From: Alphaproteobacteria bacterium
Lineage (GTDB): Bacteria > Pseudomonadota > Alphaproteobacteria > Caulobacterales > Aquidulcibacteraceae
Reading direction: 5' to 3'
DNA length: 64,000 nt
Assembly: GCA_018971945.1 (NCBI GenBank)
Contig: JAGWZH010000002.1
Location: 503-64,502, forward strand
In this document: piece by piece, positions 1 to 64,000 of the stretch
Layout of the letters: every line of letters begins with the position of its first letter
How positions within the stretch are numbered: the stretch's first letter is position 1
Program-made: the position numbers and the translations under genes
The notes under the pieces: model-generated
What the model saw: only the letters and a program-made list of their open reading frames with translations
Told to the model about the DNA's origin: nothing
Databases searched by the model: none

Positions 1-1426
1 ATTCGAAATCCTCATGCGCAAGGGCCACATAGCCCTCTCCCAACGACACGATGAGCACGCGTCCTCCGTCTTCCGCCCTCATTGGCGCAGTCATCGCGGC
101 ATGATTGGCGGCGTCCTGGCGCAAGAGCCACATCCGCAGCGGCGGGATCGGCGAGTCCGTCCTTTGCGGCCCGCAATAATAAGTCAGGGCGAAGAACAGG
201 GCGCGATGATCCGCCAGCACCGCGGTGTAGGGCGCTGCGGCGGAGGCGATGCGCGCCTGCGTCGCTGCGCAAACGGCTTCCCAGCCCCTGGCGCGCTTGA
301 ACGCCCCGCCTGCGCCCATGGCGTCTGCAAAGCCTGGGAACACGGTGAAGCTCCAAAAAGCCAGAGCCGCCGTCCCATTGACCGCTGTCGCTGCAAGAAG
401 CGTCCGCTTTCCAAAAACCGTCCCTGTCAGCAGCGATCCCACGAGCCAGACTGTCGCTGCGGGATAGGCCGCCGCCGCCCAATTCGCATGCGCGCGGCTC
501 AACAGCGCCTGAGCTGTGATCAGCAGCAGCGGCGGCAGGATGAAGGCGATCAGGATCTTGTCCGTCGGCGCGAGCGCGCTCCGGCCGCCCGCCGCCCTCC
601 ATAACAATAACCCAAGCGCTCCAAAAAACACCGGTCCGATGACGCCCGCCTGGCTGAACACAAAGTCCGCCATCTCCCCGAGATTGAAAAGAGCCCCGCC
701 CAAATTGGCGTTCGCCGCGGTATGCCCCATCGTCGCGAAGTCATGCGTCGCATTCCAGATGAGGTTGGGCGCAAGCACCAGAAGCGCGGTCCCGCCCATG
801 ATCGCTCCGTCCCGCGATAAGAATCGTTCCCGCACCATGGGGACCCACAAGGCCGCAAGCCCCGCGCAGAGCAGGAAATAAAGCATCGCGTACTTCGCCA
901 GCGCCCCAAGCCCGATGAGCGCCCCGAGCGCCGCCGCCGTCCGCCAGCCAGGGCTCTCCAAGAACCGAAACAGCATCAAGAGCGCCCAAGCCCACAAGGG
1001 CAGCATCAGCGCATCCGTAGAGATCACCGCCGCCGAGAGAGCCACGCCGGGCAGAAGGAGCCAGCTCGTCCCAGCCCAGAAGCCGGCCCAGGGGCCATAG
1101 AGCCGCCGGCCCAAGGCGAACAGCGCGACCGCGCCAAGCGCATGGCTTAAAGGCGCGGCCAGCCGAATGGCCGCTTCCGCCTCGCCGAACAGCGCCGTTG
1201 TCAAAGCGATCGCCCACGCGATGAGCGGCGGTTTGGAGAAATAGCCCCAATCCAGCGTCTGCGACCATGCCCAGTATTGCGCTTCGTCAAAATGCAGATC
1301 GACTGGGCTCGCGATCAGTCCCGCGACCCTGGCCGCCGTGATGATCCCGGCGGCCACGACAAAAGCCCTTAAAGGCGGCGACAGCGCAGGAAGGCCGCGT
1401 GCGGACGGGGAAGGGGAGTTCATCAT
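1..1426 (-). CDS. Glycosyltransferase family 39 / ArnT-like membrane glycosyltransferase (3' end runs off the window)
   Basis: This frame is absent from the ORF track because it has no stop inside the window. Own translation from ATGATG at 1426/1423: MNSPSPSARGLPALSPP...DLHFDEAQYWAWSQTLDWGYFSKPPLIAWAIALTTALFGEAEAAIRLAAPL... It is multi-TM with the PMT_2/ArnT-type N-terminal loop. No competing long ORF is listed in this frame. Confidence 0.7.
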   Translation of the reverse strand, partial: MMNSPSPSARGLPALSPPLRAFVVAAGIITAARVAGLIASPVDLHFDEAQYWAWSQTLDWGYFSKPPLIAWAIALTTALFGEAEAAIRLAAPLSHALGAVALFALGRRLYGPWAGFWAGTSWLLLPGVALSAAVISTDALMLPLWAWALLMLFRFLESPGWRTAAALGALIGLGALAKYAMLYFLLCAGLAALWVPMVRERFLSRDGAIMGGTALLVLAPNLIWNATHDFATMGHTAANANLGGALFNLGEMADFVFSQAGVIGPVFFGALGLLLWRAAGGRSALAPTDKILIAFILPPLLLITAQALLSRAHANWAAAAYPAATVWLVGSLLTGTVFGKRTLLAATAVNGTAALAFWSFTVFPGFADAMGAGGAFKRARGWEAVCAATQARIASAAAPYTAVLADHRALFFALTYYCGPQRTDSPIPPLRMWLLRQDAANHAAMTAPMRAEDGGRVLIVSLGEGYVALAHEDFE

Positions 1427-1624
1427 CTGATCCATAGCCTGAATCGGCGAGACAAGGGGAGGCGGGCGCTGCTGCGTCTTTTAAGCAACATTCAGCATGG
1501 ACAGCAGCAGGTGGACAAAGTCTCACATAACTGTCGTGGATGTGCCGCCTTCCCCCTGCTATGGCGACCCGCGTGTGGCGAGGCAGGTCAAAGTGGCCCG
1601 CTGCGTGTCTCCGGGGGTTGTCTC

Positions 1625-4015
1625 ATGATGTTGAAAAAATTGTTGGGCGGTGCGGCCCTTACCGCACTGTCTATGGTGTTTGGCGTGTCCACAGCGCAGG
1701 CCCAATCGACCGGCGCGCAAACGTTTGAGGAAGACGATTCCGAGATCGTGGTGACCGGCCAGCGCTCGCGCGATATTGCGGGCCTGATCAATGCCGAAAC
1801 CGCGCCAAAGGCGCGGGCGACCGTCACGCAGGAATATATCGAGACCCAGGCCCCCGGCCAGACCATCCTCGAATCTCTGAACCTCGTCCCGGGCGTTGTG
1901 TTCTCCAACAACGACGCCTACGGCTCCGCGGGCGGCTCGCTCAATATTCGCGGCTTTGACGGCGCCCGCGTGTCCCTGCAATTCGACGGCGCCCAGCTGA
2001 ACGACACCGGCAACTACGCCATCTACTCAAACCAGCAGCTTGATCCTGAATTGATCGAAGCCGCCTCGGTGAATCTCGGGGCCACAGACGTGGACAGCCC
2101 CACCGCTTCCGCCACCGGCGGCACCGTCAATTATCGCACACGGCGGCCTGGCGAAGAGTTTGGCGGTATCCTGCAGTATGGCTACGGCACTTTCGACATG
2201 AACCGCGTCTTCGCCATGGTCGATACCGGCAGGCTTTTTGGCACCGATGCAACAGCGTTCGTGTCTCTCTCGTCGCAGGAATACAATCACTTCTTGGGGA
2301 ATTTTGGCGGCGTGGATAAGGCGCAGTTCAACGCGCGCCTCTATTACCCCCTCGAAGGCCGCGACTTTTTGAGCCTTTCATTCCATTACAATCAGAACCG
2401 CAACAACTTCATCCGCCAGATGTCGGTTGCGAATTTCGCAGCGTCGGGCCTTAGCACCTATGTAGGCAATGTCAGCGCCTGCCAAACCGCCCAAGCCGCC
2501 GTCGCCGGCGTTGCCGACGTCGCCCGCACCTGCAGCAATGTCGGGCCCCTGGCGATCAACCCGTCAAACACCGGCAATATCCGTGGCTCAAGCCGGTTTG
2601 CGCTGACCGACAATCTGACCCTCACCATCGACCCAACCTTTCAATACGTGCTCGCCAATGGCGGCTCGACGACGGGATATATTGAGGGCGCTGCGGCCTC
2701 AACGTCGCGAATCAACACAGACGTCGACCTGAACGGGGACGGCGATTTGCTTGACACGGTGCTGTTGTTCCAGCCCAACACCACCACGACCCAGCGTTGG
2801 TCGCTCCAAACCTCGTTGATTTGGGACATCAACCCCAACAACCGTCTGCGCTTCAGCTACACCTACGACCGCGGCCGTCACCGCCAGGTCGGCCAGGCCA
2901 CCCGGATCAACGCCGACTCCACCCCGATTGACGTCTTCAGCTCCAATTTCGGCTATGCGCGGCCGATCCTGGACGCCCGCGGCGCTCCCATCCGGCGCCG
3001 GGATCGGGTCTCCTATGCGATCCTCAACCAGTTGTCGCTGGAGTACCGGGGCAACTTCATGGACGACCTGATCTCGGTGACCGCCGGCCTGCGCTTGCCC
3101 TATTTTGAGCGGGAACTGAACAATAACTGTTTCCAAGGCTTGGACGTCAACGGCAACAACCCGATCTGCACGACCAGCGCGCCCCAGATCGCGTTGTTGT
3201 CCAACGCGACCAATAGTCTGGAGTGGCAGGCGCCGTTCCGGGGAGCAACGGTTGAGTATGACGATGTGCTTCCGAGCTTCGGGATCACTTTCCGCCCCGC
3301 CGACGGGCATCAAATCTTCTTCAGCTACGCGGAAGGTTTGTCGGCGCCGCGAACGGACGATCTTTATGGCCGCCGCCTCGCCACGCTGGGTCGCGTCCAG
3401 CCCGAGACGTCCACGGCCTATGACCTTGGCTATCGCTATCGCAGCCAAACCTTGATCGCTTCCGCCACCGCTTGGTTCAATCAGTTCGAAAACCGGATCG
3501 AGCGGACCTTTGACCAGGTGACCGGCGACACCGGCTCTTTCAATGTCGGCGGGATTGATCTGTCGGGCGCGGACTTCGAGATCGGCTATGTCGGAATCGA
3601 CAATCTGACCCTTGTCGGGACGGCGTCCTACAAGCAGAGCGAAATCGGGACCAATATCGGGACCAACCTCACCCAGGGGCGGAGCCTTTATGAAACCCCG
3701 GAATGGACCTACGCTGGCCGGGTGGAGTACGATGTCGCCAATTGGAATCTGGGCGTTCAAGCGCGCCATGTCGGCGAACGCTTTACGAACCTAACCAACA
3801 CCCAGGTCGCCCCGGATTACACGGTCGTGGACGCCAACGCCCGCTGGAATTTCGGCGAACTGGTCGACCTCGAAGGCGCCTATCTCCAGTTCAACGTCGT
3901 CAATCTCTTCGATGAAGAATATCTCGGCAATATCTCGACCAATATCTCGGGCAACCAGAACGCCCAGGTCGGCGCTCCGCGCACCTTCCTGGTCACGCTG
4001 CGCACTGAGTTCTAA
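1625..4015 (+). CDS. TonB-dependent receptor
   Basis: Signal peptide MMLKKLLGGAALTALSMVFGVSTAQAQ, plug region DSEIVVTGQR...NIRGFDG, and a long beta-barrel ending TFLVTLRTEF (terminal aromatic). Start moved from the track's 1511 to ATG 1625 at the signal peptide. Confidence 0.9.
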   Translation: MMLKKLLGGAALTALSMVFGVSTAQAQSTGAQTFEEDDSEIVVTGQRSRDIAGLINAETAPKARATVTQEYIETQAPGQTILESLNLVPGVVFSNNDAYGSAGGSLNIRGFDGARVSLQFDGAQLNDTGNYAIYSNQQLDPELIEAASVNLGATDVDSPTASATGGTVNYRTRRPGEEFGGILQYGYGTFDMNRVFAMVDTGRLFGTDATAFVSLSSQEYNHFLGNFGGVDKAQFNARLYYPLEGRDFLSLSFHYNQNRNNFIRQMSVANFAASGLSTYVGNVSACQTAQAAVAGVADVARTCSNVGPLAINPSNTGNIRGSSRFALTDNLTLTIDPTFQYVLANGGSTTGYIEGAAASTSRINTDVDLNGDGDLLDTVLLFQPNTTTTQRWSLQTSLIWDINPNNRLRFSYTYDRGRHRQVGQATRINADSTPIDVFSSNFGYARPILDARGAPIRRRDRVSYAILNQLSLEYRGNFMDDLISVTAGLRLPYFERELNNNCFQGLDVNGNNPICTTSAPQIALLSNATNSLEWQAPFRGATVEYDDVLPSFGITFRPADGHQIFFSYAEGLSAPRTDDLYGRRLATLGRVQPETSTAYDLGYRYRSQTLIASATAWFNQFENRIERTFDQVTGDTGSFNVGGIDLSGADFEIGYVGIDNLTLVGTASYKQSEIGTNIGTNLTQGRSLYETPEWTYAGRVEYDVANWNLGVQARHVGERFTNLTNTQVAPDYTVVDANARWNFGELVDLEGAYLQFNVVNLFDEEYLGNISTNISGNQNAQVGAPRTFLVTLRTEF

Positions 4016-4043
4016 GCGAAGCAGACACTGAAGACACCTGCTG

Positions 4044-4081
4044 GAGGCGGCCTTCTTGCGAGGGCCGCCTCTTTGCTTTTT
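4044..4081 (+). terminator. Rho-independent terminator after the TonB-dependent receptor
   Basis: 9-bp GC stem gaggcggcc / ggccgcctc (4044-4052 / 4063-4071) with a 10-nt loop, followed by tttgcttttt. Confidence 0.75.
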
Positions 4082-4194
4082 CGGGAAAAGCCCTTGCAAC
4101 CACGCCCGCCGTGCTTAAGTGAGCGCGCTTTGCTCGCCCGCGGGAACGCCGGATTTGGCCACAAGGCCCACGAAGGGAAGAGGACGAAAAGACA

Positions 4195-5172
4195 ATGACG
4201 CGTATCCCGCCCGAATGGGCGCCGCACAAGGCGATCTGGACGGCCTTCCCCTCCGCCGCCGATCTTTGGGAAGATGACCTGATCCCCGCGCAGGACGAGG
4301 TCGCCGCCATGATCCGGGCGCTTGCGAAAGGAGATCGTGTCCGCGTCCTCGCCGCAGGCGCGGACGCCTACCGAGCCGCCGTCGCTGCTGTGGGCGACGT
4401 TGCGGAGGTCATCGAGACCCCTTTCGGCGACATCTGGCTCCGCGACACGGGTCCCATCTTCGACCGCGCCGGCCGCGCCCACCGCTTCCTTTTCAATGGC
4501 TGGGGCGGAAAATATGATCTCCCCTTCGACGACCGCGTGGGCGATGCTGTCGCTGCCGTCGCCGGCGCGGAGATCGTGCGCCACCCCTTCATCCTGGAAG
4601 GCGGCGCCATCGAGATGGATGGGGAAGGGACCCTTTTGACCACCCGCCAGTGCCTCCTCAACCCCAACCGCAACCCCGGCTGGGACGAGGCGAGCGCCGA
4701 AGCCTTCTTGAAGCGCGCTCTGGGCGTGACCAGGGTGCTTTGGCTCGATGAGGGTCTCGCCAACGACCACACCGACGGCCACATCGACAACCTCGCCCGC
4801 TTCGTGGCGCCAGGCCGCATCCTCTGCCAGGCGCCCGTCGGCGCTGATGATCCGAATGCGGACGTGCTGGATGAGATCGCCCTGACCCTCGCCGCCATGT
4901 CCGATGCGCAAGGCCGCAAGCTGGAGGTGATTCGCATCCCGAGCCCCGGCGTCGTAAGGGGTGAGGACGGCGATTCCATCCCAGCAAGCCACATGAACTT
5001 TCTCATCGGCAATGAGGCTGTCGTCGTCCCCATTTACTCCGACATGGGTGACGACGCCCTGAAAGCCTTGGCGCCGCTCTTCCCTGACCGCCGGATCGTC
5101 GGCCTCTCCTCCACCGCTATTCTCACCGGCGGCGGTTCTTTCCACTGCATCACCCAGCAGGAGCCCGCGTGA
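4195..5172 (+). CDS. aguA: Agmatine deiminase
   Basis: MTRIPPEWAPHKAIWTAFPS..., WLRDTGPIF, and C-terminal GGGSFHCITQQEP with the catalytic Cys context of the agmatine deiminase / PAD_porph family. Directly coupled to the next gene. Confidence 0.9.
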   Translation: MTRIPPEWAPHKAIWTAFPSAADLWEDDLIPAQDEVAAMIRALAKGDRVRVLAAGADAYRAAVAAVGDVAEVIETPFGDIWLRDTGPIFDRAGRAHRFLFNGWGGKYDLPFDDRVGDAVAAVAGAEIVRHPFILEGGAIEMDGEGTLLTTRQCLLNPNRNPGWDEASAEAFLKRALGVTRVLWLDEGLANDHTDGHIDNLARFVAPGRILCQAPVGADDPNADVLDEIALTLAAMSDAQGRKLEVIRIPSPGVVRGEDGDSIPASHMNFLIGNEAVVVPIYSDMGDDALKALAPLFPDRRIVGLSSTAILTGGGSFHCITQQEPA

Positions 5173-6029
5173 TGGCCCAAGGCTCTACAAAGACCCTCAC
5201 CGTCGCCGCAATCCAGACGAGCTACGGCGCGGACATGGCGGCCAACATCGAAAAGACCGTTCGCTTCATTCGCGAGGCCGCAGGCCAGGGCGCCCAGGTG
5301 ATCCTGCCGTCAGAACTCTTCCAGGGGGAATATTTCTGCACCGACCAGCAGGAGCGTTGGTTTGCGACCGCTTACCCCGCCGCCGAACACCCCTGCGTGA
5401 GGGCGCTCCAGCCCGTGGCGAAGGAGCTGGGCGTCGCGATCCCCGTCTCGATCTATGAGCGCTATGGGCCGGAGCGCTACAACAGCGTCGTCATGCTGGA
5501 CGCTGACGGGTCGATCCTCGGCGTCTACCGCAAGAGCCACATTCCCGATGGCCCCGGCTATCAGGAGAAATACTATTTCCGCCCCGGCGACACCGGCTAC
5601 AAGGTCTGGGCCACAAGGCACGGCCGCATCGGCGTCGGCATCTGCTGGGACCAGTGGTACCCAGAGTGCGCCCGCGCCATGGCGCTCATGGACGCGCAGG
5701 TGTTGATGTACCCAACCGCCATCGGCTCAGAGCCGCACGATTCAAGCCTCGACACCCTCGACCCCTGGCGTCGCGCCATGCAGGGCCATGCGGTCAGCAA
5801 CGTCATCCCCGTGATGGCCTCGAACCGGATCGGCGCGGAAAACTGCAATGGCAAGCCGCAAAACTTTTATGGCGGCAGCTTCATCGCCGATCACCGCGGC
5901 GACCTCGTCCAAAGCTTCGGCCGCACGGAGGAGGGCGTGCTCGTCCACACCGTGGATCTCGACTTCCTCGAAACCCACCGCGGCGCCTGGGGCTTCTTCC
6001 GGGATCGGCGAAAGGATCTGGCGCCATAG
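5172..6029 (+). CDS. aguB: N-carbamoylputrescine amidase (carbon-nitrogen hydrolase)
   Basis: Nitrilase-superfamily motifs (LPSELF, YRKSHIPDGPGYQEKYYF, GVGICWDQWYPE). ATG 5172 overlaps the aguA TGA (TGATG). A GTG at 5169 is an alternative start. Confidence 0.9.
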   Translation: MAQGSTKTLTVAAIQTSYGADMAANIEKTVRFIREAAGQGAQVILPSELFQGEYFCTDQQERWFATAYPAAEHPCVRALQPVAKELGVAIPVSIYERYGPERYNSVVMLDADGSILGVYRKSHIPDGPGYQEKYYFRPGDTGYKVWATRHGRIGVGICWDQWYPECARAMALMDAQVLMYPTAIGSEPHDSSLDTLDPWRRAMQGHAVSNVIPVMASNRIGAENCNGKPQNFYGGSFIADHRGDLVQSFGRTEEGVLVHTVDLDFLETHRGAWGFFRDRRKDLAP

Positions 6030-6034
6030 GGCCT

Positions 6035-6655
6035 ATGCGCTACCGGGGTGTGATCTTCGACTTTGACGGCACTTTGGCCGACACCTTCGGCTGGTTCAAA
6101 GCCGCCGTCCCCGGCATGATCGCGCGCCATCGCCTCAACCCCGTCACCGACGCCGAGATCCACGCCCTCCGCGGCGCCCACGGCCGCGAGGTCATGATGC
6201 GCTTGGGCGTGCGCCCGTGGCAGCTGCCGTTCATCGCATCCGACATGCGCCGCCGCATGGCGCAGGACGCTCACACCATGGGGCTGTTCCCTGGCGTCGC
6301 CGAGGCTCTGGCCGCGCTCCACGCCAAGGGCGTGGCGCTGGCGGTTGTATCCTCCAACGCCGAGGGCGTGGTCCGGACGGTTTTGGCAGACACGCAGGGC
6401 TTGATCGACCACTATGCCTGCGGCGCGGCCGCCTTCGGCAAGGACGCCCACTTCCGCCGGGTCCTCGCCAAGGCCCGCCTTAAGCCGGATGAGGCGATCG
6501 CCATCGGCGACGAACTCCGCGACCTCGACGCCGCCCGCGCGGTGGGGCTTGCCTTCGGCGCCGTCCAGTGGGGCTATACCCGCGCTGATGCTTTGTGCGC
6601 CAAAGCCGACCACGCCTTCGCGCATCCGGCGGACTGGGTCTCGTTGCTGGGTTAG
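6035..6655 (+). CDS. HAD-superfamily hydrolase (phosphoglycolate phosphatase-like)
   Basis: MRYRGVIFDFDGTLADT (DxDGT motif I), VVSSN (motif II), GDELRDLDAA (motif IV). Starts 5 nt after the aguB stop. The track's 5654 start would overlap aguB and was rejected. Confidence 0.85.
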   Translation: MRYRGVIFDFDGTLADTFGWFKAAVPGMIARHRLNPVTDAEIHALRGAHGREVMMRLGVRPWQLPFIASDMRRRMAQDAHTMGLFPGVAEALAALHAKGVALAVVSSNAEGVVRTVLADTQGLIDHYACGAAAFGKDAHFRRVLAKARLKPDEAIAIGDELRDLDAARAVGLAFGAVQWGYTRADALCAKADHAFAHPADWVSLLG

Positions 6656-6659
6656 AGGC

Positions 6660-7088
6660 TCACCCCACAAACCGCGCCCGCAGCGCCTCATCCGGGACCA
6701 TGCACGCCTCCGTGCTCCCAAACCAGCGCCGCCGGTTCCGCGCCAAAACGCTATAGGCCCAATCGCGCAGAGGCAGGGGCAGGGCGCAGGCCGCCCACGA
6801 CAGCCAAGACCATGGCCAGCGCAACCGCCGCCCGATCGCGAGCGCTGCTTCAGACAAGCCCAGCACGCGACCGTTCTCGATCAACAGAAACGTCTCCGGA
6901 TCGTCCGGATTTTGACCCGCCGCGGCGAGCGTCGCCCGCCCAAGCGCCGATTGCGCCGGCAGGAACGCGAAGAGGCCCTTGGGATCCCGCGGCGCCACAA
7001 AACGCACGGTGAAGCAGCATAACTTGCACTGCCCTTCGAACAGGATCACGGCGCGGCATTCAGCGGAAAGGGCAGGCGGTAAGGTCAT
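6660..7088 (-). CDS. Thiol-disulfide oxidoreductase DCC family protein (DUF393)
   Basis: VILFEGQCKLCCFTVRFV..RDPKG.F.F (CxxC near the N-terminus) and a WAYSVLARNRRRWFG tail typical of the DCC family. Start set at MTLPP (ATG 7088). Confidence 0.75.
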   Translation of the reverse strand: MTLPPALSAECRAVILFEGQCKLCCFTVRFVAPRDPKGLFAFLPAQSALGRATLAAAGQNPDDPETFLLIENGRVLGLSEAALAIGRRLRWPWSWLSWAACALPLPLRDWAYSVLARNRRRWFGSTEACMVPDEALRARFVG

Positions 7089-7166
7089 GAAGTCAGATAC
7101 GGCCCGCGCGCCCGCACGCCCGCGCGCCCGCACATCTCCCGGACCGGTGGGCGCCCATGCCGCACC

Positions 7167-7922
7167 TCACTCCAGCCCCAGCGCATAGCGCAACTCGGCC
7201 CGGGCGATTGCGTAATCCCCCGCGAATTCCTCATCCCCCATGAGCCGGATCACAACCGCCGACGCCACGGCGCGGCCCGCGTCCACGTCCGACGGGAAAT
7301 GCACCCCGCACACGACCCGGCTCCAGCCATAGTCATAGCCCCGCGCCAGGATCGCGTCCGCCTGCTCTGGGACCATGTCTGCGAGCAATAGGCCCCACGC
7401 CCAGCCGAACCCAGCATGTCCCGAGGGATAGGACCGGCTATTCGCAAGCCGCGCCAACTGCGCAGCCTCCGAAGCGATGCACGGCGTGATCGAAGGATCG
7501 ACCTGGAACGGTCGCATCCGTCCGAAATGCTCCTTAGCCGGATCATAAGAGGCGGCGATGTCGGTCACGACCCGCGCCAAAACCCGCGCCGTGGAAGGCG
7601 TCGCCTCTTCGCTGATGGTCACGCCCAAAACAGCCGCGAAGGCAGGCCCCGGGTCCACCCGGTTGTCCGCCACGGCCAGCGCCATGCGCGCAGGGTCCGC
7701 GTCATGCGCCGCCAAGACGGCCGCAAGCTCTCCCGCCTGCCAGGCGCTCTCCCCGCCTGGCGGCCCCATCAGAAACACCCGCGCGTCGGCGTCGGTCTCG
7801 AGATACCCCACCGCAAACCCCGCCGCCGTCCGCTCCGGCGCCGCCACAACCGCAGGCGCCGTCGCGCATCCCGCCACCGCCAAAGCCAGCGCCAAAGCGC
7901 GCAGACCAAATCCCCTTGTCAT
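7167..7922 (-). CDS. Class A acid phosphatase (PAP2 family), lipoprotein
   Basis: Lipobox LALAVAGC. PAP2 motifs KEHFGRMRPF, SYPSGHA and SRVVCGVHFPSDV. ATG 7922 overlaps the upstream permease stop (ATGA). Confidence 0.85.
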   Translation of the reverse strand: MTRGFGLRALALALAVAGCATAPAVVAAPERTAAGFAVGYLETDADARVFLMGPPGGESAWQAGELAAVLAAHDADPARMALAVADNRVDPGPAFAAVLGVTISEEATPSTARVLARVVTDIAASYDPAKEHFGRMRPFQVDPSITPCIASEAAQLARLANSRSYPSGHAGFGWAWGLLLADMVPEQADAILARGYDYGWSRVVCGVHFPSDVDAGRAVASAVVIRLMGDEEFAGDYAIARAELRYALGLE

Positions 7923-9310
7923 GCTTGCCCCTCCGAAGCGACCCTGCGGCCCCGCCACAGCATCAGCCAAACGCCGACCCCCAAAACCAAAAGCCCAAGA
8001 ATCGCCGCCGGCCCCCGCTCGTCCAGCGTCCCGACATAGCCGAACGCGCTCCAAGCCATCGCCGCGCTCGTCGCCACGAACATCAAGGGCAAGATGGGAT
8101 AGAGCGGAACCTTGAACGACCGCGCCGCGTCAGGCTGCCGCACCCGCAACACGAGGACTGCAAGGCCCGACAGCATCAGGAACAGCCAGAACACCGGCGC
8201 GGTGTAATCGAGGAGCGTCGAAAACCCTTGATAGGCCGCGCCCAGACCCACAAGAACAAGCCCGAACACCCCATGCGCCAATGTCGCCCGAAACGGGATG
8301 CCGCGGGAATCGTCCCACTCCCCGAACCAGGCCAGCGCAGGGAAATCCCGCGCCGCGGCATAGGTCGTCCGCGCCCCGACCACGATCGTGGCGTTGATCG
8401 AGGTGATCACCGCGAACGCCACCGCGATGATGAGCGCGATCTGCGCCGCGTCGCCAAAAGCGAGCCTGATCAGGTCCGCAGCGGGCGCAGCGCTTGTGGC
8501 GAGCCCCTCAAGCCCCAAACCCCGCCAGAACGCCCAATTCACCAGCACATAAAGCCCGGTGATCACGAGGATCGCCACGATCAGCGCGACAGCCATTCCC
8601 CGCCGCCCCTCGCGCACTTCCGCGCTCAAGGTCGCCATCTCGTTCCAGCCGCCATAGGCGAGCATCACAAAAACCATTGCCTGCAGGAACCCCTGAGGCA
8701 TCGGCCCCAAAGGCCCCAACGCCAGATCCGTCTGCGGCGGTGCGCCCTGCAGGGCGAGCCATGCCGCCGCCGCCACAAGGATCAAGAGCCCAGCCACCTC
8801 AAGGCCGGTGATCGCATAATGCGCTGCGATCCCTTTTTTCACGCCGCGCAGATTGAACGCTGTGATCAAAGCAACGATCGCCGCCGCATAAACCGCAGGG
8901 CCCAAGGGCCCCAGTTTCAGGGCCTCGTTCACATAGTCGCCGAAGACAAACCCCAAAAGCGCAATCGAACCGGTATTGATCACCGCCAACCGCGCCCAGG
9001 CGAACAAAAAAGCGAGCCGCTTTCCAAACGCAAGTTTGAGAAAATGGTAATCGCCGCCGGCGTTGGGAAACGCGCTCGCCAGCTCCGCATAACAGAGCGC
9101 GCCAACAAGGCTGATCAGCCCGCCAAGCAGCCAGGCGATCAAAAGCCACCCCGCGGTGTCCGCCGCGTCCGCCACCAGCGCTGGCGATTTGAAAATCCCG
9201 GCCCCTACCACCATGCCGACCGCGAGCATCACCACATAGCCGATCCCGACATGTCTATGGGGCGTCTGGCGTGAAGTATTCATCGCGCTCTTTTGAACCT
9301 GACCGGCCAT
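7919..9310 (-). CDS. APC-family permease (basic amino acid/polyamine antiporter-like)
   Basis: About 12 TM segments. N-terminal GMVVGAGIFKSP...LCYAELASAFPNAGGDYHFL signature of APC/APA transporters. Alternative start at ATG 9283. Confidence 0.85.
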   Translation of the reverse strand: MAGQVQKSAMNTSRQTPHRHVGIGYVVMLAVGMVVGAGIFKSPALVADAADTAGWLLIAWLLGGLISLVGALCYAELASAFPNAGGDYHFLKLAFGKRLAFLFAWARLAVINTGSIALLGFVFGDYVNEALKLGPLGPAVYAAAIVALITAFNLRGVKKGIAAHYAITGLEVAGLLILVAAAAWLALQGAPPQTDLALGPLGPMPQGFLQAMVFVMLAYGGWNEMATLSAEVREGRRGMAVALIVAILVITGLYVLVNWAFWRGLGLEGLATSAAPAADLIRLAFGDAAQIALIIAVAFAVITSINATIVVGARTTYAAARDFPALAWFGEWDDSRGIPFRATLAHGVFGLVLVGLGAAYQGFSTLLDYTAPVFWLFLMLSGLAVLVLRVRQPDAARSFKVPLYPILPLMFVATSAAMAWSAFGYVGTLDERGPAAILGLLVLGVGVWLMLWRGRRVASEGQA

Positions 9311-9734
9311 GCCGACAGCCTATCCCAGGCGCAGCCGAAACCGAAATCCCCCCAAAGCCTTGCCCGGGTCGAGGGGACACGCCTGCGGGCGGCTGCGCCC
9401 GATTCGGCGGAGAGCCCCGCGTCGCCTTGAAGCGGCTTTCAAAGCGCACCGGGCCGAGAAGGGGAGGGATCGGCGGACCAGAGCGGCTCTTGTCTGATCT
9501 GCAGAACGCCGCCCGAAAAAGGTCTATTTTGGGGGGGCGCTGAAGGGCAGTCCCTTACTTCGGCCGGCGACGAAGGCGCTGGGAACGCATTCAAAGAGCG
9601 CGCCCCCCTGACATGGTCGGCCAGACCAGCCTGTGAGCCGCCGAGCCGCGTCTTGCCATTGGGCTTGGCGATTCTGGGCGCGAGCGACTTCAGGCCTTGC
9701 ACCGGCTCAAACGGGCATGGCGACCAACAGCGGC

Positions 9735-10685
9735 TCAGATCCCACCGCCTATATCGGGGGCGTCCGCCGCCGCCGCTTCCCAGCGCAACCAGTCCATGAA
9801 AGCCTTGACCGCCGGCGACAAGGTTCGGCCCCGAGGCCAGATCATGTGATAGCCGTGCGCCAGCGGCAGCCGCCGGCCCTCGCCGAAGGGGAAGACGAGC
9901 CGCCCTGCCGCCACGTCCAGCTCCACAAGCCGTGACCGCGCCAGAATTACCCCTTGCCCGGCCATCGCCGCCTCGATCGCGAGCGCGGCTTGGTTAAAGC
10001 GCAAACCCCGCCGCGCAGCGGAAGTCTCAAGGCCATGTTCGGCGAGCCACACCGCCCATCCCGGGCACGGGTCCGCCTCCAAGGTGTCGTCGTGCAACAG
10101 AGAAGTCCCCAAGAGTTCCGCCGGCTCAGCGAGGGCGAGCAGCCCCGGGACGCAAGCAGGCGCCAATGTCTCGCTGAACAGAAACTCGACATGCCCATCG
10201 ACATAGCCCCCTCGCCCAAAGCGGATCGCAAGATCTGCGTCAGCCAGGGCGAAATCGACGGTCCCAGGCTCTGCTGAGACCCATAAGTCCGTGTCTGGAT
10301 GAGCCCTTTGAAACCGCGCAAGCCGCGGCGCGAGCCATTTCTGCGCAAACGCCGGCGGCGCCGCCACCGCCACGCGCGAGGTCCTGAGCGGCAGCCGCAT
10401 CACCCGCGCCGCCTGTGCTGTTAGCGACATCGCTTCCGACAACAAAGGCCGCGCCGCCGCGCCTGCATCCGTGAGCTCGATCCGCCGCCCCAGCCGTCTG
10501 AACAAAGGCTGTCCCGCATAGGCTTCCAAAGCCTGGATATGCTGGCTCACCGCGGCGGGAGAGACACCCAGCTCCTCCGCCGCCCGGGCGAAGCTCATGT
10601 GCCGCGCCGCGCTCTCAAACGCGCGCAGCGCCGTGAGCGGCGGGCCGCGTTCCTCGGCGAACCGGGGGTCGTCCGCCGCGTTCAA
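9735..10685 (-). CDS. LysR-family transcriptional regulator (GcvA-like)
   Basis: N-terminal HTH LTALRAFESAARHMSFARAAEELGVSPAAVSQHIQALE followed by a LysR substrate-binding domain. TTG start overlaps the stop of the upstream hydratase gene (TTGA). Confidence 0.85.
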   Translation of the reverse strand: MNAADDPRFAEERGPPLTALRAFESAARHMSFARAAEELGVSPAAVSQHIQALEAYAGQPLFRRLGRRIELTDAGAAARPLLSEAMSLTAQAARVMRLPLRTSRVAVAAPPAFAQKWLAPRLARFQRAHPDTDLWVSAEPGTVDFALADADLAIRFGRGGYVDGHVEFLFSETLAPACVPGLLALAEPAELLGTSLLHDDTLEADPCPGWAVWLAEHGLETSAARRGLRFNQAALAIEAAMAGQGVILARSRLVELDVAAGRLVFPFGEGRRLPLAHGYHMIWPRGRTLSPAVKAFMDWLRWEAAAADAPDIGGGI

Positions 10686-11497
10686 GCCGCGCCGTCTCCT
10701 TCGCTGTCCTCGACGGTCTGCGTCCTTCCCCGCGCCATGACGCCCCCACGCGCGGATTCCACAGCTGCAGGCGTCACCTGGGCGTTGAGGGCGGAGGAGG
10801 CGGCGTGCTCGTGCGCCATGCCCGCGCCGAAGGGCAGATGAAAGCCTTCATCAATGATCCGCTTATAGGCGCGCACCGCCTCCGCTGGCGCGGAGGCGAT
10901 CTCTGAGGCGAGCTTGAGCGCCGCAGGAACGAGCGCCTCCGGCGCATAAACCCGGTTGACAAGGCCCCACACGCAGGCGGTCTCAGCGTCGAGAAAATTC
11001 CCCGACAAAGACAATTCCTTCGCCCGCGAAATCCCGATCAGCCGCGACAATTTCTGCGACAGGCCCCAGCCCGGCATAATCCCGACCCTGGCGTGGGTGT
11101 CGGCGAACCGCGCCGAGGAAGAGGCCAAGAGGATGTCGCAGGCCAAAGCGACTTCAAAACCGCCGGTGATCGCCGCCCCATTGATCGCCCCGATCACAGG
11201 CTTGCCGCAGCCTTCGATGGCTTTGACGGGATTATCCGCAGGCTCTGTGGCGTTGGCCGAACCCAAGGCGCTTGGGTCAGAGCCGAGTTCCTTAAGGTCG
11301 AGCCCCGCAGTGAAGGCCTTCCCCGCGCCTGTCAAAACGACCGCCCGCACGCTGTCGTCGGCTGCGAGCCCAAAAAATGTCTCGGCCAGGGACCGGCGCA
11401 GCGCTTTTGACAAAGCGTTCATAGCCTGCGGCCGGTTGAGCGTGACGAGCGCGACCCCTTCTGTCGGCCGGCTTTCCAGAACCAAGCCCTCGCTCAC
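10682..11497 (-). CDS. Enoyl-CoA hydratase/isomerase family protein
   Basis: Crotonase fold motifs: VTLNRPQAMNALS, VLTGAGKAFTAGLDLKE, INGAAITGGFEVALACD. GTG start overlaps the lipoprotein stop (GTGA). Confidence 0.85.
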   Translation of the reverse strand: MSEGLVLESRPTEGVALVTLNRPQAMNALSKALRRSLAETFFGLAADDSVRAVVLTGAGKAFTAGLDLKELGSDPSALGSANATEPADNPVKAIEGCGKPVIGAINGAAITGGFEVALACDILLASSSARFADTHARVGIMPGWGLSQKLSRLIGISRAKELSLSGNFLDAETACVWGLVNRVYAPEALVPAALKLASEIASAPAEAVRAYKRIIDEGFHLPFGAGMAHEHAASSALNAQVTPAAVESARGGVMARGRTQTVEDSEGDGAA

Positions 11498-11880
11498 TGC
11501 GCCGACACCAGATTGCAGGCGCGCTCCATGTCGCTGTCGAGCTGCAGCAAGGCCCCGTCGTCCTTGGCGTGGAAACGCGTCCCCGGTCCCACATAGGCGT
11601 AACCGGAGGCCACCACCGCCGCCTCAAGCTGTCGGGTCTCCTCGCGGTCTTCTATCGCGAGCCGCGCTGAGCGGGCTTCGATGTCTTGGTTGAGGGTGAA
11701 CCGCAACCCGTCGGTGCACGCATAGCGCAGAACGGTCGGCGGCGTGATCGCAAGACTGCCCGAGCTGTCGGCCTCCGGCGGCGTCTGCGACGACGCGGGC
11801 CCATCCTCGCCGCCCGCGGGGCTGCAGGATGCGAGCCCCAGAATGAGCAGTCCACAGGCTCCACCCCCCCAACGCCTCAT
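11494..11880 (-). CDS. MliC-like lipoprotein (C-type lysozyme inhibitor fold)
   Basis: Lipobox ILGLASC. The pattern Y.C.DG...ASGYAY...F..KDDGALL......C.L aligns by eye to E. coli MliC (YQCDE...ASGARY...FWSKGDEATV...C). Confidence 0.6.
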   Translation of the reverse strand: MRRWGGGACGLLILGLASCSPAGGEDGPASSQTPPEADSSGSLAITPPTVLRYACTDGLRFTLNQDIEARSARLAIEDREETRQLEAAVVASGYAYVGPGTRFHAKDDGALLQLDSDMERACNLVSAQ

Positions 11881-11892
11881 CGCGGGCCTCCT

Positions 11893-13695
11893 TCAAGCAG
11901 CGCCTTGTTCCGCAAACAGGCGCTTCAAGTCCGGCTTCAAGATTTTGCCGTTGGCGTTGCGCGGCAACGGCTCGTTCATGAACAGGATTTTGACCGGAAC
12001 TTTGAACGCCGCAAGCTTCTGCGCCACATGATGGCGAAGCGCGTCTTCCGTGGCGCCAACCCCCGGTTTCAGCGTCACGACCGCCCCAGGTTCCTCGCCC
12101 AATATCTTGTGGGGGATGCCGACGACGGCGGCGTCCATCACAGCTGGGTGGTCATAGAGCGCGTTCTCGACCTCCACACAATAGATATTCTCCCCGCCCC
12201 GGATGAGCATGTCTTTGGCCCGATCCACGATGAAGAGGAACCCTTCTTCGTCCTGTTTGGCCAAGTCTCCGGTTTTCACCCAACCGTCCGCGAAGGTCTG
12301 CGCCGTGGCTTCGGGTTTGTTCCAATAGCCCCGCACCACGATCGGACCCTTGTACCAAAGCTCGCCCACCTCGCCCCTTGGCAGCTCCGCGCCGTCGGGG
12401 CCAACGATCTTGGCCTCGCCCGACGGGGCGGGATAACCGCAGCTGGCCGGACGCAGCAGATAGTCTTCTGCGAAGTTCGACACCGCCGTGGCTGCGGTCT
12501 CGGTCATCCCCCAACCTTGGCCGGGCGTAACCTTGGGGAACACCTCTTTGATCCGTTTGACGAGCTCCGGGGCTGCGGGCGCGCCGCCATAAGACACGCT
12601 TTCCACAGACGAAAGGTCGTACTCTTTTAGACGGGGGTGCTCGATCACCTGCCAAGCGATGGTCGGCACGCCCCCGAAATGGGTGATTTTCTCCCTCTCC
12701 ATAAGAGGCAGCGCCTCCTCGGTCGCCCAACGCCTCTGCATCACCACTTTCCAGCCCTGCAGCATGGTTGGCGCAAGAATCGCAAAGCAGCCCGTGGCGT
12801 GGAAAAACGGGATCGAGAGCAGAAAGGCCTTCGCCGGCGCCGATGGGTCGGGGGCGGGAGGCTGCTCGCCGCGTCTGAGAAAGGCGCGCGCTTGCCCGGC
12901 GATGGCGTTGAAAATATTGGAGATGATATTTCTGTGTGTGATCACCGCCCCTTTCGGCTTTCCCGTGGTCCCGGACGTATAAAAAATGGTCACGTCGTCA
13001 TCGGGGTGAAGCGGGATTTCGGGAAGCGGCGCGGGGTTGAAGCTTCCCCACGATGCGCTCGTGGCGATGACCCCTTCAAGCCTCGCCGCCCGCGGGTCGG
13101 CGATGTCCTCAGACGAGCGCGAGACATAGACCTTCTTGAGCGCGGGGCACGCATCCACATGTTCGCGGAGCCGCTCCCAGCGCTCCGCGTCGCAAACCGC
13201 GATCACAGCGCCTGAGTCCTGCAGCCCATACTCAAGCTCCGCCCCCGTCCACCAAGCGTTGAGCGGCGTCGCGATCGCCCCGATCAGCACAGTGGCCCAG
13301 AACGCCACGGGCCATTCTGGCAAGTTTCTCATGATGATCGCCACCCGGTCCCCGGGCTTGACGCCGTCCGCGATCAACTGATGGGCGAGCGTGGTGGCCG
13401 CCGCGTGGTGCGCTGCGAAGGTCACCCGCTCGTTGTCGAGCACCAGATGCTCCCTTGCGCCCCACATCCGACCGACCTCGAAGATCTGCCGCAGGGTCGG
13501 CGGGGCGTTCTTCCAGGTTTTCAATTTCACCCCGCGGATCTCTTTCTCTTCGAGCTCCAGCATCGAGCCGGGCGCGGTGATCAGCGCATGGGCCTGCGCC
13601 ACGGGCATGGCGGGAAACCCAGGGGGCAAAGCGGCGGCGTCGGTCACGAGGTGCGTCTCCCTTCGAACTGATAGAGCTTTTGCGAGTGGCGGCAT
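11893..13695 (-). CDS. AMP-dependent acyl-CoA synthetase/ligase
   Basis: AMP-binding motifs IFYTSGTTGKPKGAV, GWGMTET, WVKTGDLA and RAKDMLIRGGENIY. Confidence 0.9.
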   Translation of the reverse strand: MPPLAKALSVRRETHLVTDAAALPPGFPAMPVAQAHALITAPGSMLELEEKEIRGVKLKTWKNAPPTLRQIFEVGRMWGAREHLVLDNERVTFAAHHAAATTLAHQLIADGVKPGDRVAIIMRNLPEWPVAFWATVLIGAIATPLNAWWTGAELEYGLQDSGAVIAVCDAERWERLREHVDACPALKKVYVSRSSEDIADPRAARLEGVIATSASWGSFNPAPLPEIPLHPDDDVTIFYTSGTTGKPKGAVITHRNIISNIFNAIAGQARAFLRRGEQPPAPDPSAPAKAFLLSIPFFHATGCFAILAPTMLQGWKVVMQRRWATEEALPLMEREKITHFGGVPTIAWQVIEHPRLKEYDLSSVESVSYGGAPAAPELVKRIKEVFPKVTPGQGWGMTETAATAVSNFAEDYLLRPASCGYPAPSGEAKIVGPDGAELPRGEVGELWYKGPIVVRGYWNKPEATAQTFADGWVKTGDLAKQDEEGFLFIVDRAKDMLIRGGENIYCVEVENALYDHPAVMDAAVVGIPHKILGEEPGAVVTLKPGVGATEDALRHHVAQKLAAFKVPVKILFMNEPLPRNANGKILKPDLKRLFAEQGAA

Positions 13696-13704
13696 GCGCC
13701 TTCG

Positions 13705-16041
13705 TCAACTTAAATAGAGCGTGGCCGCCGCTTCGACGACGGCGTCCGCGTCAAGGCCATAGGCCCGATAAAGATCCTGCAGGTCCCCGGTCTGTCCGAA
13801 CCGCTCGACCCCGAGCGCCCTGACCCGATGGCCGCGCACCGCGCCGAGCCAGGCGAGCGAGGCCGGCGCACCGTCCGTCAAAGTAACGATCCCGGCCTGC
13901 TTGTGCAGGGGAGCGAGCAGCCGCTCCGCCAGCCCATTCCCCCCGGCGCTGTAGCTGCGATAGAGCAGATCCGGCGAGGTTACAGCCAGAAGTCCCGCGC
14001 CTGGCGCGTCCTCAAGCAATTGGCCAAACGCCTCGAAGGCTTCCGGCGCAAGTGCGCCGGTATAAGCGATCGCGAGATCCGCCCCCGACGCCGGCGGGAC
14101 CGCCCAATAGGCGCCTGCCACACACCCTTCGCGCCAATCGTCTCCTGTCCTCTCAGGCTGCTTGAGGCCGCGTGTGGACAGCCGCAGATAGAGGCTCTCG
14201 CCCTCTGGATCGTGCAGTTGTGCAAACCCGTGCTGCAAGATGGCGGCGACCTCGTCTGCAAAGGCGGGCTCATAGGCTGTAAGGCCCGGCTGGCTCATGC
14301 CGACGAGCGGCGTCCCTATCGACTGGTGCGCCCCGCCTTCTGGCCCAAGAGTCACTCCCGACGGCGTCGCCACGAGCACAAACCGCGCGTCCTGGTAGCA
14401 GGCGTAATTCAGCGCATCCAAACCCCGCGCGATGAACGGGTCATAGAGCGTGCCAACCGGGTAAAGCCGCTCGCCGAACAGCGAGCTGGAGAGCCCCAAA
14501 GCCCCCAGCATCAGGAACAGATTATTCTCCGCAATCCCCAACTCGATATGCTGGCCGGTCTGATTGGACGCCCATACCTGCGGCGAGGCGATCCGCCGCG
14601 CCTTGAACACATCGTCCTGTTGCCGACGGGCGAAGATGCCTCGCCGGTTCACGAACCCCCCAAGATTGGTGGACACGGTCACGTCGGGAGAGGTCGTCAC
14701 CAGCCGATCGGCCAGCGCAGTGTCTCCCTTGGCGAGCTCGTGCATGATCTTACCGAACGCCGCCTGGGTGGAGATTTGCCCGTCCGTAAGCTTCGGGAAA
14801 GCCTCCCAAGCCGGGGTCTCCACCACCCGCGCCGCGAGCCGCCGCTCGCCCTCCGCAGCAAACGGCGCAGCCTTCACCACGGCCTCACAGGCGTGCCGCT
14901 CCCGTTCAGAAAGCCCAGACCACACCTCCCACTCCCCGCCTTCCACGACCCCAAGCTGGGTCCGCACGCCCGCGATCTGCGCCGGCGTCATAAGGCCCGA
15001 ATGGTTGTCCTTGTGCCCCTGGAAGGGGAGGCGATAGCCCTTGATCGTGTAGGCGATGATGAACCGCGGCCGATCGTCCGCCGCGGCGCGGGCATAAGCG
15101 TCGAGCACCGTTTCAAGGCAGTGTCCGCCCAGCGTAGTCATCAGCTTGGCCAGCGCCGCGTCATCCCGCGCTTCCATGAGTTTCGCCATGCCCCGGGCGC
15201 TCCGGAGATCATCGTGCAGCCGGTCCCGCCATGCCGCGCCCCCCTCAAAGGTCAGCGCCGAATAAAGCGCGTTCGGGCAAGCGTCGATCCACTCCTGAAG
15301 AGCAAGACCCCCGGGCTCGCTGAACGCCGCCCGCTGCAAGACCCCGTATTTCAGCGTGTCGACCTGCCAGCCGGCGGTGGCGAAAATGTCGTCATAGCGG
15401 TCAAACATCCGCTCTGGCGTCGTCGCGTCGAGGCTCTGCCGGTTATAATCGACGATCCACCAGGTGTTGCGCACATCGTGCTTCGCGCACTCAATCAGGC
15501 ACTCATAAATATTGCCCTCATCAAGCTCGGCGTCTCCCAACAGCGCGATGAACCGCCCGCGCCGCGCCGGATCAAGCCAGCCGCGCCCGGCAAGATAGTC
15601 CTGCACCAGGCTCGCGAACGCCGTCACCGCCACCCCAAGGCCCACCGAGCCGGTCGAGAAATCGACATCGTCCACGTCTTTGGTCCGCGACGGATAACTC
15701 TGCGCGCCCCCGAAAGCCCGAAAGGCTTTGAGCTTGTCGATCGGCATCCGGCCGAACATGTGCTGGATGGCGTGAAAAACCGGGCTCGCATGCGGTTTCA
15801 CCGCAACCCGATCGAAAGGCCGCAGGGCCTTAAAATAAAGCGCCGTCATGAGCGTGGTCATGCTGGCGCAGCTGGCTTGGTGCCCGCCCACTTTCAGCCC
15901 ATCGCGGCTGTCGCGCAGATGATTGGCGTTGTGGATCGTCCACAACGCAAGCCACAGCGCGCGCTCCTCGATGCGTGCCAAGGACGCAAGGTCGCCTGGC
16001 GCCATCGCCTGCCGGACGGACGCAGCCGCCTTCGTCGCCAT
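13705..16041 (-). CDS. AceE-like (homodimeric pyruvate dehydrogenase E1-type) thiamine-diphosphate enzyme
   Basis: LKVGGHQASCASM, KPHASPVFHA, SYPSR and STGSVGLGV parallel E. coli AceE (LGGHMASFQS, QGHISPGVYA, SYPHP, TVSMGLG). GDAELDEGN is ThDP-binding-like. At 778 aa it is shorter than AceE. SD GGGAGA lies upstream. Confidence 0.75.
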   Translation of the reverse strand: MATKAAASVRQAMAPGDLASLARIEERALWLALWTIHNANHLRDSRDGLKVGGHQASCASMTTLMTALYFKALRPFDRVAVKPHASPVFHAIQHMFGRMPIDKLKAFRAFGGAQSYPSRTKDVDDVDFSTGSVGLGVAVTAFASLVQDYLAGRGWLDPARRGRFIALLGDAELDEGNIYECLIECAKHDVRNTWWIVDYNRQSLDATTPERMFDRYDDIFATAGWQVDTLKYGVLQRAAFSEPGGLALQEWIDACPNALYSALTFEGGAAWRDRLHDDLRSARGMAKLMEARDDAALAKLMTTLGGHCLETVLDAYARAAADDRPRFIIAYTIKGYRLPFQGHKDNHSGLMTPAQIAGVRTQLGVVEGGEWEVWSGLSERERHACEAVVKAAPFAAEGERRLAARVVETPAWEAFPKLTDGQISTQAAFGKIMHELAKGDTALADRLVTTSPDVTVSTNLGGFVNRRGIFARRQQDDVFKARRIASPQVWASNQTGQHIELGIAENNLFLMLGALGLSSSLFGERLYPVGTLYDPFIARGLDALNYACYQDARFVLVATPSGVTLGPEGGAHQSIGTPLVGMSQPGLTAYEPAFADEVAAILQHGFAQLHDPEGESLYLRLSTRGLKQPERTGDDWREGCVAGAYWAVPPASGADLAIAYTGALAPEAFEAFGQLLEDAPGAGLLAVTSPDLLYRSYSAGGNGLAERLLAPLHKQAGIVTLTDGAPASLAWLGAVRGHRVRALGVERFGQTGDLQDLYRAYGLDADAVVEAAATLYLS

Positions 16042-16224
16042 GCGTTTCTCCCTCTCTTCCTTTCCAATCTAGCCGCGCAAGCGCTGGGCCAGAAGCCAGT
16101 CGGGGCCGATTTTTTGATCCGAACGCAGCGCCTGCGACGCCGATCGCTGTTGTGGCTTGACCGCCAGTCAGGCAAGCTTTGGTTAATGCGGAATAGTCCG
16201 AAAAGCCGATAGGGTGGGCCGGCC

Positions 16225-19200
16225 ATGAACAGAAACGTGATCATCGCCGCTGTCGTGGCGCTGTTTGTCGGCCTCTGGAGCGGCATGATTTTGAGCCGAT
16301 CCGCCCTTGGCGTGGACGCCCCGCCTTTGGCTTTCGCCGCGGCCGGCGAGGAGGGCCCCCGCGGTCCGAACGCGCCGCGCGCCGGCGTCCGCCGCGGCGA
16401 AGGCATGGCGTTCCTGCGCCTCAGGCTCGACACCGACGGCGTCAACCCCAAAGCTTGTTTGGAGTTCTCCCAGCCTGTCTCCCGCGACGCGAACCTCGCC
16501 GATTATATCCGGCTTGAACCTGAAGCGTCTTTTGACGTTGAAGCCGCCGACGCCTTGGCGTGCATTGCGGGCCTGCCTTACGCGCCCGACCGTGAGGTCA
16601 CAGTCTTGGCCGGTTTCCCCGCCCAGGACGGCGCTGTGACCGATCGCGAAGAACGCTTCACCTTGGCCTTCGGCGACCGCCCTGCTTATGTCGGCTTCTC
16701 TGGCGACGGCATGATCCTTCCCCGCAACGAGGCGGACGGGATTGGTCTTGAGACCGTCAACGTCGCCCGCCTGGCCATAGAAGTCTGGCGCGTCAATGAC
16801 CGCATTCTGTCTCAAACCGGCCTTGAGGGCGGCGAAACGAGCCAGGAGGGCTCATGGCTTTACTACGACGTCGAAAGCGCCGGCCAAGGATCGGGCGTCC
16901 GCGTCTATGAGGGCGAACTCGATATCGCCGGAAGCCAGAACGAGACCGTCACCACCGTCTTCGCCCTTGGAGCGGCTTTGGGCGCCGTCGATCCCGGAGC
17001 CTATATCGTCAAGGTCCGCGACATAAGCCCTGGCGCGCCCCGCCCCGAAGACGGAGACGCCTCTCCCGCCGCCGCCTATCGCTGGGTGCTTTATACCGAC
17101 CTCGCGCTGCAAAGCTTCCGTGGCGCGCAAGGTTTGGATGTCGTCGTCCGCTCTCTCGAGACCGCCCGCCCCGTCGGCGGCGTCGTCCTGACCCTGATCG
17201 GCGGCGACAATGCCGAACTCGCCCGCGTCCGCACCAGCCGCGAAGGCTTCGCACGCTTCCCCGCGGCCCTGCTCGAAGGCGAGGGCGCCGGCCGCGCCAA
17301 GATGGTCATGGCCTATGGAAGCGAGGGCGATTTTGCGGTCATGGATCTTGATCGCCCCGCCATCGACCTCTCAGAGCGCGGCGTGGACGGTCGCCGTCCG
17401 CCGGGCGACATTGACGCTTTTCTCTACACTGACCGCGGGGTGTACCGCACCGGCGAGCGCGTAAGGCTCGTGGGGCTGATCCGCGACGAGGCGGGCCGCG
17501 CCGTCCAAAACCGCCGCTCAACCCTGGTGATTTATCGCCCCAACGGCGCTGAGTTCGACCGCCGTCGCCTCCGCGAGGCGCAAAGAGCCGGCGCGGTCGC
17601 GCAGAACATCGACATCGCGCGCGGCGCGCAGCGGGGGGTCTGGCGCGCCGTCTTGGAGGTGGATGGCCAAGAAGCGCCGGCCGGGGAAATCGCGTTTTCT
17701 GTCGAAGATTTCGTTCCCCAACGTCTCCGCTTGGCCCTCGCTGGCGAGGAAAGTCCGCTTCTCGCCGGCGAGAGCCGAAGTCTCGCAGTGGACGCCCAGT
17801 TTCTCTATGGCGCTCCAGGCGCGGGCCTGTCGGTGGAAGGCGAAGCCCGCCTGCAAGTCGATCCCACGCCTTTCCAAGGTTTCGACGGCTACCGCTTCGG
17901 CCGCGCGGACGAAACGTTCGCCGAACAATTCATCCTCTTGACCCCGACCGTCACGGATGCAGCCGGTCGGGCCGCCTTGGTCCTTGGTCTTGACGACGCG
18001 CCCGACACAAGCCTGCCTCTGCGCGCCCGGGTTACGGCGACGGTTTCCGACCCCGGAGGCCGCCCTGTCCGCCAAGGCCTCGCCATCCCCGTCCGCTTAA
18101 GCGGGCTCTATCTCGGCGTTCGCCCGCGGTTCGAAAACGATGTCGTCCGTGAGAACGGCGCCGCCGCGTTCGACGTCATAGCCCTGGACCCAGCCGGCGA
18201 CCGCGTGGCCGCGCGCAATGTGCTGTGGCGGCTCGTCGAAGAGGACTGGTCCTATGACTGGTACCTTCAGGACGGCGAGTGGCGCTGGCGGCGCACCGGC
18301 CGCGACATTCCTGTCGATGGCGGGGAAATCGCCGTGGGCGCCGACGCCCCCGCTGTCGTCGGCCGCGATCGCCTCCGCGGCGGCGCCTATCGCCTGACCC
18401 TTACCCAAGAGGCGACGGGCGCTGAAACCTCCTATCGCTTCGGCGCGGGTTGGGGCGGCGCCGCGAGCGACCGCGACACCCCCGACCTCGTCACGGTCGC
18501 CGCCCCGGCCGATCCTGTCCGGCCCGGCCGCAACGCCGTCATCGAGATCCGCCCGCCTTACGCAGGTCAAGCCCAGATCGTCGTCGCCACCGACCGCGTG
18601 CTTGAGACCCGGACCGAGAGCGTCGGCCCAGAAGGCCGAACCATTCGCCTCCGGGTCGACGAGGACTGGGGAGCGGGCGCTTATGTGCTGGTCACGGTGA
18701 TGACCCCTCGCGACCCGGCCAATCTTCCCCAGCCCCGCCGCGCCGTGGGCGTGGGTTACATCGCGGTGGACACGGGCGCGCGCCGGCTCGAAGTGAGCCT
18801 TGACCAGCCCATCGCGCGCACCCAATCGCGTCAGGTCCTGACGGTCCCGGTGAGGGTCGCCAATATCCCCCGCGGCGAAACTGTCCATCTCGCGCTGGCT
18901 GCGGTCGACCAGGGCATTCTGCAGATCACCAATTTCCAGTCGCCCGACCCCGCGGCGTGGTATTTTTCCCGCCGCGCGCTTGGCGTCGATCTGCGCGATG
19001 ATTACGGTCGCCTCCTTAACCCCAATCTGGGAGCGCCTGCTTTGGCCCGCTCGGGTGGGGACTCCCTTGGGGGGGAGGGGCTGACCACCGTGCCCCAGCG
19101 GACCGTGGCGCTTTTCTCCGATGTGGTGGAGGTCGGTCGGGACGGCCGCGTCGACATTCCGCTGACCCTGCCGGACTTCAACGGCGAGCTGCGTTTGATG

Positions 19201-21159
19201 GCCGTCGCCTGGAGCAATTCGGCCGTGGGCGGGTACGCCCAACCTGTCACCGTCCGCGATCCGGTCGTGGCCGAGCTCTCCCTGCCGCGCTTCCTTGCGC
19301 CCGGCGATGAGGCGCTGGCGGCGCTCACATTGGACAATGTCGATGGCCCCGCCGGCCGCTACACAGTCCGCCTTGCCGCTTCTGGCGCCGCCGCTTTGCC
19401 AAGCCGGCCCTTTGTCTTCGATCTCCGCCCAGGCGGCCAGGCAAGGGTGCTGGCGCCGCTCAACGCCGAAAACCTGGGCTTCGGCGATCTCGCCTTGCGC
19501 CTGGAGGGGCCTCAAGGCTTCGCCCCCATCGACCGCGTCTACCGCATCCAGACCCGAAGCCCCTGGCTGCCCATCGCCGAGGCGGTGGTGACCCAACAGC
19601 GCCCCACCCGCGCCTACACGGTCCCCGCCGACGCTTTGAACGCCTTCCTCCCCGGCGACAGCCAGGCCGTGATCTCTTTCTCCAATCTCAGGGGCCTTGA
19701 TCCCGGCCCCTTGCTCGACAGCCTCTGGCGTTACCCTTATGGCTGCACCGAGCAGATGGCGAGCGTGGCCATGCCTATGCTCTATCTCGAAGAGTTGGCC
19801 GCCGAGATGGGCCGCGCCGAGCGCGCGGGCGTCCGCCGTCGGGTGCAGGAGGCGGTGACTTCCATCCTCGACCGCCAAGGCCAGGATGGCGCCTTCGGCC
19901 TCTGGCGCGCCAACGACAATTACGCTTCGCCCTGGCTCGGCGCCTACGCAGCGGACATGCTGATCCGCGCCCGCGCCCAAGGCTACGCCGTACCGCAGGC
20001 CGCCCTGGATAAGGCCATGAACGCCATGCGCATCATCGCCCGGCCGGACTCTATCGCCTCCGTTGGATACGATTTCGGCGTCCATATCTGGCCTGGCACG
20101 ACGGACTCCGAAGATCTTCTGCGCTCCCGCGCGGCCGCCTATGCTCTTTATGTCATGGCCAAAGCCGGCGCCGGCGACGTCGCCGATTTGCGCTATTTCC
20201 ATGACGTGCGCCTGGCCGGAGAGCCAAGCCCTCTGGCCCGAGCCCAGATCGGCGCGGCCCTGGCGCAGTTCGGCGACCGCGCCCGGGCCCGCAACGCCTT
20301 CCGCATGGCTGAGCAGGCTTTGGGTTACCGCAATATCGGCGACTGGTATCAGACCCCGGTCCGCGATCTTGCGGGCGTCACAGCCTTGGCCGTGGAAGCG
20401 GGCCAGGACGAGCTTGTCGGTCGTCTGACCGCCCGGCTCGAACGCCAGGCGCCTGACCCGGGCCGCATGACCACTCAGGAGCAGGCCTTCATGCTCCTCG
20501 CGGTCAATGCGCTGCAGGCGCAGGGTGAGGTCAATGTCAGCCTGAATGGCCAAGCCGGCGCAGGCCGCCGCCTCACAGCCTCCGCGCCGCGGATCGCCGA
20601 GGGGCTGACCTTCCGGAATGACGGCCAAGCCCCTGTCTGGCGCACCGTCTTGCTGAGCGGGTCGCCGCGCGCGGCCCCCGCGGCGTCGAACCAGGGCTTC
20701 GCCGTTTTCAAGCATGTCTACGCCTTCGACGGCGGCCCCGCGGACCTGCAAAACCTCACCCAGGGCGACCGTCTCGTCATCGTGGTGGGCGGCGAGCCGA
20801 TCGCCGCCCGCACGCACCCCACGCTGCTGGTCGATCTGCTTCCTGCAGGCTTCGAGATCGACACAGTCCTTGGACCGTCGGACGGTCTTGGCAGGCTTGG
20901 TTGGGACGGCGTGCGCCGTTCAGGACCTTTTGCGTTTGCGGGCGAATTGGAAAGCGGCGCTACCGCCGAGGCCCGAGACGACCGCTTCGTCGCCGCCCTC
21001 GATGTCGCCGGAAGGCCGTTCCGCTTCGCTTACGTCGTCCGCGCAGTCACTCCCGGCCGCTTCACAATGCCGGGCGTTGTTGTCGAGGACATGTATAGCC
21101 CCGGCGTCTTTGGCCGCAGCGCATTAGGCCGTGTCCGCATCGCGCCGCGCCCGGGCTGA
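16225..21159 (+). CDS. Alpha-2-macroglobulin family protein (YfhM-like) with intact thioester motif
   Basis: 1644 aa with an N-terminal TM anchor. Thioester CTEQ at 19744-19755 (RYPYGCTEQMASVAM). A PbpC gene lies 3 nt downstream, the classic bacterial A2M pairing. Confidence 0.9.
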   Translation: MNRNVIIAAVVALFVGLWSGMILSRSALGVDAPPLAFAAAGEEGPRGPNAPRAGVRRGEGMAFLRLRLDTDGVNPKACLEFSQPVSRDANLADYIRLEPEASFDVEAADALACIAGLPYAPDREVTVLAGFPAQDGAVTDREERFTLAFGDRPAYVGFSGDGMILPRNEADGIGLETVNVARLAIEVWRVNDRILSQTGLEGGETSQEGSWLYYDVESAGQGSGVRVYEGELDIAGSQNETVTTVFALGAALGAVDPGAYIVKVRDISPGAPRPEDGDASPAAAYRWVLYTDLALQSFRGAQGLDVVVRSLETARPVGGVVLTLIGGDNAELARVRTSREGFARFPAALLEGEGAGRAKMVMAYGSEGDFAVMDLDRPAIDLSERGVDGRRPPGDIDAFLYTDRGVYRTGERVRLVGLIRDEAGRAVQNRRSTLVIYRPNGAEFDRRRLREAQRAGAVAQNIDIARGAQRGVWRAVLEVDGQEAPAGEIAFSVEDFVPQRLRLALAGEESPLLAGESRSLAVDAQFLYGAPGAGLSVEGEARLQVDPTPFQGFDGYRFGRADETFAEQFILLTPTVTDAAGRAALVLGLDDAPDTSLPLRARVTATVSDPGGRPVRQGLAIPVRLSGLYLGVRPRFENDVVRENGAAAFDVIALDPAGDRVAARNVLWRLVEEDWSYDWYLQDGEWRWRRTGRDIPVDGGEIAVGADAPAVVGRDRLRGGAYRLTLTQEATGAETSYRFGAGWGGAASDRDTPDLVTVAAPADPVRPGRNAVIEIRPPYAGQAQIVVATDRVLETRTESVGPEGRTIRLRVDEDWGAGAYVLVTVMTPRDPANLPQPRRAVGVGYIAVDTGARRLEVSLDQPIARTQSRQVLTVPVRVANIPRGETVHLALAAVDQGILQITNFQSPDPAAWYFSRRALGVDLRDDYGRLLNPNLGAPALARSGGDSLGGEGLTTVPQRTVALFSDVVEVGRDGRVDIPLTLPDFNGELRLMAVAWSNSAVGGYAQPVTVRDPVVAELSLPRFLAPGDEALAALTLDNVDGPAGRYTVRLAASGAAALPSRPFVFDLRPGGQARVLAPLNAENLGFGDLALRLEGPQGFAPIDRVYRIQTRSPWLPIAEAVVTQQRPTRAYTVPADALNAFLPGDSQAVISFSNLRGLDPGPLLDSLWRYPYGCTEQMASVAMPMLYLEELAAEMGRAERAGVRRRVQEAVTSILDRQGQDGAFGLWRANDNYASPWLGAYAADMLIRARAQGYAVPQAALDKAMNAMRIIARPDSIASVGYDFGVHIWPGTTDSEDLLRSRAAAYALYVMAKAGAGDVADLRYFHDVRLAGEPSPLARAQIGAALAQFGDRARARNAFRMAEQALGYRNIGDWYQTPVRDLAGVTALAVEAGQDELVGRLTARLERQAPDPGRMTTQEQAFMLLAVNALQAQGEVNVSLNGQAGAGRRLTASAPRIAEGLTFRNDGQAPVWRTVLLSGSPRAAPAASNQGFAVFKHVYAFDGGPADLQNLTQGDRLVIVVGGEPIAARTHPTLLVDLLPAGFEIDTVLGPSDGLGRLGWDGVRRSGPFAFAGELESGATAEARDDRFVAALDVAGRPFRFAYVVRAVTPGRFTMPGVVVEDMYSPGVFGRSALGRVRIAPRPG

Positions 21160-21162
21160 AAC

Positions 21163-23241
21163 ATGCGCCGCGGCCGCTCGCCCCTGTGGACGCCGCTGCC
21201 CGCCACAAAGCGATGGCTGGCGGCGCTCTTGGCCGTGATGGCGTCGCTCTTTGCGCTGGATGTGGCGTTTCCCCCGCCGATAGCCCGCGCCGCAGACACA
21301 AGCCCCGTTGTCGAAGACCGCGAGGGCCGCTGGCTCCGCGGCTTCACCACGGCGGAGGGACGCTGGCGTTTGGCGGCGGATCTCGACCGGGTCGATCCGC
21401 GCTTTGTGAAGGCCCTGATAGAAGTCGAGGACAAGCGCTTCTGGCTGCACCCAGGCGTCGACCCTATCGCTCTGGTCCGCGCCTCGGCCTCCTTCGTGCG
21501 GACGGGGGAGGTCGCCTCCGGCGCCTCCACCATCACCATGCAACTGGCCCGCCTTCTGGAGCCGCGCCCACGCCATCTCGGCTCGAAATTGATCGAGATG
21601 ATCCGGGCCCTGCAGATTGAACGACGCCTCTCCAAGCGCGAAATCCTCGAGGCTTACCTCACCCTTGCCCCCTATGGCGGTAATCTGGAGGGGGTCCGCG
21701 CCGCCTCCCGGGCCTATTTCGACAAAGACCCGACTTGGCTCGATGATGCTGAGATCGCGCTCCTGATTGCGCTGCCGCAGGCCCCAGAAGCCCGCCGGCC
21801 CGATCGCCGCCCCGAGGCCGCCGCCGCGAGCCGTGCCCGCATCCTGCGCCGCCTTGGCGCGCTCGGGTTGCTGGAAGAGAGCCGCGTCGCAGAGGCCCAA
21901 ACGCTGCCCGTGCCGCAAAGGCGCCCGTTTCCGGTCCTGGCCGAGCACTTGGCCTTTCGTCTCGTCGCCGCGCGCCCCGGCCAAAGCGTGATCGCGACCC
22001 CTCTGGATGCAGACCTGCAAAACGCGGTGGAACGCCTCGTCGCCAGGGAGGCCGCGAGATTGGAGCGCGACGCTGGCGCAGCGGTCCTGGTTGTCCACGC
22101 GCCTAGCCGCGAAGTGCGCGCCAGCGTCGGCGGCGCCGGCCGCGCCCGCCCCGGCGGTTGGATCGACATGAGCCAGGCTGTAAGGTCCCCGGGGTCAGCC
22201 TTGAAGCCCTTTATCTACGCGTTGGCCTTCGATTCCGGCCTTGCCGCCCCCGAAACCCTCGCGCGCGATGGGCCGATCCGTTTCTCCGGGTACATGCCGG
22301 AAAATTTCGATCGTCGCTTCCATGGCGATGTGCGCCTTTATGAAGCCTTGCAGCACTCTCTCAATGTTCCCGCTGTGGCGACGCTTGAGCGCATCGGCGC
22401 GGCCTCTTTCGCCGCGGCGCTGCGCAGAGCCTACGCCTCGCCGCGCTTGCCGCCGGGGCCGGATTCCCAGGCAGGCCTTGCATTGGCTTTGGGCGGGGTC
22501 GGCATGACCCTTGAGGATCTCGTCACGCTCTATGCGGCTTTGGCCGATGGTGGCGAGGCGCAGCCGCTGCGGCGGGCCGAGCCCCTTTACGGCCTTCCTC
22601 GTCGTTTCGTGCGTCGAGAAACCGCTGAGGCCGTCCTGAGCATCCTTGCGGGGTCGCCGACGCCAAACGGCCGCGCCCCTGCGGCCTTGAGCGAAAACGC
22701 TCCCATCGTCGCCTATAAGACCGGCACGTCCTATGGCTTCCGCGATGCCTGGGCCTTTGGCGTGTCAGGCGATTGGGTCGTGGGCGTCTGGGTCGGCCGT
22801 CCCGACGGCAGTCCGCGCCCCGGCGCCACTGGCCGCGCCGCTGCGTTGCCCCTTCTGTTTGAGGTCTTCGACGCCATCGGTCCGGCCGCCGGGCGCCCGA
22901 TCGCGCCGATCCTGGCCCCGGAGCCGGCCCCCGCGGCCTTGGCCCGGCTCCAACGGGAAGGGCTTGGCGGGACGCCAGACCAGGGCCCTCGCATCCTTTT
23001 TCCCCCCGACGGCGCGGAAGTGCTCGTCACCGAATTCGGCCCCGAGAGCCGTGGCCTGTCTCTGTCCGCTGCGGGAGGCGAGGGGGCGCTGTCCTGGTTC
23101 GCCGAAGGCTGCCCTGCGAGCATCGAGGCCACCAGCGGCCGCGCCCTATGGCGCCCATCCGGTCCGGGCTTCCATACGCTCAGCGTGATCGACGCCATGG
23201 GCCGGCGCGAAACGGTCCGGGTTCGGATCCGCGACCGATAG
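21163..23241 (+). CDS. pbpC: Penicillin-binding protein 1C
   Basis: Glycosyltransferase motifs EDKRFWLHPGVD and STITMQLAR. Transpeptidase motifs SALKPF (SxxK), SLN and KTGTS. C-terminal PbpC domain. Confidence 0.9.
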   Translation: MRRGRSPLWTPLPATKRWLAALLAVMASLFALDVAFPPPIARAADTSPVVEDREGRWLRGFTTAEGRWRLAADLDRVDPRFVKALIEVEDKRFWLHPGVDPIALVRASASFVRTGEVASGASTITMQLARLLEPRPRHLGSKLIEMIRALQIERRLSKREILEAYLTLAPYGGNLEGVRAASRAYFDKDPTWLDDAEIALLIALPQAPEARRPDRRPEAAAASRARILRRLGALGLLEESRVAEAQTLPVPQRRPFPVLAEHLAFRLVAARPGQSVIATPLDADLQNAVERLVAREAARLERDAGAAVLVVHAPSREVRASVGGAGRARPGGWIDMSQAVRSPGSALKPFIYALAFDSGLAAPETLARDGPIRFSGYMPENFDRRFHGDVRLYEALQHSLNVPAVATLERIGAASFAAALRRAYASPRLPPGPDSQAGLALALGGVGMTLEDLVTLYAALADGGEAQPLRRAEPLYGLPRRFVRRETAEAVLSILAGSPTPNGRAPAALSENAPIVAYKTGTSYGFRDAWAFGVSGDWVVGVWVGRPDGSPRPGATGRAAALPLLFEVFDAIGPAAGRPIAPILAPEPAPAALARLQREGLGGTPDQGPRILFPPDGAEVLVTEFGPESRGLSLSAAGGEGALSWFAEGCPASIEATSGRALWRPSGPGFHTLSVIDAMGRRETVRVRIRDR

Positions 23242-23249
23242 GGGCGTTT

Positions 23250-23915
23250 CTATTCCTGCTGCCGCCGCCCGGAGCCTTCTTCCGCCACGAGCACGACCTC
23301 GGGGTTCTCAGGCGCCCGCCGCTCAAAAAGCCCGATATCAAGGCTTGCCTGCGGGGCCCGCGCGCGGAGGGGCGCCGCCAGACGCGCGGCGATCTCCTGC
23401 GCGGCGAGGTCCGGCGGCGTCGGCCGCCAATAGCGGATCGCCACCGCGAACTTCTCCCCTCTGGTCTCGACATCGGCAAGACCGGCCTCGAGCAGCGGTC
23501 CCCATTTTTTCCGCGCCGCTGGGATCGAGGCGTAACGCGCTGGCAAAGCTGCGCTCACCGCTTGCACCGGCATGCCCGCGGCGGCCTCCGCTTCCCGCTC
23601 CGTCCGCGCGTGCGCGAGGGGCGCTTCGAGCGCCTCCTTGGCCGAGGCCGCGATCGGCAAAGGCGGCAGCGGCCGCCAAAACCGCGCGACGATGCGATAG
23701 GCCCCGTCCTGGAACACCACCTCGCCGCCATGCTCATAAAGTTGCGGCGCCGCCGCATGCGCGGCGTCCGCAGAGGCATAGGTCTCCGCAAGGGTCTGCA
23801 CCGTGAACCGCACCGGGCCCCCTGCGCGGATCGCCGCGTCCGCCTCGGTCCTGGCCCGCAAACACGGATCCTTGAGCGCGGCTTTGGCGCTGGCGGCGAT
23901 AGCGTACTCGGTCAT
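23250..23915 (-). CDS. Hypothetical protein built from two tandem ~90-aa repeats
   Basis: High GC3 in this frame. Repeat 1 is AASAKAALKDP...ARTEADAA...YRIVARFWRP. Repeat 2 is AASAKEALEAP...ARTEREAE...FAVAIRYWRP. No signal peptide and no recognised family. Confidence 0.65.
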   Translation of the reverse strand: MTEYAIAASAKAALKDPCLRARTEADAAIRAGGPVRFTVQTLAETYASADAAHAAAPQLYEHGGEVVFQDGAYRIVARFWRPLPPLPIAASAKEALEAPLAHARTEREAEAAAGMPVQAVSAALPARYASIPAARKKWGPLLEAGLADVETRGEKFAVAIRYWRPTPPDLAAQEIAARLAAPLRARAPQASLDIGLFERRAPENPEVVLVAEEGSGRRQQE

Positions 23916-24045
23916 GGCTCCCCGAAAACCAGCAGATGCAAGCCGGCTGCGGCCGCTCCGCGCTTGTGTTAACGCACGCGGCGGCTAAAGTCTTGGTTAT
24001 CATGGAGGGCGGGCCGAGCCGCGGCCTGTCAAAGGGGAGCACGCC

Positions 24046-26121
24046 ATGTCCGCCTCGTCCAAGCGCCGCTTTCTGAGCCCCGTAAGAATAGCGCCAGCCC
24101 GCCTCGCCTTGGCTGTGGCCCCGCTTCTGGCTCTTGCGGCCTGTGACTTCCTCGCCCGCCAGCAGCCGCCCGCCGCTGAAGAGGCTGCGATTGAGGAGAG
24201 CGCCATTCCCCCGGTCGCGGGCGCAATCCGCCCTGAAAGCGACAAAGACTTGGTCCTCGTCCAGCAGCCGGTCCGAGTCGTGCCTGGCGAAATTCTGGTC
24301 GGCGCGCCGCTTCAGGACGCTTTGGCCCAGACAGCGTCCGTGATGGGTTTCGCCGCAGCGACCGTCACCCGCCTGCGCGCTGACGGCGAGGGGGCCCTCG
24401 GCGCGATCGATCCCTCCCAGCTGGGCGAACTGGTCCAAACCGCCGAGGAATCCGCAGGCGAGCGCGCTGTTGAGCGCGCGCGCCAAGTGCTGGATCGGCT
24501 CGGCGTCCAGGGGGAAATCCAGGTTGGCCGAGGCGGGGTGGTCTCCATCGATTTGACCCCTGAGCGCGCAGCGCCCCTCTCGCTTGATCTTCTGGCTCAG
24601 GAAACCGCCGCCGTCGACCAGGGCCAAACCCAGGCGGAGGCCGATCTCCGCGGCATGGAATGGGAAGGCGGACGCTGCCCCCGCGGGACGACGAGCGAAC
24701 AACTCCAACAAAGCGTAGAGCTGGCCACGCTTTGCGCCATAGCCCGCCTGCAGGCCACCCGCGCCTTCGAATATGTGGAGCCGAACTATATTGTCGAGGT
24801 CGGCTTCGACATCCTCCGCCCTCGGCCCCAAAGTCCATCCTCACACCCCTCTCAATCCCCAGCACAAGCGCCGCCCGCGCCGCCCTCAGGCGGCGCGACA
24901 AACCCTGCGCCTGCGGGTCCTGCGCCTGAAACCCAGGCTACCGGCGCGCTGCCCGACGATCCGCTCATCGCTTACCAATGGCACTATCGCCCCCGCGGGA
25001 CCGCTGCTGGCCAAAGCCCTGGGGGCGCAGGCTTCGAAGCCTTTTGGACCCAGGCCCGGCAAGTCGGCTCGCGGCAGATCCGGGTGGCCGTCATCGATAC
25101 CGGGCTCGACATGGCTCACCCCGACATCATGGGCTCCCCCAATGTTGGCCGTGGCGTTGACATGATTGCCGATCCGGAGCGCGCGGGCGATGCGGACGGC
25201 GTGGACGACAACGCCAATGACGATGGCGACCGCTGCGGCCGACGGGTGACGGACAGTTTCCATGGCACCCATGTGGCCGGCACCGTCGGCGCGGTGACGG
25301 CCAATGACCGCCGCGGCGTGGCGGGCGGCGCCTGGAACGTCACGGTCTTGCCCATCCGCGCCCTGGGCCGCTGCGGCGGCGAGGTGAGCGACATTGTCAA
25401 CGGCATCCGTTGGGCTGCGGGCCTTGGCCCGGCGATCACCGAAACAGACGCTGAGATCGTCAACCAAACGCCTGCCGATATCATCAATTTGAGCTTGGCC
25501 ATCGGCGCTCCTTGTCCGGCCTCGATGCAGGCCGCCATCGACGCCGCAGTCGCTCGGGGCGCGGTCGTGGTCGTCGCCGCGGGCAATAATGCGAACCCGA
25601 CGCGTCTCTTTGCCCCGGCCAATTGCAACAATGTGGTTGTTGTGGCCGCCGGCGACGCCCGCGGGGGCTTGGCCTTTTACTCCAATTTCGGCCCCGAAGT
25701 AGATGTGATGGCGCCGGGCGGGGACATGTACGCCGACAGCGACAATAATGGCGGCCCTGACGGCGTTCTCTCCACCATGCGCATCGCGCAAGAGTGTGTC
25801 GACGTCCTCACCCGCGAAGGACGCAGCGAGTGCTTCTACGGCTACCAACAAGGCACCTCCATGGCCGCGCCCCATGTCTCCGCCGCCCTTGCGCTTCTGG
25901 CGGCGCAGACCGGCGCCCGGGGCCGCGCCCTTGAGACGCTGTTTTTCAGCCGCGCGGTCTGGCGCTATCCTAGCCGCTACGCCCTCTGCGAGATCGACTG
26001 CGTCCGCAATCCGAACGCCACCCCGATTCCTGGTCAAAGCGGCCGCTGCATGCGCGACTGCGGCCAAGGCTTGCTTGATCTGGGGCTCGCCGCGGCATCG
26101 TCCTCCCCGACGCCGCGATGA
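24046..26121 (+). CDS. S8 family (subtilisin-like) serine peptidase, lipoprotein, with N-terminal propeptide region
   Basis: Lipobox LLALAAC. Catalytic triad contexts VAVIDTGLD, HGTHVAGTVGA and GTSMAAPHVSAA. Propeptide end AFEYVEPNYIVEV is followed by a Pro/Ser-rich linker. Confidence 0.9.
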   Translation: MSASSKRRFLSPVRIAPARLALAVAPLLALAACDFLARQQPPAAEEAAIEESAIPPVAGAIRPESDKDLVLVQQPVRVVPGEILVGAPLQDALAQTASVMGFAAATVTRLRADGEGALGAIDPSQLGELVQTAEESAGERAVERARQVLDRLGVQGEIQVGRGGVVSIDLTPERAAPLSLDLLAQETAAVDQGQTQAEADLRGMEWEGGRCPRGTTSEQLQQSVELATLCAIARLQATRAFEYVEPNYIVEVGFDILRPRPQSPSSHPSQSPAQAPPAPPSGGATNPAPAGPAPETQATGALPDDPLIAYQWHYRPRGTAAGQSPGGAGFEAFWTQARQVGSRQIRVAVIDTGLDMAHPDIMGSPNVGRGVDMIADPERAGDADGVDDNANDDGDRCGRRVTDSFHGTHVAGTVGAVTANDRRGVAGGAWNVTVLPIRALGRCGGEVSDIVNGIRWAAGLGPAITETDAEIVNQTPADIINLSLAIGAPCPASMQAAIDAAVARGAVVVVAAGNNANPTRLFAPANCNNVVVVAAGDARGGLAFYSNFGPEVDVMAPGGDMYADSDNNGGPDGVLSTMRIAQECVDVLTREGRSECFYGYQQGTSMAAPHVSAALALLAAQTGARGRALETLFFSRAVWRYPSRYALCEIDCVRNPNATPIPGQSGRCMRDCGQGLLDLGLAAASSSPTPR

Positions 26122-26744
26122 GGCGAACGCCCCCGCCGCCCGACCCCCAATCAGGGGAGGGGCCAGGTCTGCGCCGCTGGGGCGTTGGACTGGGCGCAGG
26201 CGGCATGGCGCTGGCCATTGTCATCGCCATTTTGAGCTGTCGCGAGGAGCCAAGAACGCCCGCAGCGTCCCCGGCGGCCGTCGACACGCCCGGGATCCTA
26301 AAGGCCAATCCTGACGCCGACAGCCCCAATGCCGCCCAATCCGAACCCGGCCAAGCCGAAGCGGCGGATGTGACGCCTGAGCAAGCCGCGCCAGCCCGCG
26401 TCCAGGACCGGCCGCCGGGTCGATCAGGCTCGGCGCAGACGATTTGCCCGCAAGGTGCGGATCGGCCGGAAATCCTGGCGGCTTTCGAGCGCAGCCATCC
26501 TATGAGCGAGGCCCAACGGCTTTTCGCCGCCGGCCGCCGCGACGAAGCCCGGGCTTTGGCCGCCCGCCTGCTCGCCGAACGCCGGGATCTCCGAGGCTTG
26601 TGCTTTGCGCGTTTCACCCTGGGCGGCGCTGAAATCGTGCTCGGCGCGCCAGACCCCGCCAGCGCGGCCCAGTGGGCCGAACGTCTCTCCGCCATGGACG
26701 GCGTCGCTTACGCCGAAACCAATCTGGTCGCGAGCCCTTATTGA
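26118..26744 (+). CDS. Hypothetical membrane-anchored protein with I9-propeptide-like C-terminal domain
   Basis: ATGA overlap with the S8 gene stop. One TM segment (GMALAIVIAILSC), a Pro/Ala-rich linker, and a C-terminus ARFTLGGAEIVL...AAQWAERLSAMDGVAYAETNLVASPY that resembles the end of a subtilisin propeptide. Confidence 0.6.
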   Translation: MRRTPPPPDPQSGEGPGLRRWGVGLGAGGMALAIVIAILSCREEPRTPAASPAAVDTPGILKANPDADSPNAAQSEPGQAEAADVTPEQAAPARVQDRPPGRSGSAQTICPQGADRPEILAAFERSHPMSEAQRLFAAGRRDEARALAARLLAERRDLRGLCFARFTLGGAEIVLGAPDPASAAQWAERLSAMDGVAYAETNLVASPY

Positions 26745-26949
26745 GCGCCAGCGGCCGGAGCGCGACGGCGGGGTGAAAAATCCCCAAGGCGGAGTGTTTG
26801 CGGCATTTCCGCCACGCCCACCTGACGAAAGCGTGTCCCAAGCCGCGCTCGTCTTCCGAAAAACCGGCGTGTTTGGCTAAACCTTTCCTTGACGAAAGCG
26901 CGCCAGCACAGGGCGTCTCCGCCTGGTCAGTTTCTTCAGAGAGGTCTAA

Positions 26950-29199
26950 ATGTTCATCCGTACCTTGGCCGTTCGCGCAGGCGTGGCTTTGCTGCCGCTC
27001 ATCGCCGCGCTCGCCGCTCCCGCCTATGCTCAAGAGAGCGAAGGCGACATCATCGTCACCGCGCGACGCACAGCGGAAAACCTGCAGGATGTGCCAGCCT
27101 CCGTCTCGGCCTTCACGCCTGAAACGCTCGAGCGCCTCAACATCGCCGAACCCGCCGGCCTGCAAGGCGCCATCCCCAACGTGAACATCGTCCAAGGCCG
27201 TGGGTCGGGCAACGCGCTCAACATCTATATACGCGGCGTCGGCCAGCCGGACGCGCTGCAGACCTTTGATCCCGCCATAGGGTTCTATGTCGACGACGTC
27301 TATTATAGCCGTATCCGCGGGACCCAGCTTGAACTTTTTGACATCGAGCGCATCGAAGTGCTCCGCGGTCCGCAGGGCACGCTCTACGGCAAGAACACCA
27401 TCGGCGGCGCCTTCCGTGTTGTGACCCAGCGCCCGGGTCAGAATGCCCGTGCCGCCGCAAGCCTCGCGTTTGGTGATTACGGCCAGCAGGAAGGCCGTCT
27501 GTCCGGTTCTGGCCCGATCAATGAACAGCTCGCCATCGGCGCCTCCGTCTTCATGGCCACGCGCGACGGCTATGTCACTAACCCGCTGAACGGCGAAGAA
27601 TACAACGACCGCAATGTCGGCGCTGCGCGCTTGGCCTTGGCTTGGGACCCCTCGCCAAACTTCAGCGCCGACATCGCTGTCGACTACGCCGAAGAACAGA
27701 ACGCCCTGCAACTGGGCCAAGCGACATCGACCCTGACCACGATTGGCCTTGTGCCCCTGCGAACGATCACGACCGTTCCTGCCTGGAACTTCCAGGCGAG
27801 CGCCACCCCGGGCCTGCCCAACAGCCAAGAGCTAAGCCAAGGCGGCGTCCGCGCCACCTTGGCGTGGGAGCTGGGCGACAACTGGACCGTGAAGTCCATT
27901 ACCGCTCACCGCGTCCTGTCCTATGAAGACTATATCGACATCGATGGGACCACCCTCGAGATCGGCGACGTCTTCGTCGGCGTCAACCAGCACCAGGTCA
28001 GCCAAGAGCTGCAAAGCATCTACGAAGGCGACCGCCTCACCTTCGTCGGTGGCCTCTACTGGCTGCAGGAAGGCGTGAACTCCAACCAAATCGCGTTCGC
28101 CGATGACTTCGTGACCGGCTTCCTTGGCCAATCGAGCTTCACCCGGACCATCTCAGATGAACTCGACACCACAAGCTGGGCGGCCTTCGCCAACGCCTCC
28201 TATGCGCTGAACGATCGGCTGAATGTCTCCGCGGGTTTACGCTACACCAACGAGACCAAAGACTATTTCCGCACCACCTCGACGTTCTTCACCACGCCGC
28301 TGTTCAACAGCACGTTCGCCTTCCGCGTCTCTGAGACCTGGGACGACTACTCCCCGATGGCCTCGCTGGACTTCCAAGCGACCGACAACATCATGCTCTA
28401 CGGCCGTGTCGCCCGGGGCTTCAAGTCGGGCGGCTTTAACGGCCGCGCCAACTCCGCCGGCGAGGAACAGCCCTACGCCCCGGAAACGCTGCTCTCCTAT
28501 GAGATCGGCGCGAAAACCGAGTGGATGGACGGCCGCCTGATCGCGAACCTCTCCGTCTTCCAAAACACCTATGAAGATTTCCAGGCCCGCGTCGGCCGGG
28601 TTGTCACCTCGCCCACCCAGCCCATCCCCGCCATCGACTTCGCCGTTCTCAACGCGGGCGAGCTCGACATCAAGGGCGCGGAATTGGAAGTCCTCTTCCG
28701 TCCGGTCCCGGCGCTTCTGCTTGATGCGCAAATCGGCTGGCTCGACGCCGAGTACGGCGAGTTCTTTGAACAACGCGCCGCGGTCGCCCCCGCCACGGGC
28801 TTCGTGACCCTTAATCGCTCCTGGCAGACCCCCGCCTTCAGCCCGGAATGGACCGCCCGCTTCGGCGCGCAGTATCGCTTCGGCATGGCGGACGGCTCTG
28901 GCGTCACCGCAGGCGTCACTGCCCGCTACCGTAGCGAGCACGCCCTGGCCGTGGACAATGCCGACCTTTCCACCCGCGCCCGCTTCGCCGGCCTGTGGCA
29001 GGACGATTACTGGCTCTATGACGCCCGTCTTGTGTGGGAGAACAGCGAAGGCAACCTCACCGCTGGCGTCGTCGGCCGCAACCTGGGCGACGAAGCGTAC
29101 CGCACCGATGGCCAGGAGTTCTCAAACGTCGGCGGCATCCGCACCGTCTATTACGGCGCGCCGCAAACCTGGACCGCCACCCTGGGCTGGCGCTACTAA
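26950..29199 (+). CDS. TonB-dependent receptor
   Basis: Signal peptide ending PAYAQE, plug motifs DIIVTARR and IEVLRGPQGTLYGKNTIGG, and a barrel ending TWTATLGWRY. Confidence 0.9.
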   Translation: MFIRTLAVRAGVALLPLIAALAAPAYAQESEGDIIVTARRTAENLQDVPASVSAFTPETLERLNIAEPAGLQGAIPNVNIVQGRGSGNALNIYIRGVGQPDALQTFDPAIGFYVDDVYYSRIRGTQLELFDIERIEVLRGPQGTLYGKNTIGGAFRVVTQRPGQNARAAASLAFGDYGQQEGRLSGSGPINEQLAIGASVFMATRDGYVTNPLNGEEYNDRNVGAARLALAWDPSPNFSADIAVDYAEEQNALQLGQATSTLTTIGLVPLRTITTVPAWNFQASATPGLPNSQELSQGGVRATLAWELGDNWTVKSITAHRVLSYEDYIDIDGTTLEIGDVFVGVNQHQVSQELQSIYEGDRLTFVGGLYWLQEGVNSNQIAFADDFVTGFLGQSSFTRTISDELDTTSWAAFANASYALNDRLNVSAGLRYTNETKDYFRTTSTFFTTPLFNSTFAFRVSETWDDYSPMASLDFQATDNIMLYGRVARGFKSGGFNGRANSAGEEQPYAPETLLSYEIGAKTEWMDGRLIANLSVFQNTYEDFQARVGRVVTSPTQPIPAIDFAVLNAGELDIKGAELEVLFRPVPALLLDAQIGWLDAEYGEFFEQRAAVAPATGFVTLNRSWQTPAFSPEWTARFGAQYRFGMADGSGVTAGVTARYRSEHALAVDNADLSTRARFAGLWQDDYWLYDARLVWENSEGNLTAGVVGRNLGDEAYRTDGQEFSNVGGIRTVYYGAPQTWTATLGWRY

Positions 29200-29224
29200 G
29201 CCCGGCCCGGATTGAGACCAGCGG

Positions 29225-29263
29225 CCGCCCTCTCCCACCCCGGGGGAGGGCGGTTGTCTTTTT
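29225..29263 (+). terminator. Rho-independent terminator after the second TonB-dependent receptor
   Basis: 12-bp stem ccgccctctccc / gggggagggcgg (one G-U pair) with a 5-nt loop, followed by ttgtcttttt. Confidence 0.8.
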
Positions 29264-29303
29264 GGACCCTTCGGCCAAGGGTACCGTCCAAAGGAAGGCA
29301 GGA

Positions 29304-30176
29304 ATGATCCAGGACGCTTTCGCTGACCGCTTTGTCCCCACCGCCGACGGCCTGACGATCTATTTGCGGGACTACGCCCCCCTTGAGCCCTCTAGCGGCT
29401 TGCCGATGCTCTGCCTGCACGGCCTGACCCGTAACAGCCGGGACTTTGAGATCATCGCCCCGCGGCTCGCGGCCCTGGGCCGCCGCGTGCTTGTCATGGA
29501 TGTCCGCGGGCGCGGCCGCTCCGACCGCGATCCTGAGCCGATGCGTTATGGCGTCCCGACTTATGTCGGCGACGTCATGGCCGCCCTCGATTATCTCCAG
29601 ATCGATAGGGCGGTGTTTCTCGGCACCTCGATGGGCGGGCTGATCACCATGGTCTTCGCCGCGATGACCCCTGGTCGCGTCGCTGCAGCGATCCTCAATG
29701 ATGTCGGCCCCGAACTGAACCCAGTCGCGGTCGCCCGCATCGGCGCCTATGTCGGTAAGACAAACCCGGTGGAGAGCTGGGACGAAGCCCTCGGGATCAC
29801 CCGAGCCAACAACGAAGCCGCGTTCCCCGGCCGCGACGACGCCTTTTGGGACGCCTTCGCCCGCCGCTGCTGGCATGAGGACAACGGCAAGATCGCTTTG
29901 TCTTATGATCCGCTGATCGCCATTCCTTTCTCCCAGCCGCAGGGCCCCGCGCCGGCAGACCTGAAACCTCTGTTTCAAGCAGCCTTTGGCGCAATCCCGA
30001 CGCTGTTGATCCGCGGAGCGCTTTCAGACCTTATCTCGCCCGAGCACGTCGCGACCATGCAGGCGCTTAAGCCGGACTTGGCGTTCAGGGAGATTGCCGG
30101 TGTCGGCCACGCCCCGATGCTGGAGGAGCCCGAAGCCATGGCCGCGATCATAGAGTTTCTCGCCCAAGCGCCATAA
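29304..30176 (+). CDS. Alpha/beta hydrolase
   Basis: LCLHGLTRNSRDF, RGRGRSD, nucleophile elbow GTSMGG, and C-terminal GVGHAPMLEEP. Start set at MIQDAF (ATG 29304). Confidence 0.85.
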   Translation: MIQDAFADRFVPTADGLTIYLRDYAPLEPSSGLPMLCLHGLTRNSRDFEIIAPRLAALGRRVLVMDVRGRGRSDRDPEPMRYGVPTYVGDVMAALDYLQIDRAVFLGTSMGGLITMVFAAMTPGRVAAAILNDVGPELNPVAVARIGAYVGKTNPVESWDEALGITRANNEAAFPGRDDAFWDAFARRCWHEDNGKIALSYDPLIAIPFSQPQGPAPADLKPLFQAAFGAIPTLLIRGALSDLISPEHVATMQALKPDLAFREIAGVGHAPMLEEPEAMAAIIEFLAQAP

Positions 30177-30208
30177 GCCCCCCTCAAACCTGGGCCCGAA
30201 ATCGACGC

Positions 30209-31345
30209 CTAAAGGCTGCGCAAAAAGAGTTCCCGATATTCCGCTTCCCCGAAGGAGAACGTGTGCGCCGCCGTCGCCAGGTCAGACACCGCATAGGGCA
30301 GAGCGCTTTGGAGATGTTCCTCATTCACGCCGACCTCTGACAGCCGCGCTGGGATCCCGATCTTCGCGATCAGCTGCGCGATCGCCTCAGACACCTCGGC
30401 TTCAGCCGCCAATCCCATTGCCGGCCGCAGGCGCGCAAGCTTCTCCGCCGCCAAGCCCCGCTCTTCGATCATCGCCAGCGAGTGCGGCAGGATGATCGCG
30501 TTCAGCGTCCCGTGATGGAGCTTTAAATCCGCCATCCGCCCCAGCGCGTGTGACAGGCCGTGCACCGCGCCCAAGCCCTTCACGAAGGCCAAAGCCCCCT
30601 GATAGCTCGCCATCATCATGTGCCAGCGGGCGTCTTTGTCGGCCCCGTCCGCTACCGCGCGTTTTAGCCAGCCCTGGCCGATGCCCCGCCACACCCCGTC
30701 AAGGCCGATCGCCTCTGCTGGCGGATTCACCGGCGCCCCGAGATAAGCCTCGATGCAGTGGGTCATGGCGTCCATGCCCGTGGCCGCTGTGAGCCGCGGG
30801 GGCAGACCAACGCTGAGTTCGGGATCGCAGATCGCCGTCGCTGGGATCAGGTTCGGCGACACGAAGGTCTCTTTCCGTCCATTGTCCATGATGATGACGG
30901 CGCCGACGCTGACCTCGCTGCCTGTGCCGGCGGTTGTCGGCACAGCCACAAGCGGCGGGATCTTTCCGATCAACCGCGCCCCGCCGCTGACTGCCGCATA
31001 TTTTTCGAAAGGCCCTTCGTGTGTGACCCATAGGCCGACGCCCTTGGCGAGGTCCATCGACGATCCGCCTCCCAGCGCCACAAGGCTGTCGCAGCCGGCC
31101 TCGCGGTAAAGCGCCGCCGCCTCCCGCACCGCCGGCTCCGTCGGGTTCGTGGGGGTGCCGTCATAGACGGCGGCGAACGCGCCGCCAGAAGCCGCCTCGG
31201 CGACCATCAGAACACCCGCGGCCCGGATCCCCGCATCGGTGACCAAAAGCGGCCGCGTCGCGCCGAGGCGCTTTAAGATAGCGGGCAGCTGCTTGATCGC
31301 GCCGTGATCAAAAACGCAGGTGGTCAAATAGGTCATCGTCGGCAT
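30209..31345 (-). CDS. Iron-containing alcohol dehydrogenase
   Basis: Fe-ADH motifs [20 protein letters not shown] and [10 protein letters not shown], plus His-rich metal ligands (HGLSHALG). Confidence 0.9.
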
Positions 31346-31477
31346 GGGCGCGTCCTCGAGGGTGGGCGACCATGCCTAGCCCCGGAAAGTCCTAAGGGGA
31401 AGGCGCCCGCAGCGCTCCTCTTGACGCTGCAGCGGGACTTGATGGAGTGGCCGTCATGCGCGAGGGAAATTCGCACC

Positions 31478-32266
31478 ATGACCGCAGATAGCGCCGCAGA
31501 GCCCGAGCCCCGCCGAAAGGGCCGGAAAACGAAGCCTCGCAAGGGTGAGCGCCGCCCGAAGGACCGCCGCTCCTGGTGGCTTTTGCTCATCCTGTGGACA
31601 TTCACGGTCCTTGTGGTGATTCCTGTGGGCCTCGTGCTGCTCTACCGCTTTGCCGATCCGCCGCTCACCTGGACTCAAACCGGCCGGATCTTCGCCGGCG
31701 ACGACGTCACCCGCAGGCCCATCAGCCTCGACGACATGTCCCCCAACATCGTCAACGCGGTGATCGCGGCCGAGGACAACCGCTTCTGCAGCCACCACGG
31801 CTTCGACATCGAAGCGATCCAGGACGCGATGGAATACAACGCGCGCCAGCAAGAGCGCGGCGCCGGCCGGCGCCGCGGCGCATCCACCATCAGCCAGCAG
31901 ACCGCGAAGAACCTCTTCCTGTGGCAGGGCGGGGGATGGTTCCGCAAAGGCCTGGAGACCTATTTCACGGTCCTCATCGAAACCCTCTGGCCCAAGCGGC
32001 GCATCATGGAGGCCTATCTCAACGCCGCCGAGTGGGGCGACGGCGCCTTCGGCGTCGAGGCCGCAGCCCAGGTGCATTTCAACAAACCCGCAGCCGACCT
32101 TACGCGCCGCGAGGCCGCGCGGTTGGCCGCTGTGCTCCCAAGCCCCCGCCGCTGGGACGCGAGCGAACCAGGGCCCTATGTGCGCGGCCGCGCCCGCATG
32201 CTTCAGGGCCGCGCCGCCGTCGTCCGCAACGAGGGCCTCTCTGCGTGCGTCCTCTCGCCCGAATAG
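31478..32266 (+). CDS. mtgA: Monofunctional biosynthetic peptidoglycan transglycosylase
   Basis: Basic N-terminus followed by a TM segment. GT51 motifs [29 protein letters not shown] and RIMEAYLN. Start set at ATG 31478. Confidence 0.9.
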
Positions 32267-32289
32267 GCCGCTTTTGCTAGGATCGCCTC

Positions 32290-32727
32290 ATGGCGCACTA
32301 TTTTGAAGCCTTCATCAACGAGGCCCTGGCCCGCCGCCGGCGCATCGCCTCAACGATTGGGCCGTTGGCGCAAGGCTGGTTTGATCTTGCCCTGTTGGGG
32401 GGCGTGGTCATCGGTTCTGTGGGCCTGTTCGCCTATCCCTGGATGCCCTGGGCCGCCCCTTGGGGCTTTGCCCTGCCGTTCGCCTGCGCCATCGGCCATG
32501 GCTTGTTGGACGCTCGCCGCCAGACGGCGCTCGCCCGGGGCGACGATAGCGAAAAGGTCCAGGAGCGGGGCGATTTCGCCGCCGTCTTGTGGGGCCTCGG
32601 CTGCGCCAGCGCCGGGGTCCTCACCTTCGCCTACGCCTATCTCCAGGAGCCCGCCCCCCCGCCGCCGGCCCCGACCGAAGAATGGGCCCCTCCAGACAGC
32701 GTCATCGAACTGGACATCTCCCGCTGA
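32290..32727 (+). CDS. Hypothetical small membrane protein (about 3 TM)
   Basis: Hydrophobic segments LALLGGVVIGSVGLFAY, WGFALPFACAIGHGLL and AVLWGLGCASAGVLTFAYAY. No family recognised. Confidence 0.5.
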   Translation: MAHYFEAFINEALARRRRIASTIGPLAQGWFDLALLGGVVIGSVGLFAYPWMPWAAPWGFALPFACAIGHGLLDARRQTALARGDDSEKVQERGDFAAVLWGLGCASAGVLTFAYAYLQEPAPPPPAPTEEWAPPDSVIELDISR

Positions 32728-32794
32728 CGGCGCAATCAAACCTTGGTAGACAGACACAAAGGCGGGTCAACCGCCGCCACAGGGAGCGCGCCGC

Positions 32795-34285
32795 ATGCCG
32801 ACCCGGTCTTTGGGCCTGAAATTCCTTTTAGTGTGCGCCCTGGCGGTCCTGATGGCGATCCCGGCCTTTGCGATTTATGGTTTGATTTGGGACCGTACCT
32901 CCCGCGCGGGCCAAGTCGTCGCCGAAGTCGGCGCCCGCTATGGCGGCGAGCAGGCCTTTTTGGGGCCCATCCTTGTGGCGCCCTATCGGGCGGTGCGCGC
33001 CGCCCCCGTGTCGCCCGGCCAGCCGCCGCAGCCCGCCATGGTGGAAGAGGGCTGGTATGTCGTTTTCGCCGAAACCGGCAGCGCTGACGCCACGGTGGAG
33101 ACCGACATCGTCCGCCGCGGCAGCCTCTTCAAGGTCCGCACCTACACCGCCGACGTCTCCATGCGGGCGAATTTCGACCTCACCGGCCAACCCAACGCCG
33201 CCCCCGACGGCGCGGTCGTCGATTGGTCCCGTGCGGCCTTCCTCATCGGGGTGGGCGATCCCCGCGGCGCCCAAGGCGCCGCAGCGGAAATTCAGGTTGA
33301 AGGCGGCGCAAGCCTGCCTCTGACCCCAGGCTCCGCCTATCCGCAGCTGCTCACCGGCATGGCGTTGAGCCCCGAGGAGATGAACCGCGGCGCCTACAGC
33401 AACCGCCCCTATCAATGGCTCGCCGCTGACGCCGCCACCCTCGTGGAGGCCGCTTTGGCCCAGAGTGGCGATCCGACCTTCGCTTTGAGCGCGTCCTTGC
33501 GGCTGTCTGGCGTGGAATCCATCGCCCTCGCGCCCTTTGCCAAGAATACCGAGCTCTCGGTCCGATCGACCAACTGGCCGCATGTCGGTTACTTTGGCGC
33601 CTTCCCGCAGGCCGATGGAACCGCGGAAGGGGAGGCGGCGGCCCCAGATACAGCCCAAGAGGGCGGAGCCTATGCCCGGTGGTCTGTCCCGTTCATCGCC
33701 CGCGGTGTGGCCGCCGCCGGCACAATGACCGATATCCAGGGCCTGGGCTCCCAGGACGTCCGCGTCCGCTTCATCGATCCCGCCAACCCGTATCAGGCCG
33801 TCACCCGATCGCTGAAATATGCGATCCTGTTTTTAGGGGTCGTGTTCCTGTTCTATTTCCTTTTTGAAACCACCGGCGAACAGCGCGTCCACCCGGCGCA
33901 GTATATCCTCGTTGGTTTGGCGCAGTTGATTTTCTATCTGTTGTTGCTGGCGATAGCCGAACGCTTGGGCTTTAACATCGCTTTCCTGATCGCTGCGGGC
34001 GCCACAGTTCTGCTGATCTCGTTCTACGCTGGCGCGATCTTCAAGAGCCGAACCCGGTTCCTGGCCGCCTTGGGTTCGTTCTCAGCCCTTTACGCCTTGA
34101 TCTACATGCTGATGTCGCTGGAGGATTACGCGCTTTTGGCCGGTTCGCTCGCCGCCTTCGTCGCCATCGCCGCGGTCATGTGGTTCACCCGCAACCTCGA
34201 CTGGTACGGCCTGAGCGACCAAGGCTTTCGCCGCCCCGGGTCAGACCCGCCGACGCAGCGCTCCGGACCCGGAGGGTCTGGCTGA
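32795..34285 (+). CDS. creD: Inner membrane protein CreD family
   Basis: N-terminal TM (LKFLLVCALAVLMAIPAFAIYGLIWDR), a large periplasmic domain, then a C-terminal cluster of TM helices (KYAILFLGVVFLFYFLFE...). This is CreD architecture. Confidence 0.75.
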   Translation: MPTRSLGLKFLLVCALAVLMAIPAFAIYGLIWDRTSRAGQVVAEVGARYGGEQAFLGPILVAPYRAVRAAPVSPGQPPQPAMVEEGWYVVFAETGSADATVETDIVRRGSLFKVRTYTADVSMRANFDLTGQPNAAPDGAVVDWSRAAFLIGVGDPRGAQGAAAEIQVEGGASLPLTPGSAYPQLLTGMALSPEEMNRGAYSNRPYQWLAADAATLVEAALAQSGDPTFALSASLRLSGVESIALAPFAKNTELSVRSTNWPHVGYFGAFPQADGTAEGEAAAPDTAQEGGAYARWSVPFIARGVAAAGTMTDIQGLGSQDVRVRFIDPANPYQAVTRSLKYAILFLGVVFLFYFLFETTGEQRVHPAQYILVGLAQLIFYLLLLAIAERLGFNIAFLIAAGATVLLISFYAGAIFKSRTRFLAALGSFSALYALIYMLMSLEDYALLAGSLAAFVAIAAVMWFTRNLDWYGLSDQGFRRPGSDPPTQRSGPGGSG

Positions 34286-34427
34286 ATCCTGTCGCCCGCG
34301 GAAGCCTTGAGGCGAGAGGCCAAAGCTCCCTGAGGCGGATTGTCTCGTACGCTTGACGCCGACCCCGCTGCTCACCAACGTCTCTTTCTATTCTGTTTCT
34401 TTTCCTATTGTGGAGCCAAAACCCACC

Positions 34428-35210
34428 ATGGTCGAACTGACGCTGCCGCAGAACTCCAAGGTCAAAAAGGGAAAGCACCACCCGGCCCCAAAGGGCGCGA
34501 AGAAGGTGCGCCGCTTCAAGATCTATCGCTATAATCCCGACACGGGCGAGAACCCCCGTTGGGACACCTATGACCTCGATCTGGACACGTGCGGGCCAAT
34601 GGTTCTGGATGCGATTCTCGCTATCAAAAACACCATGGATTCAACGCTCGCGCTGCGCCGTTCCTGTCGGGAAGGGGTATGTGGCTCTTGCGCGATGAAC
34701 ATCGCAGGGCGCAACACGCTGGCTTGCACCAAAGGCGTCGACGATCTCCCAGAGGGCCAGATCACGATCGCCCCCCTGCCTCATATGCCGGTCATCAAGG
34801 ACCTGGTGCCAGACCTTTCCACTTTCATGGCCCAGTACGCCTCCATCGAACCCTGGCTGCAGACGACAACGCCTGAGCCACAGAGCGAGTGGCGCCAGAG
34901 CCCCTCTGAGCGCGCCTCTGTCGACGGCCTCTATGAGTGCATCCTTTGCGCCTGCTGCACCACCAGTTGCCCCTCTTATTGGTGGAACGGAGACCGCTAT
35001 CTTGGGCCTGCGGCGTTGTTGCAGGCCTATCGCTGGATCGCAGACAGCCGCGACGAGGCGACCGGCAAGCGTTTGGACGAGCTTGAGGATCCCTTCAAAC
35101 TCTACCGCTGCCATACGATCATGAACTGTGCGCAGGTTTGCCCAAAAGGCCTTAATCCCGCCAGAGCGATCTCCACGATCAAGAAGCTTATGGTGGAGAG
35201 ACAAGTCTGA
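34428..35210 (+). CDS. sdhB: Succinate dehydrogenase iron-sulfur subunit
   Basis: Three Fe-S cluster motifs: [38 protein letters not shown] and [17 protein letters not shown]. Start at MVELTLPQ (ATG 34428). Confidence 0.95.
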
Positions 35211-35224
35211 AGCCCTTCGCTTGA

Positions 35225-36059
35225 CTTCAGATCATAGCCCTGTGCGCAGCCATCTTGCTGGGGGGCGCGGCCAAAGCGCTCGCTTCGTCCTGGCGTTTTG
35301 ATCGGGCAATATTCTTGGGCGCCAGCCTCGAGTTTGCTCAACGCAAGCCTCCAGAAGGGGGCGAGGCGGTGTGGGTGGAGCGCCCTTACGGGGTCGCTTT
35401 GGAGGGGTGGTTTTTTCCCGCCCGGGGACGTTCGCGAGCCTGCCCCTGCCATCCTCTATTGTCATGGCGCAGCCGAACTGATCGATCACAATATCGGCCT
35501 AGCCGAGAGCTACGCTGGCGCAGGTTTTCATATGCTATTGGCGGAGTATCGCAGCGATGGTCGGTCTTCCGGAGAACCCGATCTGGAGGCGGTTCCCGGC
35601 GACGCCCACGCCTTCTATGATCGCTTGGCTTCCATGCCCCAAGTCGACCGCGGCCGCATTGTGGTCTTGGGTCGTTCCCTGGACGGCGCCGCGGCCGCCG
35701 CGGTCGCTCACACGCGCGCGCCGTGCGCTGTCGTCTTGGAGCAGACCTTCACCACCCTCGCCGACATGGTGGCTGAAGCCGGCCTCCCCCGTTCTCTGGC
35801 GGGCGACGCCCTCGATCGCTTGAGCGCGGTGAAAGCCTATTCCGGACCGATCTTTCTTAGCCATGGCCGTGCTGACGGGAACATCCCTTTCGCCCATGGC
35901 CAGCGCCTGGCCGCCGCCGCCGCCGACTGAAGCCAAGGCCGCCATCGCTTCGCCGCGTTCGACCGCCGCTATAGTCCCATGGCCCCCTTCTCTGAGATCC
36001 GGGCCGCCATTCTGGATTTCTTGAGCGAAACCCTGTGTCGAGCGATGGCCGGTTCGTAA
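35225..36059 (+). pseudogene. Decayed alpha/beta hydrolase (frameshift plus in-frame TGA and degenerate catalytic residues)
   Basis: The N-terminal part reads in one frame (IIALCAAILLGGAAKALASSWRFDRAIFLGA...AVWVERPYGVALEGWFFP). The rest reads in the +1 frame from about 35415 (FFPPGDVREPAPAILYCHG...). The switch is at a T6C3 run. The elbow is GRSLDG rather than GxSxG. An in-frame TGA at 35928 follows a (GCC)5 run. A further 42 sense codons end ...EIRAAILDFLSE, with no catalytic His. No canonical start precedes the TM segment. Confidence 0.5.
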
Positions 36060-36114
36060 CCAATTCCGGCTATGACCGTCCCCGATTGTCTTCAAGAGGG
36101 CAGGGGCACAGGCG

Positions 36115-36801
36115 ATGACCAATCATTTGCACCGCGAGGGCGAGGCTGCTTGGGATATCGCCCCAGCCGTTCTGAAGATTCTGGAGCAGGAAGTGACGCC
36201 GGGCGCAGTGACCCTGGAAACCGGCGCAGGGCGCTCCACACTGGTCTTCGCGAAAGCCGGGGCGCGCCACCACTGCGTCACCCCCAGCCAGGACGAAGTC
36301 GCGCGGATTGTCGCCCAAGCCCAGCGAGAAGGCGTGAGCCTTGAGACAGTCCGCTTTCATCTCGGCTTCAGCCAGGACGTGCTTCCCGGCCTGAAGACCC
36401 CGCCCTTGGACCTAGCCCTGATCGATGGCGGCCATGGTTTTCCAATCCCGGCTCTCGATTGGCAGTTTATCGCCCCGAGACTGAAGGTCGGCGGCGTTCT
36501 GATCATCGACGACGTGGATCTTTGGACCGGCGCCATGATCGTCGACTTTCTGCGGGGAGAACGCGCTTGGCGGGAGGAAGCTATTCTAAGGGGCCGCTCC
36601 GCGGTCTTCCGTCTTATCGCGCCTTTCACCCACCATGAGTGGACCAAGCAGCCGACCGTGGTCGCCAAGAGCCGCTGGACCCAGACCAAACGCAAGGCGA
36701 TCAACGCTTTCGGCATGGTCCTCGCCGGCCGGATCGGCGAGATCGGCGGCAGGCTCGCCCATGAACGCCGGCTCGCTGAAGCGGCGAAAAAAGACTATTG
36801 A
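36115..36801 (+). CDS. Class I SAM-dependent methyltransferase
   Basis: SAM-binding VTLETGAGRSTLVFA, plus LALIDGGHGF and GGVLIIDDV, typical of Methyltransf_24/O-MTase-like enzymes. Confidence 0.7.
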   Translation: MTNHLHREGEAAWDIAPAVLKILEQEVTPGAVTLETGAGRSTLVFAKAGARHHCVTPSQDEVARIVAQAQREGVSLETVRFHLGFSQDVLPGLKTPPLDLALIDGGHGFPIPALDWQFIAPRLKVGGVLIIDDVDLWTGAMIVDFLRGERAWREEAILRGRSAVFRLIAPFTHHEWTKQPTVVAKSRWTQTKRKAINAFGMVLAGRIGEIGGRLAHERRLAEAAKKDY

Positions 36802-37733
36802 TCCGCCGGCTCGCCGGGCTTTGGCGGATCGCGAAAGCCGCACTCGGGGCCCGCAGGATCGAACGGCGTATCAGGTGAGCTGGGCAAAATGCGCTCGATA
36901 TAGTGCTTAACCTTCCGCGACGCGCTCAGCCCGTCGCCGGCCTCCGCCACATGTTCTGGGGTGATCTCGGGGCCGAAAGTCAGCTGATAGGACCGGCCTT
37001 CTTTGTTCAGGAGCTCATGGAACAAGGTGATGTCCCGCAACTCCTTGGAGAAGGTGTTGAAGAAGTGGAACAGCGTTGCGTAGGGCCCGGTGATATGGGC
37101 CGGAATGATCGGAATGGCGTATTTTCTCGCGAGACTGACTGCGGTGGACTGCCACTCGGGGTCCGTCACTTGTCCGTGCCAGATCCTGGCGAGCCGACCC
37201 GCGGGAAAAATCATGATCGGTTTGCCCGCGCTGACCGCATCCGCCGTCATTTTCAAAGTCACCCGCGTCCGCTCGCGCGAGCGCTTTTCCGGCACCCATT
37301 CCACCGGAATCAATGTCTCGTCGAACCGGGGACAAACCCGATGCGCGTCCGAGTTGGCGTAGAACAGCACGTCCGGCCGCGTCGGGGCTATGGCGTCATA
37401 CATGGCGATCCCGTCGGTGATCCCTGTGGGGTGGTTCGCCAAGATCAGGAAAGCCCCCTCACGCTGCAGTCGTTCAGGCCGCGTTAAGCTCACCTGCAGT
37501 CGCAATAATCGGCTCAGATAGCGCATCGCTTCCTGGCCCCCCATGACCCTGATGGCGTCCGCCATCCGCCGCGCTTTCTGATAATTGAGGATATGGTACA
37601 AAGGCGGTCGTGCCAGGGGCCAGAACCAGCTTGACGAAAGATGCGGCGCCCGCTCTTCGATCAGCACATCCACGATATGCTTAACGGCGACGGCGCGGGT
37701 CATGGCGTTGGCCGTGGGGGCGAAATGCGTCAT
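36795..37733 (-). CDS. Lysophospholipid acyltransferase family protein (PlsC-like)
   Basis: HX4D motif in ILANHPTGITDG and a downstream FPAGR motif (IMIFPAGRLAR). Start set at ATG 37733. The 3' end overlaps the methyltransferase gene by 7 nt (convergent). Confidence 0.75.
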   Translation of the reverse strand: MTHFAPTANAMTRAVAVKHIVDVLIEERAPHLSSSWFWPLARPPLYHILNYQKARRMADAIRVMGGQEAMRYLSRLLRLQVSLTRPERLQREGAFLILANHPTGITDGIAMYDAIAPTRPDVLFYANSDAHRVCPRFDETLIPVEWVPEKRSRERTRVTLKMTADAVSAGKPIMIFPAGRLARIWHGQVTDPEWQSTAVSLARKYAIPIIPAHITGPYATLFHFFNTFSKELRDITLFHELLNKEGRSYQLTFGPEITPEHVAEAGDGLSASRKVKHYIERILPSSPDTPFDPAGPECGFRDPPKPGEPADQ

Positions 37734-37961
37734 CAGACAAAGGCCTTTTGAGCACGACCATAAATGATCCCTAAGCGCTGCGCGAGGCCTGCTGCTGCGG
37801 CGGGTGAAGAAACCGCCCCCCCAGCGCGCGCCCAGCGTCCCCGCTGCGCCAAACCCGCCGTGCCCCCGCCAAAAGCGCCGCGCTCGTGACACGGCTGGTG
37901 CGTCCCGTTATGCAAGAGGACGACGCGTCTTCGGACAAAAGCCAGGAGCCGGGCCGATATC

Positions 37962-38606
37962 ATGCATACCCCCAAGGCCGACATCGAAAGGCCAGGCTGG
38001 CTGGCGCTTTTGCTGGGCTTGACCCTGGCGTGTTTGGGATGGGCGCTATGGTCCTTGGCCCGTCTCGCCGAGGTTCATGCCGAGGCGCCCGTCCTGATCG
38101 TCCATGAACGGGAGGACCTTGCCGCCGCTCTGCGCGCCGCCCCTTTTGCGGGTCCCAGCGCCGATGACGGCAGCCCTCTTGGCGATCCGGTCTGGCTCAT
38201 CGGCCATGTTGGGTGCGCAGGCTGTGACGCCGCCACGGCGGAGGCTTTGCAACAGCTGGATCAAGCGGGCCTCGAAGCGCAAGTTCTGTTTGTGCCGGAC
38301 GCTTATCCCGCGCCCCCTTCGGCCGCCGAACTGGTCGCCGTCGTCGCCCGCACCGGCGAGGCCGAGCATTTCCGCGCCTGGCGCGAGGGGCGCGCCTTGC
38401 CGCCCATGATCACCGACCCCACCGAGGCCGAGGGCTACAGCGAACTCGCCCGCCAAGCCGCCGAGCGCGCGACTGCAGCGCTCGCCGCCAATGGGCTTCA
38501 TGAGCCTTTGCCCGTGCTGATCTGGCGGGTTAACGGCGCCTGGCGCGCGCTCCCGGCCGGTCGCCCCGACGCCGCGGCCGCCGTGCGGCGCGATCTGCGC
38601 TCCTAA
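37962..38606 (+). CDS. Hypothetical membrane-anchored protein with a CxxC motif (thioredoxin/DsbA-like?)
   Basis: N-terminal TM WLALLLGLTLACLGWALWSL. CAGC motif in LIGHVGCAGCDAATAEAL. No confident family assignment. Confidence 0.5.
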   Translation: MHTPKADIERPGWLALLLGLTLACLGWALWSLARLAEVHAEAPVLIVHEREDLAAALRAAPFAGPSADDGSPLGDPVWLIGHVGCAGCDAATAEALQQLDQAGLEAQVLFVPDAYPAPPSAAELVAVVARTGEAEHFRAWREGRALPPMITDPTEAEGYSELARQAAERATAALAANGLHEPLPVLIWRVNGAWRALPAGRPDAAAAVRRDLRS

Positions 38607-38617
38607 GATGACGCCCA

Positions 38618-39739
38618 ATGCCGCGACCGCTCGCTGTTCTTGACGCCTATCGCGCCCGCGTCGCCGAGGGCGGACTTGCGCCTGACCAGGCCCAAGAGGC
38701 GGTCGCCCAGCGCCTCAGCCGGCTGAGCGAGGCCTTGGCCCGCTGGAGCCCCGAGGCATGGCTTGGCAAAGGCGTAAAGCCGCGCGGGCTCTATATCTGG
38801 GGTCCTGTCGGCCGCGGCAAATCTCTTCTGATGGATCTTTTTTTTGAAAGCGTCCCGGTCAGAAGAAAGCTCCGGGTTCACTTCCACGCCTTCATGCTGG
38901 AGGCGCACAAGATCATGCATGAGGTCCGCGCCAAAGGAGGGGAGGGACAAGACAAGGCCATCGCCGCCGTGGCGAAAGCCACCGCCAGGCGGGCTCTGCT
39001 GCTCTGCTTTGACGAGTTCGCCGTGACAGACATCGCCGACGCCGTCATCCTTGGCCGTCTGTTTGAAAAGCTGACGCAGCAGGGCGTGGTCGTCGTCGCC
39101 ACATCCAACCGCGCGCCGCATGACCTCTATAAAAACGGCCTCAACCGCCAGTTATTCTTGCCCTTTATCGCCTTGATCGAGCGCGAGATGGATGTGGTGG
39201 AGTTGGCTGGCCCCCAGGATTACCGTTTGGGCCGTCTCCTCGCCGCCCCGGTCTATTATGCCCCTCTGGGCCCGGCGTCTGAGGAAGCAGCCGACGCCGC
39301 CTTTCGGCGGCTGACCCTTGGAGCCCAGGCGCAATGCGCCGAACTTGATGTCCAGGGCCGCCCCCTCTTTGTCTCCCGCCACGCCGCCGGGGTCGCGCGC
39401 TTCACTTTTGAAGAGCTGTGCGAAAGGCCGATGGGCGCCGCCGACTATCTTGAAATCGCCGAACGGTTTCACACTGTCTTTGTGGAGCATGTCCCCAAAC
39501 TGACGCCATCGATGCGGGAGCAAGCCGCGCGTTTCCGCATCCTGATCGACACGCTCTACGAGGCCAAAACCAAACTGCTCGTCACTGCCGATGCTGAGCC
39601 TGACAGGCTTTATCCGGAAGGTGATCAGAATTTTGAGTTTGAACGCACCGTCAGCCGTTTGATGGAGATGCGGTCCGCGGACTATCTCGCCGCGCCACGA
39701 CGCGACGCCGAATGGCGACGGGGCGTCGTAGACGGATGA
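38618..39739 (+). CDS. zapE: Cell division protein ZapE (AFG1-like ATPase)
   Basis: Walker A GPVGRGKSLLMD, Walker B LLCFDEF, and AFG1 family length and order. Confidence 0.9.
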   Translation: MPRPLAVLDAYRARVAEGGLAPDQAQEAVAQRLSRLSEALARWSPEAWLGKGVKPRGLYIWGPVGRGKSLLMDLFFESVPVRRKLRVHFHAFMLEAHKIMHEVRAKGGEGQDKAIAAVAKATARRALLLCFDEFAVTDIADAVILGRLFEKLTQQGVVVVATSNRAPHDLYKNGLNRQLFLPFIALIEREMDVVELAGPQDYRLGRLLAAPVYYAPLGPASEEAADAAFRRLTLGAQAQCAELDVQGRPLFVSRHAAGVARFTFEELCERPMGAADYLEIAERFHTVFVEHVPKLTPSMREQAARFRILIDTLYEAKTKLLVTADAEPDRLYPEGDQNFEFERTVSRLMEMRSADYLAAPRRDAEWRRGVVDG

Positions 39740-39746
39740 TCCCGCT

Positions 39747-40586
39747 TCAGGCCGCGACGCTCGCCTTCCAATGAGCGTTTCGACGATAAAGCCCCCGCTG
39801 GTCGGCCACGCTCTCAAAAGCGTCGGTCACCCCCGTCGCCGTTTCCCCCTCCCCCAAAAGAAGGAAACCGTCCTCAGGCATGCTCCCAGCCAGGCGCTCC
39901 AGCGTCGATTTTCTGGTTGGTTGGTCGAAAGACACGAGAACATTCCGGCACAAAACCACATCGAACCGTCCGAGCGGGTGGAGGTCATCGAGCAGATTGA
40001 ATCGCTGGAACTGCACCGCTGACCGGATCCGATCGCTGATGCGCCACATCTCGTTCACCTTCTCAAAGTGCTTGACGAGCAGCCTGACGGGCAAGCCCCT
40101 CTGGACCTCGAATTGGCTATAGAGGCCTGATTTCGCCTTCTCCAGAACGCGGTCCGAGATGTCCACCCCGATGATCTCGGCGTTTACGGGGCTTGCTTGC
40201 TCTGCAAGCTCGTCGAGGAGCATCGCAAGGGAGTAGGGCTCTTGACCGCTCGAACAGGCTGCGGAGAGAATCCGCACGGGAGCCATGGGCCCCCTCGAGC
40301 GCAGAAGCGACGGGACGACTGTCTCGCGGAACAGATCAAACAGCGCCTTGTCTCGGAAAAAAAGCGTCTCGCACGTTGTCAGCGCGTCGGTGATCGCCCA
40401 CAGCATCGCTTCATCACGCCGCGACCGCGCCGAAGCCGCCAACTCCTTGAGACTGGCGAAGCCCCCAATGCGCATAAGCGGCGCAAGCTTTGTTTCCAGA
40501 ATATGGGCTCTATCCGCAGTCAGAACGAGGCCTGAGCGCATGCGGACCTCCCGCGCGATGAACGCGAAATCAGCTTCGGGCAACAT
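39747..40586 (-). CDS. cheR: Chemotaxis protein methyltransferase CheR
   Basis: CheR N-domain FAFIAREVRMRSGL...TLFFRD and SAM domain RILSAACSSGQEPYSLAMLL...DVVLCRNVLVSF. SD-like GGAAAGG lies upstream of ATG 40586. Confidence 0.9.
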   Translation of the reverse strand: MLPEADFAFIAREVRMRSGLVLTADRAHILETKLAPLMRIGGFASLKELAASARSRRDEAMLWAITDALTTCETLFFRDKALFDLFRETVVPSLLRSRGPMAPVRILSAACSSGQEPYSLAMLLDELAEQASPVNAEIIGVDISDRVLEKAKSGLYSQFEVQRGLPVRLLVKHFEKVNEMWRISDRIRSAVQFQRFNLLDDLHPLGRFDVVLCRNVLVSFDQPTRKSTLERLAGSMPEDGFLLLGEGETATGVTDAFESVADQRGLYRRNAHWKASVAA

Positions 40587-40780
40587 CTTCGAGGCCTTTC
40601 CATTGGGCGGGCGCGCAAATGGCAGCCGCGCCCCTTATCGAGGGTCTTAGGACGTGCGCGAGGCCCGCCTTGGCGACAGCCGCGGGGGCCTCACCGAAGA
40701 GACGAAAACCGCTTTCCTCCAGAGCCAGGGGCTTGGCTGGAGGCGAGGGGCTGAGGCGCGAAGCAAAGCCCACCTGACCC

Positions 40781-41146
40781 TCAGATCAAGCCGACTTCGG
40801 AGAATTTCGACTGCAGGATGTCGCCGTCGAACGGTTTCATGATGTATTCGTTCGCTCCGGCCTTGAGGGCTTCGGAAATGCGCTGCGGGTCGTTTTCGGT
40901 TGTGCAGAACACCACGATGGGCCTGCCCCCGCCGTTTTCCCGACGCAGCTGCCGCAGGAAGTCGATGCCGTTCATGGATGGCATCGTCCAGTCCAGAAGG
41001 ATCGCGTCCGGCATGGTCCGCCTGCACGCATGCAGGGCCTCGACGCCATCGGCGGCCTCCTCGATCTGAAAACGCAAGTCTTCCAGAATACGGCGGGCGA
41101 CTTTCCGGATCACACGGCTGTCATCGACCACAAGGCAGCTTTTCAT
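40781..41146 (-). CDS. cheY: CheY-like single-domain response regulator
   Basis: CLVVDDS, ILLDWTMPSMNG (phospho-Asp context), VVFCTTE and YIMKPF. 121 aa. Confidence 0.9.
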   Translation of the reverse strand: MKSCLVVDDSRVIRKVARRILEDLRFQIEEAADGVEALHACRRTMPDAILLDWTMPSMNGIDFLRQLRRENGGGRPIVVFCTTENDPQRISEALKAGANEYIMKPFDGDILQSKFSEVGLI

Positions 41147-41240
41147 GGCTTTCAGGCCCCTTCACGCCGCTCGCGAGCCCGCCCCGAACCGGGCGAGGAG
41201 ATTGCGCGTCGCGGACATGTCAGTCATGAGACCCTTCCCC

Positions 41241-41248
41241 ATGGTTAA
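41241..41248 (-). promoter_or_regulatory. TTAACCAT (CtrA half-site-type 8-mer) about 95 nt upstream of cheY
   Basis: The plus strand reads atggttaa, which is TTAACCAT on the coding strand of cheY. It sits in a locally low-GC stretch of the cheA-cheY gap. Motif match only. Confidence 0.3.
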
Positions 41249-41439
41249 CGCTGAGCAAAACTGAGGCGAAACCGTTTGGAAACGCCTCGATATTTCCGAA
41301 ACGGCAAAAACGGCCGAGGCAAACCACCGGCAAAGGGCGTGACCAAGCCCTGGCCCCCATGGCCTCAGCGGCCTGCGAAGAAGGCGGCCGGCGGGCGAGC
41401 CCTTGAAGAGGGTCCTGTCGGCGGCGCCCAATGTCGAGC

Positions 41440-43578
41440 CTAGGCCGCGCGTTCCTTCGACTGTATGGCGCCGTCAAGGGCCGCAAGCAGTCCTTCTTGA
41501 TCCGTTTTGCGCACCGCGTCCGCGAACGCTCCGACTGGGGATGCGCCCTGCGTGAGCCCGAGCCGCGCCGCGTCCCGCCAAGCAGGGTCCTGCTCCAGTT
41601 GCGCGGCGAAAGCGTCCGCCCCTGCGGGGTCGGCGTCTATATCGGCAAGAATCGCGTCGAAAATCTCCCCGGCGTCCTTCAGGCGCAGCGCCTCTGAAAA
41701 CTCTGTCGCGTGCACAGCGTTGTAGCCAGCCTCTTCCAGAAGTGGGGTCAGGAGCGCGCGAGTGAAATGATTATGGTCGACAAGAAGGATCCTGCCTTTT
41801 GAGCCGGGGCTTGCGGGCTTCTGGTCCGCGCATGCATGACGCGCCGGATTCAAATAATGATTGAGGTCGACGATGTCGACGAGGTCCCCGTCGATCGCAA
41901 CAGTTCCAAGAACACCAAGCCTCGCAGAAGAAAGATCGATGCTCAAAGGCTCTGTGACGATGTCCAGGACCTCGTCCACCGCCAACCCGACCCGCCCATG
42001 CTCCCCTTCAAACACAAGCACGGGCTGAACGCCTTCTGCGCGGAAGGCGCTGTCCCCTCCAAGATGGGTGAGGCGCATCAGCGCGCCGTCATAAGCGGCC
42101 AGCACCTGTCCGTTCACCCGTTTCAGGGCCGCCGTCGAGGTCTGCGTCACCCCGGTCGCGAGGGCCAGCGGCACGCCCATGAGCGCGGCATCGCCGGCCC
42201 GAACCAGGATCAGCCCGGTCCCATCCTTCATCGAGGCCTTGTGGATCGGCGGCGTCGCGGGGATCATAATGCGGAAACTGGCGCCTTGGCCGTCAATGCT
42301 TGTCAGCGCCACGTCACCCCCGAGCGCATCGATCTGGGCGCGCACCACATCCATGCCCACGCCCCGGCCGGACAGGGTCGTCACATGGTCCGCCGTGGAA
42401 AAGCCGGGAACGAAAATCAATCGGTGCGCGAGAGCCTCTGGCAGGGCCGACGCTTCCGCATCCGTCATCAACCCCTTTTCCGCCGCCTTTCGCCTGATTT
42501 GGGTCGTGTTCAGTCCCGCCCCATCGTCGGCGATCTCAATGATGATATGCCCATCCTCCTGCGTCGCCGACAGCCTCAAGACGCCCTGCGCGGGTTTTCC
42601 CTTCGCCAGTCGCTCCCCAGGCGACTCGATCCCGTGGTCGCAGGCGTTGCGCACCATGTGGACAAGAGGGGCCATGAGATGGTCAAGCACGCTTCGGTCA
42701 AGCTCGAGATCTTCGCCTTCCAGGCGCAGTTCAATGCTCTTGCCGAGATCGAAAGCAACGTTCCTGACCAGCCGCTTCAGCCTCCGAGAGGCTGAGCCGA
42801 AGGACTGCATCCGAGCCTGTTTGACGGTCGCCTGAAGTTCTGCGGTGATGTGCGCCAAATCTTGCAACGGCGCCTTCAAGGCCGAAAGCTCAAAAACACG
42901 GCTCGCACGCACGAGCTGATCATGCGTGAGCGCGAGTTTTGAAGCCATGGCCATGATCTGATCGAGCTGAGCGATGCTGACCCGAACTGTCAGGGTCGAA
43001 GGGGCTCGCCCGCCCTTGAGGCCGTGCTCCTTGAAAGGCGCAGTCATGGCGATCCCAGCTTGGGCGGGGGAGAGGCGGCTTTCCTCAGCCCGTGCGGGAG
43101 CCTCCGTCGCATGAGCAGAGGCCGGCGCCTGATGGGGCGCGTCCTGTGCGCCGTTCGCTCCGTAGATGCGCTGAGCCTTGGGCGCAACAAGGCGGCAAGC
43201 TTCGCCTTCAACCGCAGCATAAAGCGCCTCGATCATCGTGCCGTCGTCCTCGTCCGGTTCTCTCCCTGTCGCCGCGAGGTTTGCAGTCATCGCTCTGATC
43301 CGGTCGATGGATCTGAGAATGAGGGCGAGCGTCTCTGGCGTGACGGGCAGATCCCCCTCCCGGACCTCGTCGAGAAGGGTTTCGCAGGCGTGCGCCAGAG
43401 CCGGGAGCCGCCTCAGTCCCAAAAACCCGCCCGTGCCTTTGATCGTATGCATCAGGCGGAAAGTCGCGTTGAGGGCCGCCTGGTCGGAGGGCTGCTGTTC
43501 GAACCGCGCTAGCGCGTCGTCCACAAGATCAAGCATGTCGACGGTTTCGCTCAGAAACTCGGCGAGAAGATCATCCAT
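41440..43578 (-). CDS. cheA: CheA-type histidine kinase with C-terminal receiver-like domain (HPt-dimerisation-HATPase-CheW-REC)
   Basis: P1 HPt FRLMHTIKGTGGFLGL. N box HMVRNACDHGIE, G1 DDGAGL, G2 SGRGVGMDVV. CheW-like P5 (GLILVRAG...VDIVDLNHYL). C-terminal REC-like ILLVDHNH...ILADIDAD...GLTQG...VRK. Start set at MDDLLAEF (ATG 43578). Confidence 0.9.
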   Translation of the reverse strand: MDDLLAEFLSETVDMLDLVDDALARFEQQPSDQAALNATFRLMHTIKGTGGFLGLRRLPALAHACETLLDEVREGDLPVTPETLALILRSIDRIRAMTANLAATGREPDEDDGTMIEALYAAVEGEACRLVAPKAQRIYGANGAQDAPHQAPASAHATEAPARAEESRLSPAQAGIAMTAPFKEHGLKGGRAPSTLTVRVSIAQLDQIMAMASKLALTHDQLVRASRVFELSALKAPLQDLAHITAELQATVKQARMQSFGSASRRLKRLVRNVAFDLGKSIELRLEGEDLELDRSVLDHLMAPLVHMVRNACDHGIESPGERLAKGKPAQGVLRLSATQEDGHIIIEIADDGAGLNTTQIRRKAAEKGLMTDAEASALPEALAHRLIFVPGFSTADHVTTLSGRGVGMDVVRAQIDALGGDVALTSIDGQGASFRIMIPATPPIHKASMKDGTGLILVRAGDAALMGVPLALATGVTQTSTAALKRVNGQVLAAYDGALMRLTHLGGDSAFRAEGVQPVLVFEGEHGRVGLAVDEVLDIVTEPLSIDLSSARLGVLGTVAIDGDLVDIVDLNHYLNPARHACADQKPASPGSKGRILLVDHNHFTRALLTPLLEEAGYNAVHATEFSEALRLKDAGEIFDAILADIDADPAGADAFAAQLEQDPAWRDAARLGLTQGASPVGAFADAVRKTDQEGLLAALDGAIQSKERAA

Positions 43579-43662
43579 GGTTCCGGCCCCAGCGAACCGC
43601 CGCCCCGCCACCGATGCGCAAGCGATCACCGAAACCTTCCTCCGAGCGGAGTTTCCGGCCCG

Positions 43663-44307
43663 TTAACGAGACTTAATATCTGCTGTGGTCTGGAAGGCTG
43701 GGCTCTTGGCCACGAGTTCGATGCGCTCTGGCGCCTCTCGGGCCAAAAGCGTCACGCCAGCGGCCTGGGCGATAAGGGCTGTGTAATAGGGCTGGACATT
43801 ATGGCCCTTAAAGCCGTCGCCCGGCTCTTCCTGCCGAAGGGCCTGCTGGGTCTCCGCCTTCAACATCGCCCGCTGGCCCTGGGCGACGATCCGAACCTCG
43901 CCCTTGCCGTCGGCCTCGACGGTCAAAGTTCCGCCCCGCGGCAGGCAATCCGCTCCGATCAGCAGAAGGTTCATGATCACACGCGTCGCCGCCCGCGGCG
44001 CCGTCATCTCCGGCGCAGCCCACACAAGCGTCGGCTTCAAAGTGGAGAAAAGCTTCTCCGCCACCGCGCGGCCTTCATCCAAAGGACCATCGCCTTCCAC
44101 GAAGGCGCTCGCGAAGGCGAAGCGGAAATAATCGAGCTTCGCCCACATATTCACCGCCCCGTGTTCCAGGAGGCTCAACGCATCTGCGTTTTTGCCGTCG
44201 CTGGCCTGCTGGGCCATGTCCAGCCCCTGGATGATGGCGCTGACCGGCCCCAAGAGGTCGTGACACATGCGCGAAGCCATCAGGGCGGTGAGCTTGGGCC
44301 CTTCCAT
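43663..44307 (-). CDS. ChpT-like histidine phosphotransferase (HPTransfase family)
   Basis: N-terminal LMASRMCHDLLGPVSAIIQGLDM matches the ChpT signature (Caulobacter ChpT: LAARLCHDFISPASAIVSGLDLL). A pseudo-CA domain follows (VIMNLLLIGADCLPRGGTLTV). 214 aa. SD GAGG lies upstream. Confidence 0.8.
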   Translation of the reverse strand: MEGPKLTALMASRMCHDLLGPVSAIIQGLDMAQQASDGKNADALSLLEHGAVNMWAKLDYFRFAFASAFVEGDGPLDEGRAVAEKLFSTLKPTLVWAAPEMTAPRAATRVIMNLLLIGADCLPRGGTLTVEADGKGEVRIVAQGQRAMLKAETQQALRQEEPGDGFKGHNVQPYYTALIAQAAGVTLLAREAPERIELVAKSPAFQTTADIKSR

Positions 44308-44389
44308 GGAGCGACCTCGTGAGATGCTGCGGTGAGGCCGATATCCTTGTCCGATTCGCGCAGCGCGCTAAGGAAGGCCTTGCAGCGGA

Positions 44390-44662
44390 TCACGCCTCGC
44401 CCGAGGCGCCATCGGAGGGATCGCGCGGGGGCCTGTCGTCAAAGCCGTGTCGGGCGCTGTAGAATGACAGGCCCATCAAAAGCCCCGCAAGCGCGAGCGT
44501 CACGACGCTGCCGAGGGCCATGATGAACCATCCGAAGGCGGAGATCTCCACCTCCAGGTCCTGATAGGCATGATAGATCCCGAGCCCGACAGCGCAGGCG
44601 AGCCCGCCTAGAGCCAAAAGCGCCAGGATAGGGGGGGCCCAAGACGGAGGGCGTGGCGCCAT
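44390..44662 (-). CDS. Small two-TM membrane protein, translationally coupled to ydbL
   Basis: High GC3. TM segments PILALLALGGLACAVGLGIY and FGWFIMALGSVVTLALAGLLMGL. Its ATG overlaps the ydbL TAA by 1 nt (TAATG). Confidence 0.65.
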   Translation of the reverse strand: MAPRPPSWAPPILALLALGGLACAVGLGIYHAYQDLEVEISAFGWFIMALGSVVTLALAGLLMGLSFYSARHGFDDRPPRDPSDGASGEA

Positions 44663-45099
44663 TATCGGCAGAAGCTCGGCGTCGCCACCGGCGCGCTCTC
44701 AGTCCTTTGCCGCCATGTCCCGCCTTCGTCGCGGTACCATTCCCCCAATGCGACCCGGCTTGAAAAAAGCTGGCAGGCGGTCGCAGCGGCCATCTCCGCT
44801 GGCGTCACGGTGACCCCATCCACCGACACGCGCGCGGCCCGATCGAAATACACGCGTCGACGCTCGCCATTGATCTGCGCGACACGTCGCCGGAGGTCCG
44901 CATCGGCCCGCGCCTCGTCGCGAATGCCTAACAGACCCACCTCTGTGCCGTTGGCCTGTTCGCCCACGATGCCTGAGGACCGCGCCGCCTCCACCACATC
45001 GTCCGCAAGCGCGGATGCAGGAGTCGCCAGCGCCAAGGCGAAAAGCGCCGCCGCCGCCATCATGGCCCGCGATGAGAGGAAAGAAGTCTTGTCGCTCAT
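44662..45099 (-). CDS. ydbL: YdbL family periplasmic protein (DUF1318)
   Basis: Signal peptide, then SSGIVGEQANG...LRRRVAQINGERRRVY...GEWYRDEGGTWRQR. The same pattern occurs in E. coli YdbL (GRVGE...INAERKASY...GEYVQGINGKWVRK). Confidence 0.8.
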   Translation of the reverse strand: MSDKTSFLSSRAMMAAAALFALALATPASALADDVVEAARSSGIVGEQANGTEVGLLGIRDEARADADLRRRVAQINGERRRVYFDRAARVSVDGVTVTPAEMAAATACQLFSSRVALGEWYRDEGGTWRQRTESAPVATPSFCR

Positions 45100-45134
45100 G
45101 AGATGGCCTCCTTCGCCATCATCCCCTGCAAATC

Positions 45135-45341
45135 TCAGAAGATGTCCGGCCGTTCCTGCAACAACGCCCGCGCGTCGCCCTCGAGCCTGTAGACCACTTC
45201 CTGTCGGATATTGACGGTGAGCTCGATTTGGATCGGCTCAGGCACCCGGACCTCGACCGGAATGCATCCCGAAACTGCGAAAGCCAGCGCCGCAAACGCC
45301 AGGGCTTGCGTCGCCCTGTTTCTGAAACGTCTTGCGCCCAT
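45135..45341 (-). CDS. ynbE: YnbE family lipoprotein
   Basis: ALAFAVSGCIPVEVRVPEPIQIELTVNIRQEVVYRLEGDARALLQERPDIF aligns by eye with E. coli YnbE (LVGCTPRIEVAAPKEPITINMNVKIEHEIIIKADKDVEELLETRSDLF). Start set at ATG 45341, not the track's 45536. Confidence 0.85.
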   Translation of the reverse strand: MGARRFRNRATQALAFAALAFAVSGCIPVEVRVPEPIQIELTVNIRQEVVYRLEGDARALLQERPDIF

Positions 45342-45387
45342 GCGCCTCGTCCTCCTGCTGTCCAGTCCGCAGAGCCGGCCGCCTTCG

Positions 45388-48300
45388 TTATGGCGGCGCG
45401 GGGCCCAAAGGGTCAAGCGACGGATCCGCCGCAGGCGCCGGTTCTTCTTGCGTTGGCGCGCCGATCGCCCGCGGCAGATATCGTCTTGCGTCATTGAGCC
45501 CAGCGCCAGTTTCCACAAGGTCCCTGAACGGCGCATGTATGGAGATGTCGAACTGAAACGGCACGTCGTCCGCCGTCGCGCGCGCCCCAGACAGAGGAAT
45601 GATCGCCGACAAGTCGAGATCCTCTCCCGAGTGCAGTCCCTCCATCTGAAGGTCGACGTCGATATCGCCCGCCAGATCGCCGTTCAAAATGGCTCTCAGC
45701 GCCTGGTATCGAAAGTCCCTGAGCGCGTCGAAGGCGATCTGAGCCATGCCCTCCAGCCCATCCCCCGCTGGGCCGACATAGGCGAGCCGCCCGGGGGCCG
45801 TCGCCTCCAGCGTCCCGTCGACGATGATCGCCGCCGACGGCGTCAGCAGCAGTGGAAAGACGCCCTCCATTTCGCCCTCGATGAGGAGGTCCTTGATCTG
45901 CAGGGCCTGCGCCGCCGCGCTGGCGTCCACCGCGCTCAGCCGCAGCATCAGCATGCTGCTCTCTTGGCCGAGGCTGATCAGGGCCGGGTCAAGGGTGAGA
46001 ACGCCGGAGGCGAACGCCCACTGCGCCGCCTCCAAAGCGATCCGCCCTTGGGGGAGAAGCTGATAGCGCACGGCGCCGTTCTCCAATGCGACGCCCGGAT
46101 TAAAGACCCCAATCTGCACCTCCTGTCCCGGCGGGGTGGAGAAGGCCAATAGATCGTCGAACGTCACCGTGCCGGTGACATCTCGAATGTCCGGCGCGGC
46201 GGGGAGGGCGATGCGGTCGAGGGCGTAGCGGCCTTGTCCGGTGGTGATAAGCGCGCCCTCTGTCCAACGGGCGTCCACCTCGCCGCTCACGCTCCCGTCC
46301 ATATGGATGATCGCGCCCCGAGCATATTCGGTGAGGTCCAACGGCTGCAGGCCGTCGCCAAACGATAAATCCCTGACCGCCAAGCGAGCCGAACCTTCTG
46401 CGGCCTCAAAATCATGCAGTACGCTGAAAGCCCCGATCATCTGACCGTTCGCCGCAAGAACGAGCCCGCCTTCGCCCTGCGCGGTCCCATCCAACAGCGC
46501 GCCAGAGACGCCTGCCAGCAAGAACGGGTTGAATCGCGGCGTGAATGCCGCGGCCTCCGCCCCAGGCGGCGCCCGATCCTCCATGCGGGCCGACGCCTCC
46601 CGAAGCCTGGCCTGCAGGCCCGCACCCATTGGCGCCGCCGACCAGAGCCCAGCCCCTTCGGTGATCGAGAATGGGCTGAAATTGTCATCGATCCGTACCC
46701 CGGTCAAAGTTCCCTCTGCCGACCAGTCTGCGCCGAACGCCGCGTCCGCGGTCAGCGCCTTGGCGGAAACCCTGAGGCTCCGCTGCCCTGCTAAGGAGAG
46801 CGCGTAGGAAGGGTTTTCCAAGGCGATCGACAGAAGCGGCGCAGCGGTCGTCCCGCTCCAGCTTGCGTCGATCCCCGCGACAGCGATCTGCGCTGGGTCA
46901 TCCCCTTGCGCCCCGGTAAGCGTGACGCGCGGCGTCCGAAAGCCGCCTGCCAGCCGCCCAGCGGGATCGAACCGTATCCAAACCCCGTCCTCAGGACAGA
47001 GCGACACCGCGCCCGCCTCCGCCCCCACAAGGGGCGTCTCCAGACGCGCGAAGCGCACCTGCGCACATCCCGGCGGTTGCGAAACGGTCACCGACCCATT
47101 GCGTGCAAACGCCGCTGTCACCCGCAAAGATGTTTCCAGCCCTGTGACGTAGCCTCCCGCCACGGGCCCCGACGCCGTGGCGTCGCCTTCGGCCTCCAGG
47201 AGCCACCCATCGCCAGCGCCGCCTGAGGCCGCCAAGGCGATATCATTGTGAGAGAGGGTGGCCTCATCGCTGCGCCAGATTTGCGCCGCAAGCGTTCCGC
47301 GCGCCCGCCATGCGCCCCCCAGGACGCCCTCAGCATGCGCGTCCTCGAGCGCAAGCCCTCCCAGACGGGCGTCGCCAGCGAACGCGAAATCCAGCGAGCC
47401 GAAACGCAGGATCGCCGCCTCTCGCGGGAGAATCTCGCCAGCCCTGCCGTTGCCGCCGCGCAGCGAAATCGCTTCGGGGAAATGCGCGACCAGGCCGGCG
47501 CCGTCCCGCGATAGCCCAAAAGGAACATTCAAAAATCCGTCAGAGAGGGTCTCCAGGGTCGCTCTTAGCCCGGCCGCGCTCAAATTCTCAAGCGGCGTGC
47601 CCTGCGCCCTCAGCCAAAGCGCGGCCAGCCTTTCCCGTCCGCCGCGGGTCAGCCCAAAGCCTGCAAATTGCGCTTCCCCCTCGACGCTTAGTCCGCCATC
47701 GCGGCTCCAAGCGCCCGCGCCCTCGAGCGCGACGGCGCCGCTGCGAAATCCAAGACCCTGGGCTTGGTCTGCGCGGAGCGTGAACGGCGCCCCGATCAGG
47801 CTCGTGGCGAGCGGCGCAGTCGTCTCCAACCGCGCCTGGCGGAAGATGAAGGGCCCAGCTGCGAGCCGCGCCGCCTCCATCGTCGCCCTGAGCGAGCCGA
47901 AAGGCGCTGAACGCTGATCAGGCAGCCCTCCGCGATAGGCGAGGGCGACCCGGGCCGCGTCGGCCTGAATGCCCCAAAGGCCGAGACGTGCAGCCTCCGC
48001 TGTGAGATCCGCCTCGATCGCCTCCAGGCTCCAAAGCGCCTGCACGACCCCCGCCGCCGCGATGGCGCTGCCGGCTTCGGGCGACAAGACTGCGTTCAGC
48101 CCGTCTGTGTCTCCAAAGAGCGTGGCGTTCACAGCGCTGCCAGGACCCTCCCTCGGCGACAAATGCAGTCTGAGCGTCCCTGAAAGAGCGCCCCGCAATT
48201 CGCCTTGCGCCGACAGATCGGCGCTCAAAAGGCCTAGAGGCGTCGTGAGCTGGACCGTGACGTCGCGAAAGTCCACCCGCAACGCGGGCGCGACCGGCCG

Positions 48301-48696
48301 CTCCTCGCGGTGCGGAGGCCTCAACCGGTCCAAGGCCCCGAGGCTAAGCCCGTTCTGGTCCAATCGCCCCCGAACCTCGACCCCTTGCAGCACAAGGCCT
48401 GACAGCCGAGGGCCCCTGAAGCTCCACGCGAGCATGGCCTGCGCCCGCTGCGCAGAAGCGTCTCTCCCAATGTGAAGCCCGTGCAGCGTGATCCCGCCTA
48501 AGCCCACATCGTCGACGTCGAACTGCGCCGGCGCAGAGCGGCTCGCGAAATACTGGTCAAGAACCCATTCCGCCAAAGGGGTCCGGAACCCCCACAGAGC
48601 CAGCAGCGCCGCCGCAATGGCGAAGCCGCCGCCCCCAAAAGACAGCGCGGCGAGCCTGCAGATCCGGCCAGGGCTTGGCAAGGGCTGTTCGCCCAT
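45388..48696 (-). CDS. ydbH: YdbH-like AsmA-family intermembrane protein
   Basis: 1102 aa with an N-terminal TM anchor (FAIAAALLALWGF) and a long repetitive beta-rich body. It sits immediately upstream of ynbE-ydbL, as in the E. coli ydbH-ynbE-ydbL operon. SD GAGGAG precedes ATG 48696. Confidence 0.8.
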   Translation of the reverse strand: MGEQPLPSPGRICRLAALSFGGGGFAIAAALLALWGFRTPLAEWVLDQYFASRSAPAQFDVDDVGLGGITLHGLHIGRDASAQRAQAMLAWSFRGPRLSGLVLQGVEVRGRLDQNGLSLGALDRLRPPHREERPVAPALRVDFRDVTVQLTTPLGLLSADLSAQGELRGALSGTLRLHLSPREGPGSAVNATLFGDTDGLNAVLSPEAGSAIAAAGVVQALWSLEAIEADLTAEAARLGLWGIQADAARVALAYRGGLPDQRSAPFGSLRATMEAARLAAGPFIFRQARLETTAPLATSLIGAPFTLRADQAQGLGFRSGAVALEGAGAWSRDGGLSVEGEAQFAGFGLTRGGRERLAALWLRAQGTPLENLSAAGLRATLETLSDGFLNVPFGLSRDGAGLVAHFPEAISLRGGNGRAGEILPREAAILRFGSLDFAFAGDARLGGLALEDAHAEGVLGGAWRARGTLAAQIWRSDEATLSHNDIALAASGGAGDGWLLEAEGDATASGPVAGGYVTGLETSLRVTAAFARNGSVTVSQPPGCAQVRFARLETPLVGAEAGAVSLCPEDGVWIRFDPAGRLAGGFRTPRVTLTGAQGDDPAQIAVAGIDASWSGTTAAPLLSIALENPSYALSLAGQRSLRVSAKALTADAAFGADWSAEGTLTGVRIDDNFSPFSITEGAGLWSAAPMGAGLQARLREASARMEDRAPPGAEAAAFTPRFNPFLLAGVSGALLDGTAQGEGGLVLAANGQMIGAFSVLHDFEAAEGSARLAVRDLSFGDGLQPLDLTEYARGAIIHMDGSVSGEVDARWTEGALITTGQGRYALDRIALPAAPDIRDVTGTVTFDDLLAFSTPPGQEVQIGVFNPGVALENGAVRYQLLPQGRIALEAAQWAFASGVLTLDPALISLGQESSMLMLRLSAVDASAAAQALQIKDLLIEGEMEGVFPLLLTPSAAIIVDGTLEATAPGRLAYVGPAGDGLEGMAQIAFDALRDFRYQALRAILNGDLAGDIDVDLQMEGLHSGEDLDLSAIIPLSGARATADDVPFQFDISIHAPFRDLVETGAGLNDARRYLPRAIGAPTQEEPAPAADPSLDPLGPAPP

Positions 48697-48961
48697 CGAT
48701 TGGCTCCTCTTGACAGCGCAGCGGCAGCGCCAACCTATCCCTGTACGCTGCGCTCTGGATGGACGCCCTACTTTTTAGCGCGTCGGCGACAAACAAAGCC
48801 CTTATTCCGGGGCCAAGATAGGGATGAACGTCAAAGCGATCTGGTCGCCTGGATGGGGTGCCAGCTCGCGGTATGGGGTTTGCTTCGGATATCGTTCGCG
48901 AGGCGTCTCGTGTTTGGACGCCGCCCGCGCCGATTGGGGCCCTGATAGGGTGACGCAAACC

Positions 48962-50344
48962 ATGACGCCAGGAACCGCTTCCCCCATTTTCGGCGCCCCT
49001 TGGGCTTCCGGCCCGGCGTCCGGTTTAGCCGCGACCCTTGTGAGCCTTGGATTATGCGCGGCGGCGGCTTTCGGGCTGGCTGGTCCGGGCGGTTCCGGCT
49101 TCATGACCGGCGAAAGATCCGATGCGGTCTTGATGCGGCAAGCCGCCGCCGCCGAGCATGAAAGCTTCCTTGCCGTCTATCGTGACGCCGATCTGGTCTC
49201 CGTTGAAATCCGACCTGGCGAAACCTTCTCCTCGGCCCTTCAGCGGAGCGGGGCCCCTGCAGCCGAAGCCGCCGCCGCGCTCCGCGCCGCTGGGGCCGTC
49301 TTCGCCGTCGGCCAGGTTCGTCCTGGCATGAGCGTCGACCTGACCCTTGAACGCGCCGCTGAAGGCGTCCGCCTCGCGGGTCTCTCTTTCCGCTCCAGCC
49401 CTGGCGAGGCCGTCACGGTCTCCCGCGAGCAGGACGGCGGCTTCAACGCGCGCGCCGTGCAAATGCCGCTGACTTTCGAGATCGCCCGCATCGCCGCTGT
49501 GGTGCAAGGCAGTTTTTATGAAAGCGCGGTCGCCTTAGGGGCGACGGAAGCCGAAGTCGGTCTCTTTGCCGAAGTGTTCGGCTACGACGTGGACTTCCAA
49601 CGCGATATCCGTGAGGGCGACCGGTTCGAAATCGTCTTCGAACGCTTCTTCGACGACCTCGGCCAAACCGTCCGCACCGGCGATCCTCTCTTTTTGGCGC
49701 TAGAAACGCGCCGCGGCTGGCGGACCTATTATCGCTTCCAAGCGAACGCCTCCGACGATCCCGAATGGTATGACGGCGGCGGCCGCAGCGCCCGCACCGC
49801 CCTGATGCGCACGCCTGTCAACGGGGCACGCCTGTCCTCCGGCTTCGGGCTCCGCCTGCATCCAATCCTCGGATACACAAGGATGCACCGCGGCATTGAC
49901 TTCGCCGCCCCCGTCGGCGCCCCCATCATGGCTGCCGGCGACGGGGTCGTGGAGGCCATCGATGTCCGCGGAGGCTACGGGCTCTATGTGCGTCTGCAGC
50001 ACCGCGACGGGTACGAGACTGTCTATGCCCACATGTCCCGCTTCGCGCGCGGCCTGCGGGCAGGCCAACGGGTCGAGCAGGGCCAAACCATCGGCTATGT
50101 CGGCTCCTCCGGAGCCTCGACAGGCCCCCACCTTCATTACGAGGTGCTGGTCAACGGCGCCCATATCAACCCGACCAATCTCAATCTCGGCGTCGGCGCA
50201 AACCTCGAAGGAGACGACCTTGTCGCTTTCATCCAGGAGCGCAACCGCATCGATCGTCTGCGCGACGCCCGCGCGGTCGAGGCCGTCCAGGCGAACTTGA
50301 TCTCCGCCGCCGGGCCCGCTCCACCCGTGCAGCGAGCCCCATAA
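48962..50344 (+). CDS. M23 family metallopeptidase
   Basis: LytM-type motifs HRGIDFAAPVGAPIMAAGDGVV and GSSGASTGPHLHYEV. N-terminal membrane or signal segment. The start is uncertain (48824 or ATG 48962). Confidence 0.85.
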   Translation: MTPGTASPIFGAPWASGPASGLAATLVSLGLCAAAAFGLAGPGGSGFMTGERSDAVLMRQAAAAEHESFLAVYRDADLVSVEIRPGETFSSALQRSGAPAAEAAAALRAAGAVFAVGQVRPGMSVDLTLERAAEGVRLAGLSFRSSPGEAVTVSREQDGGFNARAVQMPLTFEIARIAAVVQGSFYESAVALGATEAEVGLFAEVFGYDVDFQRDIREGDRFEIVFERFFDDLGQTVRTGDPLFLALETRRGWRTYYRFQANASDDPEWYDGGGRSARTALMRTPVNGARLSSGFGLRLHPILGYTRMHRGIDFAAPVGAPIMAAGDGVVEAIDVRGGYGLYVRLQHRDGYETVYAHMSRFARGLRAGQRVEQGQTIGYVGSSGASTGPHLHYEVLVNGAHINPTNLNLGVGANLEGDDLVAFIQERNRIDRLRDARAVEAVQANLISAAGPAPPVQRAP

Positions 50345-50351
50345 ACGCGAG

Positions 50352-50384
50352 GACGGCGCGCCTCCCTAAAGAGAGCGCGCCGTC
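50352..50384. terminator. Hairpin between the convergent M23 peptidase gene and ctrA (possible bidirectional terminator)
   Basis: Perfect 10-bp stem gacggcgcgc / gcgcgccgtc with a 13-nt loop. There is only a weak T-tract (gcgtttat on the ctrA side). Confidence 0.5.
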
Positions 50385-50417
50385 GAGACATGCCGCGTTT
50401 GAAGAGAGGAGGGGGCC

Positions 50418-51113
50418 TCAGGCGACCGCAGTCTCCGCTCCCGGGTCGCGCAGCACATAACCGCGACCCCAGACGGTCTCGATATGGTGTTCGCCGCCCG
50501 TAGCCCCTGCAAGTTTCTTGCGGAGCTTGCAGATGAACACGTCGATAATCTTCAGTTCGGGCTCGTCCATCCCGCCATAAAGATGGTTCAGGAACATTTC
50601 TTTCGTCAGCGTGGTGCCCTTCCGCAAGGACAGAAGCTCCAACATCTGATACTCTTTTCCAGTGAGATGGACGCGCTGGTTGCGGACCTCGACCGTCTTG
50701 GCGTCGAGATTCACGACGATGTCCCCGGTCTTGATGACAGAATGCGCGTGCCCCTTGGACCGACGGACGATCGCATTGATCCGCGCCACCAACTCATCTT
50801 TGTTGAAAGGCTTGGTCATATAGTCGTCTGCGCCGAAGCCGAGACCACGCACCTTGGTGTCGATATCGGCCGTACCCGACAGGATCAGGATGGGGGTATT
50901 CACCCGCGCCACCCGCAACTGCTTCAACACGTCCATGCCGTGCATATCCGGCAAAGACAGGTCAAGCAGGATGATGTCGTAGTCATAGAGCTTGCCGAGG
51001 TCGATGCCTTCCTCGCCCAAGTCGGTCGAATAGATGTTGAAGCCCTCCGACTTCAGCATCATTTCGATGCCTTGAGCCGTGGCGCTGTCGTCTTCGATCA
51101 GCAAGACCCGCAT
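50418..51113 (-). CDS. ctrA: Cell cycle response regulator CtrA
   Basis: Long blocks match Caulobacter CtrA as recalled from memory: [121 protein letters not shown] and [16 protein letters not shown]. Confidence 0.97.
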
Positions 51114-51333
51114 GATGCACTCCCCAAAGGGGGGGCAAACTTTGCCCTAACCCTAATAAATGGCGACGCGGCGAGATTCGCGCGTAACCGTTAATGAATT
51201 GTGTTCGTGGAGTGCTTCGTCGGGACGAGCAAGTCGGAATTTCGACCATCGTGCAAGCGGCTCGACCAGTTGTCGAAACACAAGAATATCTCCCTGTTAA
51301 CCAAGCGGACACGGAGGCAGTTCAAAGAACCCT
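51114..51333. promoter_or_regulatory. Divergent ctrA / fliI control region
   Basis: Contains a GANTC site (GATTC, 51175-51179), TTAAC-type half sites (gtaaccgttaatg at 51184-51196 and TTAACCAA at 51297-51304), and the palindrome GGGCAAAcTTTGCCC (51133-51147) in the ctrA leader next to the SD GGGGAG. Confidence 0.5.
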
Positions 51334-52680
51334 ATGGTGCCGTTTGACCGTGAAGGAAAACCCTTGCGCCCCCTGGCCCGTCTCGCCCGCAATATCGAAG
51401 CCTTAACGCCCTTCGAATTCGAGGGGCGCGTCAGGGGCGTCAATGGTCTTGTCATAGAGGCGAGCGGCCCTCTTGAGGCGTTGGTGCTGGGCGCGCGGGC
51501 GCTGATCGAGGGCGAGAGGCCTTTGCGTGGCGAAATCGTCGGCTTTCGCGATGGCCGGGCCCTCCTCATTCCTTACGACGCGGCTGAAAAGATCCGGCCC
51601 GGCGCGCGCGTCCGTTTCGCTGCCGAGCGTCAGACCGTCGCGCCTTGTGCGGCCTGGTTGGGTCAGGTGCTCGACGCGTTCGGCGAACCTCTCGATGGAC
51701 GCCGTTTGCCGCAGGGGCCGACCGCGCGTCCCATCATCGCTCCGCCGCCCACAGCCCATGACCGCGCCCGGGTCGGCGCGCGAATGGATGTCGGCGTCCG
51801 GGCCATCAATCTCTTCGCCGCGCTGTGTCGCGGCCAACGCATGGGCGTCTTTTCCGGCTCTGGGGTCGGGAAGTCCGTCCTGCTTTCAATGCTCGCCAGG
51901 GCCGCTGCCGCCGACATCATTGTGATCGGATTGGTCGGAGAGCGCGGACGAGAGGTGAACGAATTCATTGAAGACATTTTGGGTCCGGAGGGTCGCCGCC
52001 GCTCCGTGGTGGTCGTGGCGACTTCGGACGAAACAGCGGCAAAGCGCCGGATGGCGCCCCATACCGCCTGCGCCATCGCCGAACATTTCCGAGACGAGGG
52101 CCTCGATGTATTGCTGCTGCTCGACAGCGTGACCCGCTTCGCCATGGCCCAGCGCGAGATCGGGCTCGCCGCCGGCGAGCCTCCGGCCACAAAAGCCTAC
52201 ACGCCTTCGGTCTTCGCTGAACTGCCGCGCCTTCTCGAAAGGGCAGGGCCAGGTCATTTCGGCCGCAAGGGATCGATCACTGGCCTGTTCACGGTGCTGG
52301 TCGATGGCGACGACCATAATGAGCCCATCGCCGACGCAGTTCGCGGCATTCTTGACGGCCATATCGTGATGGAGCGCAGCATCGCCGAAAACGGACGCTA
52401 CCCCGCCATCAATATCTTGAAATCAGTCTCTAGATTGATGCCTGATTGCCACACCGAAGACCAGAATGCGCTCGTGCGTCGGGCGCGGGGGCTGATGGCG
52501 GCCTATGCGCAAATGGAGGATTTGATCCGTATTGGCGCTTATAAGCCTGGATCTGACGCAGACATCGATGAAGCGATCCGTCTTCGGAGCGCATTGGAAG
52601 CGGTTTTGAACCAGGGGAAAGACGAGTTCTCCAACATAGAAGAGAGCTTTGAACGCCTTCGCGCAGCTCTTGAGGGATGA
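51334..52680 (+). CDS. fliI: Flagellum-specific ATP synthase FliI
   Basis: Walker A GSGVGKSVLLSML, Walker B VLLLLDSVTRFA, and an F1-ATPase-like fold. fliJ follows. Confidence 0.95.
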   Translation: MVPFDREGKPLRPLARLARNIEALTPFEFEGRVRGVNGLVIEASGPLEALVLGARALIEGERPLRGEIVGFRDGRALLIPYDAAEKIRPGARVRFAAERQTVAPCAAWLGQVLDAFGEPLDGRRLPQGPTARPIIAPPPTAHDRARVGARMDVGVRAINLFAALCRGQRMGVFSGSGVGKSVLLSMLARAAAADIIVIGLVGERGREVNEFIEDILGPEGRRRSVVVVATSDETAAKRRMAPHTACAIAEHFRDEGLDVLLLLDSVTRFAMAQREIGLAAGEPPATKAYTPSVFAELPRLLERAGPGHFGRKGSITGLFTVLVDGDDHNEPIADAVRGILDGHIVMERSIAENGRYPAINILKSVSRLMPDCHTEDQNALVRRARGLMAAYAQMEDLIRIGAYKPGSDADIDEAIRLRSALEAVLNQGKDEFSNIEESFERLRAALEG

Positions 52681-52686
52681 TGGCCT

Positions 52687-53112
52687 ATGCGCGCCTATCA
52701 GGCCCTTCTGCGTCTGGCGACGATCGAGACCGAGACGCGCTCTCGCCTCCTTTCCGAAGCGCTCCAAGCCGAAGCCACAGCAGGGCTTGCGCTTCGTCGG
52801 CATGATGAGTTCGTGTTCAAGGAGCGCGAGGCGGCGATGCAGTCCCACGAGGCTCTCATCGCCTTCGCGAGTTTCTATCAGAGAGCTGGCCGCGACCGGG
52901 CGTCGCTCCTGACCGCTTTAAGCCAGAGCGGCGAGGCGGTGGCTCAAGCGCGCGAGACGCTCGCCGCGGCAGCAGCCGAACAATTCAAGATAGAACGGCT
53001 GATAAAATGGCGCGAAGAACGCGAAGCCCTGGCCGAGGCGCGCCGCGAGCGGGACGCCTTGGACGAGGCGTCCACGCTCAGACACGCCAGAGCCGGACGA
53101 TTAAAGCCCTGA
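52687..53112 (+). CDS. fliJ: Flagellar export protein FliJ
   Basis: 141-aa predicted coiled-coil protein, rich in Ala, Glu and Arg, starting 7 nt after fliI. Position and size match fliJ. Confidence 0.7.
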   Translation: MRAYQALLRLATIETETRSRLLSEALQAEATAGLALRRHDEFVFKEREAAMQSHEALIAFASFYQRAGRDRASLLTALSQSGEAVAQARETLAAAAAEQFKIERLIKWREEREALAEARRERDALDEASTLRHARAGRLKP

Positions 53113-53907
53113 CAAGGATTCCGCGGCGCGCCTGACGTCGTCGAAGGCTGGCGACTGCGGATGCCGCACGATGAGGGGGGTCTGGGCCCGGATGGCGTCG
53201 CTGACCCGTGCGTCTCTGCAGACCACGCCGACGAGCTCGGGGCGCATTCCCAGATATTTGTCGCAGGCCCCTGCGAACTGCTCGAAGACGGCGCGGCCCC
53301 TCTGTTTGCTCTCCGCCATATTGACAAGAACCAGGGGCGGCTTTGTTTCCGCGTGCTGCAGACGCATGACCTTGGCGAAAGCATAAGCGTCAGTCAGCGA
53401 TGTTGGTTCTTCGGTAATGATCAGAACAAGGCGGTCCGCCGTCCGCGCAAAACGCAGTGTCGCTGCGTCAAGGCCCGCAGCGAGATCCAACAAAACAAAA
53501 TCATAATGCGGCGCGGCCTGCCTCACCCCTTGGCAGACAGCGAGCACCTCGTCCGCTGTGATCTGCGCCAAAGCGCCCGTGCCTGAGTGACCTGCCACCA
53601 GATCAAACCCGCCTGGCCTCGCCGGTCCCCCTAGAACCGGCGTGATGGCGGCTTCAAGGCCGACCCATCCACGCACGACCGCCTGAAGATCGGCTTCCGG
53701 CCGGACGCCAAGCTGCACATCGGCGTTGGCCAGGCCGACATCGCAATCGACCAGCAGCGCCCTGCGGCCGAGGCGACCGAACGCTGAGGCCAAGGTGGCG
53801 CTGAACCAGGTCTTGCCGACCCCGCCCTTCCCTGAAGCAATCGCCAGCACCAAGGCCGGCTTGGCTCGGCGGTGCGTGGTGGGAGAGGGAAGGGCCTTCA
53901 TGGGCAT
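53101..53907 (-). CDS. MinD/ParA-family ATPase, FlhG/MotR-like
   Basis: Deviant Walker A ASGKGGVGKT, LVDCD, and DFVLLDLAAGL. It lies downstream of flhA. Its 3' end overlaps fliJ by 12 nt (convergent). Confidence 0.8.
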   Translation of the reverse strand: MPMKALPSPTTHRRAKPALVLAIASGKGGVGKTWFSATLASAFGRLGRRALLVDCDVGLANADVQLGVRPEADLQAVVRGWVGLEAAITPVLGGPARPGGFDLVAGHSGTGALAQITADEVLAVCQGVRQAAPHYDFVLLDLAAGLDAATLRFARTADRLVLIITEEPTSLTDAYAFAKVMRLQHAETKPPLVLVNMAESKQRGRAVFEQFAGACDKYLGMRPELVGVVCRDARVSDAIRAQTPLIVRHPQSPAFDDVRRAAESLSGL

Positions 53908-53994
53908 GGCGACGGCGCTGACGGCTCGTTAAAAGGACCCTCAGCATCGGGCCTTATGGTTGAAAGGCGATGAATCGAAAGCATGAAGAGGCGT

Positions 53995-56103
53995 TCAGAT
54001 TTGGCCCACCGCCTTCAGCCTGACTTTGGCGTGCACTTCGCCTTGGCTCATCACCGTCGTCTGCGGCCGAAAGCGTTCAATCAGGGAGCGAACAAACGGC
54101 CGGATGCCCGGAGAGGTAAGCAGGACCGGACTTTCCCCCATCGTGGCCGCCTTTTCCATCGCTCGCCGCACGTCCGCGATGAACTCATGCAGTTTTGACG
54201 GCGCGAGCGCCAATTGTCTGTTGGCGCCTTCCCCGATCATGGCTTCGGAGAACGCCTGCTCCCATGCCGCCGACAGCGTGACGATTGGCAATTGGCCATC
54301 AGGTCCCTTGTGCTGGCCGCAAATCTGGCGGGACAGGCGCGAGCGGACATGCTCGGTGATATGAACGATGTCTCGGGTTCCTGGCGCTGCCTCTGCGATA
54401 GCCTCCACAATGGTCGTCAAGTCCCGGATGGAGATCCGCTCCGACAACAAATTCTGCAGCACCCGCTGGACGCCCGACCAGCTGATATGGTTCGGCGCCA
54501 CATCGTCCAAAAGCGACTGTGTCTCCTTTGGCAGTTCCTTGATGAGCTTTTTGGCCTCGGCGAAGGTGAGCAGATCCGGCATATGTTCCTTGATGAGCTC
54601 GGTCAGATGGGTCGCAAGGACTGTGGCCGGATCAACCACTGTATACCCGCGGAAGGTGGCGTTTTCCCGGTGCGCCTCGTCGATCCAGGTGGCATCGAGG
54701 CCGAAGGCAGGCTCCTTCACGGGTTCGCCTTGAATCTGCACCCCGGCCCCGGTGGGGTCCATCGCCAGCAACGCGCCCATGCGAAGCCGCCCAGATCCGG
54801 CCTCCATCTCTCGGATCCGGATCGAATAGCCGTCGGAGGGAAGCTGGACATTGTCCAAGATCCGAACGCTGGGGATGATGAAGCCAAGTTCTTGCGCGAG
54901 CGTTTTCCGCAGCGCCTTGATCTGATCGGTCAAACGACGCCCCTGGACGTCGTTGACGAGGCCGAGAAGCCCAAAGCCAAGCTCAAGCCTAATATCGTCA
55001 AGGGCCAGAGCTTGCGCTGGCGTCTCTTCGACTGGCTCTGAAATCGCCGGCGCCGCCGCCTCAGCCGCCCGCGCCGCCCGCGCCCCGCGCAGACGCCACG
55101 CCAGAAGCCCGGCCAAGAGCGCCAGGATCCAGAAAGGCGCCAGGGGCATTCCGGGCAACGCGCCCACAAGAAACGCGCTAACGGCCACGACCCCTAAAGC
55201 CTGAGGATATCCCGACAATTGCTCGCTCAGCGCCTTGTCCGCCGGCCCGTCGACCCCAGCCTTGGACACAAGAATGCCCGCCGCCACCGAGATGATGAGC
55301 GCCGGGATCTGCGCCACGAGCCCGTCGCCTACCGTCAAGCGAGTATAGACGTCGCTTGCCTCGCCAAAGCCGAGCCCGTGGCTTGTCATGCCGATGGCGA
55401 TGCCGCCGATAACATTGATGCCTGTAATCAAGAGCCCGGCGACCGCATCGTTGCGGACGAATTTTGAGGCGCCGTCCATCGATCCGAAGAAGCTGCTCTC
55501 ATCCTCAAGCGCCTTGCGCCGTTCCCGCGCCTGCTGCTCATTGATCAGGCCTGACGAAAGGTCTGCGTCGATGGCCATCTGCTTGCCGGGCATGGCGTCC
55601 AAAGTGAAGCGCGCCGCCACCTCCGCGATCCGCGTGGATCCTCGCGAGATCACGACAAAGTTCACGATGATCAAGACAATGAACATCACCAGCCCGATGA
55701 CGAAATTGCCGCCCATTACAAATGAGCCGAAAGCCGCGATCACGTCTCCGGCGGCCTCCGGTCCATTATGTCCCTCTGAAAGAATAAGCCTTGTGCTTGC
55801 GACATTGAGCGCAAGCCGGAACATCGTTGTGAGCAGAAGAAGAGTGGGGAAGGTTGTGAACTCAAGCGGCTTTTGGATCATCAGCGCCGTCATCAAAACA
55901 AGGATTGACGAGCTGATCGAAACCGCCAGAAGCGTATCCATCATCCATGCCGGCATCGGCATCAGCATGATAGCCAGGATAAAAAGGACCCCGGCAGCCA
56001 GGGCGATATCGCCCCTCAGGACGGCCCGCAAAAGCGACGCGCCATTGAACCCGCCGGGGCGGCCTTGGCCCGCAGAAAGATCAGTCATTGGACGAGCATC
56101 CAT
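53995..56103 (-). CDS. flhA: Flagellar biosynthesis protein FlhA
   Basis: 702 aa. N-terminal TM domain (FPTLLLLTTMFRLALNVASTRLIL, the FHIPEP region) and a C-terminal cytoplasmic domain. Confidence 0.95.
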   Translation of the reverse strand: MDARPMTDLSAGQGRPGGFNGASLLRAVLRGDIALAAGVLFILAIMLMPMPAWMMDTLLAVSISSSILVLMTALMIQKPLEFTTFPTLLLLTTMFRLALNVASTRLILSEGHNGPEAAGDVIAAFGSFVMGGNFVIGLVMFIVLIIVNFVVISRGSTRIAEVAARFTLDAMPGKQMAIDADLSSGLINEQQARERRKALEDESSFFGSMDGASKFVRNDAVAGLLITGINVIGGIAIGMTSHGLGFGEASDVYTRLTVGDGLVAQIPALIISVAAGILVSKAGVDGPADKALSEQLSGYPQALGVVAVSAFLVGALPGMPLAPFWILALLAGLLAWRLRGARAARAAEAAAPAISEPVEETPAQALALDDIRLELGFGLLGLVNDVQGRRLTDQIKALRKTLAQELGFIIPSVRILDNVQLPSDGYSIRIREMEAGSGRLRMGALLAMDPTGAGVQIQGEPVKEPAFGLDATWIDEAHRENATFRGYTVVDPATVLATHLTELIKEHMPDLLTFAEAKKLIKELPKETQSLLDDVAPNHISWSGVQRVLQNLLSERISIRDLTTIVEAIAEAAPGTRDIVHITEHVRSRLSRQICGQHKGPDGQLPIVTLSAAWEQAFSEAMIGEGANRQLALAPSKLHEFIADVRRAMEKAATMGESPVLLTSPGIRPFVRSLIERFRPQTTVMSQGEVHAKVRLKAVGQI

Positions 56104-56105
56104 TT

Positions 56106-57470
56106 TTAGGCTGCATCAAAAGCCTGTCCGTTCGGCGGAGGCGGCACCGCCACGCCCGCATCCGAATAGGCCTTGAGCTTGTTACGCAGCGTACGGATTG
56201 AAATGCCGAGTATCATCGCCGCATGGGTTCGGTTTCCCAGGCAATGGCTGAGGGTCTCTAGGATCAGATCCTGCTCAACCTCCGAAACGGTTCGGCCAAC
56301 GAGCGCCCGCGCGGCGTCCGCTGCATCAGCCGCGCGCGCCGCCAGGTCATGGCCACGCGTCCCCACCGGAGCGCCGTCAGGCGTTCTGATCGCCTCGGGT
56401 CCGATATCAGGCCCCGAAGCCAGGAGCACCGCCCGGTGCATCGTGTTTTCAAGCTCGCGAACATTGCCGCGCCAGGGATGAGCCAGCAGTTGCTGCAGGG
56501 CTTCCTCATTGAGGCGCAACTGCGATCGTCCGTTCGCCTTCGCGTATTTCGCAACGAAGTGCGCCGCAAGCGCGGCGATGTCGTTTCGGCGTTCTCTCAG
56601 TGGCGGAATCCGAAGATTGACCACATTCAGCCGGAACAACAGGTCTTCTCGGAACTCCCCGTCGCGCACCGCCTGCGCAAGATCGCGATTGGACGTGGCG
56701 ACGACGCGGATATTCACCGGAACAGGCTTGGTCCCGCCCACGCGGTCGATGACCCGTTCCTGCAGGGCCCGCAGGAGCTTTGACTGGAGCCGCAGTTCCA
56801 TCTCCGAGATTTCATCAAGCAAGAGCGTGCCGCCATCGGCCTCCTCAAACTTGCCGATCCGTCTCGCGACAGCGCCGGTGAAAGCGTTTTTCTCGTGGCC
56901 GAAGAGTTCTGATTCCAGGAGATTCTCCGGGATGGCCGCACAATTGATCGCGATAAAGGGGCCGGCCTTGCGTTTGGATTTTTGGTGCACATAACGAGCC
57001 ATCACCTCTTTGCCGACGCCGCTTTCCCCTGTGATCAGGATCGAGGCGTCTGACGAAGCGGTTTGGTCAGCGAGCGAAATCACCTGCCGCATCGCGGGAT
57101 CCTCCGCGATCACGGTTGTCTGATCGCAGGCGACCGCTGCGAGGATCGCGCCAATCAACTCCGCGTCCGGAGGCAGCGAGATGAACTCTCGCGCGCCAGC
57201 CCGGATGGCCCGAGCCGCCAAGGTCGGATCGACGCCTACGCCCGCCGCCACCACTGGCGCGACGATGTGCTCCGCCTCATTGGCAGCGATCAGCGCTGCG
57301 ATGTCGAGCCGCGCGTCGACCATCAAGAGATCTGCGCCGCGACCAGCCCGCAGGGCCGCCGTCGCCTGTTCGATCGTATCGACATGGGCGACCTTCGCCC
57401 CCTGGTCCAGCGCGATCTTGGTGGCGGCGGAAATCTGCCCCCCCATCGGTCCGACGATAAGCAGCCGCAT
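56106..57470 (-). CDS. flbD: Sigma-54-dependent flagellar transcriptional regulator FlbD
   Basis: Receiver-like N-terminus, AAA+ domain (GESGVGKE, the GAFTGA-type loop EKNAFTGAV, and ELENTMHRAVL), and a C-terminal Fis-type HTH (AAMILGISIRTLRNKLK). It occupies the same position as Caulobacter flbD, after fliN. Confidence 0.9.
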   Translation of the reverse strand: MRLLIVGPMGGQISAATKIALDQGAKVAHVDTIEQATAALRAGRGADLLMVDARLDIAALIAANEAEHIVAPVVAAGVGVDPTLAARAIRAGAREFISLPPDAELIGAILAAVACDQTTVIAEDPAMRQVISLADQTASSDASILITGESGVGKEVMARYVHQKSKRKAGPFIAINCAAIPENLLESELFGHEKNAFTGAVARRIGKFEEADGGTLLLDEISEMELRLQSKLLRALQERVIDRVGGTKPVPVNIRVVATSNRDLAQAVRDGEFREDLLFRLNVVNLRIPPLRERRNDIAALAAHFVAKYAKANGRSQLRLNEEALQQLLAHPWRGNVRELENTMHRAVLLASGPDIGPEAIRTPDGAPVGTRGHDLAARAADAADAARALVGRTVSEVEQDLILETLSHCLGNRTHAAMILGISIRTLRNKLKAYSDAGVAVPPPPNGQAFDAA

Positions 57471-57482
57471 GGCGTTGTTCCC

Positions 57483-57821
57483 TCAGTTCGCGTCGCCGTC
57501 TTTGATGATCTCAGTCATGGTCACCCCGAGATTCTCCCCCACAAGAACCACCTCGCCCCGCGCCACGAGCCTATTATTGACGAAAATCTCGATGGGTTCG
57601 CCGACTTTGCGGTCAAGCTCCACCACCGAACCATTGCCGAGGCGAAGCAATTGCGCCACGTCCAGATGCGCGCGCCCAAGCACGGCTTGGATATTCACCG
57701 GCACGTCAAAAACAGCCGCGAGATCGGCGGCGGTCTTGTCTTGGTCTGCGGAGGCCGCCTCCGGCGGCGAAAGGGCGCCAGGCTCGAGTTTTGACAAGTT
57801 CATTTTGCCATCGTTGCTCAT
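57483..57821 (-). CDS. fliN: Flagellar motor switch protein FliN
   Basis: C-terminal SpoA domain: VPVNIQAVLGRAHLDVAQLLRLGNGSVVELDRKVGEPIEIFVNNRLVARGEVVLV. Confidence 0.9.
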   Translation of the reverse strand: MSNDGKMNLSKLEPGALSPPEAASADQDKTAADLAAVFDVPVNIQAVLGRAHLDVAQLLRLGNGSVVELDRKVGEPIEIFVNNRLVARGEVVLVGENLGVTMTEIIKDGDAN

Positions 57822-57824
57822 CGT

Positions 57825-58496
57825 CTAAGGCTCCTGCGTCCCGGAGGCTGCGAGGCCCCACTCTTCCTGCGCCAGCGTCGCTTCGAGGCGGGCGATTAAC
57901 GCGGCTGTATCCAGACGCACGGCCCCGTCGCCCCATTCGATCGCCACATCCCCATGGCCCATCCCTTCTGCGGCGCGCACCAGCAGAGAGCCTGTGAACC
58001 CGTGCGCCTTGGCGGTCTCCTGCAGCCGCGGCCGCAGCCCCTCTATTCCATCCTCGCCGACCCGCACGACGAGGCGGGTTTCTCCCCCGAGAGTTTCCAG
58101 GACGATGTCGAAAGCATCGATGACCCGCTCGGTCCCGAACGCTTCCAGCGCGCGCCCGGCCACGACTTTGGCCATCGCCAAGGCGAGCCTCGCCGCCTCT
58201 TGACGCAGAACGGCGGTCTCTCTTTCCAACGCCGCTTCAAGCCGCTGCGCCGCGCGCGCCGCCGCCGCAAGCTGAACCGCAAGCGCCGCCTCGGCGGCCG
58301 CTGCCGCATCGGCGCGTCCGGCCCGTTCGCCTTCCGCCCGAGCCGCTTCCAACTCGTCTTGCGAGAAACGCCGTTCCTGCCGGTCCTGTCGCCGCATCGC
58401 CTGGCCAGCCGCGTCAAACACAAGATCAAACGCGTATTTACGGATTTCCGGCTTCTGCGCCGCGTCTGTTTCGGAGGGTGAGACGAGCTTGCTCAA
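57825..58496 (-). CDS. fliH: FliH-like flagellar assembly protein (FlbE position)
   Basis: Ala/Glu/Arg-rich coiled-coil centre and a FliH-type C-terminal domain. It lies between fliG and fliN, as flbE does in Caulobacter. Overlaps the fliG stop by 4 nt. Confidence 0.7.
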
Positions 58497-59539
58497 TAGA
58501 TCAACTCGTCTTCATCTTCAGCCTCGGAGACCTCGATTTCACCCCGCGCCGCGAGGTCTTTCACAAGCTCTACGATACGGCTCTGGGATTGATCGACCTC
58601 CCGCAGCCGCACAGGTCCAAGCGCGGCCATGTCCTCCCTCATGAGCTTCGCCCCCCGCTCGCTCATATTGGACAGGAACAGATTGCGCAGCTCATCAGAG
58701 GCGCCCTTGAGCGCCATCGCAAGATCGCCTTTGTCAGCTTGGCGCAGAACCGTCTGCACCCCGCCCGCATCGAGCCGCTTGAGGTCTTCAAACACAAACA
58801 TGAGCGCTCTGATTTGCTCGGCGCTGTCGCGATGGCGCTCCTCAAGAGCGGCGAAGAAACGCGTTTCGGTTTGCCGATCGAAGCTGTTGAAAATCTCCGC
58901 CACGGCCTCCTGCGGGTTCTTTCGTGAGCTTCGCGCAAGGCTCGACATGAACTCGACGCTGAGCGTTTTTTCTATCTTTTCGAGCATGTCGCGATGCACC
59001 GGCTCCATTCGCAGCATTCGCAACACGCACTCGGTGGCGAATTCCTCCGGCAGGTTGGCGAGCACTTTGGCGGCGTGGCTTGACTTGATCTTCGACAGAA
59101 CGACCGCGACTGTTTGTGGATATTCGTTCTTCAGATAATTGGCGAGCAGGACCTCGTCCACGTTGGCGAGTTTATCCCAGATCTTCCGCCCTGCTGGCCC
59201 CCTGATCTCCTCCATCAGGCTGTCCACCCGATCTTTGGGAAACATCGCTGCCAACAGCTTCTGGGTCTGTTCGAACGACCCCATGATCGACCCTGACACG
59301 GACAATTTTTCCACAAAATCCATGATCAGGGCCTCGACGGTTACCGCCGGCACCACGCCCAGGCTGGACATGGCATGGCCGATTTCTTTGACTTCTTCTT
59401 CATCGAGCAGCTTCCAAATCGTTTGCGCATGCTCTCCCAGGCTCAACAGAATGATCGCGGCCCTCTCTACGCCGGTATAGGAGGCGAGATCGCGGTTTGA
59501 CGCGGTGGGTGAGGAGGAAGGGGAGGGTGTCTGCGTCAT
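58493..59539 (-). CDS. fliG: Flagellar motor switch protein FliG
   Basis: Contains [12 protein letters not shown], the conserved MFVFEDL motif ([15 protein letters not shown]), and the C-terminal torque helix region. Confidence 0.95.
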
Positions 59540-59543
59540 CGCC

Positions 59544-61187
59544 TCAGCTTGCCGTGTTCAACCAGCTACGAATGATTTGGGCGCTCTCCTCAGGGTTTTT
59601 TTGGACGACTTCGGCGATCTGCTGGACCGACGAGGCGTTCACCCTCCCTTGAACAGACCCGAGCGCGACGCCTGAATCGTTGGCTGGTCCCCCCGGCAAG
59701 AGCGCGGCCGCTGCGCCAGCGGCGGGCAGTCCCGCGGCTGCGCTGCCGCCAGCCAAAGCCGTCGCCGGTCCCTCGAGCGCCGCCGCCGCGCCGTTTGCGG
59801 CGCCGCCGCGCACAAGGCCTCCGATCAGCGGCCGCACCACGAAAAAGACAAGCGCCAGAGCGGCGATCAGCGCCGCCCCGACCTCGACGAGGCGCATGAT
59901 GTCGGCGGTCGCCAAGGACACCGCGGGCTCCGCCTCCGGCGCTGGGATTTCAGGCCGGTCAAACCGCACGCTGACCACTTCCACCACATCGCCGCGGGAC
60001 TGATCAAAGCCAACAGCCGACCGAACCAGCGTGGCGATCTGGGCTATGTCCTCGGCCGACCGTGGGGTCCAGGTCGGCGCCGCGCCGTCCGCCCCTGGAG
60101 TGCTCACCCCATCCACCGCTACGGCCACCGCAAGCCGGCGCAGACGCCCTCCCTCGATGATTTCGGTCCTTGTCGTGCGAGAAATCTCGAAATTGGTGGT
60201 CTCTTCCGTCCGGCTTGTCGTGCTCCGCTCGCCCCCGTCGCCAGCGGCGCCGCCTGCGCCGTCTGGCACATTGGCTGAAGCCGTGGTCGCTCCCTCCGAG
60301 GAGCTGTCTGCTGTCTCTGTCTCTTCCTCCACCGACACCGTCGACCGCGGCACCCGGCCTTCCGGATCAAACCGCTCGCTGGTTTCGCTGATCCGGTTGA
60401 AGTCAAGCTCAGCGGTTACCTGGACCCGGCTATTGCCCACCCCGACGATCCCATCGACGATATCGCTCACGGTGCGCCTGATGCGTTCCTCCGTAGCCGC
60501 TTGGCGCGCTTCGCCCTCCTCGGCCAAAGCTGTGTCGCCTTCGCTGGCGGCGGCCAAAAGCCTGCCGGTCTCGTCGATGATGGAGACCTGGTGGGATGAC
60601 AAACCGGGCACAGCGCTCGCGACCAGATTGCGGATCGCCCGCACCTGGCTCGCGGTGAGTTCGTCTCGCCGCAAGGCCAAAACGATCGACGCCGAAGGAT
60701 CCTGCCGCTCGCGCTCGAAAAGCTGCCGCTCCGGCAGCACCAGATGCACCCGCGCCGCCTCGATCCCCTCAAGCGAGGCGATCGTTCGGGCGAGTTCGCC
60801 CTCAAGCGCGCGCAGCCGATTAATATTCTGTTGGAATTGGGTTTGACCAAGCGCGTCCGCGTTGTCGAAAATCTCGTATCCCACGCCGCCCCGGGAGGGG
60901 AGGCCTTCCCCTGCGAGCATCATGCGCGCGCTCAGCACCTCGCTGCGCGGCACGAAGATGGACGAGCCGTCCCCGCGCAGTTCGAAAGCGACGCCAGCCT
61001 GTTCAAGCTGCGCCGTGATCGCGGCGGCCTCTTGCATCCCCACGCCGGAAAAGAGCAGCGCCTTTTCCTCCGATCCCATGCGGAACACGAGGGCGAACAA
61101 CAGTGCAGAGGCGAGCGCGGTCGCCGCCAAGGCTGCGATGAGCCTTGTCGGTCCAAGCTTGCCGAACAATTGCATCATTCCGTTCAA
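59544..61187 (-). CDS. fliF: Flagellar M-ring protein FliF
   Basis: N-terminal TM, YscJ/FliF ring-building motifs ([20 protein letters not shown]), a second TM and a C-terminal FliG-binding tail. The track start is TTG 61187. An ATG at 61178 is the alternative. Confidence 0.9.
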
Positions 61188-61222
61188 GGGGCTTCTCTCT
61201 GCCGATGTCGAAGTCGACAGGG

Positions 61223-61258
61223 GGGAAATTCCTGCCGACCGCTCGGCAGAAATTTCCC
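61223..61258. repeat. 36-nt near-perfect inverted repeat between sciP and fliF
   Basis: The arms gggaaattcctgccga / tcggcagaaatttccc pair at 15 of 16 positions around a 4-nt centre (ccgc). A second small palindrome, tgtcga-ag-tcgaca, lies at 61206-61219. Confidence 0.85.
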
Positions 61259-61265
61259 AGAGCCA

Positions 61266-61281
61266 GTGAAGGATGCGTTAA
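61266..61281 (-). promoter_or_regulatory. CtrA-box-like element TTAA-N7-TTCAC upstream of fliF
   Basis: The minus strand reads TTAACGCATCCTTCAC, one mismatch from TTAA-N7-TTAAC. It lies about 80-100 nt upstream of the fliF start. fliF is a CtrA-dependent class II gene in Caulobacter. Confidence 0.35.
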
Positions 61282-61303
61282 GGCCGCCCGCGGCCGCGCC
61301 GTT

Positions 61304-61579
61304 TCAGGCGCCGCGATAATGCTGCAGCCGTGTGGTGCGCAGGCCCGGAAGGCCGTGTCTTTCGATCGCCTTTTTCCAGCCCTCGAACTCTTCGAGGGAC
61401 AGATTATAGCGGGCGCAGGCGTCCTCCATGGTTAGAAGCCCGCCGCGCACGGCGGCCACGACCTCGGCCTTGCGCCGGATAACCCAGCGCGTTGTGCCTG
61501 CGGGCGGCAGATCATCCAGGGTCAGTGGGTTGCCGTCAGGCCCCATGACCACCCCATCCAACCGGCGTTGCTTCTGCAT
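61304..61579 (-). CDS. sciP: SciP-type small CtrA inhibitory protein (DUF1153)
   Basis: 91 aa with GPDGNPLTLDDLPPAGTTRWVIRRKAEVVAAVRGGLLTMEEA-type HTH and GLPGLRTTRLQHYR at the C-terminus. It lies between the hook genes and fliF, as in Caulobacter. SD AAGGAG precedes the ATG. Confidence 0.85.
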   Translation of the reverse strand: MQKQRRLDGVVMGPDGNPLTLDDLPPAGTTRWVIRRKAEVVAAVRGGLLTMEDACARYNLSLEEFEGWKKAIERHGLPGLRTTRLQHYRGA

Positions 61580-61669
61580 CGCGCGATGTCTCCTTTGTTT
61601 ATGGAGACAATGCTATACACGGAAGCCTTGAAAAAACGCCTAAAGCGGAAGGTAAATAAATATTAGTTA

Positions 61670-61692
61670 GCTTGTATCACAATAATACAAGC
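61670..61692 (-). terminator. AT-rich hairpin downstream of flgE (candidate weak terminator or operator)
   Basis: 8-bp stem gcttgtat / atacaagc with a 7-nt loop, followed on the minus strand by the T-rich taactaatatttattt. Confidence 0.4.
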
Positions 61693-61743
61693 CACTAGTC
61701 AGCTTTATGCCTAAGAGGTTTGGAGTAAGAAAAAATCTAACGA

Positions 61744-63084
61744 TCAGCGTTTGATCGCGATAAGTTCCTCCAACATCTGGTCTGACGTGGTGATGATCCG
61801 CGCCGAAGCGGAATAGGCCCGCTGCGTCGTGATCAGAGTGGTGAACTCGGTGGCAAGATCGACATTGGACGCCTCAAGCACGCCGGACTTGATCTTGCCG
61901 GCGCCCCCGCTGTTCATTGCGTTGATCGAGTATGGGCCCGAACCAAGGGTGGTGCGGTAAGTGCCGCCCTCGGCGGCTTCAAGATTATTCGCCGTGCGGA
62001 AGGTGGCGAGCGGGAGCTGATACAAGGCTCTGGTCCGCCCGTTCGAGAATTGCGCTGTCAGCAGTCCGGCGCCTTCGAGCTGCAGGCCCAGGAGCTCCCC
62101 AGGAGGCACCCCGTCCGAGGTCACGCTCGACACCCCGAACGGAATGGCGAACTGGCTCACGCCTTTCGCCATATCGAGCGTGATCGTCTGATTGCTGGCG
62201 CCGGTCGCATCAGCCCAGTCGACCGCAAAGGGAGCAAAGGGAATAGCAGCCGGGTTTGAAGCCGGAAGATTGGTGATGCTCCCCACCGTGCCGTCAGCGT
62301 TGAAATTGAGATAACCCGACGCCAATAGCCCATTGGGATGGGCGACAAGATTCACTGCCGCAGCGGGGTTCGCCGCCACTTCAAACGCCCACTGATTGGG
62401 GGCTGTTTTAAGAAAACGGACACTCATGGTCCGCGCCGACCCGAGGCTGTCGAAACCCTCAACGGTCGTTTCAAAATGCTTGCTGATGCCGCCCGGCGCG
62501 GACAGCGAACCTGCGCTATAGGCGGGGGGCCCTGCATAGACAGCTTGGTTGGCCTGCAGATTGCCGTTAATGGAAATGGTCTTGGTGGGCTCCGCCACGC
62601 CCCCGACGCCTCCGATATTGACGGGCCGCAGAACAGACAGGCTCGAAGGGCTTGGATCCACCGTGCCATCCGCGGCGACGGGCCAGCCGTGCAGGAAGAA
62701 GCCCTCGGCGTTGACGAGATTGCCCTGCGCGTCGATCTGGAAAGATCCCGAACGCGTGAACAGCATGTCCCCACCTTCCACAAGCTGGGATGGGACGCGC
62801 GAGACGACGAAAAACCCATTCCCCTCGATCGCCATATCGATCGGAGAGCGCGACTGCTCGAGCGATCCTTCCACCTCGACGAGCCGCCGCGTCTGCGACA
62901 CGACCCCTCCGGCGTTGTAGGTCGTCAGCTGGTTCTGCCCGTTCACGAGGGGAGCAAAAGAGGTGAGCGCCCTCTTATAGGCGGTGGTGTTGACATTGGC
63001 GATATTGTCCGAGACCACCGCAAGAGCGCTGGACTGGGCGGCGAGACCGGAAACCCCGGCCCGGAGCGCGCTGTAAATGCTCAT
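61744..63084 (-). CDS. flgE: Flagellar hook protein FlgE
   Basis: Conserved termini MSIYSALRAGVSGLAAQSSALAVVSDNIANVNTTAYK and TQRAYSASARIITTSDQMLEELIAIKR. SD GGAGG lies 7 nt before ATG 63084. Confidence 0.95.
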   Translation of the reverse strand: MSIYSALRAGVSGLAAQSSALAVVSDNIANVNTTAYKRALTSFAPLVNGQNQLTTYNAGGVVSQTRRLVEVEGSLEQSRSPIDMAIEGNGFFVVSRVPSQLVEGGDMLFTRSGSFQIDAQGNLVNAEGFFLHGWPVAADGTVDPSPSSLSVLRPVNIGGVGGVAEPTKTISINGNLQANQAVYAGPPAYSAGSLSAPGGISKHFETTVEGFDSLGSARTMSVRFLKTAPNQWAFEVAANPAAAVNLVAHPNGLLASGYLNFNADGTVGSITNLPASNPAAIPFAPFAVDWADATGASNQTITLDMAKGVSQFAIPFGVSSVTSDGVPPGELLGLQLEGAGLLTAQFSNGRTRALYQLPLATFRTANNLEAAEGGTYRTTLGSGPYSINAMNSGGAGKIKSGVLEASNVDLATEFTTLITTQRAYSASARIITTSDQMLEELIAIKR

Positions 63085-63217
63085 AAAGACCTCCAAGGCG
63101 GCCGAGCGCGCTGAGGGCGCTAGAGCCTATCATTAACGAAACAGGGTTGTGGGCGCCGTTCTGGCTGGACAGGCGCTCGCAGTCCGCTGAGCGCGCTGGC
63201 GAATGACAAAAAGCGCC

Positions 63218-63913
63218 TCAGTTGGCGCGGATGGCGCGGATGGCGTCGAATCCGCGGGTTCCTCCAGGGGTGATGAAGACAGGCGTCCCCCTCTCGTCGA
63301 AACTGACGCCCGTCACGGTCTCGTTGACCCTGATGGCGGGGGCGATGGCTGTTCCCTCGGCGTTGGTCGCTGCGATGCTGAGCCGATAGACCCCAGCCGG
63401 GGCAGGGTTTCCAGCAGTGGTGGTCCCATCCCAGGCGAACCCGGTGCGGCCTGCTTGCGCTCCAAGGGATTGCTCAAAGATAATCCGTCCCGAAGCGTCA
63501 TGGACACGGGCTGTCGCCCGCATGGCGGGTTCGGAGAAGGCCATCTCCCAGCTTACATCGTCTCCGGCCGTAAGGACGCCAGCGACATCTGAATCGATTT
63601 CCACCATCCGCCCGAGATAGGTCAAAGCGCCAGCGGTTTGCGAAGCGCGGGTCGCGGTCACCAATGCCTCCATCTGCTCGTTGGTGCGGATCTGTTGCTC
63701 GACCTGGCTGAACTGCACGAGCTGCTGGGTGAACTGCGTCGCATCCATGGGCGCGAGCGGGTCTTGGTTCTGGATTTGCGCGGTCAGCAGCCGCAAAAAC
63801 GTGTCGAAATTGGACCCCAATGAGGTCCGCGACGCGGCCGCGGCGTTGTCGGGCTGAGATTGGCTCCGAGCTGCGGCGCCTGCGGCCTGCGAAAGGGCGG
63901 AAAAATCGGTCAT
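63218..63913 (-). CDS. flgD: Flagellar hook assembly (capping) protein FlgD
   Basis: N-terminal FDTFLRLLTAQIQNQDPLAPMD motif and a C-terminal FlgD Ig-like domain (AGVYRLSIAATN). Confidence 0.9.
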   Translation of the reverse strand: MTDFSALSQAAGAAARSQSQPDNAAAASRTSLGSNFDTFLRLLTAQIQNQDPLAPMDATQFTQQLVQFSQVEQQIRTNEQMEALVTATRASQTAGALTYLGRMVEIDSDVAGVLTAGDDVSWEMAFSEPAMRATARVHDASGRIIFEQSLGAQAGRTGFAWDGTTTAGNPAPAGVYRLSIAATNAEGTAIAPAIRVNETVTGVSFDERGTPVFITPGGTRGFDAIRAIRAN

Positions 63914-63925
63914 GGCGATGACTTC

Positions 63926-64000
63926 CTATGCGATGAGATCGACGCGGGCCGCGCGCCACAACGAGGCCGTGAGAGGGCGAGCAGAGGGTGCTGCGGCCTC
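63926..64000 (-). CDS. 3' end of an upstream co-directional gene (possibly the hook-length protein FliK); 5' part lies outside the window
   Basis: The open frame from the window edge reads ...EAAAPSARPLTASLWRAARVDLIA and stops at TAG 63926-63928, 12 nt before flgD. The identity is inferred from position only. Confidence 0.3.
   Translation of the reverse strand, partial: EAAAPSARPLTASLWRAARVDLIA

Follow-up and report, generated by a model that had tools for sequence, protein, structure and literature searches.

Why does a gene for a ChpT-type histidine phosphotransferase stand in line with genes for a chemotaxis kinase, CheY and CheR? An earlier note on this DNA had proposed a His-Asp-His-Asp relay, in which the receiver of CheA feeds ChpT and a CheR-modified input is passed on. 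We analyzed the whole stretch of 64,000 nucleotides (64 kb; hereafter, the window) and compared it with relatives. The explanation that we favor, with a probability of about 0.6, is that a canonical chpT is followed by an F5 che operon undergoing reductive evolution, the two being part of an ancient ctrA/flagellar/che neighborhood. The comparative evidence fits shared ancestry better than it fits a new signaling relay.

Genes of the locus and their surroundings

The earlier note had described four co-directional genes, and the minus-strand ORFs of chpT, cheA, cheY and cheR were all confirmed where it had placed them. The features are listed below; L006 is one of the closest relatives, with a complete operon.

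39747..40586, minus strand: cheR, 279 aa (PF01739, 182 bits)
40587..40780, minus strand: cheY-cheR spacer, 194 nt, with cheB scar and remnant (blastn/tblastn against L006)
40573-40686, minus strand: cheB 3' remnant, ~100 nt (tblastn with the L006 CheB C-terminus, 55% over 38 aa, E = 2e-5)
40682-40744, minus strand: cheB deletion scar (63 nt, against 993 nt in L006)
40781..41146, minus strand: cheY, 121 aa (Response_reg PF00072, 101 bits)
41147..41439, minus strand: cheA-cheY spacer, 293 nt, with cheW remnant (blastn against L006)
41440..43578, minus strand: reduced F5-class cheA, 712 aa (Pfam, protein alignment, blastn against L006)
41464..41799, minus strand: C-terminal REC-like domain of CheA (Pfam REC 17.5 bits, below cutoff)
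41809..42213, minus strand: second CheW-like domain of CheA, kept, divergent (Pfam CheW 18.4 bits, below cutoff)
42214..42247, minus strand: scar of a ~450-nt in-frame deletion of the first CheW domain (P5) (blastn against L006, protein alignment)
42253..42990, minus strand: P3 and P4 region of CheA (Pfam, alignment)
42253-42669, minus strand: P4 kinase domain (Pfam, alignment)
42823-42990, minus strand: P3 dimerization domain (Pfam, alignment)
43291..43572, minus strand: P1 (Hpt) of CheA, phospho-His44 in MHTIKG, codon 43447-43449 (Pfam Hpt 57 bits)
43579..43662, minus strand: chpT-cheA spacer, 84 nt (direct sequence reading)
43663..44307, minus strand: chpT, 214-aa histidine phosphotransferase (PF10090, PDB matches)
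50418..51113, minus strand: ctrA
51334-52680, plus strand: fliI, in the flagellar cluster after ctrA
between 53101 and 63913, minus strand: flhG-like, flhA, flbD-like, fliG, fliF, flgE and flgD (flagellar cluster)

The distance of 6 kb between ctrA and chpT given in the earlier note was accurate, and the window CtrA is near-identical to the N-terminus of Caulobacter CtrA. The start of cheA is most likely the ATG at 43578 (MDDLLAEFL...), with the same N-terminus in all homologs, which gives a protein of 712 aa and a gap of 84 nt to chpT. From the earlier range of 33-84 nt, the upper value holds with this start, while 33 nt would apply only with the upstream GTG at 43629.

No cheW, cheB or MCP gene was found in the 64-kb window by Pfam on about 44 ORFs, comprising most large candidate genes, and, in tblastn of the window with the CheW and CheB of relatives, the matches were limited to the cheB remnant and to cheY through its receiver domain, in agreement with the earlier note. 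An MCP signaling domain had no tblastn match in the window with a Tsr fragment as query, run with no positive control. The window does not hold a complete chemosensory set (MCP, CheW, CheA, CheY, CheR and CheB). CtrA boxes of the form TTAA-N7-TTAA are absent from the window, and boxes with one mismatch occur at chance level. A promoter and terminator scan of 39500-44800 gave counts close to the shuffle expectation, with no terminator-like or promoter-like site in the chpT-cheA spacer.

ChpT, CheY and CheR belong to their families

The product of 43663-44307 matched the HPTransfase family PF10090 with 105.5 bits (E = 2e-30), which bears out the assignment made in the earlier note. Residues 2-203 align to the solved ChpT structures 4QPJ (1e-28) and 4FMT (6e-26), and 4QPJ, 4FMT and 4FPP are all near end-to-end matches (E = 1e-28 to 8e-26). 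In the test for the ChpT family (PF10090 / NF046025), both NCBIfam ChpT equivalogs match over the full length but under their cutoffs (154.9 bits against 225 for the Caulobacter model and 139.6 bits against 240 for the Brucella/Rhizobium model); such scores with full-length alignments point to lineage divergence, the window coming from a different family within the order. Caulobacter crescentus ChpT is recognized by a DHp-like H-box with His33 and the kink proline Pro38 five residues on (PMC3433190). The window ChpT has the same phospho-His and Pro+5 in H16 and P21 (H-box C15-H16-D17...P21, His16 codon 44260-44262), and A24 is at the His+8 position. C15, H16, D17 and P21 are invariant among 15 aligned homologs, and dN/dS of chpT is 0.05-0.06. 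The window has a single ChpT-like gene, and no assembly with two chpT loci was found among the best 80 loci. Since ctrA is nearby and the same trio of genes occurs as CC3470-3472 in Caulobacter, the window gene is in all likelihood the syntenic ortholog of canonical chpT.

CheY is a single receiver with the active site D8, D9, D52, T82 and K104, and it aligns with the CheYs of full operons. In more than 70 relatives CheY shares 75-87% identity, and the alpha1 helix SRVIRKVARRILE of CheY is the same throughout, with or without a cognate CheA. CheR belongs to its family by the PF01739 match, the CheR_N domain scoring 23.5 bits, slightly below the cutoff of 27; cheR shares 80% identity with that of L006 (dN/dS 0.105).

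CheA has an intact kinase core and a conserved receiver-like tail

Pfam matches over threshold in the cheA ORF (41440-43629) were Hpt (57 bits), H-kinase_dim (27.6 bits) and HATPase_c (54.6 bits), whereas CheW (18.4 bits, cutoff 23.5) and Response_reg (17.5 bits, cutoff 30.2) stayed below. The layout is P1, a shortened P2-like linker, P3, P4, the deletion of the first CheW domain, the second CheW-like domain and the REC-like domain. The phospho-His of P1 (61% aa identity to L006), the dimerization domain and the N (HMVRNACDHG), G1 (DDGAGL), F (GFST) and G2 (GRGVGMD) boxes of the kinase domain are all present. The inventory of two His-transfer units and two receivers in the earlier note was correct by Pfam and alignment, with the CheA receiver below threshold. 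Its CheW-like "P5" domain exists too but corresponds to the second copy in an ancestral pair of CheW-like domains; it is 49% identical to that of L006, whereas two full-length relatives share 81%. Berry et al. (bioRxiv 10.1101/2023.09.19.558490) found the CheW (P5) domain in 100% of CheAs and two copies of it in 99% of F5 CheAs, while the window CheA has one CheW-like region, below cutoff, its first copy being deleted.

In the proposed relay, CheA would autophosphorylate and pass phosphate through its own receiver to His16 of ChpT and on to CtrA, CpdR or CheY, feeding the cell-cycle circuit. Several features speak for such a route. The REC-like domain aligns with the canonical REC of another CheA (L002) and carries the key residues D601-H602, D646 (codon 41641-41643), T676 and K691. 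Across 119 CheA homologs the Asp is kept in 118, the Lys in 119 and the Ser/Thr in 117. The REC-like domain is the best-conserved part of the window CheA (83% identity to L006, dN/dS 0.08), and its best NCBIfam receiver match, a weak one with 31 bits, is the receiver of CckA. The constraint on it equals that in full-length relatives, which shows that the receiver has retained a function. We rejected the view of the domain as "degenerate junk" on the basis of the family-invariant phospho-site residues and the strong purifying selection.

Other features speak against the relay. A C-terminal receiver is common to the class of F5 CheAs, where it is reported to act as a phosphate sink (bioRxiv 10.1101/2023.09.19.558490), and so is not special to this locus. 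The window domain does not reach the Pfam threshold, carries H602 where the second metal-binding Asp would be, lacks the alpha4 segment and spaces T and K by 15 aa. CckA-Rec, CtrA and CpdR have a small Ala or Ser at the helix-helix contact of the relay (PMC9981736). By manual alignment this position is Ala11 in the window CtrA but Phe605 in the CheA receiver, against the Ala-Ala contact conserved through the CckA-ChpT-CtrA relay, and Val12 in CheY, which would also count against phosphate exchange between ChpT and CheY.

The closest relatives carry a complete F5 operon after chpT

The gene order in the closest relatives is chpT-cheA (~880-900 aa)-cheW-cheY-cheB-cheR. This full order is present in L006 and L086, whose ChpT is 79-91% identical, and in the more distant L001, L007, L075, L081 and L179 (Hirschia litorea). 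The full clusters have the same M23-YdbH-lipoprotein-DUF1318-chpT context as the window, and CheA of these relatives has the F5 architecture of two CheW domains and a REC. In the best 120 homolog clusters, the window cheA is the sole short one.

We then compared the informative loci of two distant ChpT lineages, 71 and 34 in number. Directly after chpT there is a che gene in 70 of the 71 Caulobacterales-type loci and in 32 of the 34 loci of the distant lineage (~97% of the 105 loci pooled). Often, ctrA and flagellar genes are close by. The earlier note had named uniqueness to this strain as a result that would count against it; the adjacency is the opposite, strongly conserved. The Caulobacterales-type loci comprise 8 with the full order, 1 of the window type, 6 with a mini-CheA, which lacks the His, and 55 with chpT-cheY-cheR, so that most relatives that keep chpT have lost CheA or reduced it to the mini-protein while the trio persists. 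In the distant lineage, 28 of the 34 loci, from metagenomes, show the order chpT-cheA..., often with cheR and ctrA after it, and in Phreatobacter an F5 cheA lies directly downstream of chpT. The finding of chpT directly upstream of an F5 CheA-REC gene in distant alphaproteobacterial lineages, reached from both the ChpT and the CheA side, favors the relay; the reduction or loss of CheA in most relatives that keep chpT does not.

Fitch parsimony on a neighbor-joining tree of 71 taxa with all three marker genes gave 4 state changes from a full ancestor, and cheW and cheB were lost, with cheY and cheR kept, in two independent lineages. The che genes sit close together, with overlaps or gaps of at most 50 nt, whereas the gaps from chpT to the che genes are 60-300 nt. 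Gene order is conserved across the entire M23-YdbH-DUF1318-chpT-che-AFG1 region, so that synteny by itself says little in favor of a link between ChpT and its neighbors. In Rhodospirillum rubrum, an association with flagellar genes is seen for ctrA, cckA and chpT, and the flagellar gene cluster includes che genes (PMC12363192). The adjacency pattern fits an ancestral role of the CtrA pathway in motility control.

Three deletions separate the window from its relatives

Relative to its closest relatives the window has three discrete deletions, of the first CheW domain of CheA, of most of cheW and of nearly all of cheB. By blastn collinearity the first leaves 34 nt in the window where L006 has 486 nt, and it is also present in a sister species (L096). 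The last ~100 nt of the cheA-cheY spacer match the 3' end of the L006 cheW by blastn; positions 41262-41421 of the spacer had no alignable L006 counterpart by blastn, and tblastn found no CheW match in the spacer. The same reduced order was seen in every same-population contig listed (23 contigs read). The deleted parts are those that couple the kinase to receptor arrays (P5 and CheW) and that demethylate receptors (CheB). With P5 and CheW lost, no receptor- or CheR-dependent signal would reach CheA in the usual way, and the deletions thus removed the coupling that the sensory input of the proposed relay would need.

CheA, CheY and CheR of the window are direct descendants of the ancestral F5 operon. 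The locus does not look like a purpose-built module, since the closest relatives carry the full operon and the window differs by three deletions. It documents the decay of an F5 chemotaxis operon in which P5, CheW and CheB were lost first and CheY and CheR were kept, and the stable end state of this decay would be the chpT-cheY-cheR trio, as in Caulobacter.

The kinase core evolves under relaxed constraint

Between the window and its sister species, dN/dS is 0.35 for cheA, as against 0.06 for chpT and 0.085 for DUF1318, and 0.35 for P4 alone; between two full-cluster genomes, cheA has a dN/dS of 0.089. The kinase core of cheA is under relaxed constraint, which also weighs against the relay, and ChpT, CheY, CheR and the receiver-like tail of CheA are under strong constraint.

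These numbers raise the possibility that cheA is on the way to loss, leaving a module without any kinase function. The protein has diverged faster (60% identity to L006, while two full-cluster genomes share 86%), population SNPs are in excess at nonsynonymous sites (nonsynonymous to synonymous 6:1 in cheA against 9:20 in neighboring genes, a set that left out ctrA, in a blastn-anchored comparison; Fisher p = 0.013), a domain found in all CheAs has fallen below threshold, and later stages of decay are seen in relatives. However, the window and same-population contigs have an intact 2.1-kb ORF, the sister species, at dS ~0.36, has the first 463 cheA codons intact, and the value of 0.35 for dN/dS is significantly lower than 1 (p = 3e-12). 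Since the ORF is intact in two lineages, dN/dS is below 1 and the catalytic motifs are kept, cheA does not appear to be simply dying; with the receiver tail under strong purifying selection as well, we regard a dead gene as very unlikely.

Discussion

Our favored explanation is that chpT lies immediately upstream of an F5-class operon by ancient, conserved gene order, and that this operon would be evolving reductively in the window species and its sister species. The remaining CheA would be a receptor-uncoupled protein. Its autophosphorylation at His44 and its exchange of phosphate with CheY and with its own receiver may have persisted, in the role of a basal kinase, a phosphate sink or both. 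The main partners of CheY and CheR would be chemosensory proteins from other parts of the genome, and ChpT would continue to carry phosphate from CckA to CtrA and CpdR. The adjacency would then be due to shared ancestry and, probably, to joint regulation of motility genes and the CtrA pathway, with no dedicated relay from CheA to ChpT. As a counterpoint, a functional ChpT-Che link could be the reason why a che gene follows chpT almost universally and why CheY alpha1 is invariant even without CheA. The earlier note knew of no described ChpT-Che module; our literature search likewise found no paper on such a functional module and no described functional link between ChpT and Che proteins, and the adjacency pattern has apparently had no prior functional study.

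One form of such a link would make chpT-cheY-cheR a functional unit in which ChpT exchanges phosphate with CheY, as donor or sink. CckA/CtrA signaling would thereby be connected with the flagellar motor or with the methylation of receptors, and the F5 CheA would be a second, optional input. Such a unit is possible but unlikely in our view. The 55 of 71 Caulobacterales-type loci without any CheA have cheY-cheR directly after chpT, the trio recurs in Caulobacter and Phenylobacterium, cheY and cheR are exactly what remained after two independent reductions, CheY is well conserved with an invariant alpha1 docking helix, and the deletion of CC3471 in Caulobacter is among the strains with altered morphology (Skerker 2005, Fig. 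3H, PMC1233412). On the other side, the alpha1 helix is a typical basic helix of CheY type, CheY could be served by other CheAs in the genome, and chpT is spaced more widely from the che genes than these are from each other. Biondi and colleagues are also said to have profiled Caulobacter ChpT against all response regulators in 2006, with only CtrA and CpdR as preferred targets.

A broader version, in which ChpT would be wired to adjacent F5 proteins throughout the Alphaproteobacteria, through the alpha4-less CheA receiver and/or the invariant CheY, seems to us doubtful. If it were true, a chemosensory kinase and the CtrA circuit could exchange phosphate, and the window would be informative because it has discarded receptor coupling but kept P1, the kinase, the most constrained part, which is the receiver, and also CheY and ChpT. 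More generally, if ChpT exchanges phosphate with the adjacent CheY or CheA receiver, chemosensing would be connected to cell-cycle control. The relay of the earlier note is the least probable reading: although the hybrid CheA3 of Rhodospirillum centenum is reported to pass phosphate to the kinase-like protein CheS3 (PMC3868531), the comparative evidence does not support such a route here, with a receiver found class-wide, P5 and CheW gone, a relaxed kinase core and a chpT that looks like the canonical ortholog.

Comparison with known systems

The window ChpT shares the phospho-His, Pro+5, Ala+8 and the PF10090 C-terminal domain with ChpT from the CckA-ChpT-CtrA/CpdR relay (PDB 4FMT and 4FPP from Caulobacter, 4QPJ from Brucella), and, compared by sequence alone, no ChpT feature sets it apart. 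The chpT-cheY-cheR trio is the same as in C. crescentus, where ChpT is CC3470, CheYIV is CC3471 and CheR is CC3472 (PMC3433190, PMC2529317), adjacency and orientation there being taken from the consecutive locus tags only. It is also the same as in Phenylobacterium zucineum (PHZ_c0297/0298), where cheY and cheR are 2 nt apart, as in the 55 loci. Unlike both, the window still has a 712-aa CheA between chpT and cheY, together with deletion scars.

The ancestral chpT-adjacent operon has the architecture of F5 operons such as Che1 of Azospirillum brasilense and that of Azorhizobium caulinodans, whose CheA has two CheW domains and a receiver, with the order cheA-cheW-cheY-cheB-cheR. The window differs from these in having no first CheW domain, cheW, cheB or nearby MCP, in its sub-threshold CheW-like and receiver domains and in its relaxed kinase core. 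Like the CheAY sinks of Helicobacter and Campylobacter and the CheA3-CheS3 relay of R. centenum, the window CheA has a C-terminal receiver with a phospho-acceptor Asp, but this receiver, known here from its sequence, retains a single member of the acidic pair and lacks alpha4. A role as phosphate sink would tolerate the loss of receptor coupling.

Four genes of a ChpT-headed che cluster

The earlier note described four co-directional minus-strand genes, and all four were found in the window, which also holds other features of note:

16225-23241, gene for a bacterial alpha-2-macroglobulin (1644 aa); the next gene encodes a PBP1C-type transglycosylase/transpeptidase, a known pairing
37962-38606, 214-aa ORF, conserved hypothetical protein with no Pfam match, between an AFG1-like ATPase and an acyltransferase; same position in the relative L086
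39747-40586, minus strand, cheR (Pfam CheR match)
40781-41146, minus strand, cheY (clean Pfam receiver match)
41440-43578, minus strand, cheA
43663-44307, minus strand, chpT (PF10090 HPTransfase, E = 2e-30)
43663-43676, TTAA-N6-TTAA across the chpT stop codon, one base shorter in spacing than a CtrA box; exact TTAA-N7-TTAA (CtrA-box spacing) occurs nowhere in the whole 64 kb
56106-57470, sigma-54 activator (FlbD-like) within the flagellar cluster; no receiver match in its N-terminal ∼120 residues

The gene order is AFG1, cheR-cheY-cheA-chpT, hypothetical-DUF1318-lipoprotein-YdbH, M23, ctrA and then flagellar genes (fliI, fliJ, flhG-like, flhA, flbD-like, fliG, fliF ... flgE, flgD). The proposed ChpT identity held: besides the PF10090 match, the protein aligned over almost its entire length with the ChpT structures 4QPJ (Brucella) and 4FMT/4FPP (Caulobacter), both NCBIfam ChpT equivalogs aligned with it at scores below their cutoffs, and its phospho-histidine H16 with a proline at +5 has the His33/Pro38 pattern of Caulobacter ChpT (PMC3433190). 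A 729-aa cheA ORF gave Pfam matches above threshold for Hpt, H-kinase_dim and HATPase_c and below threshold for CheW-like (18.4 bits) and receiver (17.5 bits) domains. We placed the cheA start at the ATG at 43578 (MDDLL...) because the N-termini of homologs agree, giving 712 aa; of the chpT-cheA gap of 33-84 nt suggested before, the 84 nt is favoured over the longer 729-aa reading. As had been noticed, no cheW, cheB or MCP gene was found in the 64-kb window, either by Pfam (∼44 ORFs, most of the large candidate genes) or by tblastn (with a Tsr fragment as the MCP query).

The window operon is a deletion derivative of a full F5 operon

ChpT homolog contexts were gathered by exact-protein look-ups and by scanning genomes and metagenomes. 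In L086 and in L006, a Caulobacterales MAG from Lake Mendota, ChpT is 79-91% identical to that of the window, the flanking genes are the same, and the cluster reads chpT-cheA(882-892 aa)-cheW-cheY-cheB-cheR, an order shared by the more distant relatives L001, L007, L075, L081 and Hirschia litorea (L179). CheA of these relatives is Hpt-dimerisation-HATPase-CheW-CheW-REC, matching the architecture of class F5, in which 99% of CheAs have the hallmark two CheW domains, and in which those of Azospirillum and Azorhizobium bear a receiver of the kind given a phosphate-sink role (Berry, Andrianova, Zhulin; bioRxiv 10.1101/2023.09.19.558490). Compared with L006 by blastn, the window is collinear without a break from M23 to the acyltransferase region, save a divergent P1-P3 linker in cheA, 87 nt shorter in the window, and three gaps.

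Gaps in the window relative to L006
Gap; window; L006; content
1; 34 nt; 486 nt; first CheW domain of CheA, in-frame deletion
2; 160 nt; 347 nt; cheW
3; 63 nt; 993 nt; cheB

The window operon is a deletion derivative of the full F5 operon, and its spacers retain a recognisable 3' end of ∼100 nt from each of cheW and cheB. CheA of the sister species L096 (chpT 92% identical in DNA) likewise lacks that first CheW (P5) domain, and the reduced gene order recurs in every same-population contig shown (23 read, 99.5% identity). A search of 5.8 billion proteins for CheA homologs gave, in its 120 best clusters, a short CheA only in the window's own.

One population contig, L090 (ENA ERZ27272102, 99.5% identical), lacks fliI, fliJ and flhA upstream of ctrA and has unrelated KefB-like, aminotransferase IV and sulfotransferase genes there. 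Its ctrA SNPs against the window (L090 1-3300) fall within the first 120 nt (window 50994-51113) in 25 of 27 cases. The contig is either chimeric or carries a recombination breakpoint within ctrA.

Relaxed kinase core and conserved receiver of CheA

Between the window and L096, both reduced, dN/dS was 0.35 for cheA (significantly below 1, p = 3e-12) and 0.06 for chpT; it was 0.085 for DUF1318 between the window and L095, of the same sister species, and 0.089 for cheA between L006 and L086, both full. Population SNPs in cheA were 6 nonsynonymous and 1 synonymous, compared with 9 and 20 in neighbouring genes, ctrA left out (Fisher p = 0.013).

Amino acid identity of CheA domains
Domain; window vs L006; L006 vs L086
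P1; 61%; 92%
P3; 51%; 94%
P4; 67%; 92%
CheW-like 2; 49%; 81%
REC-like; 83%; 85%

Every catalytic motif of the window CheA is intact. From dN/dS, domain identities and SNPs, we therefore conclude that constraint on the kinase core is relaxed, not absent. The REC-like tail (41464-41799) is under strong constraint and is the most conserved CheA domain despite the relaxed core. It keeps D646, T676 and K691 and carries His in place of the second acidic residue; the T676-K691 spacing of 15 residues (22 in CheY) indicates that it lacks alpha4. Nearly all of 119 homologous CheA receivers keep the Asp, the Lys and the Ser/Thr, and the second acidic (metal-binding) Asp is present in only 63.

Age and repeated reduction of the chpT-che neighbourhood

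Conservation of the neighbourhood across relatives, which the earlier note had proposed to check, was extensive. Where the sequence continues for 1.5 kb or more past chpT, a che gene follows in 70 of 71 Caulobacterales-type loci (missing in one) and in 32 of 34 of a distant lineage.

Caulobacterales-type loci (71)
Full operon; 8
Window type; 1
Mini-CheA, 335-380 aa; 6
chpT-cheY-cheR without CheA; 55

The mini-CheAs (Hpt-like plus HATPase-like) are intact ORFs between chpT and cheY:

L051, 8729-9796
L052, 5243-6292
L067, 2518-3525
L078, 8645-9766
L079, 5208-6353
L004, 8675-9781

Most copies lack the phospho-His and G2 box (His lost in all but L004, G2 box in the L051 group), and they resemble pseudo-kinases whose reading frames have been preserved. 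ChpT, CheY and CheR were concatenated for a neighbour-joining tree with L002 as root; in it the window nests within the full-operon group, and the mini and CheA-less forms fall in the other clade. Fitch parsimony from a full ancestor gave 4 changes. Loss of cheW and cheB therefore took place on two or more independent occasions, with cheY and cheR retained each time. CheY identity is 75-87% throughout, and its alpha1 helix SRVIRKVARRILE is invariant with or without an adjoining CheA gene.

The distant lineage is represented by L002 (ChpT only ∼35% identical), which reads chpT-cheA(REC)-cheW-cheY-cheB-cheR-ctrA-fliI. In its metagenome scan, cheA directly follows chpT in 28 of 34 informative loci and a cheY-like gene in 4; the remaining 2 have no che gene, ctrA being the next recognisable gene, and ctrA often stands at the cluster end. 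A search begun from CheA also placed chpT directly upstream of cheA in Hirschia litorea and Phreatobacter sp. In Rhodospirillum rubrum, flagellar genes are associated with ctrA, cckA and chpT, and che genes lie within the flagellar gene cluster (PMC12363192, 2025). In five metagenome loci of the distant ChpT lineage (L131, L144, L152, L173, L178), the gene after chpT encodes a single-domain receiver that shares only ∼40% identity with CheY of the window, and on contigs long enough to show it (L131, L152, L178) ctrA comes next, on the opposite strand. These loci seem to represent a further reduced end state of this neighbourhood.

Interpretation

The locus is most simply explained as a canonical chpT that heads an F5 che operon by ancient synteny in a ctrA/flagellar/che neighbourhood. 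In the window lineage, the operon would have lost its means of receptor coupling and of demethylation. What is left of CheA probably still acts as a basal kinase and/or phosphate sink, in exchange with CheY and with its own receiver, and the chemosensory arrays that CheY and CheR work for are presumably encoded in another part of the genome.

Functional wiring between ChpT and the Che proteins appears improbable. Phosphate exchange between ChpT and CheY would account for chpT-cheY-cheR persistence better than a relay from the CheA receiver, but is at odds with profiling of Caulobacter ChpT, whose preferred targets are reportedly only CtrA and CpdR. The relay from CheA-REC to ChpT put forward in the earlier note is not supported and appears unlikely. 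In its favour, the adjacency has persisted to a striking degree and no part of the window CheA is better kept than the receiver. Against it, such a receiver is typical of F5 CheAs as a class, the "missing" genes were lost by deletions that abolish sensory input, most relatives do without CheA, and Phe605 of the receiver occupies the conserved Ala/Ser contact position (Val12 in CheY, Ala11 in window CtrA) in a manual alignment to the CckA-Rec/ChpT contact map (PMC9981736).

We found no functional treatment of the chpT-che adjacency in the literature searched, and what the comparison offers is therefore a lead of modest weight that can be tested, not a new system. ChpT, F5 operons and the Caulobacter chpT-cheY-cheR trio are already known; the window contributes a CheA variant in reduced form and shows clearly how the operon decays step by step. 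Judged from published locus tags, the chpT-cheY-cheR end state is the arrangement of C. crescentus, with ChpT as CC3470 (PMC3433190) and CheYIV and CheR as CC3471 and CC3472 (PMC2529317).
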